NCBI GenBank assembly: GCA_951406725.2
Contig: OX597814.1
Location: forward strand, 5,270,001-5,334,000
Origin: Octopus vulgaris
Lineage: Eukaryota
DNA: 64,000 nucleotides
Reading direction: 5' to 3'
Under the pieces are notes generated by a model that saw only the letters and a list, made by a program, of their open reading frames with translations, did not search any database and was not told the origin of the DNA. Positions 1 through 64,000 of this stretch are shown one piece after another (the first letter of the stretch is position 1; every line of letters starts with the position of its first letter). Position numbers and translations under genes: made by a program.

Positions 1-459
1 TTATAGTAAGAAAGTGAAAGACCTTGCAAGCGGGGCCCAGTTAGAATTTTCTTCTGGTTGAGTAACCCATCCCACTCAAAAGGTCCCTGAATAAAGGTTG
101 TTTAAGGATGTTGAACAAAACAACAATGTTTCCAGAGGTAAATTATCCAAACCTCCAAGAATTCCTCTCAACACATGGCTATGATGCTCCCCCACTACTT
201 CTGCTCGTGATCAGAGATGCACATATCATCAGCCACTTAAGGGACATGCTCAACTGGTTAAGGTCAAACAACTGACAAGCAAATCTGTGGTATTGAGCAG
301 AATATTTGCTGTAGCCCATCTTTTTATACCAAGACAAAACAATGTACATGATAACACTTCCAATCAGTTAAGATCAGAAGCCATGAGGGCCACTGCCTGG
401 TACTGCATCAGGGCAGCTATTATTATCATCATCATCATCATCATTAGTAGCAGTAGTAG

Positions 460-1820
460 TAAGGCAGTGAACTGGTAGAATCATGAGCTCACCGGGCAAA
501 ATGCTTGGTGGTATTTCATCTGTTGCTATGTTCTGAGTTCAAATTCCACTGAGGTCAACTTTGCCTTTCATACTTTCAGGGTTGATAAATTAAGTACCAG
601 TGAAACACTGGGGTCAATGTAATCACCCAATCCCCTGCCCACACATTTCAGGCCTTGTGTCTTTAATAGAAAGGATTATTATTATTAATATTATTATTAA
701 AGGTTAGGCCGATGCCAGACCCCCTTGGCACCTGTGCAGGTGGCACGTAAAAAGCACCCACTACACTCGCGGAGTGGTTGGCGTTAGAAAGGGCATCCAG
801 CGGTAGAAACACTGCCAGATTAGACTGGAGCCTGGTGCAGCCCCTGGCTTCCCAGACCCCGGTCGAACCGTCCAACCCGTGCTAGCGCGGAAAATGGATG
901 TTAAACGATGATGATGATGATGTGGCTAGCTGGTGTGAATCATTAGCATGCTGGACGAAATGCTTAGCTATGTTCTCAGTTCAAATTCCGCCTGGGGTCG
1001 ATGCGATTGACTTACCCCTCCCCACAAATTTCAGGCCTTGTGCCTATAGTAGAAAGGATTATTATTATTATTATTATTAGCATTACTAAAAGTGGAAAGC
1101 TGGCAGAGTCATTAGCACACTGGGCGAAACGCTTAGCAGTATTTTGTCCGTCTTTACATTCTGAGTTCAAATTCTCCCAAAATTTCAGGCCTTGTGTCTA
1201 GAGCAGAAGGATTATAATTATTATTATAGTTATCGTTAAGGTGACGAGCTGACAGAATCGTCAGCACACTGAACGGAATGATTAGCAGTAGTTCATCTAT
1301 TTCTACGTTCTGAGTTCAAATTTTGCTGAAGTCGATTTGACCTTTCATCCTTTTGGGGTCAATAATGTAAGTGCTGGTCAAGCACTGGGCTGTAAGTAAT
1401 TGACTGGCCCCTTCCTCTGAAAAACTTCAGACCTTGTGCCAATAGTGAAAAGGATTATTAATATTATAATTGTTATGAATGAGGGGCAGGGTTATTATTA
1501 TTAGGTTGTCCCAAAAGTTCGTAAACACTTGCGAAAATTGAATTTTTACTCGCCAAGTATTAACAAAAACAACAAAAATTATTCCTCAAAATAAAGACCA
1601 TTATTTTCCAAGACTTTCTACGAACTTTTGAGACAACCTTATATCATTATAATTTTCTACTGTAGGTACAGGAACCTAGTACACAACTGGTACTTAATTT
1701 ATCGACCCTGAAAGGATGAAAGGCAAAGTCAACCTCGGCAGAATTTGAACTCAGAACATAACGGCAGACGAAATACCGCTAAGCACCTGGTGTGTTAAAG
1801 TTTCTGCCAGCTCGCCGCCT
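460..1820. mobile_element. cluster of tRNA-derived SINEs (Meta/OR-like core) plus one RTE-tailed repeat at ~705-920
   Basis: repeated ttctgagttcaaatt...gcctttcatcctttcggggtcgataaa.taagtaccag bodies separated by (TAT)n tails. Confidence 0.75.
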
Positions 1821-1965
1821 TTCTATATCCATATAATACGTGAACGATACAATATCGGTGACAGAGTTTGAACTTGTGATCTTCGAATCAGCATGAGGAG
1901 ATGAAACCACTTTACCATCCACCAACACGAAAAGTCTTTCTACAAATTAATCCAAAGCTACTTAC

Positions 1966-2072
1966 TTGTGATCATTGTCAATGCTATTTACATCAGCTCT
2001 GTTCTGAAGAAGGGACATAGCAATTTTAATCTTGTCTTCTATCACAGCATAGTGCAACGGTGTCTTACCAGC
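1966..2072 (-). CDS. ANKRD26: ANKRD26-like exon 4 (107 bp); gene continues left of the window
   Basis: cag|AGKTPLHYAVIEDKIKIAMSLLQNRADVNSIDNDH(x)|gtaagt; ankyrin TPLH motif. Confidence 0.9.
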
Positions 2073-2353
2073 CTGTCCAATAAAAATAAGCAAACACATC
2101 ATCATCATCATCACCCTCGTTTAACGTCCGTTTTCCATGCTGGCATGGGTTGGACGGATTGACTGGGGACTGGCAAGCCAGGAGGCTGCACCAAACCCTA
2201 GTCTGATTTGGTATGGTTTCTACAGTTGGACGCCCTTCCTAATGCCAACCACTCTGAGAATGTAGTGAGTGTTTATGTGCCAGTAAGGCAGCACTGGCAT
2301 CAACCACGCTTGAATGGTGCTTTTTTTCCATGCCACCTTCAAAATTATTAATG

Positions 2354-2737
2354 GGGAGACGCAATGGCCCAGTGGTTAGGGCAGCGGACTCACGTTAGGA
2401 GGATCGCAGTTTCGATTCCCAGACCGGGCATTGTGAGTGTTTATTGAGCGAAAACACCTAAAGCTCCACGAGGCTCCGGCAGGGGATGGTGGTGATCCCT
2501 GCTGTACTCTTTCACTACAGCTTTCTCTCACTCTTATTTCCTGTTTCTGTTGTACCTGTATTTCAAAGGGCCGGCCTTGGCACTCTCTGTGTCATGCTGA
2601 ATATCCTCGAGAACTACGTTAAGGGTACACGTGTCTGTGGAGTGCTCAGCCACTTACATGTTAATTTCACGAGCAGGCTGTTCTGTTGATTGGATCAACC
2701 GGAACCCTCGTTGTCGTAACCGACGGAGTGCTTCCAA
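2354..2737 (+). mobile_element. tRNA-headed SINE with 13-bp target-site duplication
   Basis: A-box/B-box-like head (tggcccagtggtt...gtttcgattccc); AAAATTATTAATG at 2341-2353 and 2738-2750. Confidence 0.8.
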
Positions 2738-3113
2738 AAAATTATTAATGCAAAAACTAGGCTGGATGGGCACAAAATGAATATTGTCTAAGGGACACCA
2801 CATTACAGTTCAAATCAGAATGAAGGGACCATATGTAGGGATGTCTAATGTATGTAAATGTGTGTATCAACATCATCATCAATTAACATCCGCTTTTCCA
2901 TGCTGGCATGGGTTGGACGGTTTGACTGAGGATTGGTGAGCCAGGAGGCTGCACCAGGCTCCAATCTCCATCTGTATGAATGTATATGCCTGTATGTGAG
3001 GAGACTGTATGGAAGACTATTGTGTGTGTGTGTGTGTGTGTGTGTGTGGTGTCCCAGCATGGCCACGGTCCACTGGCTGCAACAACCTAAAAGGGAAACA
3101 AAATGAAACGTAC

Positions 3114-3287
3114 CATATTTTTAAGATTTGCATTTGTCCGAGCATTGAGCATGGCATCGAGAATCTCCAGGTGAGCGTATTGGACGGCAAGGTGCAAACA
3201 GGTGTTTCCATCGCCGTCCCGAGCCTCTGCATCCACTTTGTAACTGAGCAGGACTTCAACAACATCACAATGGCCACATTGTACAGC
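3114..3287 (-). CDS. ANKRD26: ANKRD26-like exon 3 (174 bp)
   Basis: cag|AVQCGHCDVVEVLLSYKVDAEARDGDGNTCLHLAVQYAHLEILDAMLNARTNANLKNM|gtacgt; ankyrin repeats, phase 0-0. Confidence 0.9.
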
Positions 3288-3343
3288 CTGAAGCAAAACA
3301 AATATTGAAAGCAGGAAAATTAATTGCCCTACAATGAATTTAT

Positions 3344-3800
3344 TAACCGTCTCATTACTATATGTATTTCTGTTGAGATGATTTCAATTAATTTTAAATA
3401 TAACAAAGAATTTAGTAAAATAGCTTAGTTATCATTAAGCTAGTGTTAGGAACATAAATTGTGACTAAGGTTTGGTGGAAGATTTTCATTTTAAAAACAA
3501 GACATTTGTACTCGGAGCCAGAGGTGGATTTAGTCAGGTCAATATGAAAAGGGTTAAATTAATCATTTGTTAACCCTTTTTCTTACCATATTTCTATAGA
3601 GATGCTCTGTGTTTCTTTCAATTAATTTTAAATATACCAAAGAATTTAGTAAAATAACTTAGTTATCATTTAAGCTAGTGTTAGGAACATAAATTGTGAC
3701 TAAGGTTTGGTGGAAGATTTTCATTCAGAACTTATGAAAACAAGACATTTGGACTCAGAGCCAGAGCCGGTTTCAGCCGGGTTGGTAACGAAAGGGTTAA
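3344..3800. mobile_element. two tandem TTAA-flanked piggyBac-like MITE copies
   Basis: TTAACCCTTT...AAAGGGTTAA termini; same family at 26978-27634. Confidence 0.7.
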
Positions 3801-4169
3801 ACTGCAGCATTTCATTGTATACACATCATCATCATGTAACACTTGTTTCCCATGCTGACATGGGTTGGATGATGGAAGAGCTGCCTGGGCTCCATGTCCG
3901 TCTTGGCAAGGTTTCTACAGCCGGATGCCCTTCCTAACATGCCAAACACTTTACAGAGTGGCACTGGATGTTTTTATACAGCACTGGCACAGGTGCTTTT
4001 CTTCGGTACCAGCACTGGTGCTTTTTACATGGCACCGGCACCCACAAACCCACAAGATTAGGATCAATCAGCGAGAGAGGGATGCAGGGGACATGTCTAT
4101 ATGCAAGGACAACCACAATTTTACTTCGCTTGACATGTTTACTCAAGCACAGCAAACCCCCAGAAGTCT

Positions 4170-7100
4170 TGGTACCCTGTCATCCGCTCTGTGAGGCCCA
4201 ACATCTGAAGATCTTTTCTCAACACTTCATCCCACGTCTTCCTGGGACAATTACTTCCACATGTTCCCTCCAATATGAGATTGGGACTTTTTGATGAAGC
4301 TGTCTATATTTGATGCCCTGAATACCCAATTTTTCTTTCAAATCACTTACACTCTCTTGTATATACACATTGACATTACCCATCCAGCTAACCACACTGG
4401 CTTCCTTTCTTTCAAACCTTCACATGCCTCTTTGCCACGTAGCATAGCTGTTCATACACTGGCATCATACAATCTGCCTTTCACTCCAAGAGAGAGGCCC
4501 TTTGTTACCAACAGAGGTAGTAGCTCTCTAACCTCTGCCCAGCCTGTTCTCATATTAGCACCTATGCTTTCAGAACAACCTCCACCTCTGCTAACCTGGT
4601 CACCTAAGTAACAGAAACTCTCTACCTCTTCCGAGGATACACTCTGACATTTGAGGGAGGCTGTTTTTTGTGTATTCCAGGTGTTTAATGGAGCTACACA
4701 TCTGCCACATGCAAGGACTACTTTCTCTGTTAGTCACCCAGTGATACCACTGCACCTGTTATGTGCCCATAGCTTGCACTTGGTACACCGTATGGAGTTT
4801 CTCCCGACACCTTTTCTACACATCAAGCAGAGGCATCAGCCTGAAGGGATCAGTGATTTGTCTGCTCTCTTATTTATTAGGGTTTTGGTCTTTGCTAAAT
4901 TAACTCTAACTCCCTTTGATTTCTGTCCATGCTTCCATACCTGAAATTTCTTCTCTAGTTCTGGTGGTGATTCAGCAGTAAGAACAAGGTCGTTGGCATA
5001 GAGGAGCTCCCAAGAACAGCCAGCCTTAAATTCTTCCGTTATAACTTGGAGGACTATGATAAACAAGAAGGGGCTGAGAACTGATCCTTGGTGGACTCCT
5101 ACTTGTACACTTAATTCCTTGCTATGCTCATTGATGACCTTCACCTTATTGACAGCATCCCTGTACATGGCTTGTACAGTCCTCACCAACCACGCATCTA
5201 TCCCTAGCTTCCACATTGCCTACCAGATAAGGGAGTGGGCAACCCTGTCAAAAGGTACAGGGGTTTATTCTTGGCCAAGTACTTCTGCAGTTGTCTCACC
5301 AGGAAGATAGCATCAGTGGTGCTTCTCCCTGGCACAAATCCAAACTGCATCTCATCTAGACTAACTCACTTCCTAATTGAGTTATGACCCTTTCTGTAAC
5401 TTTCATCACCTGGTCCGGCAATTTGATACCTTGTAATTATACCTATCTAAGGCATCACCTTTGCCTTTGCAACAGCTGACTATAATGCTGCTACACCAAT
5501 CATTGGCTGTGACTCCCTCGTAGACAACCTGATCAACTCTATGGGTGACTAAACCGCATCCTACTCAACCAAATATTTCAAGCATCTCAGCAGTGACCCC
5601 TGATAGACCAGGGGGCATTTCCCTGACTTCATATCCTTAATTGTTTTATCAACTTTTCATAGTAACACTTTGAACCCTCCTTCTTTGCAGAATCATTAAA
5701 TACAAGTGAATCACCATCCATGCAAACACACTTGTCTCAAATATAATCATAGAATCAGTTTATCACCAACAAAAAATCTTTCCAAGAGCAGTTCATTTTT
5801 AACCCTGAAGAAGGGACTTGTTTGTCCTGAAATATTGGATACATATACGACCAAATATTACCAGGTAACTTACTTTTACTTTACGTTACCTCATCTTAAA
5901 ATCTATTTGCATTGTTTGGCCTTTTAAACCACAATTCTCTCTGACACACTGTCTCGCAATCCGAAACACCTAAAGGCCCCTGGTCCTCATGCTGCAGAAC
6001 ATTAGCAAACTTACCCCCTTTCTGCTTCTCCCTTGACTAAGTATATCTGTCTTCTAGCCTCCCTCTTAACTACTAGATATAGTTCCCTGCTAACTCTTAC
6101 AGTCCTTCCAGACCTGTTTCTTTTTTCTACAGTATTATTCCATGATACCCTAGGTCTGGTTGGGACTTTGCACCAACTGCAGATTTGGTCTGTAGCACTC
6201 AGCAAGCTGTCCCACAGGAAGTCCCAGTTATCTTCTATGTTACAAATCTGTTGTTCCTCCTCATCATCAAATTTCTCAGTTAGGGGGACCATAAATCTCT
6301 GACCATTTAACCCTTTAGTGTTCAAACCGGTCATACCAGGCCAAAATTGTCTTCCTGTTATATGCTCAAACCAGCCAGCTCTGACCTCTCACACCTACCC
6401 TACAAAGTCATTCTAAAAATAAACAGGGACATCATCAAAACCTCAGAGTTACAAGATGCTGTACAATTAATTTAAAACAATGTGATTAAACAGGCTTTAC
6501 ATTTGACAGAGTAATCTGAATGCTAAAGGGTTAAAGGATTTTTAAGCTTCCAAATCCTTCTTTTCCAGATTGGTCTGCTTCTTGGCATCCTTCTGGCCTA
6601 AAGTCACTAATGACTAGTCTCTGCTGGCGAGTACATTCTTCATGAGGGAAGGTTTTTGCATCTATGAGCATCCATACATCTCGCTGTCTGGTGAGAATGG
6701 AATCAGGTTAGTGTAGTCACTTGATTGATAGGTTATCAAGTGATTGGCTGGCTTCCTGAAGTTGGTGTTGCAGATTAATAGGTTATTTGAATCACAGAAC
6801 TCCAGTTGCCTTGTTCCCTCTTCGTTTCAGGAACCAATGCCATGGGACCCATGTACATTATGGAAGATACCCGGCTGCTACCCAACAGGTCCATTGAAAT
6901 CACAAACCACAAAGGTGAGGTCATTGTCATTAGTCTTTGAGGGAGCTTGCAAAAGACTATCATACAAGCAGCCCTTTCATTCATTTAGCAGACCTGCTTG
7001 AGGGACACAGGCAGAGATAATTGTTGCTGTAATACTCTGCAAAACTAGCCAAAGCTTAAGTACTCTATTGCACATTCTGACTGCCTTAATTACCTTATCC

Positions 7101-7270
7101 ACCCATTTCTCTGCTAGAGGTATGCCCACATACCCTACCCCAATGCTGTTAGCTTCCCAGAAGACTCCATACTTATACTTCTTGCCCGTAAGGAACCTGG
7201 CTGAAGCTCCCCTTCACTTTACTTCTTGAATGTAACACACATCAACATACCTCTCTTCAAGCATTTCAAT
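4170..7270 (-). mobile_element. decayed RTE-clade LINE (APE and RT fragments) with nested MITE at ~6307-6533
   Basis: GVHQGSVLSPFLFIIVL...WELLYANDL RT motifs; frameshifts and stops. Confidence 0.9.
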
Positions 7271-7534
7271 AATAATGTACAATACCTTCATTATCATCGT
7301 TTAATATCCGTCTTCCATGCTGACAGGAGCTGGCAAGCCAGAGAGCCGCATTGGGCTCCAATTGCCTGTCCTGGCACGATTTCTATGACTGGACATCCAA
7401 CCACTTTGCAGAGTTCTTTTTTATGTGACGTCAGCATGGAAGCATTTTTATGCGGTGCCAGCAGAAGTACTTTTAACATGGCACCAGCACAGCAAGTAAA
7501 AAGCACCTGCGCTTTTATATCATGTACATATAAT

Positions 7535-8015
7535 CATCATCATCATCATCATCGTTTAGCGTCCGTTTTCCATGCTAGCAGGGGTTGGACGGTTCAAATG
7601 GGGTCTGTGAAGCCAGAAGGCTGCATCAGGCCCAGTCTGATTTGGCAGTGTTTCTACGGCTGGATGCCCTTCCTAACGCCAACCACACCATGAGTGTAGT
7701 GGGTGCTTTTTACGTGCCACCCGCACAGGTGCCAGACGGATTTGGCAAACGGCCACGAACGGATGGTGCTTTTTACGTGCCACCGGCACGGGGGCCCGAC
7801 GAAGCTGGCAATGGACATGAACGGATGGTGCTTTTACATGCCACCGGCACAGAGGCCAGTCGGGGCGGCACTGGCAACGGCCACGATCGGATGGTTCGCT
7901 TACTTGTCACCGGCACTGGTACCACAGCTGCAATTTCCATTGATGTTGATCGACTTCGATTTTGGTTCTGCTTTCTGATATCGGATTTGATTTGGTTTGA
8001 TTTTGATTTTGTTAC
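7535..8015 (-). mobile_element. non-autonomous RTE-tailed repeat ending in (GAT)n; many relatives (e.g. 12920-13245, 37970-38560, 55420-55745)
   Basis: shared aaaagcacccactacactc...ggaagggcatccagc...ccaacccatgctagcatggaaa..gacg.taaacgatgatg. Confidence 0.8.
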
Positions 8016-8524
8016 AATGAGTATAAACCATACATGTACACATCAGGTTTGCAGCCAGAAAAAAAGGGAACAGCTGTTCATGCATGTTTCAACCCCAGTT
8101 GCCATCACTGTCAACAACTGTGCACCCACTTTCGCTATCCAAACACACTGTTTATAAACCCACAAATATTACAGGTTAAAGTAAACTAGCAGGTTTACCA
8201 GTTTTCAGTCAAACCCGTCCAACCCATGCCAGCATGGAAAGCAGACATTAAACAATGACGATGAACATTCCAGACCAGTTTGCATATTTCATACTTTCTT
8301 TGCAGCTTTAAACATGGAATTACTAGCATAACCATCATCTTCCTCCTCCTCATTTGTCTTCCATGTCGGCATGGGCCGGATGCTGACATTGGGAACTGAT
8401 TCAAGTAATCAAGAATATTAGCTATGGAGAATTATTGAGATCAAGGATTTCCAGAGAAAGACTGGAAATAACAACCACTGTTTATGGAATTAGTTTTTTT
8501 ATAAAAGCAAAAAGAAAATCTCCA

Positions 8525-8679
8525 GGTGGCTGCGTGGTAAGTAGCTTGCTTACGAACCACATGGTTGCGGGTTCAGTCCCACTGCGTGGCATCTTGGGCA
8601 AGTGTCTTCTGCTATAGCCCCGGGCCGACCAATGCCTTGTGAGTGGATTTGGTAGACGGAAACTGAAAGAAGCCTGTCG

Positions 8680-8711
<32 letters not shown>

Positions 8712-8935
8712 CGTGTGTGTGTGTTTGTGTGTCTGTGTTTGTCCCCCTAGCATTGCTTGACAACCGATGCTAGTGTGTTTACGTCCCCGTCACTTAGCGG
8801 TTCGGCAAAAAGAGACCGATAGAATAAGTACTGGGCTTCCAAAGAATAAGTCCCGGGGTCGATTTGCTCGACTAAAGGCGGTGCTCCAGCATGGCCGCAG
8901 TCAAATGACTGAAACAAATAAAAGAGTAAAAGAGT
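8525..8935 (+). mobile_element. tRNA-derived SINE with internal (TA)n(TG)n; copies at 27150-27577, 27730-28120 (-), 28690-29100, 56345-56710 (-)
   Basis: ggctg.gtggtaag...gggttcagtcccactgcgtggca.cttgggcaagtg head; AAAGAGTA-type tail. Confidence 0.85.
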
Positions 8936-8945
8936 AGACAATTAC

Positions 8946-9060
8946 CTTCATAAATGGTGTTTTACCTTCTTTATCACTAATGCTGGTGCGAGCATTCCAT
9001 GCCAAAAGTTCTTGGACAACAGCAGCATGTCCTTGACAACATGCCAAATGCAATGGCGTT
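8946..9060 (-). CDS. ANKRD26: ANKRD26-like exon 2 (115 bp), not translated in the ORF track
   Basis: ttgtag|A ACG...ATG AAG|gtaat encodes (R)TPLHLACCQGHAAVVQELLAWNARTSISDKEGKTPFMK, an ankyrin repeat; phase fits exon 1. Confidence 0.9.
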
Positions 9061-9379
9061 CTACAACAAATAAAATACTAAAATTGAATGATACAATCTT
9101 CAATTGGGGATCGATTGCCTGTTGGTGAGGCAATCAAATGAAATGAGTCGCAAAGTAACAAAGCCAGAATGTGCCTTGGATATTGTCTTTCCAGGGTGAG
9201 GTTAGGGTAGAGTCTCTTAAAGAACAGAGGGTAAAGACAAAGCAGTGTCTGTTAGTGAAAAGAGTATGGGAATCTATATTAAAGACAGGGTACAGACATA
9301 GCAGTGTCTATTAAACAACATGGAGTAACAGCCATGGTAGAGTCTCTTAAGGGGTACAGTGTGACAGAGTCTAATATAT

Positions 9380-9778
9380 ATTTCTTTACTACCCACAAGG
9401 GGCTAAACAAGGACAGACAACCGGAATAAGTTGATTACATCGACCCCAGTGCATAACTGGTACTTATTTAATCGACCCCGAAAGGATGAAAGGCAAAGTC
9501 GACCTCAGCGGAATTTGAACTCAGAACATAATGGCAGATAAAATACCTATTTCTTTATTACCCACAAAGGGCTAAACACAGAGGGAACAAACAAGGACAG
9601 ACATAGGTATTAAGTCGATTACATCGACCCCAGTGCATAACTGGTACTTATTTAATCGACCCCGAAAGGATGAAAGGCAAAGTCGACCTCGGCGGAATTT
9701 GAACTCAGAACGTAGCGGCAGACAAAATACCGCTAAGTATTTCGCCCGGCGTGCTAACGGTTCTGCCATCTCGCCGCC
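9380..9778 (-). mobile_element. SINE with internally duplicated body and 16-bp TSD
   Basis: two tandem bodies; ACAGAGTCTAATATAT at 9364-9379 and 9779-9794. Confidence 0.8.
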
Positions 9779-10299
9779 ACAGAGTCTAATATATGAGTGT
9801 GTGAAGACACACCCACACATGCAGGAGGGATTGTGTGATAAGAAGTTTGCTTCCCAGCCACATGGTTCTAGGTTCACTTCCACTGCGTGGCACCATGGGC
9901 ATGTTTCTTTTAGTCTAGCATCAGACTAACCAAAGCCTTATGAGTCGATTTGGTAGGCGAAAACTGAAAGAAGCCTGCTGTGTCGTCATTATCATCATCA
10001 TCATCCTTTCACATCCACTCTTCCTGCTGGCATGGGTTGGACAGTTTGACATGGAGATGGCCTGTAGGAAGCTCTCCAATCTCCAATTGTCTGTTGTGGC
10101 GTGGTTCCTATGGTTGGATGCCCTTTCTAGTACCAACAACTAGCAGAATGTGCTGGGCACTTTTTAATGCATAACTGGTGGCACAGGTGGTTTTTAAGTG
10201 GAACCGGTACCTGATAGGACACACCTGTACAGGTGCAAGACAATGATTTTAGTTAACTTGACCCATATTATCAAGTACAGCAAATAACCCAACCCCTTG

Positions 10300-12160
10300 T
10301 CATTTCCCCCAGTGAGGCCCAGCATCTGAAAATCCTTTCTCCTCACTTTGCCCCACATCTTCCTGGGTCTACCCCTACCACAAGTTCCCTCTGTAATTAC
10401 AGCTCAGCACTTCTTTACCCAACTGTCCTCACCCATACACATCACATAGCCAGACCAGTGCAGTCTTCTCTCTTGCACCACAACATCTGATGCCTCTTCT
10501 ACCCAGTTTTCCTCTTAAACCATTTACACTCTGTCATACATGCACACTGGCATCACCCACCCAGCAGAGCATCCTGGCTTCATTTCTTTCAAGCCTTCGC
10601 AAGTTCCCTGTAGTCGAAGCCCATGTTTCGCTGTCATGTTACATAGCTGTATGTACACAGGCATCATACAATCTGCTTTTCACTCTGAGGGAGAGGCCCT
10701 TAGTTACCAACAAAGAAGCACTCTGAACTTCGCCCAGCCCCTTCTTATTCTAGCAACTACACTTTCAAAACTTCATCCTCCCCCAATGCTAACTTGGTCT
10801 CCTAGGTAACAGAAGCTATCTACAACTTCCAATGTTCCCCTAAAGCATTTGAGGAAGTCTATTTTCAGTACAGTTTTAGAGCTTATTACACCCACTCATT
10901 TGCCACGCACAAAAACCATTTCCCCTGTCAACCTTCCTGTGATATCTCTGTACAATGTATGGAGAGTCTACCAACACATTTTCTACATATCATGCAGAGC
11001 CATCTCCCAGAAGAGACTTGTGATTTGTCTGCTCTCCTACTTACTAGGACTTTGGTTTTTGCTAAATTAACCCTTTGATCCCAGACCTTCCTTCCACACC
11101 TGAAATTTCCTCTCTAGTTTAGGTAGTGGTTCAACTATAAGAAGAAAGTCATCAGTGTAGAGGACTCCCAGGGGCAGCCGGTCTTAAATTTCTCTGGTAA
11201 GGCCTCGAGGACTAAGATAAAGGAGAAGGGGCTGAGGACTGATCCTTGGTGAACTCCTACTTGTATCCTGAATTTATTGCTAACCTTCACCATACTTGCA
11301 GTATCCCTGCACATGGCTTGTACCACTCACACTAACCATTCATGTATTCCTAACTTTGGTATTGCCCAACAGAAAAGGGAATGGGGCACTCTGTCAAAGG
11401 CTTTCTCCATGTCAACAAAAGCCAGGTACAGAAGTTTATCTTTAACCAGGTATTTCTCCTGCAGTCACCTAACCAGGAATATAGCATCAGTCATGCTCCT
11501 GCCTGACACAAATCCAAACTGCATCTCAACTACACTTACTCTGTCCCTAATTAATTGAGCTACTGTGACTTTCATCATCTGGTCCAGCAATGTGATGTCT
11601 CTGTAATTATTTCTGTGTAAGGCGTCCCCTTTACCTTTGCAGCAGTTGACTACAATGTTGCTACACCAATTGTTGGGTATGACTCCCTCATGGACAACCT
11701 GATTAATTATACAACTGACCAGGCTATATCTTACTCCGCCAGATATTTTAAGCATCTCAGCAGTGATTCTTGATAGGCTGGGGTTTTCCCTGCCTTCATA
11801 TCCTTAATTGCTTTAGTCGATGAGGATAGCCGGTCCCTCAATTGGGTTGATATTTAGCAGACTCTCTTTTTCCCATTCATTCTCCACATTTAGCAGCCTT
11901 TCATAATGGCATTTCCAAGCCTCTTTCTTTGCAGAATCATTAGATGCAAGCGAACCATCATCCATACAAACATATTTCTCTCCTAGGACATCACAATTTT
12001 CTCTCACACATGTATTTTGCAATCCCCAAAACTTCAAGTCTCTGGTCCTTACATTGCAGAATGTTGGCAAACTTCTTTTCTGCTTCTTCCCTGGTTAAAT
12101 ATACCTGTCTCCTAGCTTCTCTTCCGGTTATCTAATTCAGTTCCCTGCTACCACCACACT
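10300..12160 (-). mobile_element. decayed RTE-clade LINE
   Basis: IPNNW...KGKGDAL..NNYR.I.LL and MQFGF...S.TDAIF RT motifs. Confidence 0.9.
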
Positions 12161-13874
12161 CCCAGGCCCATTTCTAATGGCTGGATGCACAATGTCAGTG
12201 TGCATATACAACAGAGTGTAAGTGATTTGAGAGAAAAACTGGATGTACAAGGCATCAAATGAAGTGTGCAAGAGAGAAAGTTGCGCTGATATGGCTATGT
12301 GATGCGTACGAATGAAGACCCAGTTGCATCAAGAGGTGCAAATTGTAGAGGGAGCATGTGGAAGGGGGAGTGGACAATCAGAACTGTGCTGCACAAGAGC
12401 ATTCAATACAAATTGCACATAGTGGTAAAGAGGCCAATTCATGTCTTTACGAATCCATGGAGTTTCACATGAGAATAAATATATTAGGTGGGTGATGGTA
12501 ATTGTCATCTAAAGAAGAGAAAAACAAAGAAGAAAAAATCCTTGTATTGTCCGAGTTTAGCCAATGGACAGAGGCTGAACCGAATTAAAACAAATTCAAG
12601 AGAGAGAGAGACTGAAATCTGAGGTTCGTTGGTGAGACAAAAAAAAAAAAAAAAAAAAAAAAAAAAGAAAAGAAATCGGTCTCCTGTGAGAGACATTGAT
12701 ATACTTATGAAGAACAGTGGATGGCGGCAATATAATGGTGAAGAGAATGTGTAAAGTATGAAATACGTAAATCAATAAATCATTTAGTTCAATTAGCTGT
12801 CAATAACAACCATTAAACCATTCATCGTTCAGCTTTTGAGTTCACCAACAAAAGACTAAAAGCAATAAGAATGATGATGATGATGGTGGTGAAGATAATG
12901 ATAGGTTTTAGCATGCACACGCCCTGACTGGCCTCGTGCCGGTGGCACGTAAAAAGCACCATCCGTTCGTGGCCGTTGCCAGCCTCGCCTGGCCCCCGTG
13001 CTGGTGGCACATAAAAAGCACCATCCGATCGTGGCCGTTTGCCAGACTCGTCTGGCACCTGTGCTGGTGGCACGTAAAAAGCACCCACTACACTCATGGA
13101 GTGGTTGGCATTAGGAAGGGCATCCAGCCGTAGAAACATTGCCAGATCAAACTGGGCCTGGTGCAGCCTTCTGGCTTCCAAGACCTCAGTTGAACCGTCC
13201 AACCCATGCTAGCATGGAAAGCGGACGCTAAACGATGATGATGATGATAAATGCTTAAAAGTATTTTGAGAGAAAAGAAATGCAAGCCCTTCAAAATGTC
13301 ATGGGAAGAAGAAGAAACTGTAGTTTTGTTGTTTTAACCCAGTCAATACTGACTCAACAGACCTTTGGTGACCTTTCCCACCACTTCTTTTGTGGTTTTG
13401 TCCTTTTGTTCTCTGACACAGAGCATTCATAACGTTATTTTACCCAATGTGTTCTTTCAATTTTAAGTCAGTTAAACATGATGCGCGAGTGCGCGCACCG
13501 GGACCACTCTTCTTAAATAGTACACACAATGGATAGCGTAGTCCTGGATAGAACAACTGGAGTTAATCAGAGCTAACCTGCAGTCAGACAGCAACTTATG
13601 GGAAACAAGCCTGTTAAAAATAGTAGTCAAATCTCTCTCAAAACGTACTGTGTCTTAAATGGAATAACGTGGTCAGAGAATACAATGCCTGGGTAGTCAC
13701 GGTTGAACAAACCTGATATGGAGATAAACAACAACAACCGACAGAAAATTTGACCAAAGCCTCTCAATATATTCGTTAAAATAAATTTTAAATTCTACAA
13801 ATTATTTAAAACAAAATAAAGTTTTTAATTATTTTATGATACAAAAGGAAACAATCATTTTTAGGGTCGGGAAT

Positions 13875-14602
13875 GGGGTAATTGCAGTTACGCACCGCTC
13901 CTTGAAAAATGCATTTTGTCGAAAAAAATTTTTTCGGATCCCTACGTTTCAGAGATTACGAATAGGCAAAAAAAAAAAACCCACAACCATCACCCCGCCC
14001 CTTTAAAATTTCGAACTTTTTCGAAATGTTTCTTTCCCTATATTTCAGATGACGGAAATTCCGAATATGCAAGAAACTACGTTTTCAAAATGCTAAATTC
14101 AATAGATATGAATGTCTTCCTGGGGCTAAACACAACAGTAACACCGTCTTCTTTCTATAGGACTGCCATATTTAGTTGCCAAATATATTTTATGATTAAA
14201 CGGACAGGGATAAATAGACAGACAGATAAATAATTGGATGAAAAAGTTCAAAATTTTAAATTGGGGGAGGGGTGAAATTTGAGCCCCTTATCAAAATTTA
14301 CAACATTAATTGTTTACGATTATTTAAGGCAAACACAAGAAAAACGCTAATTCTTTTCACTTAAATGTTTTTAGATTTAATTTCGATTTGCATATGCTCG
14401 TCAATTCGCTACGATCTCTTTAAAGTAGACAAAATGAACAATTTAAATTGAGGGGAATGGGGTGTGAAATATATATTTTTTGGGGGGAGGGGGGGGGGCA
14501 TATTCGTAATCTTCGATATCTAAAACATAGGAATCCGAAAAAAAAAAAAGTTTTTCCAAAAAGTACATTTTTCGCGGAGAGGTACGAAACTGTATTAGCC
14601 CC
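13875..14602. mobile_element. MITE-like element with imperfect ~90-bp terminal inverted repeats in ANKRD26-like intron 1
   Basis: GGGGTAATTGCAGTTACGCACC...AAAAATGCATTTT...TTCGGATCCTA versus TAGGAATCCGAA...AAAAGTACATTTTT...GGTACGAAACTGTATTAGCCCC. Confidence 0.65.
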
Positions 14603-14770
14603 GTTGAGAAATATAAAAAGTTTTCATAGTTTTAAAGGACTAGAATAACATCTCCGAAGTACACAAAACTTCGTGGAAATATTCTTTCAAAAGGCGCCAA
14701 GATGGGAATTTGTAACTAATTTGAAGGAAAATATGAAAGAATTTATCGAAAATAAAAGTAACTAAGAAAC

Positions 14771-15018
14771 CTGTGGCATTTATCCAGCTGACTGGGATCT
14801 CTTCTGGCGAGAGCTTTAACCTTTTCCAGTTGTCCATACCAAGCAGCTTTGTGTAACTTTCCCAAATCCTTGTCCCGAACAACATAGATACCATTGGCGA
14901 GCGCATTCGATGACAAATTAATACTTTCATTGTCTAAACAGACACTGTCAGATCTCTTTCTGGACAATTTTCCTGCAGAAGGTGAAAACTTCCCTAAATT
15001 TTTAACAAACTTGAGCAT
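14771..15018 (-). CDS. ANKRD26: ANKRD26-like ankyrin-repeat protein, coding exon 1
   Basis: ATG at 15018; MLKFVKNLGK...YVVRDKDLGKLHKAAWYGQLEKVKALARRDPSQLDKCH(R) resembles the ANKRD26/POTE N-terminus (YxVRDxDLGKxHKAA); GT donor at 14770, phase 2. Confidence 0.88.
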
Positions 15019-15375
15019 TGGGACCAAATAACCCACAGTAAAGATGGTTTAGGTAATAAAATTTATCCTGAGAGCAGTGGTCGCCATTACATCAACAATG
15101 TTGTTGTTAGGGGAGAAATATCAATTCGGCAGTGAATATTAAAATTACACACACTTTATAGCTTCCGGAATATTTTCGTTTCCTTGAAAATTCTTTAATT
15201 TTCAAATAATTGTTTTCAAATTTCTAACACTGATATAGTTATATATGCTAATTATCAAAATTATGTTATTTTTCTTTTTTAATCAATAATAAAGAAGTTA
15301 GAAGCACTTGAAGTTATGTAATTTTAGCCAATGAAATAAGTTTACTGTCCTCACAATCGGAAGTCGAAACTGTTT

Positions 15376-15389
15376 GTTACCATGGCAAC
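15376..15389. promoter_or_regulatory. RFX X-box upstream of the ANKRD26-like start, with an adjacent ETS-like CGGAAGT (15358-15364)
   Basis: GTTACCATGGCAAC fits the X-box consensus GTTRCCATGGYAAC, ~360 bp upstream of the ATG. Confidence 0.65.
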
Positions 15390-15454
15390 TCCAGAGTATT
15401 GTTGTTTATCCATATTGGCTAAATTATGTATCTTTGGATAACAACAACAATAAT

Positions 15455-15770
15455 AAAAACATTGTGTACAGTGCTCAGGTGCACTACAACTCATCTAAAG
15501 TGTATGTAGTATAATCAGGTGTAGTTTTGGCGGATTTCGGAAAGCATGAGGGCCTTAAAGGATGCAGTGTCATGGCAGTCAACAACTGACGCAGGCAGTT
15601 TATTCCATGCTTCAGCAACTCTGAGCGTGAAGAAATGTTTCCGAAAGTCATGGGAGCTGTGCTGTTTTCTGACTTTGTAGGCATGTCCACGTGTGTTAGA
15701 CACATGGAGATCAAAAAGGTGTTCAGTGTTGTTGTTGTTGGTGAGGTGGTTGATAACTTTGTGGATGCTT
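15455..15770 (-). mobile_element. CR1-clade LINE 3' end
   Basis: NTRGHAYKVRK...RKHFFTLRVAEAWNKLP.SVV is the typical CR1 ORF2 C-terminus. Confidence 0.85.
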
Positions 15771-16239
15771 CTAATCTCTTTATTATTAATTTTTTGGAGA
15801 GGGTAGGATGAATGCTTCTTTTTAGATCCAAGTGTGGTTGTGTGGTTGAGAAACTTGCTCCCTGACCTCGTGGTTTCAGGTTCAATTCCACTCACAGCAT
15901 TTTGGGTGAAACTAAAGCGTTTGACCAGGTCATAAAAACAAAAACAAAAATAGTGTAATAGGTGTAAAACAACTTCCTCTAAACGAATATGACCAAAAAC
16001 ATGTGCGCTCGCGAAAGTGGGGAGGGGGAGGCCTCGGAAAATTCACATCGTGAATTTCCGAAAGCGTCTGACCCGGGCACAAAAACCAAAAGCAAAATAA
16101 AAGTGTAATAGATGTAAAACTACTTGTTCTAAACAATTATCAAGAACACACACACACACACACACAAAGAGAAATGGTTGGTTCAAGGCAAGTGTGCATT
16201 GAACTGAATTTAAATAAGCAAGAAAGATATTATCAAAGA

Positions 16240-16565
16240 AGAGGCCATCACTCGTGGAAGCGCCATCCAACCAAAATGCAAATATATGGGAAATTACCAC
16301 CTGTGTCATCTCTTGTGAAAGGTAGGAGAGTCCAGTTTGCAGGACATTGTTGTAGAGCTGAAAAAGAGGTAATTTCTACTCTTCTCCTCTGGAAGCCATC
16401 TACTCGCAATACCAGAGGTCGCACACTCTCCTACCCTGATGTAATCTCCAGGGATACAGGCATCCAGCAACAGGACCTCCGTAATGCCATGATGGACTGT
16501 GAAGTCTGGCGTAGTATGGTAAATTCCATTGTCTCGACCACGGTCGAACAATGATGATGATGATC
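16240..16565 (+). mobile_element. RTE LINE 3' end
   Basis: RRVQFAGHCCR...LLWKP...RGR...AMMD..VWR followed by (GAT)n tail. Confidence 0.8.
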
Positions 16566-17589
16566 TTTAGTATCTGTTGTTGTTGTTGTTGTTGTTATTA
16601 TTATTATGGAGTTGAATGTGTGTGTGTGGTGAAGTTATTAATATCAATATCAATAGATTAAGCAAGACCATTGAAGTGAAATAATAGTTTCTATACTTTT
16701 GGTTTGGCACAGCTGAATTGAGTCAAAGACTACATAATACAAGTCAGCAGAAAAAGAGAAAAATGCGATATTCATAACAGTAAAGAAATAAGACCTCCCC
16801 CAAACAGTAACCCTTGTCTTTAAAATCTCCCTAACAAAAAGAAGAGAGGTTGTTTAGCTATGGACTACATTGATCTTTCCATATTGTGGTTTAGCCAAAA
16901 CGTTTGCTCAAATCAAGTAAACTTATGAACCAAATGTAAGCCTAGCCATGACCACCTCAATGGTTCTCTTTCTTTTTGTCAGACATGGCTGTGTGGTTAA
17001 GATGGTTTCAAGTTCAGTTCCACTGCATGGCACTTTGGGCAATTGCCTTCTACTCTACCTGACCCCAGGCTGACCAGTGCCCAGTGAGAGGATTTGGTAG
17101 ATAGAAACTGCGGAAGTCTGCTGTATGCGTGTGTGTGTCTTTGTACCCCACCCTCACTACTTGACAACTGGCATTGGTTTGTTTACATCCCTGTAACTAA
17201 GCAGTTCAGCAAAAAAGTTCAACAGAATAAGTACCAGAGTTTAAAAGAATAAGCATTGGGGTTGATTTGTTTGAGTAAAATCCTTTAAGGCAACACCCTA
17301 GCATGGCTGCAGTCCAATGACTGAAACAAGTAGAAGAGAGTGGTGTACCAAAGATTATACCATTCAATGTGTTCTAATGCTCCTCTTGAGTCATTGCAAG
17401 TGAACATGTGCAATAAAGACATGAGTAGAGAAGAATCTCCAGAGTGATACCATTCAGGGCTTCAGATAGAGCATAATTTTGAGAGAAGAAGAGAGACAAG
17501 GTTAAGAAATGCCTGACTGAGATGGTGCAAACCTCAGCCAGGTCTGAAGATAATAAATTCTTTATTCTTTTATTCTTAAGGTGGCGTTG

Positions 17590-20290
17590 TAGCATCGCTG
17601 GTGTAAATTTCATAGTAGTTATAGAGTCCGGTGTCAGTGTTGATGAAGATGGAACATTTTGATCTTCGACAGTAAAGATGTCTGCTTAGCATCCAGCAAT
17701 GATTTCTGCACATTCTTTGGGATTGTCAGTAACCTGGCCTGTGTGGAGATTGCAAAGGGGGGCCAACTGGAGAGTGAGGCCTCTGCTTTGAATGTACATA
17801 CTTCCAGAACACTTTGCTGTCAGGGTTGGATGCTATGCGCTGTTCGAATTCAAGCACTGCCTTTTTTGTCACCTGCTTGAAATGGTTGGCTGATCTATTG
17901 CGCTTTTTCCTGTTGATCTCTGATTCGTGCATTTTATATTCATGTTCAGCATTGCGGCGTTCTTTCCTGGCAAGTCAGACTGTTGCAGTCTCCCAGATTG
18001 CCCTATTGGGTGGTCTTTATGTGCTTGCGTGGTACCAATGCGCACATGCCGTCCATATTGAATTCAGAATGTTCTGAAGTATAGTGTTCACATCTCCAGA
18101 GGCATAAAATTCGAACAAGTTTTGGCATCACAGCTCAGTACAACAATAGTTCCAGTCTGCTTTATTCCAGTCAAAGCAGGCAGTTTGAAGATGGTTGTGA
18201 TTTTTGTTACAACCAATCAGAGACAAGTCAGCCATGATCATGGAATGATCAGAGTCACCTAAAGGTTCTTCAGTAGTGACACTAATAATTGTTTCAGGAG
18301 AAGTGGTAAATAGCAAATCCAAAGTGTGGTTACCCCTTGTGGGGGAGGTAATGACGTGGGACCAATTTGAATTCAGCACCAGTTCAAGGAAATCGTCTGC
18401 ACTTTGCGGCCAACAGAAGGCCTCCCAGTCAATCTCAGGGAAACTGAAGACCCCTGCAATATAAACATAAGTGGCTGTTTCCATGGCAGCAACTCTGAGG
18501 ATATCAAAAATTTGTGTGTCTTGATGATAATTTGGGGGGTGGTAAACAACTCGCAAGTAGAAGTGTTGACATGGTCATGTATATATTGCAGAAAAATACT
18601 TCCTGCTGAGATTAGTTCAAATCATCACAAGGAATAGCTGATAGATTTGAACAAATGTAAACCATCACACCCCCACCACGGCGATTAATGCGGTCTTTGC
18701 GGAACAGGTTGTAGCTATGCTGAAAACCCATCACAGAGTGCAGAATGTGCCCATGTTTCCGTGACTGTGACGAAATCTGGGTCGATACTTTTGACGTAAG
18801 AGTCAAAAAGATGTACCTTGTTGCATTTACTACAGGCATTTAAGGACAACAGTTTGTATCTGGATTTCAGATGGCAATGATATGCAGGGGATGGCTGATT
18901 GTTCTTGTTTAGTTTCCCATGATTTTTGTATGGCCAGTTATTGTGGGTGCAGTATGCTCAGACCAACTGATATCCCTTATCCATGACTCACCTGACTTGA
19001 CGAATTTCCATATTTGCCCATCATCGTGTAGGCTAAAGCTTTCTTGTGGCATAGAGTTGCGATTTAGGGAAGCTACAGATCTTAGCTTCGGGCGTATGTC
19101 AGGTGGTAGGCCAAGACGTGTCCGAAAGGTAATTCTGTTTTCAAGCTGAGCCCTATCAGCGGCTAGATGGTATGCCCGTGCCTCAGTAGAGTTTGAAAAC
19201 GACAGCCTAATCAATCTGGGTTTTGGATCCTGGTCGGCCAAGGTAGGAAGCACTTTTTGGAGGAACACAGCTTAGGTCCATAGATGTGTTGTCAGTAAAT
19301 GCCTGTAGATCTACCATGTCTTCCGATGCTCTGATGACAATTACCTCATGGGTGGTTGACTCAGTGGCTTCCTCGATGCATCTAGATTCCATAAGAGCTA
19401 CGGGTAAATTGTTGAGCAAGGCACTCTGATACGATCCCTCATTGGGAGGTTTTGCACAGACGCTGGTTTTGATTCCTGCTTTTTCTCGGCTTAAAGCAGA
19501 AATCATTTGTCGAATTTCCGCAACTTCTGTATTAATGGTCAATTTTTGTTGATGTTGAGAAGTATCGGTAGAGGAGGGCATGGTTGGCTGTCGTTCTTGC
19601 AGATGTACTTTGGCTGGAATGGTCAATTTTTATTGTTGAAGAATAACAGGGGAAGAAGACATGGGTGGCTTAAGCTTATGTTGATGTTCTTCAACAGGAA
19701 TGGCCGATTTTTGTTGCTGTTGTTGAAGAGTGACAGGGGAGGAAGACATGGGCGGCTTTAGTTTTTGTTGTTCTTCTTCATCAACAGAAATGGTATTAGG
19801 AGACATAGTAGTCGGTTTTAGTTGCTGTTCAGCAGCAATGGCAGAGGAAGACACGGTTGTCGGGTTTTGTTGTTGCTGTTCGGCAGCAACGGTGGCAGGG
19901 GACACACAAGTCAGGCACTGAAATGACCAGTTTAGTAGCTGGACCATTTCCCAGAGTTTATCCATCATAGAAGTATGGTGTCCTTTTTTTAACAGCTGGG
20001 ATCTTTTGAAAGTTTGTGGCTCATTGAAAGCAGATCGAAACACGACATTTACTGCATTCAACCCATCTATTTCGGAAGGAATTTTCGAGTCCTGTGCATA
20101 GATGACAGATGTGATTTGTTGGGCAACGCTCTATATTGGGACAGCGACCAGTTTTGTCGCATGGCTCATCCACGGATGACAACGTGACAGTTTTGTTCTG
20201 TCTGCCCATCCGTACCGTAGTACAAAAGGTAAACAAACAAAAACCCGAAAAAGACGAAGATCTTGCACACTTGTTACGGAGATAAATAAG
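17590..20290 (-). mobile_element. CR1/L2-like LINE 5' half (ORF1-like region, APE endonuclease, linker), decayed
   Basis: YNLFRKDRINRRGGGVMVY, VYHPP, TRGNHTLDLLFT, LGDSDH, NPDSKVFWKYV. Confidence 0.85.
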
Positions 20291-20506
20291 ATGTTATTAT
20301 TTTTTGTTGTTATTGTTGTTAACTGTTCCCGCTTTCCTCATTGTAGTATGTGTGTATTCAAAAAGATACAACTATATGTACAATCAAGAGATGTAAGGAG
20401 TCAATGGCTGGTGTGTTTATAATATGTTCGCGATACTCACTGCAATGCCTCAGCGAAAAAGAAGAAAGTAGGATTTAAATTCGTTTTGTGGTTACTACTA
20501 GCGAAC

Positions 20507-20669
20507 AGTGGTCCCAGTGCGCACACACGCGCTAGCTAGTCGTGACTAGTCGATCCTACAACGACTACCTAGCAAAGTAAATAAAACACAGAATAAATAA
20601 GTTTTTTTACACAAAGTAAATATTTTTGGCGTAACTTCGGTATAGGTACCGGATACATTTCGAGAAAGA

Positions 20670-20704
<35 letters not shown>

Positions 20705-20895
20705 GGGGGGGGGGAATAGGGTTTCTGTTATCTTCAGGAATGTAAACAAAGCCACTTCCAGTACTTACGGTACTTATACCGAAGGATCGCCGTATTTTTT
20801 GTTAAACAAAGTAAATAAAACACAAAAACACAAAGTAAGGATCGACTAGTCATGGCTAGCTAGCGCGGATGCGCGAGTACGCGCACCGGGACCAG
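20507..20895. mobile_element. MITE with ~50-bp TIRs starting CAGTGGTCCC (hAT-like)
   Basis: 20507-20560 is the reverse complement of the repeat-unit end aggatcgactagtcatgactagctagcgcg...gcgcaccgggacca; similar ends at 13481-13508 and 23280-23320. Confidence 0.65.
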
Positions 20896-21343
20896 AAATG
20901 TAAACAAAGCCACTTCCAGTACTTATACCGAAGGATCGCCGTATTTTTTTGTTAAACAAAGTAAATAAAACACAAAGTAAGGATCGGCTAGTCATGACTA
21001 GCTAGCGCGAGTGCGCGCACCGGGACCAGAAATGTAAACAAAGCCACTTCCAGTACTTATACCGAAGGATCGCCGTATTTTTTTGTTAAACAAAGTAAAT
21101 AAAACACAAAGTAAGGATCGACTAGTCATGACTAGCTAGCGCGAGTGCGCGCACCGGGACCAGAAATGTAAACAAAGCCACTTCCAGTACTTATACCGAA
21201 GGATCGCCGTATTTTTTTGTTAAACAAAGTAAATAAAACACAAAGTAAGGATCGACTAGTCATGACTAGCTAGCGCGAGTGCGCGCACCGGGACCAGAAA
21301 TGTAAACAAAGCCACTTCCCGTACTTATACCGAAAGATCGCCG
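20739..21343 (+). repeat. tandem array, 134-bp period, 4 units plus a partial unit
   Basis: AATGTAAACAAAGCCACTTCC starts at 20739, 20897, 21031, 21165, 21299. Confidence 0.95.
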
Positions 21344-21351
21344 CATTGGCG

Positions 21352-21639
21352 ATGTTTCGCTTGTCGTAGCACACGTTTCCGTCGATTTCCGTAAAAAACT
21401 TTTATTTTTTTACATAAGTAATGAGAGCGAAAGAGACTAAGAGGAAGCGATTTTATGACGAGGAAGTTTCTCTTTGAAGTCTCCGTGTGTGTGTTTGATG
21501 GGGTGTGGGAGACAGAAAGTATGTTGTGTAAGTGAAGTGCTTCTGTTAGTGTGTGCGAAGAGACAGAGAGAGTAATGTGTGAAAGAGAGAAATAACTGAT
21601 TTTTTACTCGGTGTATGTGTATATGTATGTATGCATGTA

Positions 21640-21670
<31 letters not shown>

Positions 21671-22159
21671 GTATGTATGTATGTGTGTATGTATCTATGT
21701 ATGTGTGTAAGTATGTATGTGTGTATGTATCTATGTATGTATGTATGTTACACTGAATCGGCCATACATACTTACACACATACATAGATACATACACACA
21801 CATACATAGATACATACACACATACATACTTACACACATACATAGATACATACACACACACACATACATGCATACATACATATACACATACACCGAGTAA
21901 AAAATTTCAGTTATCTCTCTCTTTCACACATTACTCTCTCTGTCTCTTCACACACACTAACAGAAGCACTTCACTTACACAACATACTGTCTGTCTCCCA
22001 CACCCCATCAAACACACACACACACATGTACATCAATGCTTTGACTTCCTCGTCATAAAATCGCTTCCTCTTAGTCTCTTTCGCTCTCATTACTTATGTA
22101 AAAAAATAAAAGTTTTTTACGGAAATCGACGGAAACGTGTGCTACGACAAGCGAAACAT
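21352..22159. repeat. large inverted repeat, arms ~400 bp
   Basis: ATGTTTCGCTTGTCGTAGCACACGTTTCC... mirrored by ...GGAAACGTGTGCTACGACAAGCGAAACAT; short spacer near 21750-21765. Confidence 0.92.
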
Positions 22160-22833
22160 TGTGCTACGGGCGATAAAAATAAAAGTTTTTTTACGGAAAT
22201 CGACGGAAACGTGTGCTACGACAAGCGAAACATTGTGCTACGAGGCGAAACATTGCCATAAATTGCCAAATGGTTACATATGGGCTTGCGGGAACTTTTG
22301 AAGTAATGAGAGCGAAAGAGAGTAAGAGAAAGCGATTGTATGACGAGGGAAGTTCTTTTGAAGTTACCGTGCATGGCAAGCATTGATGTACATGTGTGTG
22401 TGTGTGTGTGTGTTTGATGGGGTGTGGGAGACAGACAGTATGTTGTGTAAGTGAAGTGTTTCTGTTAGTGTGTGTGAAGAGACAGAGAGAGTAACGTGTG
22501 AAAGAGAGAGATAACTGAAATTTTTTACTCGGTGTATGTGTATATGTATGTATGCATGTATGTGTGTGTGTGTGTATGTATCTATGTATGTGTGTGTGTG
22601 TGTATGGCCGATTCAGTGTAATTTTTTACTCGGTGTATGTGTATATGTATGTATATTACTTCAAAAGTTCCCGCAAGCCCATATGTAAAAAAAAAAAAAT
22701 TTTTACGGAAATCGACGGAAAGGTCTACTAGAGACGAAAGATCGCCACATTGGCATATTAATTTGTTGCAGGAAACATTTTACGTTTTTATTTTGCAACA
22801 GTCATTCTTGTTTGCCTTTATTTTCATTAATGA

Positions 22834-23199
22834 CTAGCAGTATCGCCCGGCGTTGCTCGGGTTTGTTTCGACCCGCTGGAATTGTAATTTTGAAAAGTAA
22901 AAATTTTGTGAACATTTTTCTGGTCGAAATACACCGAAAAGTGGCGACACACCAGTGAAAAAATCGTAAAAAATAGAGATTTTCATAGAAAAAAGCAGCT
23001 TATTGATGTAAATAATTTTTGGTGTTAACATGGTCCGATTTGAATTTTATGTTCTACGGAAGGAAGAGCAGCCCTTCTTCTATCATACTCTCAATTTTGG
23101 TCAACTTGCGCCGCAGGGACTCGGAGGAGATAGTGTTAGTTGAAGGTTACCAAACGTGGCGCACACAGACAACTTTAGCTTTATATAGAGATATAGAGA
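22834..23199 (-). mobile_element. short non-autonomous Helitron
   Basis: minus strand begins A|TCTCTATATCTCTATATAAAG and ends with hairpin CCCGAGCAACGCCGGG...CTGCTAG|T. Confidence 0.75.
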
Positions 23200-24099
23200 T
23201 AACACACACACATTAATACACATACATAGACACACACACACATGTATGTATGGATGTATATATGGGTACTTGTATCGCAGAGTGGTCCCGGTTGCGCACA
23301 TGCGGATTCGCGCGTGCGCACGAGCCAGACGTAGGTACTCGATACTCGATCACCCTTAAATAATTACTTTTTTTTACAGAAACGCGAACGTATATAATGC
23401 GCAAAATTATTCCGTAGAATTTATCAAATTAAATAACGCAAAATTAATATATTTTTTGAAATTGCAAATTATTTAGAATATAAAAATCTGGCTGCTATTT
23501 CTAGGTGCCTGAGTAACAACCTCGCGGATTTACAGATAAATGAATTAATTACTATTTTACAGAATAAAATTAATGAATTAATTATATAAATTAAATAATT
23601 CTTGAAAATTAATTAATATTAATAATATTTTTTGAACAAAGTAAATAATTTTTAAAACTTAAATAATAATTTTTTTTACACAAACGCGAATGGGGAAAAG
23701 GGGGTGGCGAATTCGATTTTTTTATTTTCGTTGAATGAATTGAATGAATAGAAAAAATGTATAATATATGTTGTACATACCTTAATTTTTTCTTTTTCAT
23801 GACATTGTAGCAAAATAGTAGTGAATTATATAAATACCAGCAGTACATTTTTTTTTCTGGGGTATTTTTTTTCAACCTTGTCACATATTTGCACCTTTCA
23901 ATTTAAACAAAGTTTTAATTAAGCAATTACGGCAGCTTAGCAATGGTTTCAATACAGGCGTGACATCTGTATCTCAATTGTTCAAAACCCTTCGAATTTT
24001 TTCGCACGTGATGATATCATAGTGAAAACTTTCAATTACGTGCGCTTAGAAGTACGCTCGCCAATTAATACTACCCAAATTTTGAAGTTCGCGCTCCAC

Positions 24100-25002
24100 T
24101 TGTGTGTGTGTGTGTGCGTGCTTTAGGTGTACGTAGGTATGTGTTTTTGTGTGTGTGTGTCACTGAAGCCATACATACATATATACATACATAACCTCTC
24201 TCTCTCTTTTCTCTCTCAGTCACTCACTACAAAAAGTGAATAAAAAAAGTTCAGTTATTTCTGTCTTTCACTCTCTCTGTCTCTTTACACACACTAACAA
24301 AAGCACTTCACTTACACACCACACTTTCTGTGTCGCACAACCCATCAAACACACACACACACACTCACGCACGCACACATGTACATCAATGCTTTCGGAG
24401 TGAAATGTTAAAATATTGAGTTTTCTCAAATTTTGTCTTAATTGGGGGTGAAATTGAAAGAAATTTTGTATGGCATGACCGAATGGAGTACTTTGAAAAA
24501 TCTTAGGTAAACTCTAATTGAAGAAATTGTGTGAGGAGTAAATCGTTATGTATTTATTTGTTTCTGTTTGCTGTGTTTTTTTTTTTTTGAGTAGTGGTTT
24601 AAGGTACATTTGCAAAGAGAAAGTGGGAGAAATTATGTTGATAGCATGAGTGATCCGTTTTATAGAAATACTTTCAGTTTAATCGTTGCACACTTGCAAA
24701 GAGAAAGTCGTAGAAATTACAGTGATAGCGTGAGTGAATTAGATCGCTCCCTTTTTGTGTGTGTGTGCGTGTGCGTATGCTGTAGCCCACACTAAGAAAA
24801 GCATTTGACTCAGACACCACAATGTGAGTTTTCTCTAAATTTTGCTTAATTGGGGTTGAAATTTTAAAAACCGGACCTGGCAAGACCCGATGCATTCTAC
24901 TCTTAAAAATGCTAGGTAAATTGTAATTGAAGAAATCCTATATTGTAGATTTCTATAAGAGACAAAGGGAGGCAGATAAAATCTGCCTTTTATAATAAGA
25001 GA
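24100..25002 (-). mobile_element. Helitron-like non-autonomous fragment
   Basis: minus-strand start A|TCTCTTATTATAAAAGGCAG; 24160-24395 is homologous to the arms of the 21.4-22.2 kb palindrome. Confidence 0.55.
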
Positions 25003-25269
25003 TTATTTAATAACAGGCAATACAACTTCGATACGAGACACAATTTCCAGAATATTATCAGTTTCCGGAGTTTGTTAAATGAATATTTTTGATAAAATGA
25101 AAATTCTTTAATATACTTGTATAATTTTTTTTTTAATGAAGAAGTGATTTTGTTGGTATGGCTACTTGGAATGCTATAAGCTTTTCGATAATAACTATGT
25201 GATCGCTGCTATTTCTAGCACACTAAACAAGATTAATTTTTAACAAGCTTTCATTTATATATAATCTGT

Positions 25270-26520
25270 GACTGAAAAAGAAAATTTAGCAGTAAAGGCA
25301 CAACGGTAGAGAGCAGCTGAATCGGATGAAACCAGGGCAAAGCGACCGAAACAGGTATCCTGAATATGCACTGAGACCTAGACACGATTCTGTTTCCACT
25401 ACACACGACCAATTGGTTGGTTAGGGTACCTTGAGAGAAGAATATTATACTTCAAAATAATGGTGTTAGATCACAAATTATTGATGCAACACTAAAGAGA
25501 TCTTTTCTTTGCGATCATGTGGAAGTAGTGGAGTTGACAACCAATCTAAGACTTCTTACAGAAGGTCATTCTAATCAAAGAGAGTTTGCTAATTACCTTC
25601 TTGATGTAGGAAATGATAACATTTCTGTTGAACAAAGGCTAGGTTTAATTCAAAATCAAACTACCCAATGACCCTTGCTTTGAGAGGGGTACTCTTTCAG
25701 ATCTATGTGATTTTGTATATGCTGACCTCAAAAATAACTTCACAAACCCTGTGTGGCTTGCAAATAGAACCGTTGTTACTCCACCAAATGAATCAGCACA
25801 ATTTGTGAATGATTTTCTGTTGACCAGGATCCCTGGTGAGCGAAAAATATACAGAAGCTCAGTTGATAATGAAACTCTGTACCTAATTGCATTCATCAAC
25901 AAACTTACACCATCAGGGTTTCCACCACACATTCTCAAACTGAAGGAAAGAAAATGATGCGTAATGCTTCTGAGAAATTTAGATGCTACTAACGGACACT
26001 GCAATGGCACCGTGCTACATCATTGTCAGTTTACATGATCATGTTGTTGAGGCTGAGGTTGTTAACTCTGCTAATCCCAAGAATGCCACATGTATCTCAA
26101 GAAATGGAATTTCCATTTACATGCAAACAATTTCCCGTGAAACCAGCTTTTGCCTTGACGTGCAACAAGGCCCAGGGACAGACTTTTGAACAAATTGGAA
26201 TAGATCTCCTGACACATGGTCAGCTGTATGTTGCATTACACCTAGAGTTCGAAAGAAGCCTAATGTAAAAATATGAGGGAAAAAGAAACAGTATGATTAC
26301 TGACAATTGTGTCTACAAGGAGATACTACTTTAAAGCAAAATATGCTTTTTAGCAAGTTTCAGTATAATGAAAGCAATATTTATTAAGCAAGTGAGAACT
26401 ATTACACCAAGAAATAATTAGACGTAAAATATCATAAAAATGATTAGAATTGGGAATTAAATGGGGAAGTGTTACTGAGTGGCTAGCAGAAAACCGCCCG
26501 GAGGGTGGTCTTTCTGCTAG
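25270..26520 (+). mobile_element. Helitron remnant: PIF1-type helicase pseudogene and 3' terminus
   Basis: LTTNLR, LTPSGFPPHILKLK, LRNLD..NG.CNGT, QFPVKPAFALTCNKAQGQT, HGQLYVAL; terminal hairpin CTAGCAGAAAACCGCCC-GGA-GGGTGGTCTTTCTGCTAG|T. Confidence 0.92.
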
Positions 26521-26977
26521 TATATATATATTTGTATGCATGTCCATATATATATATCATCATCATTTAGCGTCCGTTCTCCATGCTAGCATGGGTTGGA
26601 CGGTTCAACTGGGGTCTGTGAAGCTTGGAGGCTTCATCAGGCCCAGTCAGATCTGGTAGTGTTTCTACGCCTGGATGCCCTTCCTAACGCCAACCACTCC
26701 GTGAGTGTAGTGGGTGCTTTTTACGTGCCACCCGCACAGGTGCCACTGGCACGTAAAAAGCACCCACTACACTCAATAAATATATATAGTTCTTAAATTT
26801 GACAGAAAGAGGGAGGCTGGTTCGCTGGTACAGAGGTAATACACTTAGTCACTTTAATAAAAGGACGTGGGTTTGAGTCCCATGTAGATAAGAAAGCCTC
26901 CTTTTTTCTGTCGAGGGCTTATATGCCCCGTTATTAGACTATTTTCCTTAATCATCGCATGAAGATCGCCATAAGCT

Positions 26978-27317
26978 TTAACCCTTTCATTACTGTATTT
27001 ATTTGAGATGCTCTGTGTTTCTTTCAATTAATATTAAATATAACAAAGAATTTAGTAAAATAACTTAGTTATCATTCAGTTAGTGTTAGGAACATAAATT
27101 GTGACTTAGTTTTGGTAAAAAATTTTAATTCAAAACTTATGAAAACAAGACGTAGGAGTGGCTGTGTGGTAAGTAGCTTGCTAACCAACCACATGGTTCC
27201 GGGTTCAGTCCCACTGCGTGGCACCTTGGGAAAGTGTCTTCTACTATAGCCTCGGGCCGACCAAAGCCTTGTGAGTGGATTTGGTAGACGGAAACTGAAA
27301 GAAGCCCATCGTATATA

Positions 27318-27386
<69 letters not shown>

Positions 27387-27634
27387 TTGTCCCCCCAACA
27401 TCGCTTGACAACCGATGCTGGTGTGTATACGTCCCCGTAACTTAGCAGTTCGGCAAAAAGAGACCGATAAAATAAGTACTAGGCTTACAAAGAATAAGTC
27501 CTGGGGTCAATTTAATCGGCTAAAGGCGGTGCTCCAGCATGGCCGCAGTCAAATGACTGAAACAAGTAAAAGAGTAAGGCATTTGTACTCAGAGCCAGAG
27601 TTGGTTTCAGTCAGGTTGGTAGTGAAAGGGTTAA
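26978..27634. mobile_element. TTAA MITE interrupted by a SINE (27150-27577)
   Basis: MITE halves rejoin as in the intact copy 3570-3800. Confidence 0.8.
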
Positions 27635-28852
27635 GCTTATATAAAAATACCATTATTATTATTTACAGGATTGTAAAATACAGCATCAAATAACAAAACC
27701 ATTTGCACTGAAAGCATATATATATATCTATCTTTTACTCTTTTACTTGTTTCAGTCATTTGACTGCAGCCATGCTGGAGCACCGCCTTTAGTCGAGCAA
27801 ATCGACCCCGGGACTTATTCTTTGTAAGCCCAGTATTTATTCTATCGGTCTCTTTTGCCGAACCGCTAAGTGACGGGGACATAAACACACCAGCATCGGT
27901 TGTCAAGCAATGCTAGGGGGACAAACACAGACACACAAACACACATACATACATATACATATATACGACAGGCTTCTTTCAGTTTCCGTCTACCAAATCC
28001 ACTCACAAGGCATTGGTCGGCCCGGGGCTATAGCAGAAGACACTTGCCCAAGATGCCACGCAGTGGGACTGAACCCGGAACCATGTGGTTGGTTAGCAAG
28101 CTACTTACCACACAGCCATTCCTATATATATAAGTTCAGTAAAAATTTAGATCCAGATGAATATGGTACTTAGGTTGAAGGCACCAGAATTTAGTATGGT
28201 ATTATCCATACAATTTAAAATAAGGTGATTATAATCACCTTATATGTATATATAAAGGGAAAGTTTACGAAAATAAACAAAAGACGAAGGCAGGTGGAGC
28301 ACAAACTAACAAATGTATTAGTATAGCGCTCAGGAATAGAAAAAGTCTTTTATGTTTTGAGCCTACACTCTTCTACAGAAAGGGACACAGAAAAAAACAA
28401 GGAGAGAACAAAATGTGTGTAGGATCTAACGATCTATCATGGCGCCCTGACTTCGGACATATATATACACACACACACACACACATATATGTGTGTGTGT
28501 GTGTAACAAGAATGTCCAGGTATTAGTGCATTACAGCTGTTTCAAGTGGCTCCATTTAATTGACCAATGCAAGCATTACATCAATTTGAAATAATCCGCT
28601 CTCCTCGGTCACAGAAGACCATAATAAGTTTTCAACATACAGGATGCTCCGTTATAATTTTTTAGCAAATTTTTCATCAGAACTACATAGGCGTAGGAGT
28701 GGCTGTGTGGTAAGTAGCTTGCTTACCAACCACATGGTCCCAGGTTCAGTCCCACTGCGTGGCACCTTGGGCAAGTGTCTTCTACTATAGCCTCGGGCCG
28801 ACCAAAGCCTTGTGGGTGAATTTGGTAGACAGAAACTGAAAGAAGCCTGTCG

Positions 28853-28883
<31 letters not shown>

Positions 28884-29459
28884 TTGTGAGTCTGTGTTTG
28901 TCCCCCCAACATCGCTTGACAACCGATGCTGGTGTGTTTATGTCCCTGTTACTTAGCGGTTTGGCAAAAGAGACTGATAGAATAAGTACTGGGCTTACAA
29001 AAGAATAAGTCCTGGGGTCGAGTTGCTCGATTAAAGGCGGTGCTCCATCATGGCTGCAGTCAAATGACTGAAACAAGTAAAAGAGTAAAAGAGTAAAGAG
29101 TAACTAGAGAATGAAAGAATTACATTTCTTACTGCTATTATTGTAGCAGAATGAACTTAGGGAGAAAATACGTAAAGCCTACAACAATTGAGAGTGGCAG
29201 AATGGGGGGCCAAGAAAAAGTAATGGCGATACAGCTACATTCATCTTTGTCTTTATCACAATCAAAAGATCCAATAGAGAATGTATTTTACAACCCTTGG
29301 CATTAAAACTATTGGGAATTGACAGTTAAATTCTTGCTGCTGGTGGGAAATCAATTAACGCCAGATGCTTATTCCTTATTCCTATTTTACTGTGACTATA
29401 AATTCTCCATGTCTACATGAAATGAAAAAATAGACATAGGATAAACCCAGTGCAAGCTA

Positions 29460-30480
29460 GAGACACATATGAGAGGTTGGTGAGAGCTGTTCAATCCATG
29501 TACAGGGGTGCTGTCAGTAAGTTGAGGGTTGGCAAGAAGTACAGTGAAAAATTCCGGCTAGAAGTAGAGGTTCACCTCAGCCCCCTCTTATTCATCATAG
29601 TCCTCCAAGCAGTAACCAAGGAATTCAAGATAGGCTGCCCCTGGGAGCTCCTCTAAGCTGATGACTTTCCTATAATAGCTGATTGACTATCAGAACTAAA
29701 GAAATTTCAGGCATGGAAGCAAGGTCTAGAATCAAAGGGCCTTAGAGTTGATCTAGAAAAAAAAACAAAGTTTTAGTAAGTAGGAAGGTTGACAAATCAC
29801 GAATTCCTTCAGGTGGGTGGCCCTGCTTGATCTGCAGAAAAGGTGTAGGTAGAAACTCCAAAAGATAAACCCAGTGCAAACTATGGACACATAAGAGGTG
29901 CAGCAATGTAAAAGGTAGGTTAACCGGGAAGATAGTTGTTGTGTGTGGCAGATGTATAGGTACAATAAGCACTAGAAATGTACAGAAAATAAACTCCATC
30001 AAATGTCTGTGAAGGGGACCTAGAAGTAGTTGACAGCTTCTGCTATCTAGGTGAACAAATTAGCAGTGGAAGTGGATGCTCCAAGAGCATAGGTGCAAGA
30101 ATAAGATTAGGTTGGGCAAAGTTCAGAGAGCTTTTACCTTTGTTGGTAATGAAGAGCCTCTCCCTCAGAGTGAAAGGTAGACTGTACGATACCTGTGTGC
30201 AAACAGCCATGCTATACGACAGTGAAACATGGGTTGTGGCTGCAGAGGACATGCAAAGGCTTGAAAGAAATGAAACTAGTCTGCTTCACTGGATGTGCAA
30301 TGTCAGTGTGCATGTATGGCAGAGTGTAAGCATCTGGAGAGAAAAATGGTGCACAAGAGGCATCAGATGTGGTGTGCAAGAGAGAAGACTGCACTGTGGA
30401 GGGGACATGTGGAAGAGATAGACCCAAGATAGACAAGGGACAAGGTGGTGAAGAATGATCCTCAAACATTGGGCCTCATG
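29460..30480 (+). mobile_element. decayed RTE LINE 3' half
   Basis: LSPLLFIIVLQA...GCPWELL; SLRVKGRLYDTCV. Confidence 0.88.
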
Positions 30481-32276
30481 GACCTTTGGGCAATATTCTG
30501 TGCTTAAGAAGACCCATCGAGCCAAGTGAAATTGTAGTTGTGGCTGATGCCAGTGTTACGTAAAAAGTACCATACAAACTTTGGGCCACACAGAGGTGAT
30601 AAGTTTCTGAGACCCCTGGCAATTTACCATGCTTGAGAAGACCCATCAAACCAAGTGAAATCATAGACGATGCTGGTGTCACATAAAAAGCACCCATTTC
30701 ACTCTTGGAGTGGCTGGCATATGGAAAGGCATCCAGCTGTAGAAACTGTGTCAAATCTGACTGGAACCTGGTGCAGCTCTCCAGCCTATCAGTTTCAGTC
30801 AAACCGTCCAACCCATGCCAGCATGGAAAGTGGATGTTAAATGATGATGATGATTTACATTTTCTACTAATAATTCTTTAGAGAGAAATTTCTTGAAATA
30901 AGTGTTTTATTTTGTTATGTCCAATAATGTTGAACCAAGAGTTTTAGAGTTGCCTGACTCTAAAGTATTTACGAGAGGCCATTTAGCTCTGGAAGCCTTC
31001 TTCAACCGAACAACCAAGTTTCTTTCCTTGAACAGGTTCCCCTCTTAGAAATTACTTATCACATGACCATCAGCCTGAGTCATGTGATGTGGTAAGCATG
31101 TAAATTGTGTGTAGCAGACAACACTGCCATATGAGTGATATATACACGAAAGACAAATTATAAGAAAGGTTTTAAAATGCACCATATATACATACACACA
31201 CACACATATATATAGATATCCTTGATAAAAATTTTAAAGACTACATGTTTATTATAGACTTCTGGTCACACATGCGGAATGATATACAGCAACTAGCCTG
31301 AGCATTACCTGCACTATACATACACATGTGTGTCCCAATGAATTTCTTTCGTCATAATTTAAAGAAAAGCATACTTATTTAATGAGATTTTCTATAAAGA
31401 TGCTTCAGATGGTATAAATTCCAATTCTATTGGAATTTGTTGTAAAAAAAAAATCTTTCAAAACAAATATCTGACATGTTGATACATGTCAGATATTTGT
31501 TTATGTCAGCAATTTTTATTTTCATATTAAATTCCAATATTATCGTAATATACAGACTCTTAAAGGTATTTGTGGAAATTTTCATTTAAAAATAACCATT
31601 TTCCCAAAAGTTCTCATCATCATCTTTTAACGTCTGTTTTCCATGCTGGCATGGGTTGGAAGGTTCAGCTGGTGTCTGGGAAGCCAGGAGGCTGTACCAG
31701 GCTCCAGTCTGATTTGGTAGTGATTCTACAGCTGGATGCCCTTCCTAATGCCAACCACTCCGTGAGTGTACTGGGGGCTTCTTACGTACCACTGGCACAG
31801 GGGCCAGAGGAGGCTGGCAACGGCCATGATCGGTTGGTGCTTTTTACGTGCCCAAAGGAACCAAATTTGACTGGTGTGAATTTTCTGAAACTCCTCTCTC
31901 CACTTCCTCAAAAACATTTTTTTCACAACAAATTCCGAACTTACTGGAATCTACACCATCTGAAGCCTGTTTTAATAAATGTTTTAAGAAAAAAAGGAGG
32001 AGGAAGATCACATTTTACTAACCAGTTTCATTGTTTTCAGACTTTGAAAGTTTCAAGTATGTTCTTCAATGTATTTTTAATTCCATGTGGTAGAAGAAAC
32101 AGATGGAAATAATCTTATATAGCCTTGTCACTATATAAAAGGTCAGGGGGAAATGACTACAAGTTAGCATGTATTCTCTTGCTAAATCATGTTTTCAGAA
32201 AGGAATATCATTATTTATATGGAATAAAGTAGTTCTTTTAAGAGAGAGAGAAAAATGTTTACTTGTTTATTTTCAG

Positions 32277-32395
32277 AAGCCACATCATTAAACCCATCCC
32301 TTCCTGGTCCACAACAGAAAGCAACCCCTATGACGTCCAGAGAAAATGCTGGCATTAAAATAAACCTAAGGATTGATTCAATTTCTAATGCATCT
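32277..32395 (+). CDS. macro-PARP (PARP14/15-like) gene: linker and start of macrodomain A
   Basis: tttcag|..ATSLNPSLPGPQQKATPMTSRENAGIKINLRIDSISNAS|gtgagt; in-frame ATG at 32330; upstream exon not identified. Confidence 0.8.
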
Positions 32396-32673
32396 GTGAG
32401 TAAATAGATTCATGTAACTTATTTATATTTAATTGTTATTTCATTTCCAAATGAGGAATCATTAAAGTTAATTAAAACATTTTCTCAATCAAACTCAAAC
32501 ATTTCATTTCCTTCACATCTGATATCTTGAGTATATCTTTTGCTAACTTTAACAACCTCAAACTTACTACAGCCATTCTGTAGAGCCTTCCTTAACAATA
32601 TCAACTGCAACAATGTATCTCTCTTCTCTCCATGGAATGTTCCTTAGCTGTTTACCATTAATTACTTTTCTAG

Positions 32674-32901
32674 GTTGATATCATTGTTAACAGCAGCAAT
32701 AAACAGCTCCAGCTTAATGATGGTTCTATCTCCAAATCTATTCTCAATGCTGCTGGTCCCCAGATGCAAGATGAATGTAACCAGAAATATCCTCAAGGTA
32801 TTTCTACGTTTAAAATAGCCATCACTAAAGGATATAACCTCAACTGTAAGAATGTATTTCATCTGGCATTACCTCTCTGGGGTGAAAATTCTTCTGATTC
32901 A
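32674..32901 (+). CDS. macro-PARP: macrodomain A, exon 2
   Basis: tag|VDIIVNSSNKQLQLNDGSISKSILNAAGPQMQDECNQKYPQGISTFKIAITKGYNLNCKNVFHLALPLWGENSSDS|gtaagt; macrodomain DxIVNxxN and GxxLxCKxVxH motifs; 228 bp. Confidence 0.92.
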
Positions 32902-33480
32902 GTAAGTATCAATCATATGATATTGATTTATTGAAACAGTTAATGTTTGAAGAGAACCTTATGCATGTTGTGTGAGAATCATAAAGCAAATGTCAGCATC
33001 CTGTTTAATATTTGTTCTTCCAAGTTATCATTGGAAGGAAGCAGAAGATATCGATGAACAGGACACTTTTATATATAAATAGAAGGAAAAAAGCCTCATG
33101 GCCTAACAACAGTTATGTGACTGATAAATAAGACTATATTAAAACATATTTCTCTGTTTTACTCTCTGTATTGGTGAGTTTTTCTCTGTCATGGCACGAG
33201 CACTAGAGAGGTTGTCATGTCCTCAACAACACTAAAGACTCCTCTTGGGTCTGCATTGTCTCTCTTCATTCACCAACCATTTTACACGGTGGATTGGGTC
33301 TGTTTTATTGTAGCAGCATCATGAGTGAGGTTGCCTTGTCCCTTGCAGGACTAAAGAGTGATAGGAATGACAGTTGTGAGGAGAGAATATATTTATTACA
33401 ACTAAATGGTTTCTTCCTGTTATAAGAAAATAATTTAATAAAATGTCTATTACCATTTACTAGACAATTACTTTTTTTAG

Positions 33481-33708
33481 ATTCTGGCAAACTTGACTCA
33501 AATAATAACCATTTGTCTGGAAACTGCGGAGAGAATGGGTGCAAAAAGCCTTGCATTTCCTCTATTAGGAGCTGGAAAATTGAGGTACCCCATTGAACAA
33601 CTACCTGGAATTATGTATGAAGCTGTGAAAAACTACTCAAATCAAAATTCAAGCCAGATCAAAGATGTTTACTTTGTTGTTTATCCTCAAGACACAGAAA
33701 TAGTAAAG
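33481..33708 (+). CDS. macro-PARP: macrodomain A, exon 3
   Basis: tag|ILANLTQIITICLETAERMGAKSLAFPLLGAGKLRYP...IKDVYFVVYPQDTEIVK|gttggt; SxAFPxxGxG loop; 228 bp. Confidence 0.92.
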
Positions 33709-34486
33709 GTTGGTTGTTGTATTTGTTGTTTTATGCAGCACAGGGAGGGGGGAGAAGGTGCTGAAAGGAGGTGGGAGGAGGAAAGGTAGTCAGGATGGGG
33801 TTGGGGTAGTATTAATACCAAAATATAATCTTTACACCTTTCCACTGTAACAAAAAGATGAAGGAAATTTCTGTCCCCTGTCGAACTGTTTGTGAACCTT
33901 TTCCTCTTTGAATCTTTTCTCTTTTCTTTGTTATGAAGGACCACGGTCTGAATTGTCAGGTTTCCTCTCATTCTTCCTTACAATGTCAAAATAATTACCT
34001 TGTACTCCTGTTTGTTCCTGAAATAGTTTTGGACAAACAGGATGTAACAAGAAAAACCCCAAATTCAACATTCTTGATAGACATTTTGACTGCAAACACA
34101 AGATCCAACAGTTCTAACCATGATGGTAACTGGACAGGAAAAACGGTGGAACTTCAGCCACATGAAGACACCATTACCACATGTTTAACTGCAATGACAC
34201 CACATCGGTGGCCATGTAAAGTGTGGGAGGTTTTTCTGCTGCATTCACTCTGTTACCATATTGACATAGGCCTCTCATCTCCCAGAAGACAGGAAGGCCA
34301 TGGATGGAATATCTTTGATCTGAGTGACAAAGTAATTTTCCTCATTTCCTTATTACAGAATAGAAATGACTCATTAAATATTTCAAATATTTTGTTTGTC
34401 TTTTGTTAAATTAAATCTATTCTTTTTGCAAAAATGGGAAAATAAAACATAAAAATGATTCTCATTGTTTTTTTCCTTTTTAAAAG

Positions 34487-34541
34487 AAATTTCATGAATA
34501 TCTCCTAAACAGACAGAAAAATGAAGGACTTCTTCCAAGAG
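34487..34541 (+). CDS. macro-PARP: 55-bp exon closing macrodomain A
   Basis: aag|KFHEYLLNRQKNEGLLPR(E)|gtaaac; phase 0-1 bridges the two cassettes in frame. Confidence 0.8.
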
Positions 34542-34606
34542 GTAAACAATTTGTTTGTTAATATTGAATATTATGGTGCCTTGTCATGTCTTTCTCTGTT
34601 AAAAAT

Positions 34607-34902
34607 TAATAATAATAATAATAATAATAATAGTGATAATAATAATAATAACGATCACCATCACCATCACCATCATCATCATCATCATTATTATTATTAT
34701 TACTATTATTATTATTAACGTAGCAAGCTGGTATTTCGTCTGCTGCTACATTCTGAGTTCAAATTCAGCCGAGGTCGATTTTGCCTTTCATCTTTTCAGG
34801 GTCAATAAATTAAGTACCAGGTGAACGCTGGGGCTGATGTAATCGACTCACCCATTCCCCAACATTGCTGCAAAATTTGAAACTATTATTATTATTATTA
34901 TG

Positions 34903-34980
<78 letters not shown>
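34607..34980. repeat. compound trinucleotide microsatellites (AAT/CAC/CAT/TAT; TAT/TAG) around a SINE
   Basis: direct reading. Confidence 0.9.
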
Positions 34981-34981
<1 letters not shown>

Positions 34982-36296
34982 TGTTGATCTGGCAGAATCG
35001 TTAGCACACTTGATGAAATGCTTAATGGTATTTTACCAATTGCTACATTCTGAGTTCAAATTCTGCCAAGGTCAGCTTTGTCCTTCATCCTTTCAGGGTC
35101 AATAAATTAAGTACCAGTGAAACACTGGGGTCAATGAAATACTCCCCCAAAATTTCAGGCTTTGTGCCTTTAGTAGAAAGGGTTATTATTCTTATATTTT
35201 ATAAAGATTGACATAACCTCTCATTAAGGACCAGGTGATGCATTGTATTCTTGAGCAAAACCCTTCACTTCATGTTGCTCCAGTCCACTCAGCTGACAAA
35301 ACTGGACCCTATTCCAGCCTGGATGTTTCCAGTTTGGGGTTTTTGTTGTTTCCTCATTTGATATCTGAACCCTGCTTCTCCATCCTCGAGTCATGCATCC
35401 GCTTTCTATATCTTCTTACGGGGCTTCCCTCCATCATGAACAGGTTAACTCAAAAAAATAACACCCTGACAGCTGTATTCAATGCCTGAGTCCATTTTGT
35501 TCTAGCAGCTGTATAATGAAGACTGGGCCTGTGCTGCTTAGCCACGGGGCACCTTCTGGGTGACAGTCTCTCACCTGTAGTTTTGTCCTCGTTTATGCTG
35601 TTCTTTGTATTCTTTTATTCATTACTCATGCAGAAGAAAGTGTTGATAAGGTGTCACAACCCCCAGTGTTTTTATCAAGACACCATCTCTAGTGGGATCT
35701 TTTAAAAAAAGACTCAAATGGACCCCTTCAACCCTCAAGAGTTTAAAAGAGCTATCCTGCACTGGACACCAGCCTAGTATGCAGATAGGAGAAGTGTTAA
35801 ACATGAAGCCTGGCAGAGTAAGGTGTATATAAGAGGTGGGGAGGGGGAGATTAGTGAAAGCAGAGAAAGGGATGATCGATGGAAGGTTGTATGGACGGAG
35901 ATGATGATGCAAGTGAGGCAACTGGTATTAGCGAAAGGGTGGTGGTGGTGGTGGTGGTGATGAATATGTGCAGATTCTGCTGTCAAATGGTTACAGCAGC
36001 AAAGTAGGACCGTAGTTAGAAGAGTAATGGAGGGATGGGTGTTAGGAAGATGAGATGTGGTGAAGGGGATGCTTCACAGGGACAGATGTGGGTGTAGGGC
36101 CCAGCATGGGCATGAATAACCACAATGCATTTAGGACCTCACTTTTGCTATGACAGATGTGTGTTTTTGTATCATTTTGTTCAACTTGGACCAGGATGGA
36201 ATATGGACATTAAACCATGATGGGATAATGAGAATAATTGGTCTATATATATATGTATATATATGTATATATATGTGTGTGTGTATATATATATAC

Positions 36297-36327
<31 letters not shown>

Positions 36328-36443
36328 CATTTGTGTGTGTGTATATATATAATGTCTATATTTAAGAAGAGATATGTGTATATATGTATATATATTTATG
36401 TGTCTGTATATATATACAGACACAGATATTTGTTTGTTTTCAG

Positions 36444-36580
36444 AAACCCCATCACCAAACCCATCCCTTCCTGATCCGCAACAGAAAGCAGCCCCTATGA
36501 CACCCAGAACTAATGTGACGTCCAGAGAAAATGCTGGCATTAAAATAAACCTAATGATTGATTCAATTTCTAATGTATCT
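36444..36580 (+). CDS. macro-PARP: linker and start of macrodomain B
   Basis: ttcag|(E)TPSPNPSLPDPQQKAAPMTPRTNVTSRENAGIKINLMIDSISNVS|gtgagt; paralog of 32277-32395 with an 18-bp in-frame insertion. Confidence 0.88.
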
Positions 36581-36861
36581 GTGAGTAAATAGATTCATGT
36601 AACTTATTTATATTTAATTGTTATTTCATTTCCAAATGAGGAATCATTAAAGTTAATTAAAACATTTTCTCAATCAAACTCAAACATTTTATTTCCTTCA
36701 CATCTGATATCTTGAGTACATCTTTTGCTAACTTTAACAACCTCAAACTTACTACAGCCATTCTGTAGAGCCTTTCTTAACAACAATATCAACTGCAACA
36801 ATGTATCTCTCTTCTCTCCACGGAATGTTCCTTAGCTGTTTAACATAAATTACTTTTTTAG

Positions 36862-37089
36862 GTTGATGTCATCGTTAACAGCAGCAATAAACAGCTCCAG
36901 CTTAATGATGGTTCTATCTCCAAATCTATTCTCAATGCTGCTGGTCCCCAGATGCAAGATGAATGTAACCAGAAATATCCTCAAGGTATTTCTACGTTTA
37001 AAATAGCCATCACTAAAGGATATAACCTCAACTGTAAGAATGTATTTCATCTGGCATTACCTCCCTGGGATGAAAATTCCTCTGATTCA
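36862..37089 (+). CDS. macro-PARP: macrodomain B, exon 2
   Basis: 228-bp copy of 32674-32901 (VDVIVNSSN...LPPWDENSSDS), GT-AG intact. Confidence 0.92.
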
Positions 37090-37669
37090 GTAAGTATCAA
37101 TCATATGATATTGATTTATTGAAACAGTTAATGTTTGAAGAGAACCTTATGCATGTTGTGTGAGAATCATAAAGCAAATGACAGCATCCTGTTTAATATT
37201 TGTTCTTCCAAGTTATCATTGGAAGGAAGCAGAAGATATCGATGAACAGGACACTTTTATATATAAATAGAAGGGAAAAAGCCTCATGGCCTAACAACAG
37301 TAATGCGACTGATAAATAAGACTATATTAAAACATATTTCTCTGTTTTACTCTCTGTATTGGTGAGTTTTTCTCTGTCATGGCACGAGCACTAGAGAGGT
37401 TGTCATGTCCTCAACAACACTAAAGACTCCGCTTGGGTCTGCATTGTCTCTCTTCATTCACCAATCATTTTACATGGTGGATTGGGTCTGTTTTATTGTA
37501 GCAGCAACATGAGTGAGCTTGCCTTGTCCCTTGCAGGACTAAAGAGTGATAGGAATGACAGTTGTGAGGAGAGAATATATTTATTACAACTAAATGGTTT
37601 CTTCCTGTAATAAGAAAATAATTTAATAAAATGTCTATTACCATTTACTAGACACTTATTTTCTTTTAG

Positions 37670-37897
37670 ATTCTGGCAAACTTGTCTCAAATAATAACCA
37701 TTTGTCTGGAAACTGCAGAGAGAATGGGTGCAAAAAGCCTTGCACTTCCCATATTAGGAGCTGGAAAATTGAGGTACCCCATTGAACAACTACCTGGAAT
37801 TATGTATGAAGCCGTGAAAAACTACTCAAATCAAAATTCAAGCCAGATCAAAGATGTTTACTTTGTTGTTTATCCTCAAGACACAGAAATAGTAAAG
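37670..37897 (+). CDS. macro-PARP: macrodomain B, exon 3
   Basis: 228-bp copy of 33481-33708 (ILANLSQ...SLALPILGAGKLRYP...TEIVK). Confidence 0.92.
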
Positions 37898-39299
37898 GTT
37901 GGTTGATGTTTTTTTTGTTAGTTGTTTGATGTTGATTTTCTTGGAATTTACCAAAGTGATATTCCACAATCATCATCATCATCAGGCCCAGTCTGATCTG
38001 GAAGTGTTTCTACGGCTGGATGCCCTTCCTAACGCCAACCACTCCGTGAGTGTAGTGAGTGCTTTTTACGTGCCACCTGCACAGGTGCCAGCCGGAGCTG
38101 GGAAACGGCTACGGATGGATGGTGCTTTTTACGTGCCACCGGCACGGGGGCCAGGCAAAGCTGGCAACGGCCACGATCGGATGGTGTTTTTTATGTGCCA
38201 CCGGCACGGGAGCCAGTTGGGGCGGCGCTGGCAATGGCCACGATATGATGGTTCACTTACTTGTCACCGGCACTGGTATCACAGCTGCAATTTCCATTGA
38301 TGTTGATCGACTTCGATTTTGGTTCTGATATCTGATTTGATTTGGTTTGATTTTGATTTTGATTTGGATTTTCACTTGCCTCAACGGGTCTTCACAAGTG
38401 GAGTTTTGTGTCCCAAGAAGGAAATGTATGTATAAGTCGACTGGCTACATACGAGGTAGAGGCCACGGGTTATGGTCTCACTAGTCTTGCCGGGTCTTCT
38501 CACGCACAGCATACTTCCATAGGTCTTGGTCTCTAGACATTTTCTTGGTGAGACCTAAAGTTCGAAAGAAAAGAAATAGAAATGATCCTCATAATCATTT
38601 ACAGCCCTTGTTCCATTTTGTAATGGGTGCAACATTTTGACTGGCTCCAATGAGCCACAAGGGTTTATTGAACCCCAGTGTCTGCTTTGGCATGGTTTCT
38701 ATGGCTGGATGCCATTCCTAGTGCCAACCACTTCACAGCATGTCCTGGGTACCTTTCTTCGTGCTACCTTTAATGCTGTTCATCATATTTTGTTGTGCTT
38801 TATCCTTTCATTATACCATTTCCCATCACCAAATTCTTGCTTCTGAAATATTCCATTGTAACATTTGAAGCTAAGAATGTTTTGCTTGTTGTTGTTGTTG
38901 TTGTTGTATCCAAAACCAACTCTACAAGAATTGGTAACACTGAAGGACTTCTTTGCAGTTTGGCTGCTGATTTTATTGTTGTTATTTAACCCTGAGTCAG
39001 TTCTGATTCAGCAGATTTGAAGTCAGTGATGTCTGTCTTCCTTTCACTCTTTTCCTCCTCCTCTTCCAAGCTGCCACAATCATGACACATTTAAACAATG
39101 CCACACCAATAATCTCTGTCTGCCTCCTCCCCCCCTTTCACTGTGTTTCTTGTTCTGTGCCTTTTCCAATAACATCAATGTAACTGAGTGGAACTCAAAC
39201 CTCCTGTCGGAGTGGGGAAATCTCCAAAATATAAAATCTGATACGGTCGAGAGTTCAACAAAGTTCAACAAACCCTACATCTAGCAGATATGGGTGGAA

Positions 39300-39300
39300 T

Positions 39301-39341
<41 letters not shown>

Positions 39342-41150
39342 TGTTTAATGTCTGCTTTCCATGCTGGCATGGGTTGGACGGTTCCACTGAGGACTGGCAA
39401 GCCTGAAGGCTGCACCAGGCTCCAACCTGATCTGGCAAGGTTTCTATAGCTGGATGCCTTTCCTAATGCCAGCCACTTCGAGAGTGTAGTGGGTGCTTTT
39501 TATGTACCACCGGCATGGGGGCCAGTCATGTGTCACTGGCAACAACCATCCTCAAATGGTGCTTTTTACGTGCCACCGGCACAGATGCCAGTCAGGCAGT
39601 ACTGGCATCGTCCACCACAATGATTCAACGGGTCTCCTCAAGTGCAGTTTATTACCCAATGATTGATGGGTACTCTTAAATGGGCTGATTATATTACACT
39701 GGCATAGGCTATGGTCTCACTTGGCTTGCCAGGTCTTCTCAAGTACAGCATATCTCCAAAGGTCTTGGTTGCTTGTCATCACCTCCGTGAGTTCCAAAAT
39801 TTCAAGGTCGTTCTTCACCACCTCATTCCTGGTCTTCCTGGGTTTACCTCTTCCACAGGTTCCCTCCATTGTTAGGGTGTGACACTTTTTCATACATCTG
39901 TCTTCATTCATACATAACATATGACCATACCAGTGCGGTCATCTCTCTTGCACACCACATCTGATGCTTCTTATGTCTAACTTTTCTCTCAGGGTGCTTA
40001 CACTCTGTTGTGTATCCACACTGACATTACACATCCAGTGGAGCATACTAGCTTCATTCGTGGCCAGCTTACACATGTCCTCAGCTGTCACAGTCATGTT
40101 TCACTGCCATGTAGCATGGCTGTTCATACACATGCGTCATGCAGTCTACATTTCAGTCTGAGTGAGAGGCCTTTCTTACCAGCAGAGGTAGGAGCTCTCT
40201 GCACTTTGCCCAGGCTGTTCTTATTCTAGCAGTTAAGCATCCACCCCCAATGCTGACTTGGTCACCTAGGTAACAGAAGCTATCAACTACTTGTAGTTTT
40301 TCCCCCTGGCATGTGACAGATGTTATTCTCTGCATATTTTCAGTGTTTATTGCCCCAGTGCATCTGCCACACACAAAAACTATCTTCCCTCTACTTCTAC
40401 CCGTAATTCTTCACTATACTCATTGCTGACCCTTATCTTACTGACAGCATCCCTGTACATGGCTTTCACAGCTCTCACTAACCACTTATCTATCCCTAGT
40501 TTCCACATTGACCACTAGATAAGTGATCAGGGGACCCTGTCGAAGGCTTTCTCCATGTCAATGAAAGTCAGGTACAGAGGTTTATCTTTGGCTAGGTATT
40601 TCTCCTGCAGCTGTCTTACAAGAAATATAGCATTAGTGGTGCTTTTCCCCGGCACAAACCCAAACTGTGTCTTGTCTAAACTGACTCTCTCCCTGATTAG
40701 TTAGGCTATGACCCTCTCCATGACTTTCATCACCTGATCCAACAACTTGATACCTCTGTAATTATTTGTATCTAAAGCATCACCTTTACCTTTGTAGCAG
40801 CTGACTATTGTGCTGCTACACCAGTCATTGAGTATGACACCTTCATGGATCACCTGATTGACTATACAGGTGACTAGGCTATAGTCAACACCACCAGATA
40901 TTTTAAGCATCCCTGCGGTGATTTCTGATGGGCCAGGGACTTTCCCTGTCTTCATACCCTTAATTGCTTTATCTACCAATGTACTATCAATTTGGATAGC
41001 TAGTCCCTCTGTTGGGTCGACATTTGGCAGACTCTCTTTCTCCCATTCATTCTCTTCATTTGGCAACCTTTCATAGTGGTGTCTCCAAGTCTCTCTCTTT
41101 GCAGCCTCATTAAATGCAAGTGAGCCATCATCCATGCGGACACATTTCTT
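39300..41150 (-). mobile_element. decayed RTE LINE with 3' (GAT)n tail
   Basis: KGMKTGKVPGPS, KGKGDALDTNNYRGIKLL, GRGKPRKT. Confidence 0.9.
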
Positions 41151-41151
41151 T

Positions 41152-42250
41152 TCCATAAATAATGTGATTTTTTTCCGTTGCATGAACTGAAAGTCGGAGG
41201 GGGATGGGATAAACCACTTGCATCACCTTGCTATAAAAGCAGGTAGTAATTTTACCTTTTAATTATTCTTAATGCAAGTGTTGAAGAGTGCAGTTCAATT
41301 TTAACAGTCATTTTTTCAAAGCTACAATGGAAGTTACAAAGGATCATATTTGGCATATTTTGCTTAATGAGTTCAAGAAAGGAAGCAACGCAATGGAATG
41401 TGCGAGGAATATTAATGCAGTAAATGGGGATCGGACAATAAGTGTAAACCAGTGTCAATGGTGGTTCCACAAATTCTCAGTCGGAAACTACAGCCTAGAA
41501 GACAACCCTCATTCTGGAAGATCTGTAGAGCTCTATGAGGATGTCCTGCAAAGCCTGGTGGAACAAAATCCCATCATAACTGTTAAGGAACTAACAGAGA
41601 AGCTTGGATTTGGTCATTCAACCATTCATCGACACCTGCATGCCATCAGACAACTCAGCAAACAGCAAATTGTGTCAATGATTTCCTCACAAACTTTCTG
41701 AGTCTAATCATGCACTGAGAGTGAAGGTGTGCTCTTCTTTGCTGTCACATCTCATGAATGAATCTTTTTTGGACTGAATAGCGACTGGTGACAAGAAATG
41801 GGTTCTCTATAAAAATGTCAAGTACTGAAGACAGTGGGTAGGGAAAGGAGAAAGACCGACACCCCAGGAGAAAAAAGGTCTTCACCCATATAAGGTGCTG
41901 TTATCAGTTTGGTGAGATATGAAAGGTTTAGTCCACTTTGAACTTTTAAAGCCAAACTAAACGATAACGAAGGAGATCTACAGTGAGAAGCTTGAGCAGT
42001 TTAAGTCAGCACTAGAAGAACAACGACCATCTTTGGTTTCAAGACGAAAGGTGTTCTTCCATCAGGATAATGTTTGGCCACATACAGCAAGAATGACATT
42101 CCAAAGGCTGGAGCAGTTTGAATGGGAAACGATGCCCCACCAACCATATTCGTCAGACACTGTTCCATCTGATTATCATTTATTCTGCAGTCTTCAAAGA
42201 TGATTTGGATGTAAAAAATATGAATTCTAGAGACGAGGTCAGAACAGCAA
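41152..42250 (+). mobile_element. mariner (DD34D) transposase pseudogene, truncated
   Basis: HTH region HILLNEFKKG...CQWWF.KF..G.YSLED.PHSGR; downstream TGDKKWVLY, HQDN.WPH, PYSSD..PSDYHLF with stops. Confidence 0.92.
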
Positions 42251-43387
42251 TGAAAAAACAGGGTTTGTGCATAGAAGCTGTGATACAACGGAAGTAAACG
42301 GCATTGTTTTAAACAGTATGAAAGCAATGCGTGAGAGATAATACATGTGTGTGTGTGTGTGCATGTGTGTGTGTGTGTGTGTGTATGGGAGAGAGAGAGA
42401 GGCAGAGAGAAAAATAAGAGAGATTCATGGTAACAAATAGAGAGAAAGAATTTTGTAGTTGAGTTATCATTGAAAATTATATTTTTATATTATTATTTAT
42501 GGATGACCCTTCATTGAGATGCAGATTTTGAATATCAAATTCGTTTTTTCTTGAGGATATATCGTTTCAGGGCTAACCACACATACAGAACCATAGACAC
42601 TCATATCTATGTAATGGATGTACAATATCTGTGTGTACAGACTAATGTAAATGTCTTGTCTATATATATATACAATATCGGTATATATATATTTTTATAG
42701 TAATGTAAACATCATGTCTCTATAAACTATATTGTCTATGCATAGATGGGTGTAAGCAAGACGAGTGTATATAAACTGAGTGTCATATAAACACTTTCTG
42801 TATACAATATGTGTTGGGGACAGAAAAAGATTGTTTGGCTGGACCCGTTCCTTTTCTTCTTTCTCCTTTTATCTATACCTACAGTGTTGGGTACACATCT
42901 GCAGATATAATCTGTAGGACAGTTTATATAGCATTGAAGTAAAGCACTGTTGACATACCAGTAATTCACTGGAATTTACTCATAGCCAGTCTGTTTCAAC
43001 AGAAATGTTCTTCCTTTGTTTTAATCAGTTTTGAAAATAATGAGGAATTAAGTAAAATCGGTTTGTCATTATTAAACTGGTGTTTGGGCATAACATGGAA
43101 TCTTGATACCAAATTCAATTCCATGAATAATTTTCTACAGTCACTTAAACAAGCAAATTTCATTTCTTTTTATTCTGTAAGTAAAAATTCCTCCCCAAAC
43201 AACAGAATATTCAAAAGCCTGTTCCTCATAGGAAGTTATTCTATGATACAATAAATGGAAATATTAATTTAAAACAATATTTGTGATAGAAACAATGAAT
43301 TAAAACATTGCATTGTAATTAAGAGAAATTAATTAGGAAATTATTTTTTCATTGAGTGATGATAAATTATTTGCTTACTTCTAACAG

Positions 43388-43442
43388 AAATTTAAAGAAT
43401 ATTTCCAAGAAATTTCAACAGATGGTTCAACTGCATCATCAG
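43388..43442 (+). CDS. macro-PARP: 55-bp exon closing macrodomain B
   Basis: ctaacag|KFKEYFQEISTDGSTASS(E)|gtaaat; same length and phase and the same KFxEY start as 34487-34541. Confidence 0.8.
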
Positions 43443-43740
43443 GTAAATTCTTTCTGTTTACTTATATTAAATATTATGCTAGTGTCACGTAACTACCACC
43501 TGTGCTGGTGTCACATAAATGGCACCCGTGCCAGTGGCACATAGAAAGCACCCATTACACTCTTGGAGTGGTTGGTGCTGGGAAGGGCCTTGAAATGTAG
43601 AAAGCATGTCAAATCAGATGGAACCTGGTGCAGCCCCCACCAGCTTACCAGTTCCAAGTCGACCAGTCCAATCCATGCCAGCATGGAAAGCAGATGCTAA
43701 ATGATGATGATGATGATGATTTAGAAAATGAGATGACAAA

Positions 43741-43824
43741 GGAACTTACAGCTGTTTCTTCTATAAGATGCAATGGACTCTTAGCTGAGTGCTGAACGGC
43801 ACCTTGTAGTTTCATCAGAGCCTC
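43741..43824 (-). ncRNA. degenerate hammerhead-ribozyme-like motif beside the Penelope fragments
   Basis: gaggct-CTGATGA-(53-nt stem II)-GAAAC-agct-GTA-agttcc. Confidence 0.55.
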
Positions 43825-43989
43825 AAATAAGAAGGGCAGCTTATTTGGGAGAAGAGTTATAATTATGCATCACCTTACTGTCTCCCAGAACTGCCTGACT
43901 GGCCCTGATGCCGGTTACACCAGCAGCCCCAGCACCAACAGTGCAAGTCCCAACCACAGCGGTGGCAGCGATGCCAACACCAACAAACA

Positions 43990-46080
43990 CACCACTGTCA
44001 ACACCTGACCATGGAGATACATCAGCTCTACCACTAATTTTCAAACAACACCTCTCCAACCACAGATCCTCCTCCAGGATACCGGAAAGGGGATTCATCA
44101 CATCATTAGCGAGCCATGTATGGCAGCTAATGGACTGTGGGATTCCATACACAATATCATGGAGAATCCTAGAAAATCCAAGCCCATGCATAAAGGGGAC
44201 CAAGCATTGTAAATTATGTATAGCGGAACAGGCAAGGATCCTAAAGGACACCCTCGACCCAGGGAACATGCTAAACACCTAATCTGATTTAGGATGAATC
44301 AGTAAAAATATATATGATAGAATGCAACCTACTATTAGAAAGAAGCTAAACATAAACTTATGATCCGGCACAGGCAAGGTAATTATCTGGTTCCAAATGT
44401 GTCAAAGCAAAAACACCGCATTCCTACAATTTTACATCAACAACTACTACACCTCCATATCATCAATCCTCCTTAAGGATGCCCTGACTCTAGCTAAAAA
44501 CCTAACCAACATAATCTCCTTAGAAATTGATGTAATTCTATCTACCAGGCAGACTTTCATATCCTTTGATAATAAGCTTTGGTCCCGTGCTAACCTCAAT
44601 ACTAATAGAAACAACTTCTTTGATATAACTATGGGCTCATCCGACTCTGCTCAGGTAATGGATCTAGTCAGACTGTACCTCCTTCAACAGCTCCACACAC
44701 AATTCACCCACATCAAAAGCGGTTTATGTAGAGATGGACAAAATCTGCATTAGAAAGAACAAGAAAACTTTAACCTATCTATTTCTTTTGAAAACTCTTA
44801 CAAGACAGCAAACTTTCTAGATGTTACATTGGATTTAACCCTTTAGTGTTCGCATTATTCTCCCAAAATTAATGCTTTTTCATCCACATTGCCTTGAACT
44901 AATCAGGCATTATCTTGTAGCTTTGAGATTTTGATGAGGTAGCTGTTAATTTTTAAAACGATATTGTAGGGTTGGTGTGAGAGACCAGATCTGGCCATTT
45001 TGAGCATAAAACAGGCAGAATACTTTTGGCCGGATATGGCCGGTTTAAATGCTAAAGAGTTAAACTCTTCTCATATCATAAACCCAATCAATACCTTAAG
45101 TACATCAACATGGAATCTAGCCACCATAAATCTACTTTCAAGAGTATAATCAAAGGCATATCCATCAGAATATCTGATCTATTTGCCACTGAGGAAATCT
45201 TAAATAACTACGCCTCTTACTACAACCAACCTCTAGCTGGGCTTCTCCAAGGAGATTAGATTTATAGCCAATGCTAGACTTCAAGAACACCTCTCTAAAT
45301 TTAACTCTAGATGAGCATGCCCACATATTGGATACTCAAACCCTCACACAATATTTAGACAATCTCGCCTGCCTAGCACCCACACACATAAGACTCGATC
45401 TAAGAATATTAACACGAAACCCTCCAACTCTCCTCTAACATACACAAGAAATTACACCTCCCCAAATTTGCCTAATAAAAGTAGCGGGAGATCTATTCTC
45501 TGGTACACACCTCCATTCGCTTTAAATGTTACGGGCCTTGCTAGAGCTTTCTTTAAAATAGTAGGTTCTAATTTCCTACGTAACCACAGATATCATTCTA
45601 TCTTTAACAGATCCACTTTAAAATTATCCTATTCCTCTACACCAAATAGCGAATCTATTATGAGCTCATCTAACAAGCGTAAACTTAGCTCTTACCATCT
45701 AAATACATGAAACCCTATCCTAGACCTACACAACGAGAACACTAACACTGATCGCAATAATATAAGAAATGCACCTGGCCCTAACGCTTTGAATGGCTTA
45801 AACATAGATAATATAATCCTTGCTTTGGAGGAAAATGGGTGCACAGTTGAAACCAACACTAATACTAATAGGAATACCGATACTAACAATACTAACTATA
45901 TTATAACCACTACAACTACTAATACCTCTACCATAACTAATAATAACACCAGCAATAAGACAACCACCAATGGCAATATTACCATTACCGAAAATAATAC
46001 TATTACTAACACTCTTACCATAAACGCTACTACTAATAGTTACAATAATAACACTAACACCATCACCACCACTACCAATG

Positions 46081-46125
<45 letters not shown>

Positions 46126-46760
46126 GTAATAATAATAACTATGATAGCTATAATGGCAGTAATAATAATAATGGTAATGATGGCAGTGATATTGACAGAA
46201 ATAACAGCAATGATAACAACAATATCATGAACGAATCACCTAATACAAACTAAGTGTTTAACTTGTCTGCTAGAAGTAGTACTATTTCATCCCTCTCTCC
46301 AACTAACCATCACAGAATAGATAACTGCAGCTTCAGATCTGGGACCGAGTGCCCACTGCAAGCCCAATGCAAAACATTCAACATGGTATACCAATGCACT
46401 GTCCACAACATATTAGATAACTCCAATAATTACTATATTGGATCAAACAAAGATATTCTGCACATTGAAACTCATTTAAATATAAAGAGCAATTCCACAT
46501 CACAAACCAGTCCCATACACCATCTGATTAATAGAAAAATACAATATAGACTTTCCTGGGCTATAATAGACTCTGACATCCCATGTCAGGACCTGCACTC
46601 CATTTGTGGACTCTGCTTAAAAGAAGCCCTCAAAATTTGAACCCATAACTCACCACAATTGCTTAACAAACACAACGAAGCCTTCACAATATGTAAATGT
46701 AAATTCTTCTGCACTTTTAAATTCTTCCATAAATCCAAATGTAAACTTACCCCCCTCCAT
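43990..46760 (+). mobile_element. Penelope-like element fragments (GIY-YIG end, RT, linker, GIY-YIG) with nested TTAA MITE (~44835-45063) and low-complexity tract
   Basis: FDITMGSSDSAQV.DLV.LY.L (PLE RT), ILWYTPPF...FNRSTLKLSYS, CPLQAQC...VYQC....YYIGS, ISW.I....P.......C.LC..E. Confidence 0.88.
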
Positions 46761-47539
46761 GGTCGTTAATACACACCCTTGTATATCTCTTTAGTACCTT
46801 AAAAGATAACTGTTAAATCTTTAATTTATTTTGAAATCCCCTAATATTTAGTTGTAACTCTTATTTCTAAATGATTTAACATTCAGCTGGTTTCTCCACT
46901 CATGACTACCTACACACCCATACCTCCATAGCTAAAAATATTTCTACAGCTACTGACCATAGCCATAAAATGGGACACAAACACTTACTACTAGAAATAA
47001 TTCTGTATATAAAACAACCATGTAGTGCTCAGAATATGAACTATATGAAGAATATAGGCATCGGTAGAAGACACAAAATTCAGGTAATCGGTAAACAGTT
47101 TTCCTTTATAACGTCGGAGTACTTAAGGCAAACCTCATAAAACTGTAAAAAATGTATATGCGTGTACAAAATTACATAAAAATACACACATGCATAAAAG
47201 TATACATATAAATACATATGAACGTATAAAAACGTACATGAATCTATAAGGAAAATATAAGATGGTATGCGAGTGCCTGAACTTGGTACATCCGTGTTAG
47301 AAACGGAAAGGAAGAGAGTTATGGAGGCATGGAGAATATGTGACAATATACATAATCAATTAAAAGATATTAAAAGTGTTCCAGAGCAGAGATAAAGTCT
47401 AATACTCATTCTACGATTGTTTGGGGAGTATGTTACTCGGGGTGGATAAAGCGTTCCTGTCCATCTTCCATATAAGCAGTTCCTTCATCAGGGAACACGT
47501 AACGGACTTAGAATCCTCCACATTTGGAATAGAGAAAAT

Positions 47540-48195
47540 AGAAAAAATACAGCGGATATGGTGAAATCAATTACCAATGTCTTGTTAAGGAATTCTATTG
47601 ATGAACAATCTCGCCAAAGATATAGAAGTTCTCACAGACCCTTTAGTTATAATTATAGAAATAATGCAGTGGTATATAGACAAACTAACAAAAGTACCTC
47701 TAGAAAAAGGGAAATCTTATGGTTTACCCCGTTTTTCTCTCTTCAAATTAGAAACCTGTCCCCAAATTTTTTTCCAACATTATTGAAAAATAACTCTCCT
47801 AAGGATCATAAATATCCCCCTATTTTGAACAGATCTACTTTAAAATTATCTTATTCATCAACACCAAATTTGGGCTCTATTATTACAGGTAATAACAAAT
47901 ATAAGCTTAAAAATAATCCATAGGAAATAGACCCTAATGAACCTAGTTTAGGGAATATTAATACTGAGATGGCAATAGGAAATAGAAACAATAAGCTGAA
48001 AGCTATAAATAAAATCTGCAGTTGTCGTTCCTGTGTAGGTTGCCCTAAAAAGGTTCCTGTTTAACGAAAAATGTATATGAATGTGAATCTAAGAACATCT
48101 ATATAGGAAGTACAGTTAATTTTAAGACGAGATATCGGGGACATGTAAATTCTTTTATAAATCCCCAAACTGTGAACTCAGCTGCACTATCTGGT
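47540..48195 (+). mobile_element. second Penelope-like fragment
   Basis: REILWFTPFFS...LNRSTLKLSYSSTPNLGSII followed by a decayed GIY-YIG (YIGST.NFKTRYRGH). Confidence 0.8.
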
Positions 48196-48324
48196 TTGCC
48201 AGTCCCCAGTCAAACCGTCCAACACAGAATGGAAAGCTAACATTAAATGATGATAGTGGTGGTGTGGTGGTGATATATGTATGCATGCATGAATGTGTGT
48301 GTGTATGTATGTACGTACGTATGA

Positions 48325-49600
48325 GCAACAGGTTTATCTAGCCAGGGCAGAAGCAGAAAGGAAGAGGGCTGCCACTGTCTTACAGCATGAAGATCAGAGA
48401 CTTGAGGTGTTCCAGATTGCGAGACAGTGTGTCAGAGAGAATCAAGATGTTGTGAGAGAAAAGTTTGTATGTGTGGATAATGGTATGCTGGCACTCAATG
48501 ACTCCGAAAAGAAAGACGTGTGGAAGTACTACTATGAAAGGCTGTTAAATGTGGGGAATGAATTAAAGAAAGGGAATCTTCCCCCATAAGGATATGAAGA
48601 CAGGGAGAGCCCACCCTGGTCCATCAGGAGTCACTACTGATATGCTTAAAATATCTGGCAGATTCTGTAACAACTAGAAAATAAATTCTAGTTGTGGAAG
48701 AGAAACCTGGAATCTAAGGGTGATTTAAGGTTAACTTAGCAAAGGGCCTTAAGGTTAACTTAAGTAAACAAAGAGGATCCTTCTCCCATCAGGTAAATGG
48801 TCCTGCTCAGTATATAGGAAAGGTGTAGGCAGGAATTCTATACAGTGTACACTGCAAGCTATGGACACACAAGAGGTGCAGTGGAGTAACAAGGAAGATT
48901 ATCAGAGAAGGTAGTGTTTGTCTGTGGAAGATGCGTGGGAACCATAAAAATTAGAGATACTAAGGAAATTGATTTTCTCAAATGCCCTGGAGGCTCTTCA
49001 GAGGCAGTGGATAATTTCTGCTACTTAGGGGATCTAATTAGCTGTGGGGGGAGGATGCATGGAAAGTGTAATTGCTAGAATAAGAATAGGATGGAGAAAA
49101 TTCAGAAACCAAAGATCTCTAGTGCATTGAGAGAAAAGTTGGGCATAAGAGGAATTAGATGCAGCGTGCAAGAGAGAAGAGTGTACTGGTTTGGTGATGT
49201 GATGCAAATGGGTGAGGACAGTTGCATAAAGAAGTATCCATCATTTAAAGTGGATGGAGCTCGTGAAAGAGGGAGACCCAGGAATATATGGGACAAAGTA
49301 TTGGGGCTCAGTCTCAAGACACTGAGCCTTATGAAGGAGACAAGAAAGAACCGAGATATCTGGCAGCTTGCTGTACTCCAGAAGACCCATCCACCACAGC
49401 AGAGTTGATACTGGTGCTGGTGCCATTTCAAAAGGCACCAACTACACTCTGTAAAGTGGTTGGCATTAAGAAGGGCTTCCTGCTGTGGAAACCATGCCAG
49501 AGCAGACAATGGGAGCTGGTGTGGCCTTATCAGCTCCTGTCAAACTCTCCAAGACATGCCAACATGGCAAACAAACTTTCAATGACGATGATGATGATAT
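48325..49600 (+). mobile_element. deleted RTE LINE
   Basis: VFQIARQCVRENQDV; LREKLGIRGIRC...RGRPR.IW. Confidence 0.85.
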
Positions 49601-49932
49601 ACAGGTCACCAGCAGCAGCATATTCTTTGACCATTTGTTTTCCATGCTGGCATGGCTCGGATGCTTGGATACAATCTGGCACAACCAACAACTGTATTCT
49701 GCTCTAAAGTCAGCTTTGGTAGGTGTTTCCAGGACACCACCACCACTATTTCAATACTCCCACTACTACTGCTCTGTTTAATATTTTCATATTCCTTGTC
49801 TAAACCCAAAAATTAGTCAAAATATTCCTGTTTTTATTTTGTTTTTTGTTTTTTTTTTCAAAATTTTCAACAGGAAAAAGGTTCATAATATTTTTGTTGT
49901 TCTGAAATATTTGATTTCTGTTTGGCCTCTAG

Positions 49933-50066
49933 AGTCGGTCCCTGATACATGGTCACCAATGGGAGACAAGGAATTATTTAAAATTGTTCCAGTCACAAAT
50001 GGACCAGAATATGACGACATCCAGGCCACTTTCCGTCGGAATTTGCCTTCCTATCGTATAATCAAA
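49933..50066 (+). CDS. macro-PARP: start of PARP catalytic domain
   Basis: tag|(E)SVPDTWSPMGDKELFKIVPVTNGPEYDDIQATFRRNLPSYRIIK|gtttgt; PxxWxxM...EYxxxxxxF pattern of PARP14/15. Confidence 0.9.
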
Positions 50067-50455
50067 GTTTGTATTTTTACTTCTGTTTATAAACAATATT
50101 TGATGGTTTATTGTTAAAACAAAATGTTAAGAGACATTTTGTTTGTATGAAAGATTTAAATCTCATTGTATGAACCTATTTTGGGATGGTTCTATGTGTT
50201 TTTGGATATTCACAAGAAATCTTTGCTCAACAAAAATACCTCTGCTTTAACTTCTTGCATTGAATTGTAAATGCAACACCATTTTGCAGCTAAACTATTA
50301 TGCCTTACCAAAATTTACAGCCGAATCAAAATTGGTATCAAATAAAAAAGAAAAAAAAAAGCAGATAGGGTTGGGGTTTTTCACCACAAACGTTATTTCC
50401 TTGTCAAAGAAGTGAACTGATTGTTTTTTCATAAATGTATTTTCCTTTTCTACAG

Positions 50456-50633
50456 ATTGAGAGAATTCAAAATAAAACATTGTACCATGGATACCAAGTA
50501 TTGAAAAGAAAGTTTGAGGTAGAAAATCCAAACATTACAAATGAAGTTGATGGCCTTTGGCATGGTACTACTGAAAGAGCTGTTAAGGGAATAAATGAAT
50601 CAGGATTCAACCGTAGCTATTGTGGTAAAAATG
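50456..50633 (+). CDS. macro-PARP: catalytic domain exon containing HGT
   Basis: cag|IERIQNKTLYHGY...LWHGTTERAVKGINESGFNRSYCGKN(A)|gtaagt. Confidence 0.95.
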
Positions 50634-51708
50634 GTAAGTATATTATAATCAACATCATCATCATCATCATCATCTACCCACCCTTCCTATTGTCCTGAGC
50701 TGGACAGACTGTCACTGTCCACATTGATTGCTGTTTAGAATCCTTTCTCACTCAGAGAGGACAGAGGCTGTCATGTTGCTCACACATTCCATGTTTGGCA
50801 TCGTTTCTACTGCCAGGTCCCCTTCCTAACATCTTCTGCTCTAGAGTAAAGCAGGTGTATTTTATTATTGTGGAACCAACACTTTTACTTATTTTTCTTG
50901 CTGGATTGGGAGGAAGGGGTTTCCCATCCCCTTTTCAGACCCTTCTAAACTGTGGAGATTGGTTAGCATTAATGCTTCTCTTTAATCTTTGTAAATCAAC
51001 AATTGCAAGAAAGGCATTAGAAGGGGTGTTGTTGATTGCTAGATTTACATATCAGGTTGCTCTTGTGCACCACTGGTACCATGTAATCCAGTACAACCTG
51101 TTGCATGGTCGGGTGGTTGGTGACTTAACACCACCGAGCATTGCTTAGTTGGGAGGGTGACTGTTGGACACCCTGCAGGACCAAAATAAGACCCATTAAA
51201 GGGCAAAGGAACTGCTCTCGTAGTCAATGGTCATTCAAGACTGTGTGTTAAGGTAGCATGATACTCTTTAGCTTTGGTTAGCAACCTTCCTTGAGATGGT
51301 GTCTAAATAAAAATACTTTAGGAGTAGATGGTTTACCTGTCGCCCAGTTTTGCACTCGTACCTAGCTTATTGGTTTGAAAAGAGCACCGCAACCAGATAT
51401 TAGAAGAGTGTGAGTTCGATCCTCATGGCTGGCTGCTGGCAAATTGTTTTGCTCTTAAAAGGATTTTATACTTTATATATATATATATAACAGGAAGGTT
51501 TACGAAAATAAACAAAAGACGAAGGTAGGTGAAGTACAAACAAACAAATGTATTAGTATAGCTCTCAGGAATAGAAATAGAAAAAGTCTTTTACATTTCG
51601 AGCCTACGCTCTTCGACAGAAAGATACACAGAAAAAAAAACAAGGAGAGAAAAAAAATGTGTGTAGGAGCTAACGATCTAGGAGTTCTAATCGTTGAATA
51701 AAAAATCT

Positions 51709-51745
<37 letters not shown>

Positions 51746-51864
51746 TCATACTGTTCTCCAGTATTTGGGTTGGACGTTGAATAAAAACCAGGCTCCAGTC
51801 TTATCTTTTTCTACAGCTTGTTCTACAATACATTTATATTGCTTTGAAAACAAACTATATTATG

Positions 51865-51904
<40 letters not shown>

Positions 51905-52189
51905 AGAGAATCTTAGTTATGGCTGGTTCATAGGGTTGGCCAGGGTTTTGCGTCCATAAAGTGCTTTGTTTTACACATGTCTAGTCAGACCCTAATGGTC
52001 AGTAGCTTATAACCTCTCTTCAAAATGGAAAGAGGAAAGGCCACATGGCTTGTTTTCAAATACACAGACAAAAAAGAAAGGTCAAGCACAAGGGGTTGTC
52101 CCCATTAGACCACTACCTAAAATTCTTGTCAGCTTGAAGGTCCCAGGATTTCAGTAAGAATTGCCTGAAGCGTAAAACAAGATCTGAAG

Positions 52190-53005
52190 ACATCCATCTT
52201 GCACCCAGCAACCAATTCCTCTTATGCCTAACTTCTCTCTCAGAACAGTGGCACTCTGTTGAACCTGTACACTTACATAACACATCCAGCAGAGCATACT
52301 AGCCTCATTCCTCTCCAACCTTCGCATGCCCTCTGCATTCAGGGCCCACATCTCATTACCATGTAGAATTGCTGTCAATATACATACATCATACAATCTT
52401 CCTTTCACTCAGAAACAGAAACCTTTTGGGGCCAACAGAGGTAAAAACTCTCTGAATTTCCTCCGCCCTATTCTTCTTCTAGCTATCACACTCTTCTTGC
52501 ATCTCCCCCCCACTATTAATTTGGTCCCCTAGGTAGCAGAAGTTATCTACTACCTCTAATGAGCCACCAAGGCATTTGAGAAAATCAATTTCTCAAGTTT
52601 TTAAGGACCCTGTGCATCTTCCACATATGAAAACTATCTTCTCTGCTAACCTTCCTATTAATCTGCTGCACCTCTTGTTTGTCCATAACTTACACTGGGT
52701 GCACAGTATGGAGTTCCTGCCTACACCTTTCCTACCAATTGAATAGGGCCACCTACCTGAGTTGGGGAGGATCCTGTCAGTTTTCTTGCTTGCTAGGACC
52801 TTAACCATTGCTAAGTTAGAATCCAGGTTTTGCTTCCACACCTGGAATTTCTCTTCTAGCTCTGATATGGAACCAGCTATGAGGACAAGAGGATCAGCAT
52901 ATAGTAGTGCCCGGAGACTGCCGGTCTTGAATTGTTCTGTTATGGCCTGGAGGACAGTGATGAAAAGGAGGGGACTAAGGACTGATCCTTGATGAACCCC
53001 TGTGT
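52190..53005 (-). mobile_element. RTE LINE fragment in the last PARP intron
   Basis: GVHQGSVLSPLLF...LLYAD. Confidence 0.88.
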
Positions 53006-53459
53006 GTGTGTTACAGAGTTTTAGGACTTTCAATTCTGTTTATTTTATATTTTTACTTCTAATATTAATTATATAAATATATGCATGTATACACATACAC
53101 ACACACACACATATAAACATATATATATATATAACTCCAAGAAAGTTAGGGGTTTTGGGCCCAACCCACAAAGGGATAATACCTATCTAATATACTGTTG
53201 GTATAACACCCAATTATTAATACACAAGTGTTTTTAATTGCATTGCAATTAACTTACCTATTGTATTAAATGGGTGAAGGTAAAGAGGTATTTTACCATT
53301 AATTTATATTGCAAATAAGAAAATGGAGGAACACAATAGTTGGTTCATCAAATTTAGGACATTAAAATGTTAACTTGTTTATTTATCAACACGACAACCA
53401 TAATAATATACATACATTTTCTTATTTGCTATATATATATATATTTTTTCTCTTCTTAG

Positions 53460-53728
53460 CCACAGCATTTGGTGAAGGTGTTTATTTTGCCAGAGACATC
53501 CAATATTCTGCAAGTGATGCCTATTCTACTCCTGACCATCACGGAACAAAGAGAATATACCAATGCAGTGTTCTTGCGGGAAGAGTGATGCAAGGACAGC
53601 GTGGATTAAAAGTTTTACAGGAATCTTACAATTCTGCTGTTGATAATATTCAAACACCCAATATTTATGTTATTTTCCATGACTTTCAGGCATATCCTAA
53701 TTATTTGATTACATTCTCTAATCAGTGA
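53460..53728 (+). CDS. macro-PARP: last exon of catalytic domain
   Basis: tag|(A)TAFGEGVYFARD...YNSAVDNIQTPNIYVIFHDFQAYPNYLITFSNQ*; candidate AATAAA at 53848-53853. Confidence 0.95.
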
Positions 53729-54054
53729 ATATAATTGGAATTCATAAAACACATATAATGTGAACAGGAATATATTTAACAGAAGAAAGACTAAGAAAAT
53801 ACAGGAAATTCTCTAATTCTAGGTGCAACCCCAGGGTCTTTTGTAAGAATAAAACTATTCAATAGAATATTTTTCTATCATTCACACAGTGTTGTTGTCA
53901 TTTTCTATCTTTTTTTACTTTAGAAATAATTATTGCTAAATATTAAAATACATGAAGGTGCCTGGCTCAGTGGTTAAAGCATCGGGCTCACAATCATGAG
54001 GTAATGAGTTCAATTTCCAGGCTGGGTTGTGTGTTATGTTCTTGAACAAGAAGG

Positions 54055-54310
54055 GGTATGTGGTGTGTTTGCCTTACAAATTTCTAGGACTTTGGTCTTT
54101 GCTACATTGACTCTAAGGCCTTTTGATTCCAAATCTAGCTTCCACACCTGAAATTTCTTTTCTAGTTCCGGTAGTGATTCTGCTATGAGGGCCAGGTTAT
54201 CAGCATAGAGGAGCTCCCAGGGGCAGCCCATCATGAATTCCTCTGTTATTGCCTGGAGGACTGATGAATAAAAGGGGACGGAGGGCTGAACCTTGTTGGA
54301 ACCCTACTTT
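54055..54310 (-). mobile_element. RTE RT fragment
   Basis: GCPWELLYADNLALIAES. Confidence 0.85.
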
Positions 54311-54319
54311 TTCTACTTC

Positions 54320-54359
<40 letters not shown>

Positions 54360-54458
54360 CGCAGGAGTGGTTGTGTGTAAGTAGCTTGCTAACCAACCAC
54401 ATGGCCACAGTCAAATAACTGAAATAAGTAAGAGAGTAAAAGAGAGAGAGAGAGAGTG

Positions 54459-54515
<57 letters not shown>

Positions 54516-55087
54516 GAATAATAAAGAGGAAGTTCTTGGTATGGTATTATATATATTTGCAAGAACGAGTAGAGATGGCTTCTTGGGGGCAGATAATTTT
54601 TACTTCAATCTTATTAATAATGTTTACAGTGAGTTACTCTGATATGAGTAACTGAAAAATGTATTGTTTTACTGGTTGCTTAAATAACAAAACATTTGTT
54701 TTTACAAGTATACATACAAAAAATATATAATATATACACAAGAAGGGAAAATAATAAAAATAGAAATAAAATTAAAATATGTAAATAAAATATATATAAA
54801 TTCCACTCATGTTTCATGAAACTCTATACCATGAAATATAAGAAATTAAGTATTTAGCAGCCCTGCTTCTTCTCATTTTTTAAAAAGAATTTTCCCAACA
54901 TTCTACACTAGATATCTCCTTTCATGTATAAACATGAGTCATTGTAAAAGTGTTCAGTATCTTTAGGTTAGATTACGTTAGGCGCCGGCTACTCGATAGA
55001 GTAGCCGGTGCCTAACGTAATCTAACCTAAAGTTTTCTTTTCTCTCCTCTTACATGTCTTCAAACATAATTAATTACCTATTTACTT

Positions 55088-55171
55088 ATTCCTGACGAAG
55101 GAGACATTGTCAGTGTGACACCAAAAGATCCATACCTGTTCACTAATGCACTCCAGAAACAGCCATCGAAT
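55088..55171 (+). ncRNA. degenerate hammerhead-ribozyme-like motif
   Basis: attc-CTGACGA-aggag...ctcca-GAAAC-agcc-ATC-gaat. Confidence 0.5.
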
Positions 55172-56910
55172 TGCTTCATATTGATGTTATAACTTTCTAT
55201 AAAGATTTCTTTGGAACTTCTCTAAACTTTTAAATCCATCATTAGGATTTCTCACTGCTGCCGATGTATCTTACAACTTTTAATCCTTAATTCAACGTTT
55301 TGTAAACCTTAAATCTAATATGATTTTTAATCGATATATCGATATATATGATTTTTATATCGATTGAACCGATCCTGGCTGGTTCGGTTCAATCGAAATC
55401 GAATTGAACCAGCCAGGATCCCTGGTCTGGTGGTACGTAAAAAGCACGATCCCACTCGTGGCCGATGCCAGCGCCGCCTCGACTGGCTTCTGTGCCGGTG
55501 GCATGTAATATACACCAATCCGACCGTGGCCGTTGCCAGCCTCGCCTGGCACCGGTGCAGGTGGCACGTAAAAAGCACCCACTACACTCACGGAGTGGTT
55601 GGCGTTAGGAAGGGCATGCAGCTGTAGAAACACTGCCAGATAAGACTGGAGCCTGGTGCAGCCTTCTGGCTTCCCAGATCTCCGGTCGAACCATCCAACC
55701 CATGCTAGCATGGAGAACGGACGTTAAACGATGATGATGATGATATCAACCTTTATTTATTTATCGTTTTCACCAATATTTTTACCTCATATGCGAGATA
55801 GCTGTTGAGACTGCACTAGATTCATCCGACCTTTCAACAGGTCTTGTTTTCAAACCTGCTGGGTTTCTGGGAACCCTTGTCACCAGGGTAGCCTGGTGGA
55901 GTGCTGGTTTAGTCAACAACAACCCAAACATGCAACATGTTGTACTGGATTCCACGTTACCAGTAGCACTTATGAGAACCTCATAAGTGACCTGACACAC
56001 ATACATACACATACTAATATAATTGTATATCTCTCAACTTTTATATCTGCAATTACGTTTCAATGAAAAATTACATACTCTAAAGTGATACCACTGCAGG
56101 TTATATTTGTTTGTCTCTTTTACTAATATATATCTACCAGCTCAATGATGTACCACTTATAGCCATCTTTGATAGGCAGCTTCAACAACACTTTCATTTA
56201 AGTTGTTGTTCAAGCCAGAGTTTTAGTGGTAAAACAGCCTGTGTGCTCATAGTACATACGTATTACATTGTCATTAGACAAAGTTTTTTTGTAAATATAT
56301 ATATGTGTATATGTGTGTGTTTTTTTAAATTCGTTTTCTTGTTTTAGTCTTTTCACTGTGGCCATGCTGGAGCACTGCCTTTAGTCAAACAAATCGACCC
56401 AAGGACTCATTCTTTGTAAGTTTAGTACTTATTTTATCAGTATCTTTTGCCGAACTACTAAGTTATGGGGACATAAATGCACCAACTTCAGTGTCAAGTG
56501 ATGGTGGGGTGGAACAAACACAGAGACACAAATACACACACACATACATAATAGGCTTCCTTCAGTTTCCATCTACCAAATCCACTGATAAGGCTTTGGT
56601 CAGCCCAAAGTTATACTAGAAGACACTTGCCCAAAGTGCTACACAGTAGAACTGAACCTGTAACCATGTGATTGGGAAGCAAGCTTCTTACCACACTGTC
56701 ACTCCTCTGCCTATATAAATATATATATATTATATATACAAATTGAGAAAGGGGTTGTAAATGCAACCCTCCATGGGATAACGTATATCCAATATACTGC
56801 TAGTGAAGTACCCAACAAAGTTAATACATAAATGTTAATAATTGCGATGCAATCAATTCATTTACTGTATTATATGGGCAAAGGTAAAATGATTTACCAC
56901 AAATTACTAA

Positions 56911-57940
56911 TACAAGATAAGAAAATGGAGAAATACATCTAAATCAAATATCAATTACCAGAAAATACTCAATCACATACTTTATTAAACCACCACATAA
57001 GAGACTGTAGGGTTAAATATAAAAAGCAGAACAAATCAGTGTACATCAATGTACATAAAAAAGTGTACATAAAAGAGTAACGTTGTATAATAAGTAGAAT
57101 ATATATATAAAAAAGAGAATATAAATATAAGTAAATATAAACATAAGTATAGATTACATCTTACAGCTGTTTCGGCCATGTCGATAAGTATGTCTCATTT
57201 TACCAATATTAGCCCTTTATGGTTGGTCAATATATAGATATAAATGAGACATTTACAAAAATATCATAAGGCCTCTTCGGAGATTATGTAATATAACTCA
57301 GTCTAAATATATACCCACATGGGTGTGGGTGCGTACCCACAATACAACATATACATATACATATGAGTGCATATACTCACACTCTTATACATATAAAAAT
57401 ATACATTTACATAATGATATAAATAAATAATATAAATTAGTAAACATATATATGTGTTCCACACTCAATGTCTCAGTTTTTCAACTTAATATTGTGATAA
57501 TAAACATACACAAATTAGTACCTAGATGCAAATATACATAGTCAATAGTACATTATATTACTTCATAATAATTTCTAAAGTGTCATTAAAGTTAGCATCA
57601 TTATCGTTGTCAATACCATTAATGTTATCATTATTATCATTCATAATATTATTAATAACTCTTACATTAGGATCCAGAGCGGAATATATGTATGTCCGTG
57701 TTCCAGTTAATAATTTTCCTTATATTTATATTCTCTTTTATATATATTCTACTTATTATACAACATTACTCTTTTATGTACACTTTTTTATGTACATTCC
57801 TTTATGTACACTGATTTGTTCTGCTTTTTATATTTAACCCTACAGTCTCTTATGTGGTGGTTTAATAAAGCATGTGATTGAGTATTATCTGGTAATTGAT
57901 ATTTGATTTAGATGTATTTCTCCATTTTCTTATCTTGTAT
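56911..57940. repeat. ~220-bp inverted repeat (56911-57129 / 57720-57940) enclosing a hammerhead-like motif; probable non-autonomous Penelope-type element
   Basis: TACAAGATAAGAAAATGGAGAAATACATC... mirrored by ...GATGTATTTCTCCATTTTCTTATCTTGTA. Confidence 0.85.
57152..57292 (-). ncRNA. type I hammerhead-ribozyme-like motif with long stem II
   Basis: attacataatct-CCGAAGA-ggcc...ggcc-GAAAC-agct-GTA-agatgtaat on the minus strand. Confidence 0.6.
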
Positions 57941-58184
57941 ATACATTATATATAAAGGGTAAACTTAATTACTTAATAATTTTACCAAGTAGTTTGGTAT
58001 GTTAAAAGAACCATTAATGGTAAACTTATACAAAAATTCTATAATTATGAGTATAATTATAATTAGGGTTCAGCAGAATTTGCTTCACCACATACTGAAA
58101 TTTAGAATTTCTAAATTTCGGTATGTGATGAAGCAAATTTTTGCTGAACCCTAATTATAATTATACTCATAGGTATAAAAGTTT

Positions 58185-58227
<43 letters not shown>

Positions 58228-58799
58228 CATCATCATCAGAGTCCAGAGTGCTAACCATTACATATATATATATATATATATATATATGAGTTCTTATATT
58301 TGTGTGTATGTATGTATGTACGCACACACAAAAACACACACACACATGTGACTGGCTTCATTTCCGTCTGCCATATCCACTGACAAGTCTGAGATGAAGA
58401 GAATTGAAGTCACCTGCTAAAAGTACATTGGTCCTGAAGGCCGGCCTCATTTGGGGCTTGACCTATGAGTGACAAAGCAGCTTCGAAATGATCTCCATGC
58501 TTATCTGCATCAGGAAAACAATTTGATAATGCCTGTGTTGAAACTGAGGTCAATCACGAGCATTTCTTATTTCTTTACAACCCACAAGGGGCTAAACATA
58601 GAGGGGACAAACAAGGACAGACAAACAGATTAAGTCAATTATATCGACCCCAGTGCGTAACTGGTACTTAACTTATCGACCCCGAAAGGATGAAAGCAAA
58701 TTCGACCTCGGTGGAATTTGAACTCAGAACGTAACTGCAGACGAAATACTGCTAAGCATTTCACCCAGCGTGCTAACGTGTCTGCCAGCTCGCCACACA

Positions 58800-59300
58800 A
58801 TGTGTTGGTATGGGACATTTGTTGCCTGGTCTCCTTGGATAAAGATCACTATTTCTCTTTGTGTTGATATTCTGTCGTCAGTTCTCAGTTGTACATAACC
58901 TCACATATGTACTTCTGCATCCAATATGTTTGGGGTTAAGGCGGAAAGCTGACAGAAACGTTAGCATGCCAGGCGATATGCTCAGCGGTATTTTGTCTGT
59001 CTTTATGTTCTGAGTTCAAACTCTGCCAAGGTCGACTTTGCCTTTCATCCTTTCGGTGGTCGATAAATTAAGTACCAGTTGTATACTGGGGTCAATCTAA
59101 TCAACTGACCTCCCCTCTCCAACAATCTCAGGCCTTGCACCTAGAGTAGAAAAGAATGTTTGGGGTTAGGTGTGTTTCACTTAGTGCTATACACATTGTC
59201 CTTTCTTGCAGTGCAAGGTCTCTAAGATATGATACTTTTGTTTGATTTGTGAAGAGTGAAAGACCTTGTACATTCGGTATCATTATAGAGTTGAGTATGT
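58800..59300 (-). mobile_element. LINE APE-endonuclease N-terminal remnant interrupted by a SINE (58939-59155)
   Basis: NVQGL.....K...L......CIALSETHL; TSD ATGTTTGGGGTTA at 58926-58938 and 59156-59168. Confidence 0.7.
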
Positions 59301-60114
59301 GGGTCAATAAAAGCAATGGTGTGGTTGTGCACAGGGGTAATAGCAGTGGTTGGTGCCGTGTAAAAGCTAGAAGTTTGTTTTCCCATTTCTTTGCTAGATT
59401 CATCACCATTAAAAAAGAATTTTCTTGTTTTGGAAGGGGTTGTCATCTGGAGTTGGTATGGTTGCACTGTTAAATATGCTTAGAGTTATACTGTTTGCGG
59501 CTGTTGATTTTACTATTGTACCCAGCAGATATCTGGGTGATTTCTGGGTTTCCATGAAAGTCTGGACAAACGCTGTCACTGTTAGGGATGTTTCAATTAT
59601 GGTTTTGTTGGTGGTTTGGTATCATGCATCGAGTTCCTGGAAGATGAGTGAAGTGAGTGTTGCACATCAGAAATAATCTTTTATGTTGGGAAAAGCAGCA
59701 GATTTTAATTTTCCATGTTACATGTGTAGAAACAACAAAGTTTGATTTGGTATTTGGTGGTGGTGATGGTGGTGGTGGTGGTGGTGTAATATGTGTGCTT
59801 TGGCATTGGAGGGTGTTGCTTGTATGAATGCTGTGTCTTGTCACAGGCAAATGGGTGAAGTTGCCATCAGTGCATATGCATAGTCTCTCATGTTGAGAAC
59901 AATGGTATATTCTGGGGTTTTGTGTGTTCATAAATTTTGCTTTATTTACAGTTGGAAGATTTATCATGGAACAGTGAGGCATGAATTCATATTAAAGTGG
60001 ACAGTGGGATGGGGGGAAGAAAGGAATGGGTTTTCACTAACTGAAGTAGTAGTAGTGGTAATGGTAGGAGTGGTATCTCTCCTTCCTGTGTTACCTCCCA
60101 TATCTCTTTCCCAG

Positions 60115-61915
60115 TTTTCAGAGTTGGCACTGTAAATGTAGGTACATTGAAAGGTAAGTCTAGTGCGATTGTAGAGATGCTTGAATGGAGACATGCTGAT
60201 GTATGTTGCATACAAGAGGTAAGGTGGAGAGGAGCTTCAGCCAGAGTCCTCACAGGCAAAGAACATAGGTATAAACTCTTCTGGGAAGGTAACTGTGATG
60301 GAATAGGAGGTGTGGGCATACTTTTTGAAGAGAAATGGATGGATAAGGTCATAGAGGTAGTGAGGGTGTACGACAGAGTGCTTAAACTCAGGCTAGTCTT
60401 ACAAAATGGTATAGCTACAATTATCTCTGCCTACGCTCCACAAGTGGGTCAACCAAATTAACAGAAAGATCACTTTTATGATATTCTTCTGCGGGCTACC
60501 TCAAAGACGAGTGACAATGATTTCATCTTTGTGGCTGGAATTTTAATGGGCATGTTGGACAGCAACCTGGTATCTACCATGGTGTACATGGCAGCCATGG
60601 AGTTTGTACCAGAAATGAAGAGGGAACTAGGCTCCTGGAGTTCTGTGATGCAAATAACCTATTGATCTACAACACCAACTTCAGGAAGCCAGCCAGCCAC
60701 ATGATAACCTATGAATCGGATAACTCTTCTTGCCAGATTGATTTCATTCTCATGAGACAACGGGATACATGGCTGCTTTTAAATACAAAGACCCTCCCTG
60801 GTGAAGAATGTACCCCACAGCATAGACTCGTTATTAGTGACTTCAGACTTGAGGCCAGAAGGATGCCAAAAAGCAGATCAATCTGGAAAGAAGAATTTGG
60901 AAGCTTAAGAACCCTTCACATGGTCAGATATTTAGGGACATCATCACCGACAAATCTGATGAGAGGGTGGAGGAGCTACAGTCCTGTGACGTAGAAGGCA
61001 GCTGGGAATTCCTGCAAGTCTGTTTGCTGAGCACCACAGACCAAATCTGTGGCACTGGTGCAAAGTCCCTTCCAGACCTAGGGTAACATGGTGGTGGAAC
61101 ATTATTGTAGACAGGTCTATAAGAGCAAAGAGACAGGCTTGGAAGGCCTGTAAGAGTGGGGGTAGCAGGAGACTGTATCAGATAGCCAAAAAGGGAAACT
61201 AAGAGACAGGTGTATATAGCCAAGGAGTAGCAGAAAAGAAGAAGTTTGCCAATGTTCAGCAAGGTGAGAACTAAAGAACTGAAGTATTTCGGATTGCAAG
61301 ACAGTGTGTGAGAGAAAACCGTGATGTCATAAAAGAGAAATGTGTTTGCATGGATGATGGTGTCCTTGTGTTTAATGATTCTGCAAAGAAAGAGGCTTGG
61401 AGATGCCATTGTAAAAGAGTACTGAATGTGGAGAATGAATGGGAGGAAGAGAGTCTGTCAAAGGTTGACCCAGTAGAGGGACGAGCTACCCAAATCGACA
61501 GTACCCTGGTAGATAACGCAATTAAGGATATGGAGACAGGAAAATCCCCCGGCCCATCAGGAATCACTGCTGAGATGCTTAACATATCTGGTGACGTATG
61601 TTATGGTCTTGTCACCCATACCGTAAATCAGGTTGTTTATGAAGGAGTCATACCCAATGACTGGTGTAGCAGCACCATAGTCAACTGCTACAAGGGGAAA
61701 AGTGATGTTTTTGCTAGAAATAACTACAGCGGTATCAAATTATTGGATCGGGTGATGAAAGTTACAGAGAGGGTCATAGCCCAACTGATTAGCGAGAGAG
61801 TTAGTCTAGATGAGATGCAGTTTGGTTTTGTGCCAGGCAGAAGCACCACTGATGTTATATTTCTGGTAAAGCAACTGCAGGAGAAATACCTAGCCAAAGA
61901 TAAATCTGACCTTGG
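60115..61915 (+). mobile_element. RTE LINE 5' two-thirds (APE and RT start), decayed
   Basis: DVCCIQEVRWRG, ISAYAPQVG, QIDFIL, TPQHRLV, GKSPGPSGITAE, MQFGFVPGRSTTD. Confidence 0.92.
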
Positions 61916-64000
61916 ACCTTGAAAGTTTGCATGAATCCTGGCTCAGTTAAATCTCTTGTGGCTCCAAATGATGTCACCTGTAATGCACCGTTGTATTGTC
62001 TAATTCTGTTTTGGAAATCTTGGAATCTTGGCAATTAATGAAAACAGTTTCTTAAATGACTCTGGAGGTTGGGGGATTGCAGGGAGTTTAACATTTCCAC
62101 CCCTGCAGCACAGTGCAAGTGTCTCTCCAGGCCACTTCCTTGCTTTACAATGCTTGCACTCAGTTGTCATTGCACCAATGGAAACTCTAGTGCTTTTTTC
62201 TTGTTCCTTTGATATTGACTCTGGTTCACTGACAAATTTCGGTTCAACCTGTACAATTCTTTATTTTCCGTAGAAGTTTCTTATTTACTTTCTGTCTGTT
62301 ACCCAGTTATTTTCATTGTTTACTATCTTCTGCACCTGTGTATTTCTGTATACTTATGTAACCATGCCTAGAAGGAAAGTGTCAAATTTGTCTGCAATGT
62401 CAAGGTCAGCCAAAAGAATGTCTCTGTGAGACAGCTGCGGAAAGATACAATCAATTTCTGAAACTTACTTCACAAAGAGTTGTGTCCCTTATCAACATAA
62501 CCCAGGGATGGGTATTTTCTGCTTCCAAGGAGCCCATTACTCATTATTTGAAGAATTTTAAGAGTCTGACGCCACACCTGGAACATAAGTAATGTATGTT
62601 CACAGTTTGGGGAAAATCAGTTGAAAAATACGGCCGTTATAATCTTTTACACACACAGAAAGGGATTTATATTATAGATGTATATATATATATATATGTG
62701 TGTCTGTATATATATGAATATGTGTGTGTGTCTGTGTTTCTACCCCCACCATTGATTGACAACCGATTTTACTGTGCTTATATCCCCATAACTTAGCTAT
62801 TTGTCAAAGTACACCGATAGACTAAGTACTAGGCTTACAAAGAATAAATCCTGTAGTTGATTTCTTCAACTTTAAGGTGGTGCTCCAGCATGGCTGGAGT
62901 CATGTTACTAAAACATGTAAAACAATAAAAATCTGTACCATTTTAATCCCAAGCAATGCTAGGTAGGTGTCTCTGCTAGTATATATATGTATATATATAT
63001 ATATATGAATTAATATAAGGAATTAATAGAAATAAAGATAAAGGAACACTAATTTCTAAATCAACTTCATCGGCTTACAGTTGTTTCTGCTATGGGTAGC
63101 TGTGCAATTAGTGATGTGTGTTTGTGCATCTGCTTCTAACTTCCTTGGTTATATATCACCATGATCTTCTTGTCATCATCGTTATGTAGCGTCCTTTCTC
63201 CAGGCTGGGTTGGACAGTTTGATAGGATCCAGTGGCTGCAAGGACTGCATTGCACTTCAGTATCTGCTTTGGTGGGATTTCTACGACGTGATGCCCTTCT
63301 TAATGCAATAACATTTGCAGAGTTTACTGGGTGCTTTTTTATGTCCCTAGCACTTGTGTGCCTCAGAGAGAGATAATTACTCCACACGGTAGTGAGACGT
63401 GAGCCCTGAATGCAGAGGACATACGAAGGTTAGAAAAGAATGAGGTTAGTCTGCTCCACTGGATGTGTAATGTAAGTGTACTTATTCGACAGAGTGCCAG
63501 TGTTCTGAGAGAGAAGTTAGGCAGAAAAGGGAATTTGTTGCTGTGTGCAAAGGGGGTGACTGTACTGGTTTGGTCATGTGATGTGGATGGATTCCGACAG
63601 CTCCTGTTGTCTTTGTCGTAATTTTCACTGACCTGGTTTTCTCCTCTAACCCTGATCTCTTTATTGTCGTTGCTGTTCTTCTTTCTATGCTTGTTGCTGC
63701 TGTTGTTGTTTTCCTCTTTGTAATCAATTCTCTCTATAGTCATGATGACTCAGCTGTCATAGTCTTTGTGTGTCCCAACATTTTGTAATCTGAGAAATGG
63801 GATTATCTGATCTCAGCTGCATGTTTTGCTGCTGCTGTTGGCCTATTTTGTGCGAAAGCTCTCTAAAGAGTTCAGTGGATTGGTATTGGGGTTGGTGTTC
63901 TATGTATTGAATCAACATTATGAACATCCTTTAATGTCATTTGTCCATGTTGTCAATCATTGGAGGTGTGACCCGAGCTCGCAAGCTGGGGAGTAGGCTG

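Follow-up and report, generated by a model that had tools for sequence, protein, structure and literature searches.

Cassette B, the second of two macrodomain cassettes in a PARP14-family gene of Octopus vulgaris, arose by an old duplication and has probably been overwritten since by A-type DNA through gene conversion, as judged from the gene and its neighbours. Distinctive of the A/B pair is that the exons are homogenised as well as the introns, with 11 differences versus 34-63 in comparable neighbours. The identity of the introns is a property of the whole cassette family and is not specific to A and B.

Gene structure and the two cassettes

The gene lies in the window, the whole stretch of 64,000 nucleotides that was analysed. 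Its 11 exons at 32330-53728 give the exact translation of isoform P0039 (601 amino acids), in which Pfam identified two Macro domains and a PARP domain. P0039 is therefore a macro-PARP of the PARP9/14/15 group, which has at least two macro domains and a catalytic domain. Exon 3 of the cassette was a 100% match to P0008, labelled PARP14-like, Octopus vulgaris. The best structural relatives by sequence were PARP15 and PARP14 for the ART domain and PARP14 macro2 for the macro domains. The two macro domains are 95% alike and matched PARP14 macro2 best (E 6e-27), the macro3 construct reaching 7e-11; which PDB entries represent macro2 and which macro3 is our assumption. The motifs HGT, GVYFA and NIYVIF align with the ART motifs of PARP15, and the mono-ART triad, H-Y-L/I without the catalytic Glu, was found. 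The repeat unit consists of four exons, and its 55-bp exon aligned to the last helix of PARP14 macro2. The features are listed below together with their relation to three neighbouring sister genes, G2 (C1 5.40-5.52 Mb, + strand), G3 (5.72-5.78 Mb, - strand) and G4 (5.66-5.69 Mb, - strand).

29469-32276, + strand: A-type 5' flank, 96% identical to G2 and G3
32277-33708, + strand: cassette A overall, 3 exons
32277-32395, + strand: cassette A exon 1, linker and first strand, annotated ATG at 32330
32396-32673, + strand: intron 1 of A, family-wide mean p 0.041 (1081 pairs)
32674-32901, + strand: cassette A exon 2, macro2-type, N-terminal half; 32686 to 32875 identical to B
32902-33480, + strand: intron 2 of A, 580-bp type
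33481-33708, + strand: cassette A exon 3, macro2-type, C-terminal half, with the GAGKLRYP loop
34487-34541, + strand: 55-bp exon, A type (KFHEYLLNRQ), surrounding region 97-98% identical to G2 and G3
36444-37897, + strand: cassette B overall, 3 exons
36444-36580, + strand: cassette B exon 1; an alternative acceptor at 36420 adds DTDICLFS
36862-37089, + strand: cassette B exon 2
37090-37669, + strand: intron 2 of B, A-type, 580 bp; its positional sisters G2-B, G3-B and G4-B have the 820-bp type
37670-37897, + strand: cassette B exon 3, A-type allele at 11 of 12 diagnostic sites
43388-43442, + strand: 55-bp exon, B type (KFKEYFQEIS), in a 251-bp region 100% identical to G2-B and G4-B
49933-50066, + strand: ART (PARP catalytic) exon 1
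50456-50633, + strand: ART exon 2, contains the HGT motif
53460-53728, + strand: ART exon 3, with GVYFA, NIYVIF and then the stop

No RRM or macro1 exon was found in the window or in the 30 kb before it, and none of the 16 genome-wide matches to macro1 exons lies upstream of this gene. The paralog P0012 carries an RRM region and macro1 in Pfam. WWE-region exons are absent before the ART domain, and the matching region of P0020 hit G2 and G3 but not the window; the label WWE is our reading of this region, for which Pfam made no such call. The search found no short first coding exon upstream of the gene, and no 5' UTR or promoter was located. Homology to the sister genes begins at 29469, inside a dispersed-repeat fragment and about 1 kb downstream of the position of the last macro1 exon of G2. 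This point is the likely 5' truncation point. We infer that the gene is a 5'-truncated, partial PARP14-type copy, which is predicted to work like PARP15 and is not PARP15 itself; the macro2 and macro3 pair that characterises PARP15 was not present, as no macro3-type domain was seen in this octopus gene.

A self-BLAST of the window gave one match of 1493 bp with 95.6% identity, between 32260-33730 and 36427-37919. The two 228-bp exon pairs differ at 5 + 6 = 11 of 456 bases, six of the changes being non-synonymous (I/V, L/P, G/D, T/S, F/L, L/I), and the counts given in the preliminary description were exact on recount. Its statement that the 3-exon cassettes with their introns are near-identical applied to exons 2 and 3 and to both inner introns; the two introns together carry 19 differences in about 856 bases. 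Of these, 7 substitutions lie in the roughly 277 bp of intron 1, alongside one 3-bp indel, and 12 lie in the 579 bp of intron 2, alongside one 1-bp indel. The statement did not apply to exon 1, where 9 substitutions and an 18-bp indel were found in about 120 bp. The 18-bp deletion in exon 1 of cassette A is common to the sister cassette G2-A. The likeness begins about 17 bp before the first acceptor and not at the acceptor, as had been described. Strict identity does stop 8 bp past the last donor, and patchy similarity continues for about 20 bp further. The strong divergence reported for the following 55-bp exons was confirmed, with 25 of 55 bases differing between the A and B types, and their introns were without alignment, no match between the preceding introns being better than E 0.017. 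Simple tandem duplication was ruled out, since the spacer after A has no counterpart after B.

Probable overwriting of cassette B

The flanks of the two cassettes group by position. Around the A-type 55-bp exon the sequence is closest to G2 and G3 (97-98%), around the B-type exon to G2-B and G4-B (100%), and the spacer before B matches the spacer before the B cassettes of the sister genes. The core groups by gene. In quartets of A, B and the A and B cassettes of one sister gene, the by-gene versus by-position sites in exons 2 and 3 were 13:0 for G2, 8:0 for G3 and 22:0 for G4. Only one quartet leaned by position, that of G2 in exon 1 (4:3), which counts against the conversion explanation. A tract that groups by gene within flanks that group by position is the pattern of interlocus gene conversion.

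The direction of the event was read from the 12 exon-3 sites that separate G2-B, G3-B and G4-B from G2-A and G3-A. At 11 of these sites B carries the A allele; at the remaining one A and B alike carry the B allele. The 580-bp and 820-bp types of intron 2 are alignable solely in three 40-44-bp patches at their ends. In O. sinensis, P0013 has a second domain of the B type that is almost identical to G2-B, and its TFK and EQLPGI motifs are confined to the first domain. The B type therefore predates the O. vulgaris/O. sinensis split. Since B has B-type flanks, A alleles at 11 of 12 sites and an A-type intron 2, and since P0013 retains the B type, the direction is A-type over B. The earlier proposal of an old repeat with a re-homogenised cassette is supported by this A-type core in B-type flanks. 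The overwrite may have followed the split, dated to about 2.5 million years ago in the consulted part of 10.1101/2023.05.16.540928, a placement that would become firm only with orthologous DNA.

A and B are mutual nearest neighbours among 33 cassettes in exon 2 (5 differences, the next having 10-13) and in exon 3 (6 differences, the next having 9). In the introns of the 33 cassettes with the same intron type they come no higher than 2nd to 5th, since intron likeness is 96-100% throughout the family, and intron homogenisation specific to A and B was thus ruled out. Intron 1 of B is closer to G2-C and G2-A (2-3 differences) than to A (7 differences). In a comparison of 1081 pairs with a median of 50 differences, A/B was the 9th closest. 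Seven of the 8 closer pairs share both flanks like plain duplicates, and the eighth consists of two cassettes that lie 197 Mb from each other in unrelated flanks. When consecutive cassettes unrelated in both flanks are compared, A/B is the closest pair and, at 4.2 kb, also the most closely spaced. Relaxed selection after truncation, selection for a doubled variant or proximity alone may each have caused the homogenisation of the exons; all three fit.

The same core could also have been gained without conversion from A, if the gene were a chimera of successive unequal crossovers among G2, G3 and G4. The gene is a mosaic, matching G2 and G3 in the 5' flank and the A-type 55-bp exon and collinear with G4 over 43019-54051. 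G2-C likewise has an A-type intron 2 inside B-type flanks. The O. sinensis protein P0021, a one-cassette model, starts with the rare Ile25 of A and ends with the B-type exon and the ART domain; for its last ART exon this gene and G3 are equally good best matches in O. vulgaris, and G3 is closer in the middle exon. However, two crossovers flanking the core within about 1.5 kb would be needed, with the same product as conversion, and A and B have in common an identical tract of 190 bp, which contains an allele absent from the 31 other cassettes compared. We consider the crossover origin unlikely.

The ends of the converted tract had been described as pinned to exons. Most cassettes share sequence well past the exon-3 donor, the sequence of A turns into an unrelated stretch about 25 bp past it, and many 5' flanks give way to microsatellites at about 20 bp from the first acceptor. 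In certain flank patches, 9-15 copies are 96-99% identical. As far as can be read from these sequences, the A/B tract ends fall where the unrelated stretch or a microsatellite breaks homology, near the exons and not strictly at them. The pinning holds insofar as a swap of intron 2 needs pairing on both sides.

The cassette family and its read support

Exon 2 and exon 3 each had 51 genome candidates, and the 40 that were scored were 87-100% identical; the last ART exon had 17 genome matches. The family is located in three regions of C1, and cassettes occur on C29 too. We extracted 47 cassettes, four further places being left out of the set, and estimate the family at about 50 cassettes in about 17 genes. 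The suggestion of an accordion-like locus agrees with its place in a macro-PARP family of variable cassette number (1-5 per annotated protein).

Several measures gave a strong recombination signal. Incompatible site pairs amounted to 31%, as compared to a mean of 12% and a maximum of 19% in 100 one-tree simulations, and nearby sites were more compatible than expected by chance (permutation p 0.0005). Distance correlations between cassette segments were 0.00-0.33, adjacent segments being almost uncorrelated. The cassette segments have different histories. A quick protein tree of the macro units had a mostly unresolved backbone.

Diversity among 33 cassettes was 0.033 in introns versus 0.126 at 24 fourfold sites, and intron diversity dropped with distance from the exon, from 0.063 to 0.017-0.028. 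The mean difference in intron 1 was 4.1%, and exon-2 pN was above it in 98.5% of 1081 pairs. For both macro exons together pN was below pS (0.108 and 0.132), and for exon 2 alone it was above (0.109 and 0.086), a plain amino-acid excess seen in exon 2 only. The ART exons likewise have pN above pS, so diversification is not special to the macro domains.

A recent family expansion along one tree, with purifying selection on the introns or fast exon evolution and no conversion, would account for part of this picture. Of 40 scored matches to the core of the 580-bp intron 2, 37 were full-length and 97-100% identical; they extend over 200 Mb and onto a second contig. In places the flanks reach the uniformity of the introns, and a contig from organism D had 2 differences in 210 bases of intron 1. 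Such an expansion is improbable, somewhat more so than the crossovers, as the simulated incompatibility fell short of that observed, diversity at silent exon sites is about four times that of introns, the only Rfam match to a structured RNA in the introns was at E 0.54, and B's mixed flanks and core would be left unexplained. By analogy, the family pattern fits conversion of the opsin type with selection on exons, and the introns may also be under constraint.

Eight sequencing runs were examined as contigs, of which X12, X17, X19 and X20 were guessed to be RNA. In X20, which is spliced, one contig joins the A-type 55-bp exon (59 bases) to exon 1 of B (77 bases) with no mismatch. This junction comes from a single run, possibly not independent of the annotation. 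Other X20 contigs have exon 3 of A exactly or the four alleles of B, at similar depth. Of the runs, X20 alone showed the private allele of A at 33562, although a lack of it in contigs is no evidence. In X1, a 71-base piece has the exon-3 alleles of B with no mismatch. In the DNA runs, intron pieces of 210-361 bases were single contigs with a depth far above that of copy-specific pieces, where depth does not equal copy number; several B-private intron alleles were not seen in the contigs of four DNA runs, which counts against the conversion explanation; contigs drop rare variants. Near-identical repeats are prone to assembly artefacts, and the A/B arrangement has its support without a long read spanning both cassettes, but a duplicated haplotype or copies made alike by polishing are very unlikely, since the unrelated flanks of A and B each match different sister genes, X20 joins an A-side exon to B and holds both exon-3 versions, X1 has the B alleles and other runs have long shared intron contigs.

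Known systems, proposed mechanism and function

The genetic mechanism is already known from opsin-type conversion. In the primate red/green opsins, as in the octopus family, introns are homogenised and exons kept apart, according to the part of PMC3924837 consulted, where conversion with a 'peak of divergence' halts at insertions and is faster at short distance. The opsins described there are a single gene pair, whereas the octopus has a many-copy network of exon cassettes over several clusters, and unlike in the opsins the exon peak of divergence has collapsed in the A/B pair.

We propose that ectopic conversion among the roughly 50 cassettes would keep the introns uniform, while selection would normally preserve exon variants against it. 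Tracts would stop where insertions or microsatellites interrupt homology, and replacement of an unrelated 820-bp intron 2 would require pairing on both sides. The exons of B would have been overwritten in more than one step, the introns of B being nearer the G2 cassettes and its exons nearer A. The short spacing of 4.2 kb and the loss of the 5' half of the gene may have helped the overwrite.

PARP14 and other macro-PARPs also combine macro domains with a PARP14/15-type ART domain and show gene duplication and variable macrodomains, in the sections seen of Daugherty 2014 (PMC4038475) and Delgado-Rodriguez 2023 (PMC10221186). The octopus differs in having about 17 genes with about 50 near-identical macro2-type cassettes, and the term 'gene conversion' is absent from the main text of PMC4038475. 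Of the full PARP14 architecture, the RRM region, macro1 and WWE were not found in the octopus gene. Mammalian PARP15 and the octopus gene are both short, with two non-hydrolase macro domains and an ART domain and neither macro1 nor WWE, and both are apparently partial PARP14 copies. The octopus gene has the macro2 type twice, mammalian PARP15 has macro2 and macro3, and the origin is probably independent. PARP15-like proteins are said to exist in mammals only (PMC10221186, as far as seen).

For hydrolase macrodomains, the same source gives Asn/Ser and Gly flanking loop 1 and a hydrophobic and an aromatic residue in loop 2. Here loop 1 is NSSN...DGS, and loop 2 is GAGKL, without the aromatic residue of GVYG in macro1. 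By the criteria in the part of PMC10221186 seen, the octopus domains classify from their sequence as non-hydrolases. The loop glycines align with those of PARP14 macro2, and the domains are predicted to be ADP-ribose readers. The adenine-binding Asp is missing, but human macro2, which binds ADP-ribose, likewise has no Asp at the aligned position, so binding may be retained. The AlphaFold model of P0039, built from 14 sequences, had a mean pLDDT of 48 and was not used. In the predicted protein, two near-identical non-hydrolase domains would bind ADP-ribosylated targets and the ART domain would add mono-ADP-ribose, as in PARP15. The gene may have an immune or antiviral role by likeness to the mammalian macro-PARPs of PMC4038475, in the portion seen.

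A literature search, which did not reach subscription journals, found no account of an octopus macro-PARP expansion or of the pattern seen across this family, and 'PARP' is absent from the main text, supplements aside, of the O. vulgaris genome preprint 10.1101/2023.05.16.540928. The overwrite would be a directional, roughly datable conversion event in an invertebrate macro-PARP family, for which the sister genes supply internal controls. The occurrence of a PARP15-like form outside mammals would amount to convergence on an immune-gene architecture, and if the exon variants alter binding, octopuses would own a diversified ADP-ribose-sensing repertoire. Tentatively, octopuses might maintain some 50 ADP-ribose reader domains, shuffled by conversion, as a library for innate recognition, together with independently made PARP15-like reader-writer genes; this gene might be a young member that acquired one reader variant in both slots after the O. 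vulgaris/O. sinensis split and is still gaining and losing cassettes. The comparison across species covered proteins of O. sinensis and a single protein of O. bimaculoides; many O. sinensis domains come within 0-3 residues per exon of the O. vulgaris copy in the corresponding position. Variability is highest at residues 33, 38, 44, 55, 90 and 131, which include positions in or beside the two pocket loops in the alignment to macro2.

Cassettes in related genes

In Octopus sinensis, the gene model of protein P0021 has a single cassette. This model resembles cassette A (32277-33708 in the window) at its start, whereas the B-type exon and the ART domain form its end. Ile25 is common to P0021 and cassette A and is absent from all others among the 47 cassettes. 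P0021 may be a contracted version. The sister gene G4 (G000:C1:5658000-5690000, protein P0041) is a second gene with two macrodomains and ART and without macro1, and its first exons are its own. When its domains were compared with those of the O. sinensis protein P0019, 0-1 residues differed per exon.

The cassettes at G000:C1:9235637 and G000:C1:206896648 are spaced 197 Mb apart and have flanks that are unrelated to each other on both sides. Because they show only 10 exon-base differences despite these flanks, they are a candidate for long-range conversion.

Variants across the family

In loop 2 (P0008 residues 128-132), one codon is deleted in 15 of 46 cassettes, where GAEMKYP replaces GAGxLxYP; neither cassette A nor cassette B has this deletion. 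Exon 3 of the cassette at G000:C1:8901438 is 227 bp long and frameshifted, and the last ART exon at L082 is short by 1 bp. Upstream of the sister gene G2, the second macro1 exon is present twice, at G000:C1:5399186 and 5417860.

Splicing and repeats in the window

36420-36443, alternative acceptor that adds DTDICLFS
20763-21347, tandem repeat with a 134-bp unit, 4.3 copies, 94% alike

The acceptor was found in annotated isoforms and in one RNA contig. Since a first look at the intron-2 core (window 32945-33380) gave 281 candidates genome-wide, part of this core is probably a dispersed repeat. Decayed stretches were observed at about 25400-26300, 41300-42250 and 44000-48150, which by resemblance may be remnants of a Helitron helicase, a mariner transposase and a retroelement.
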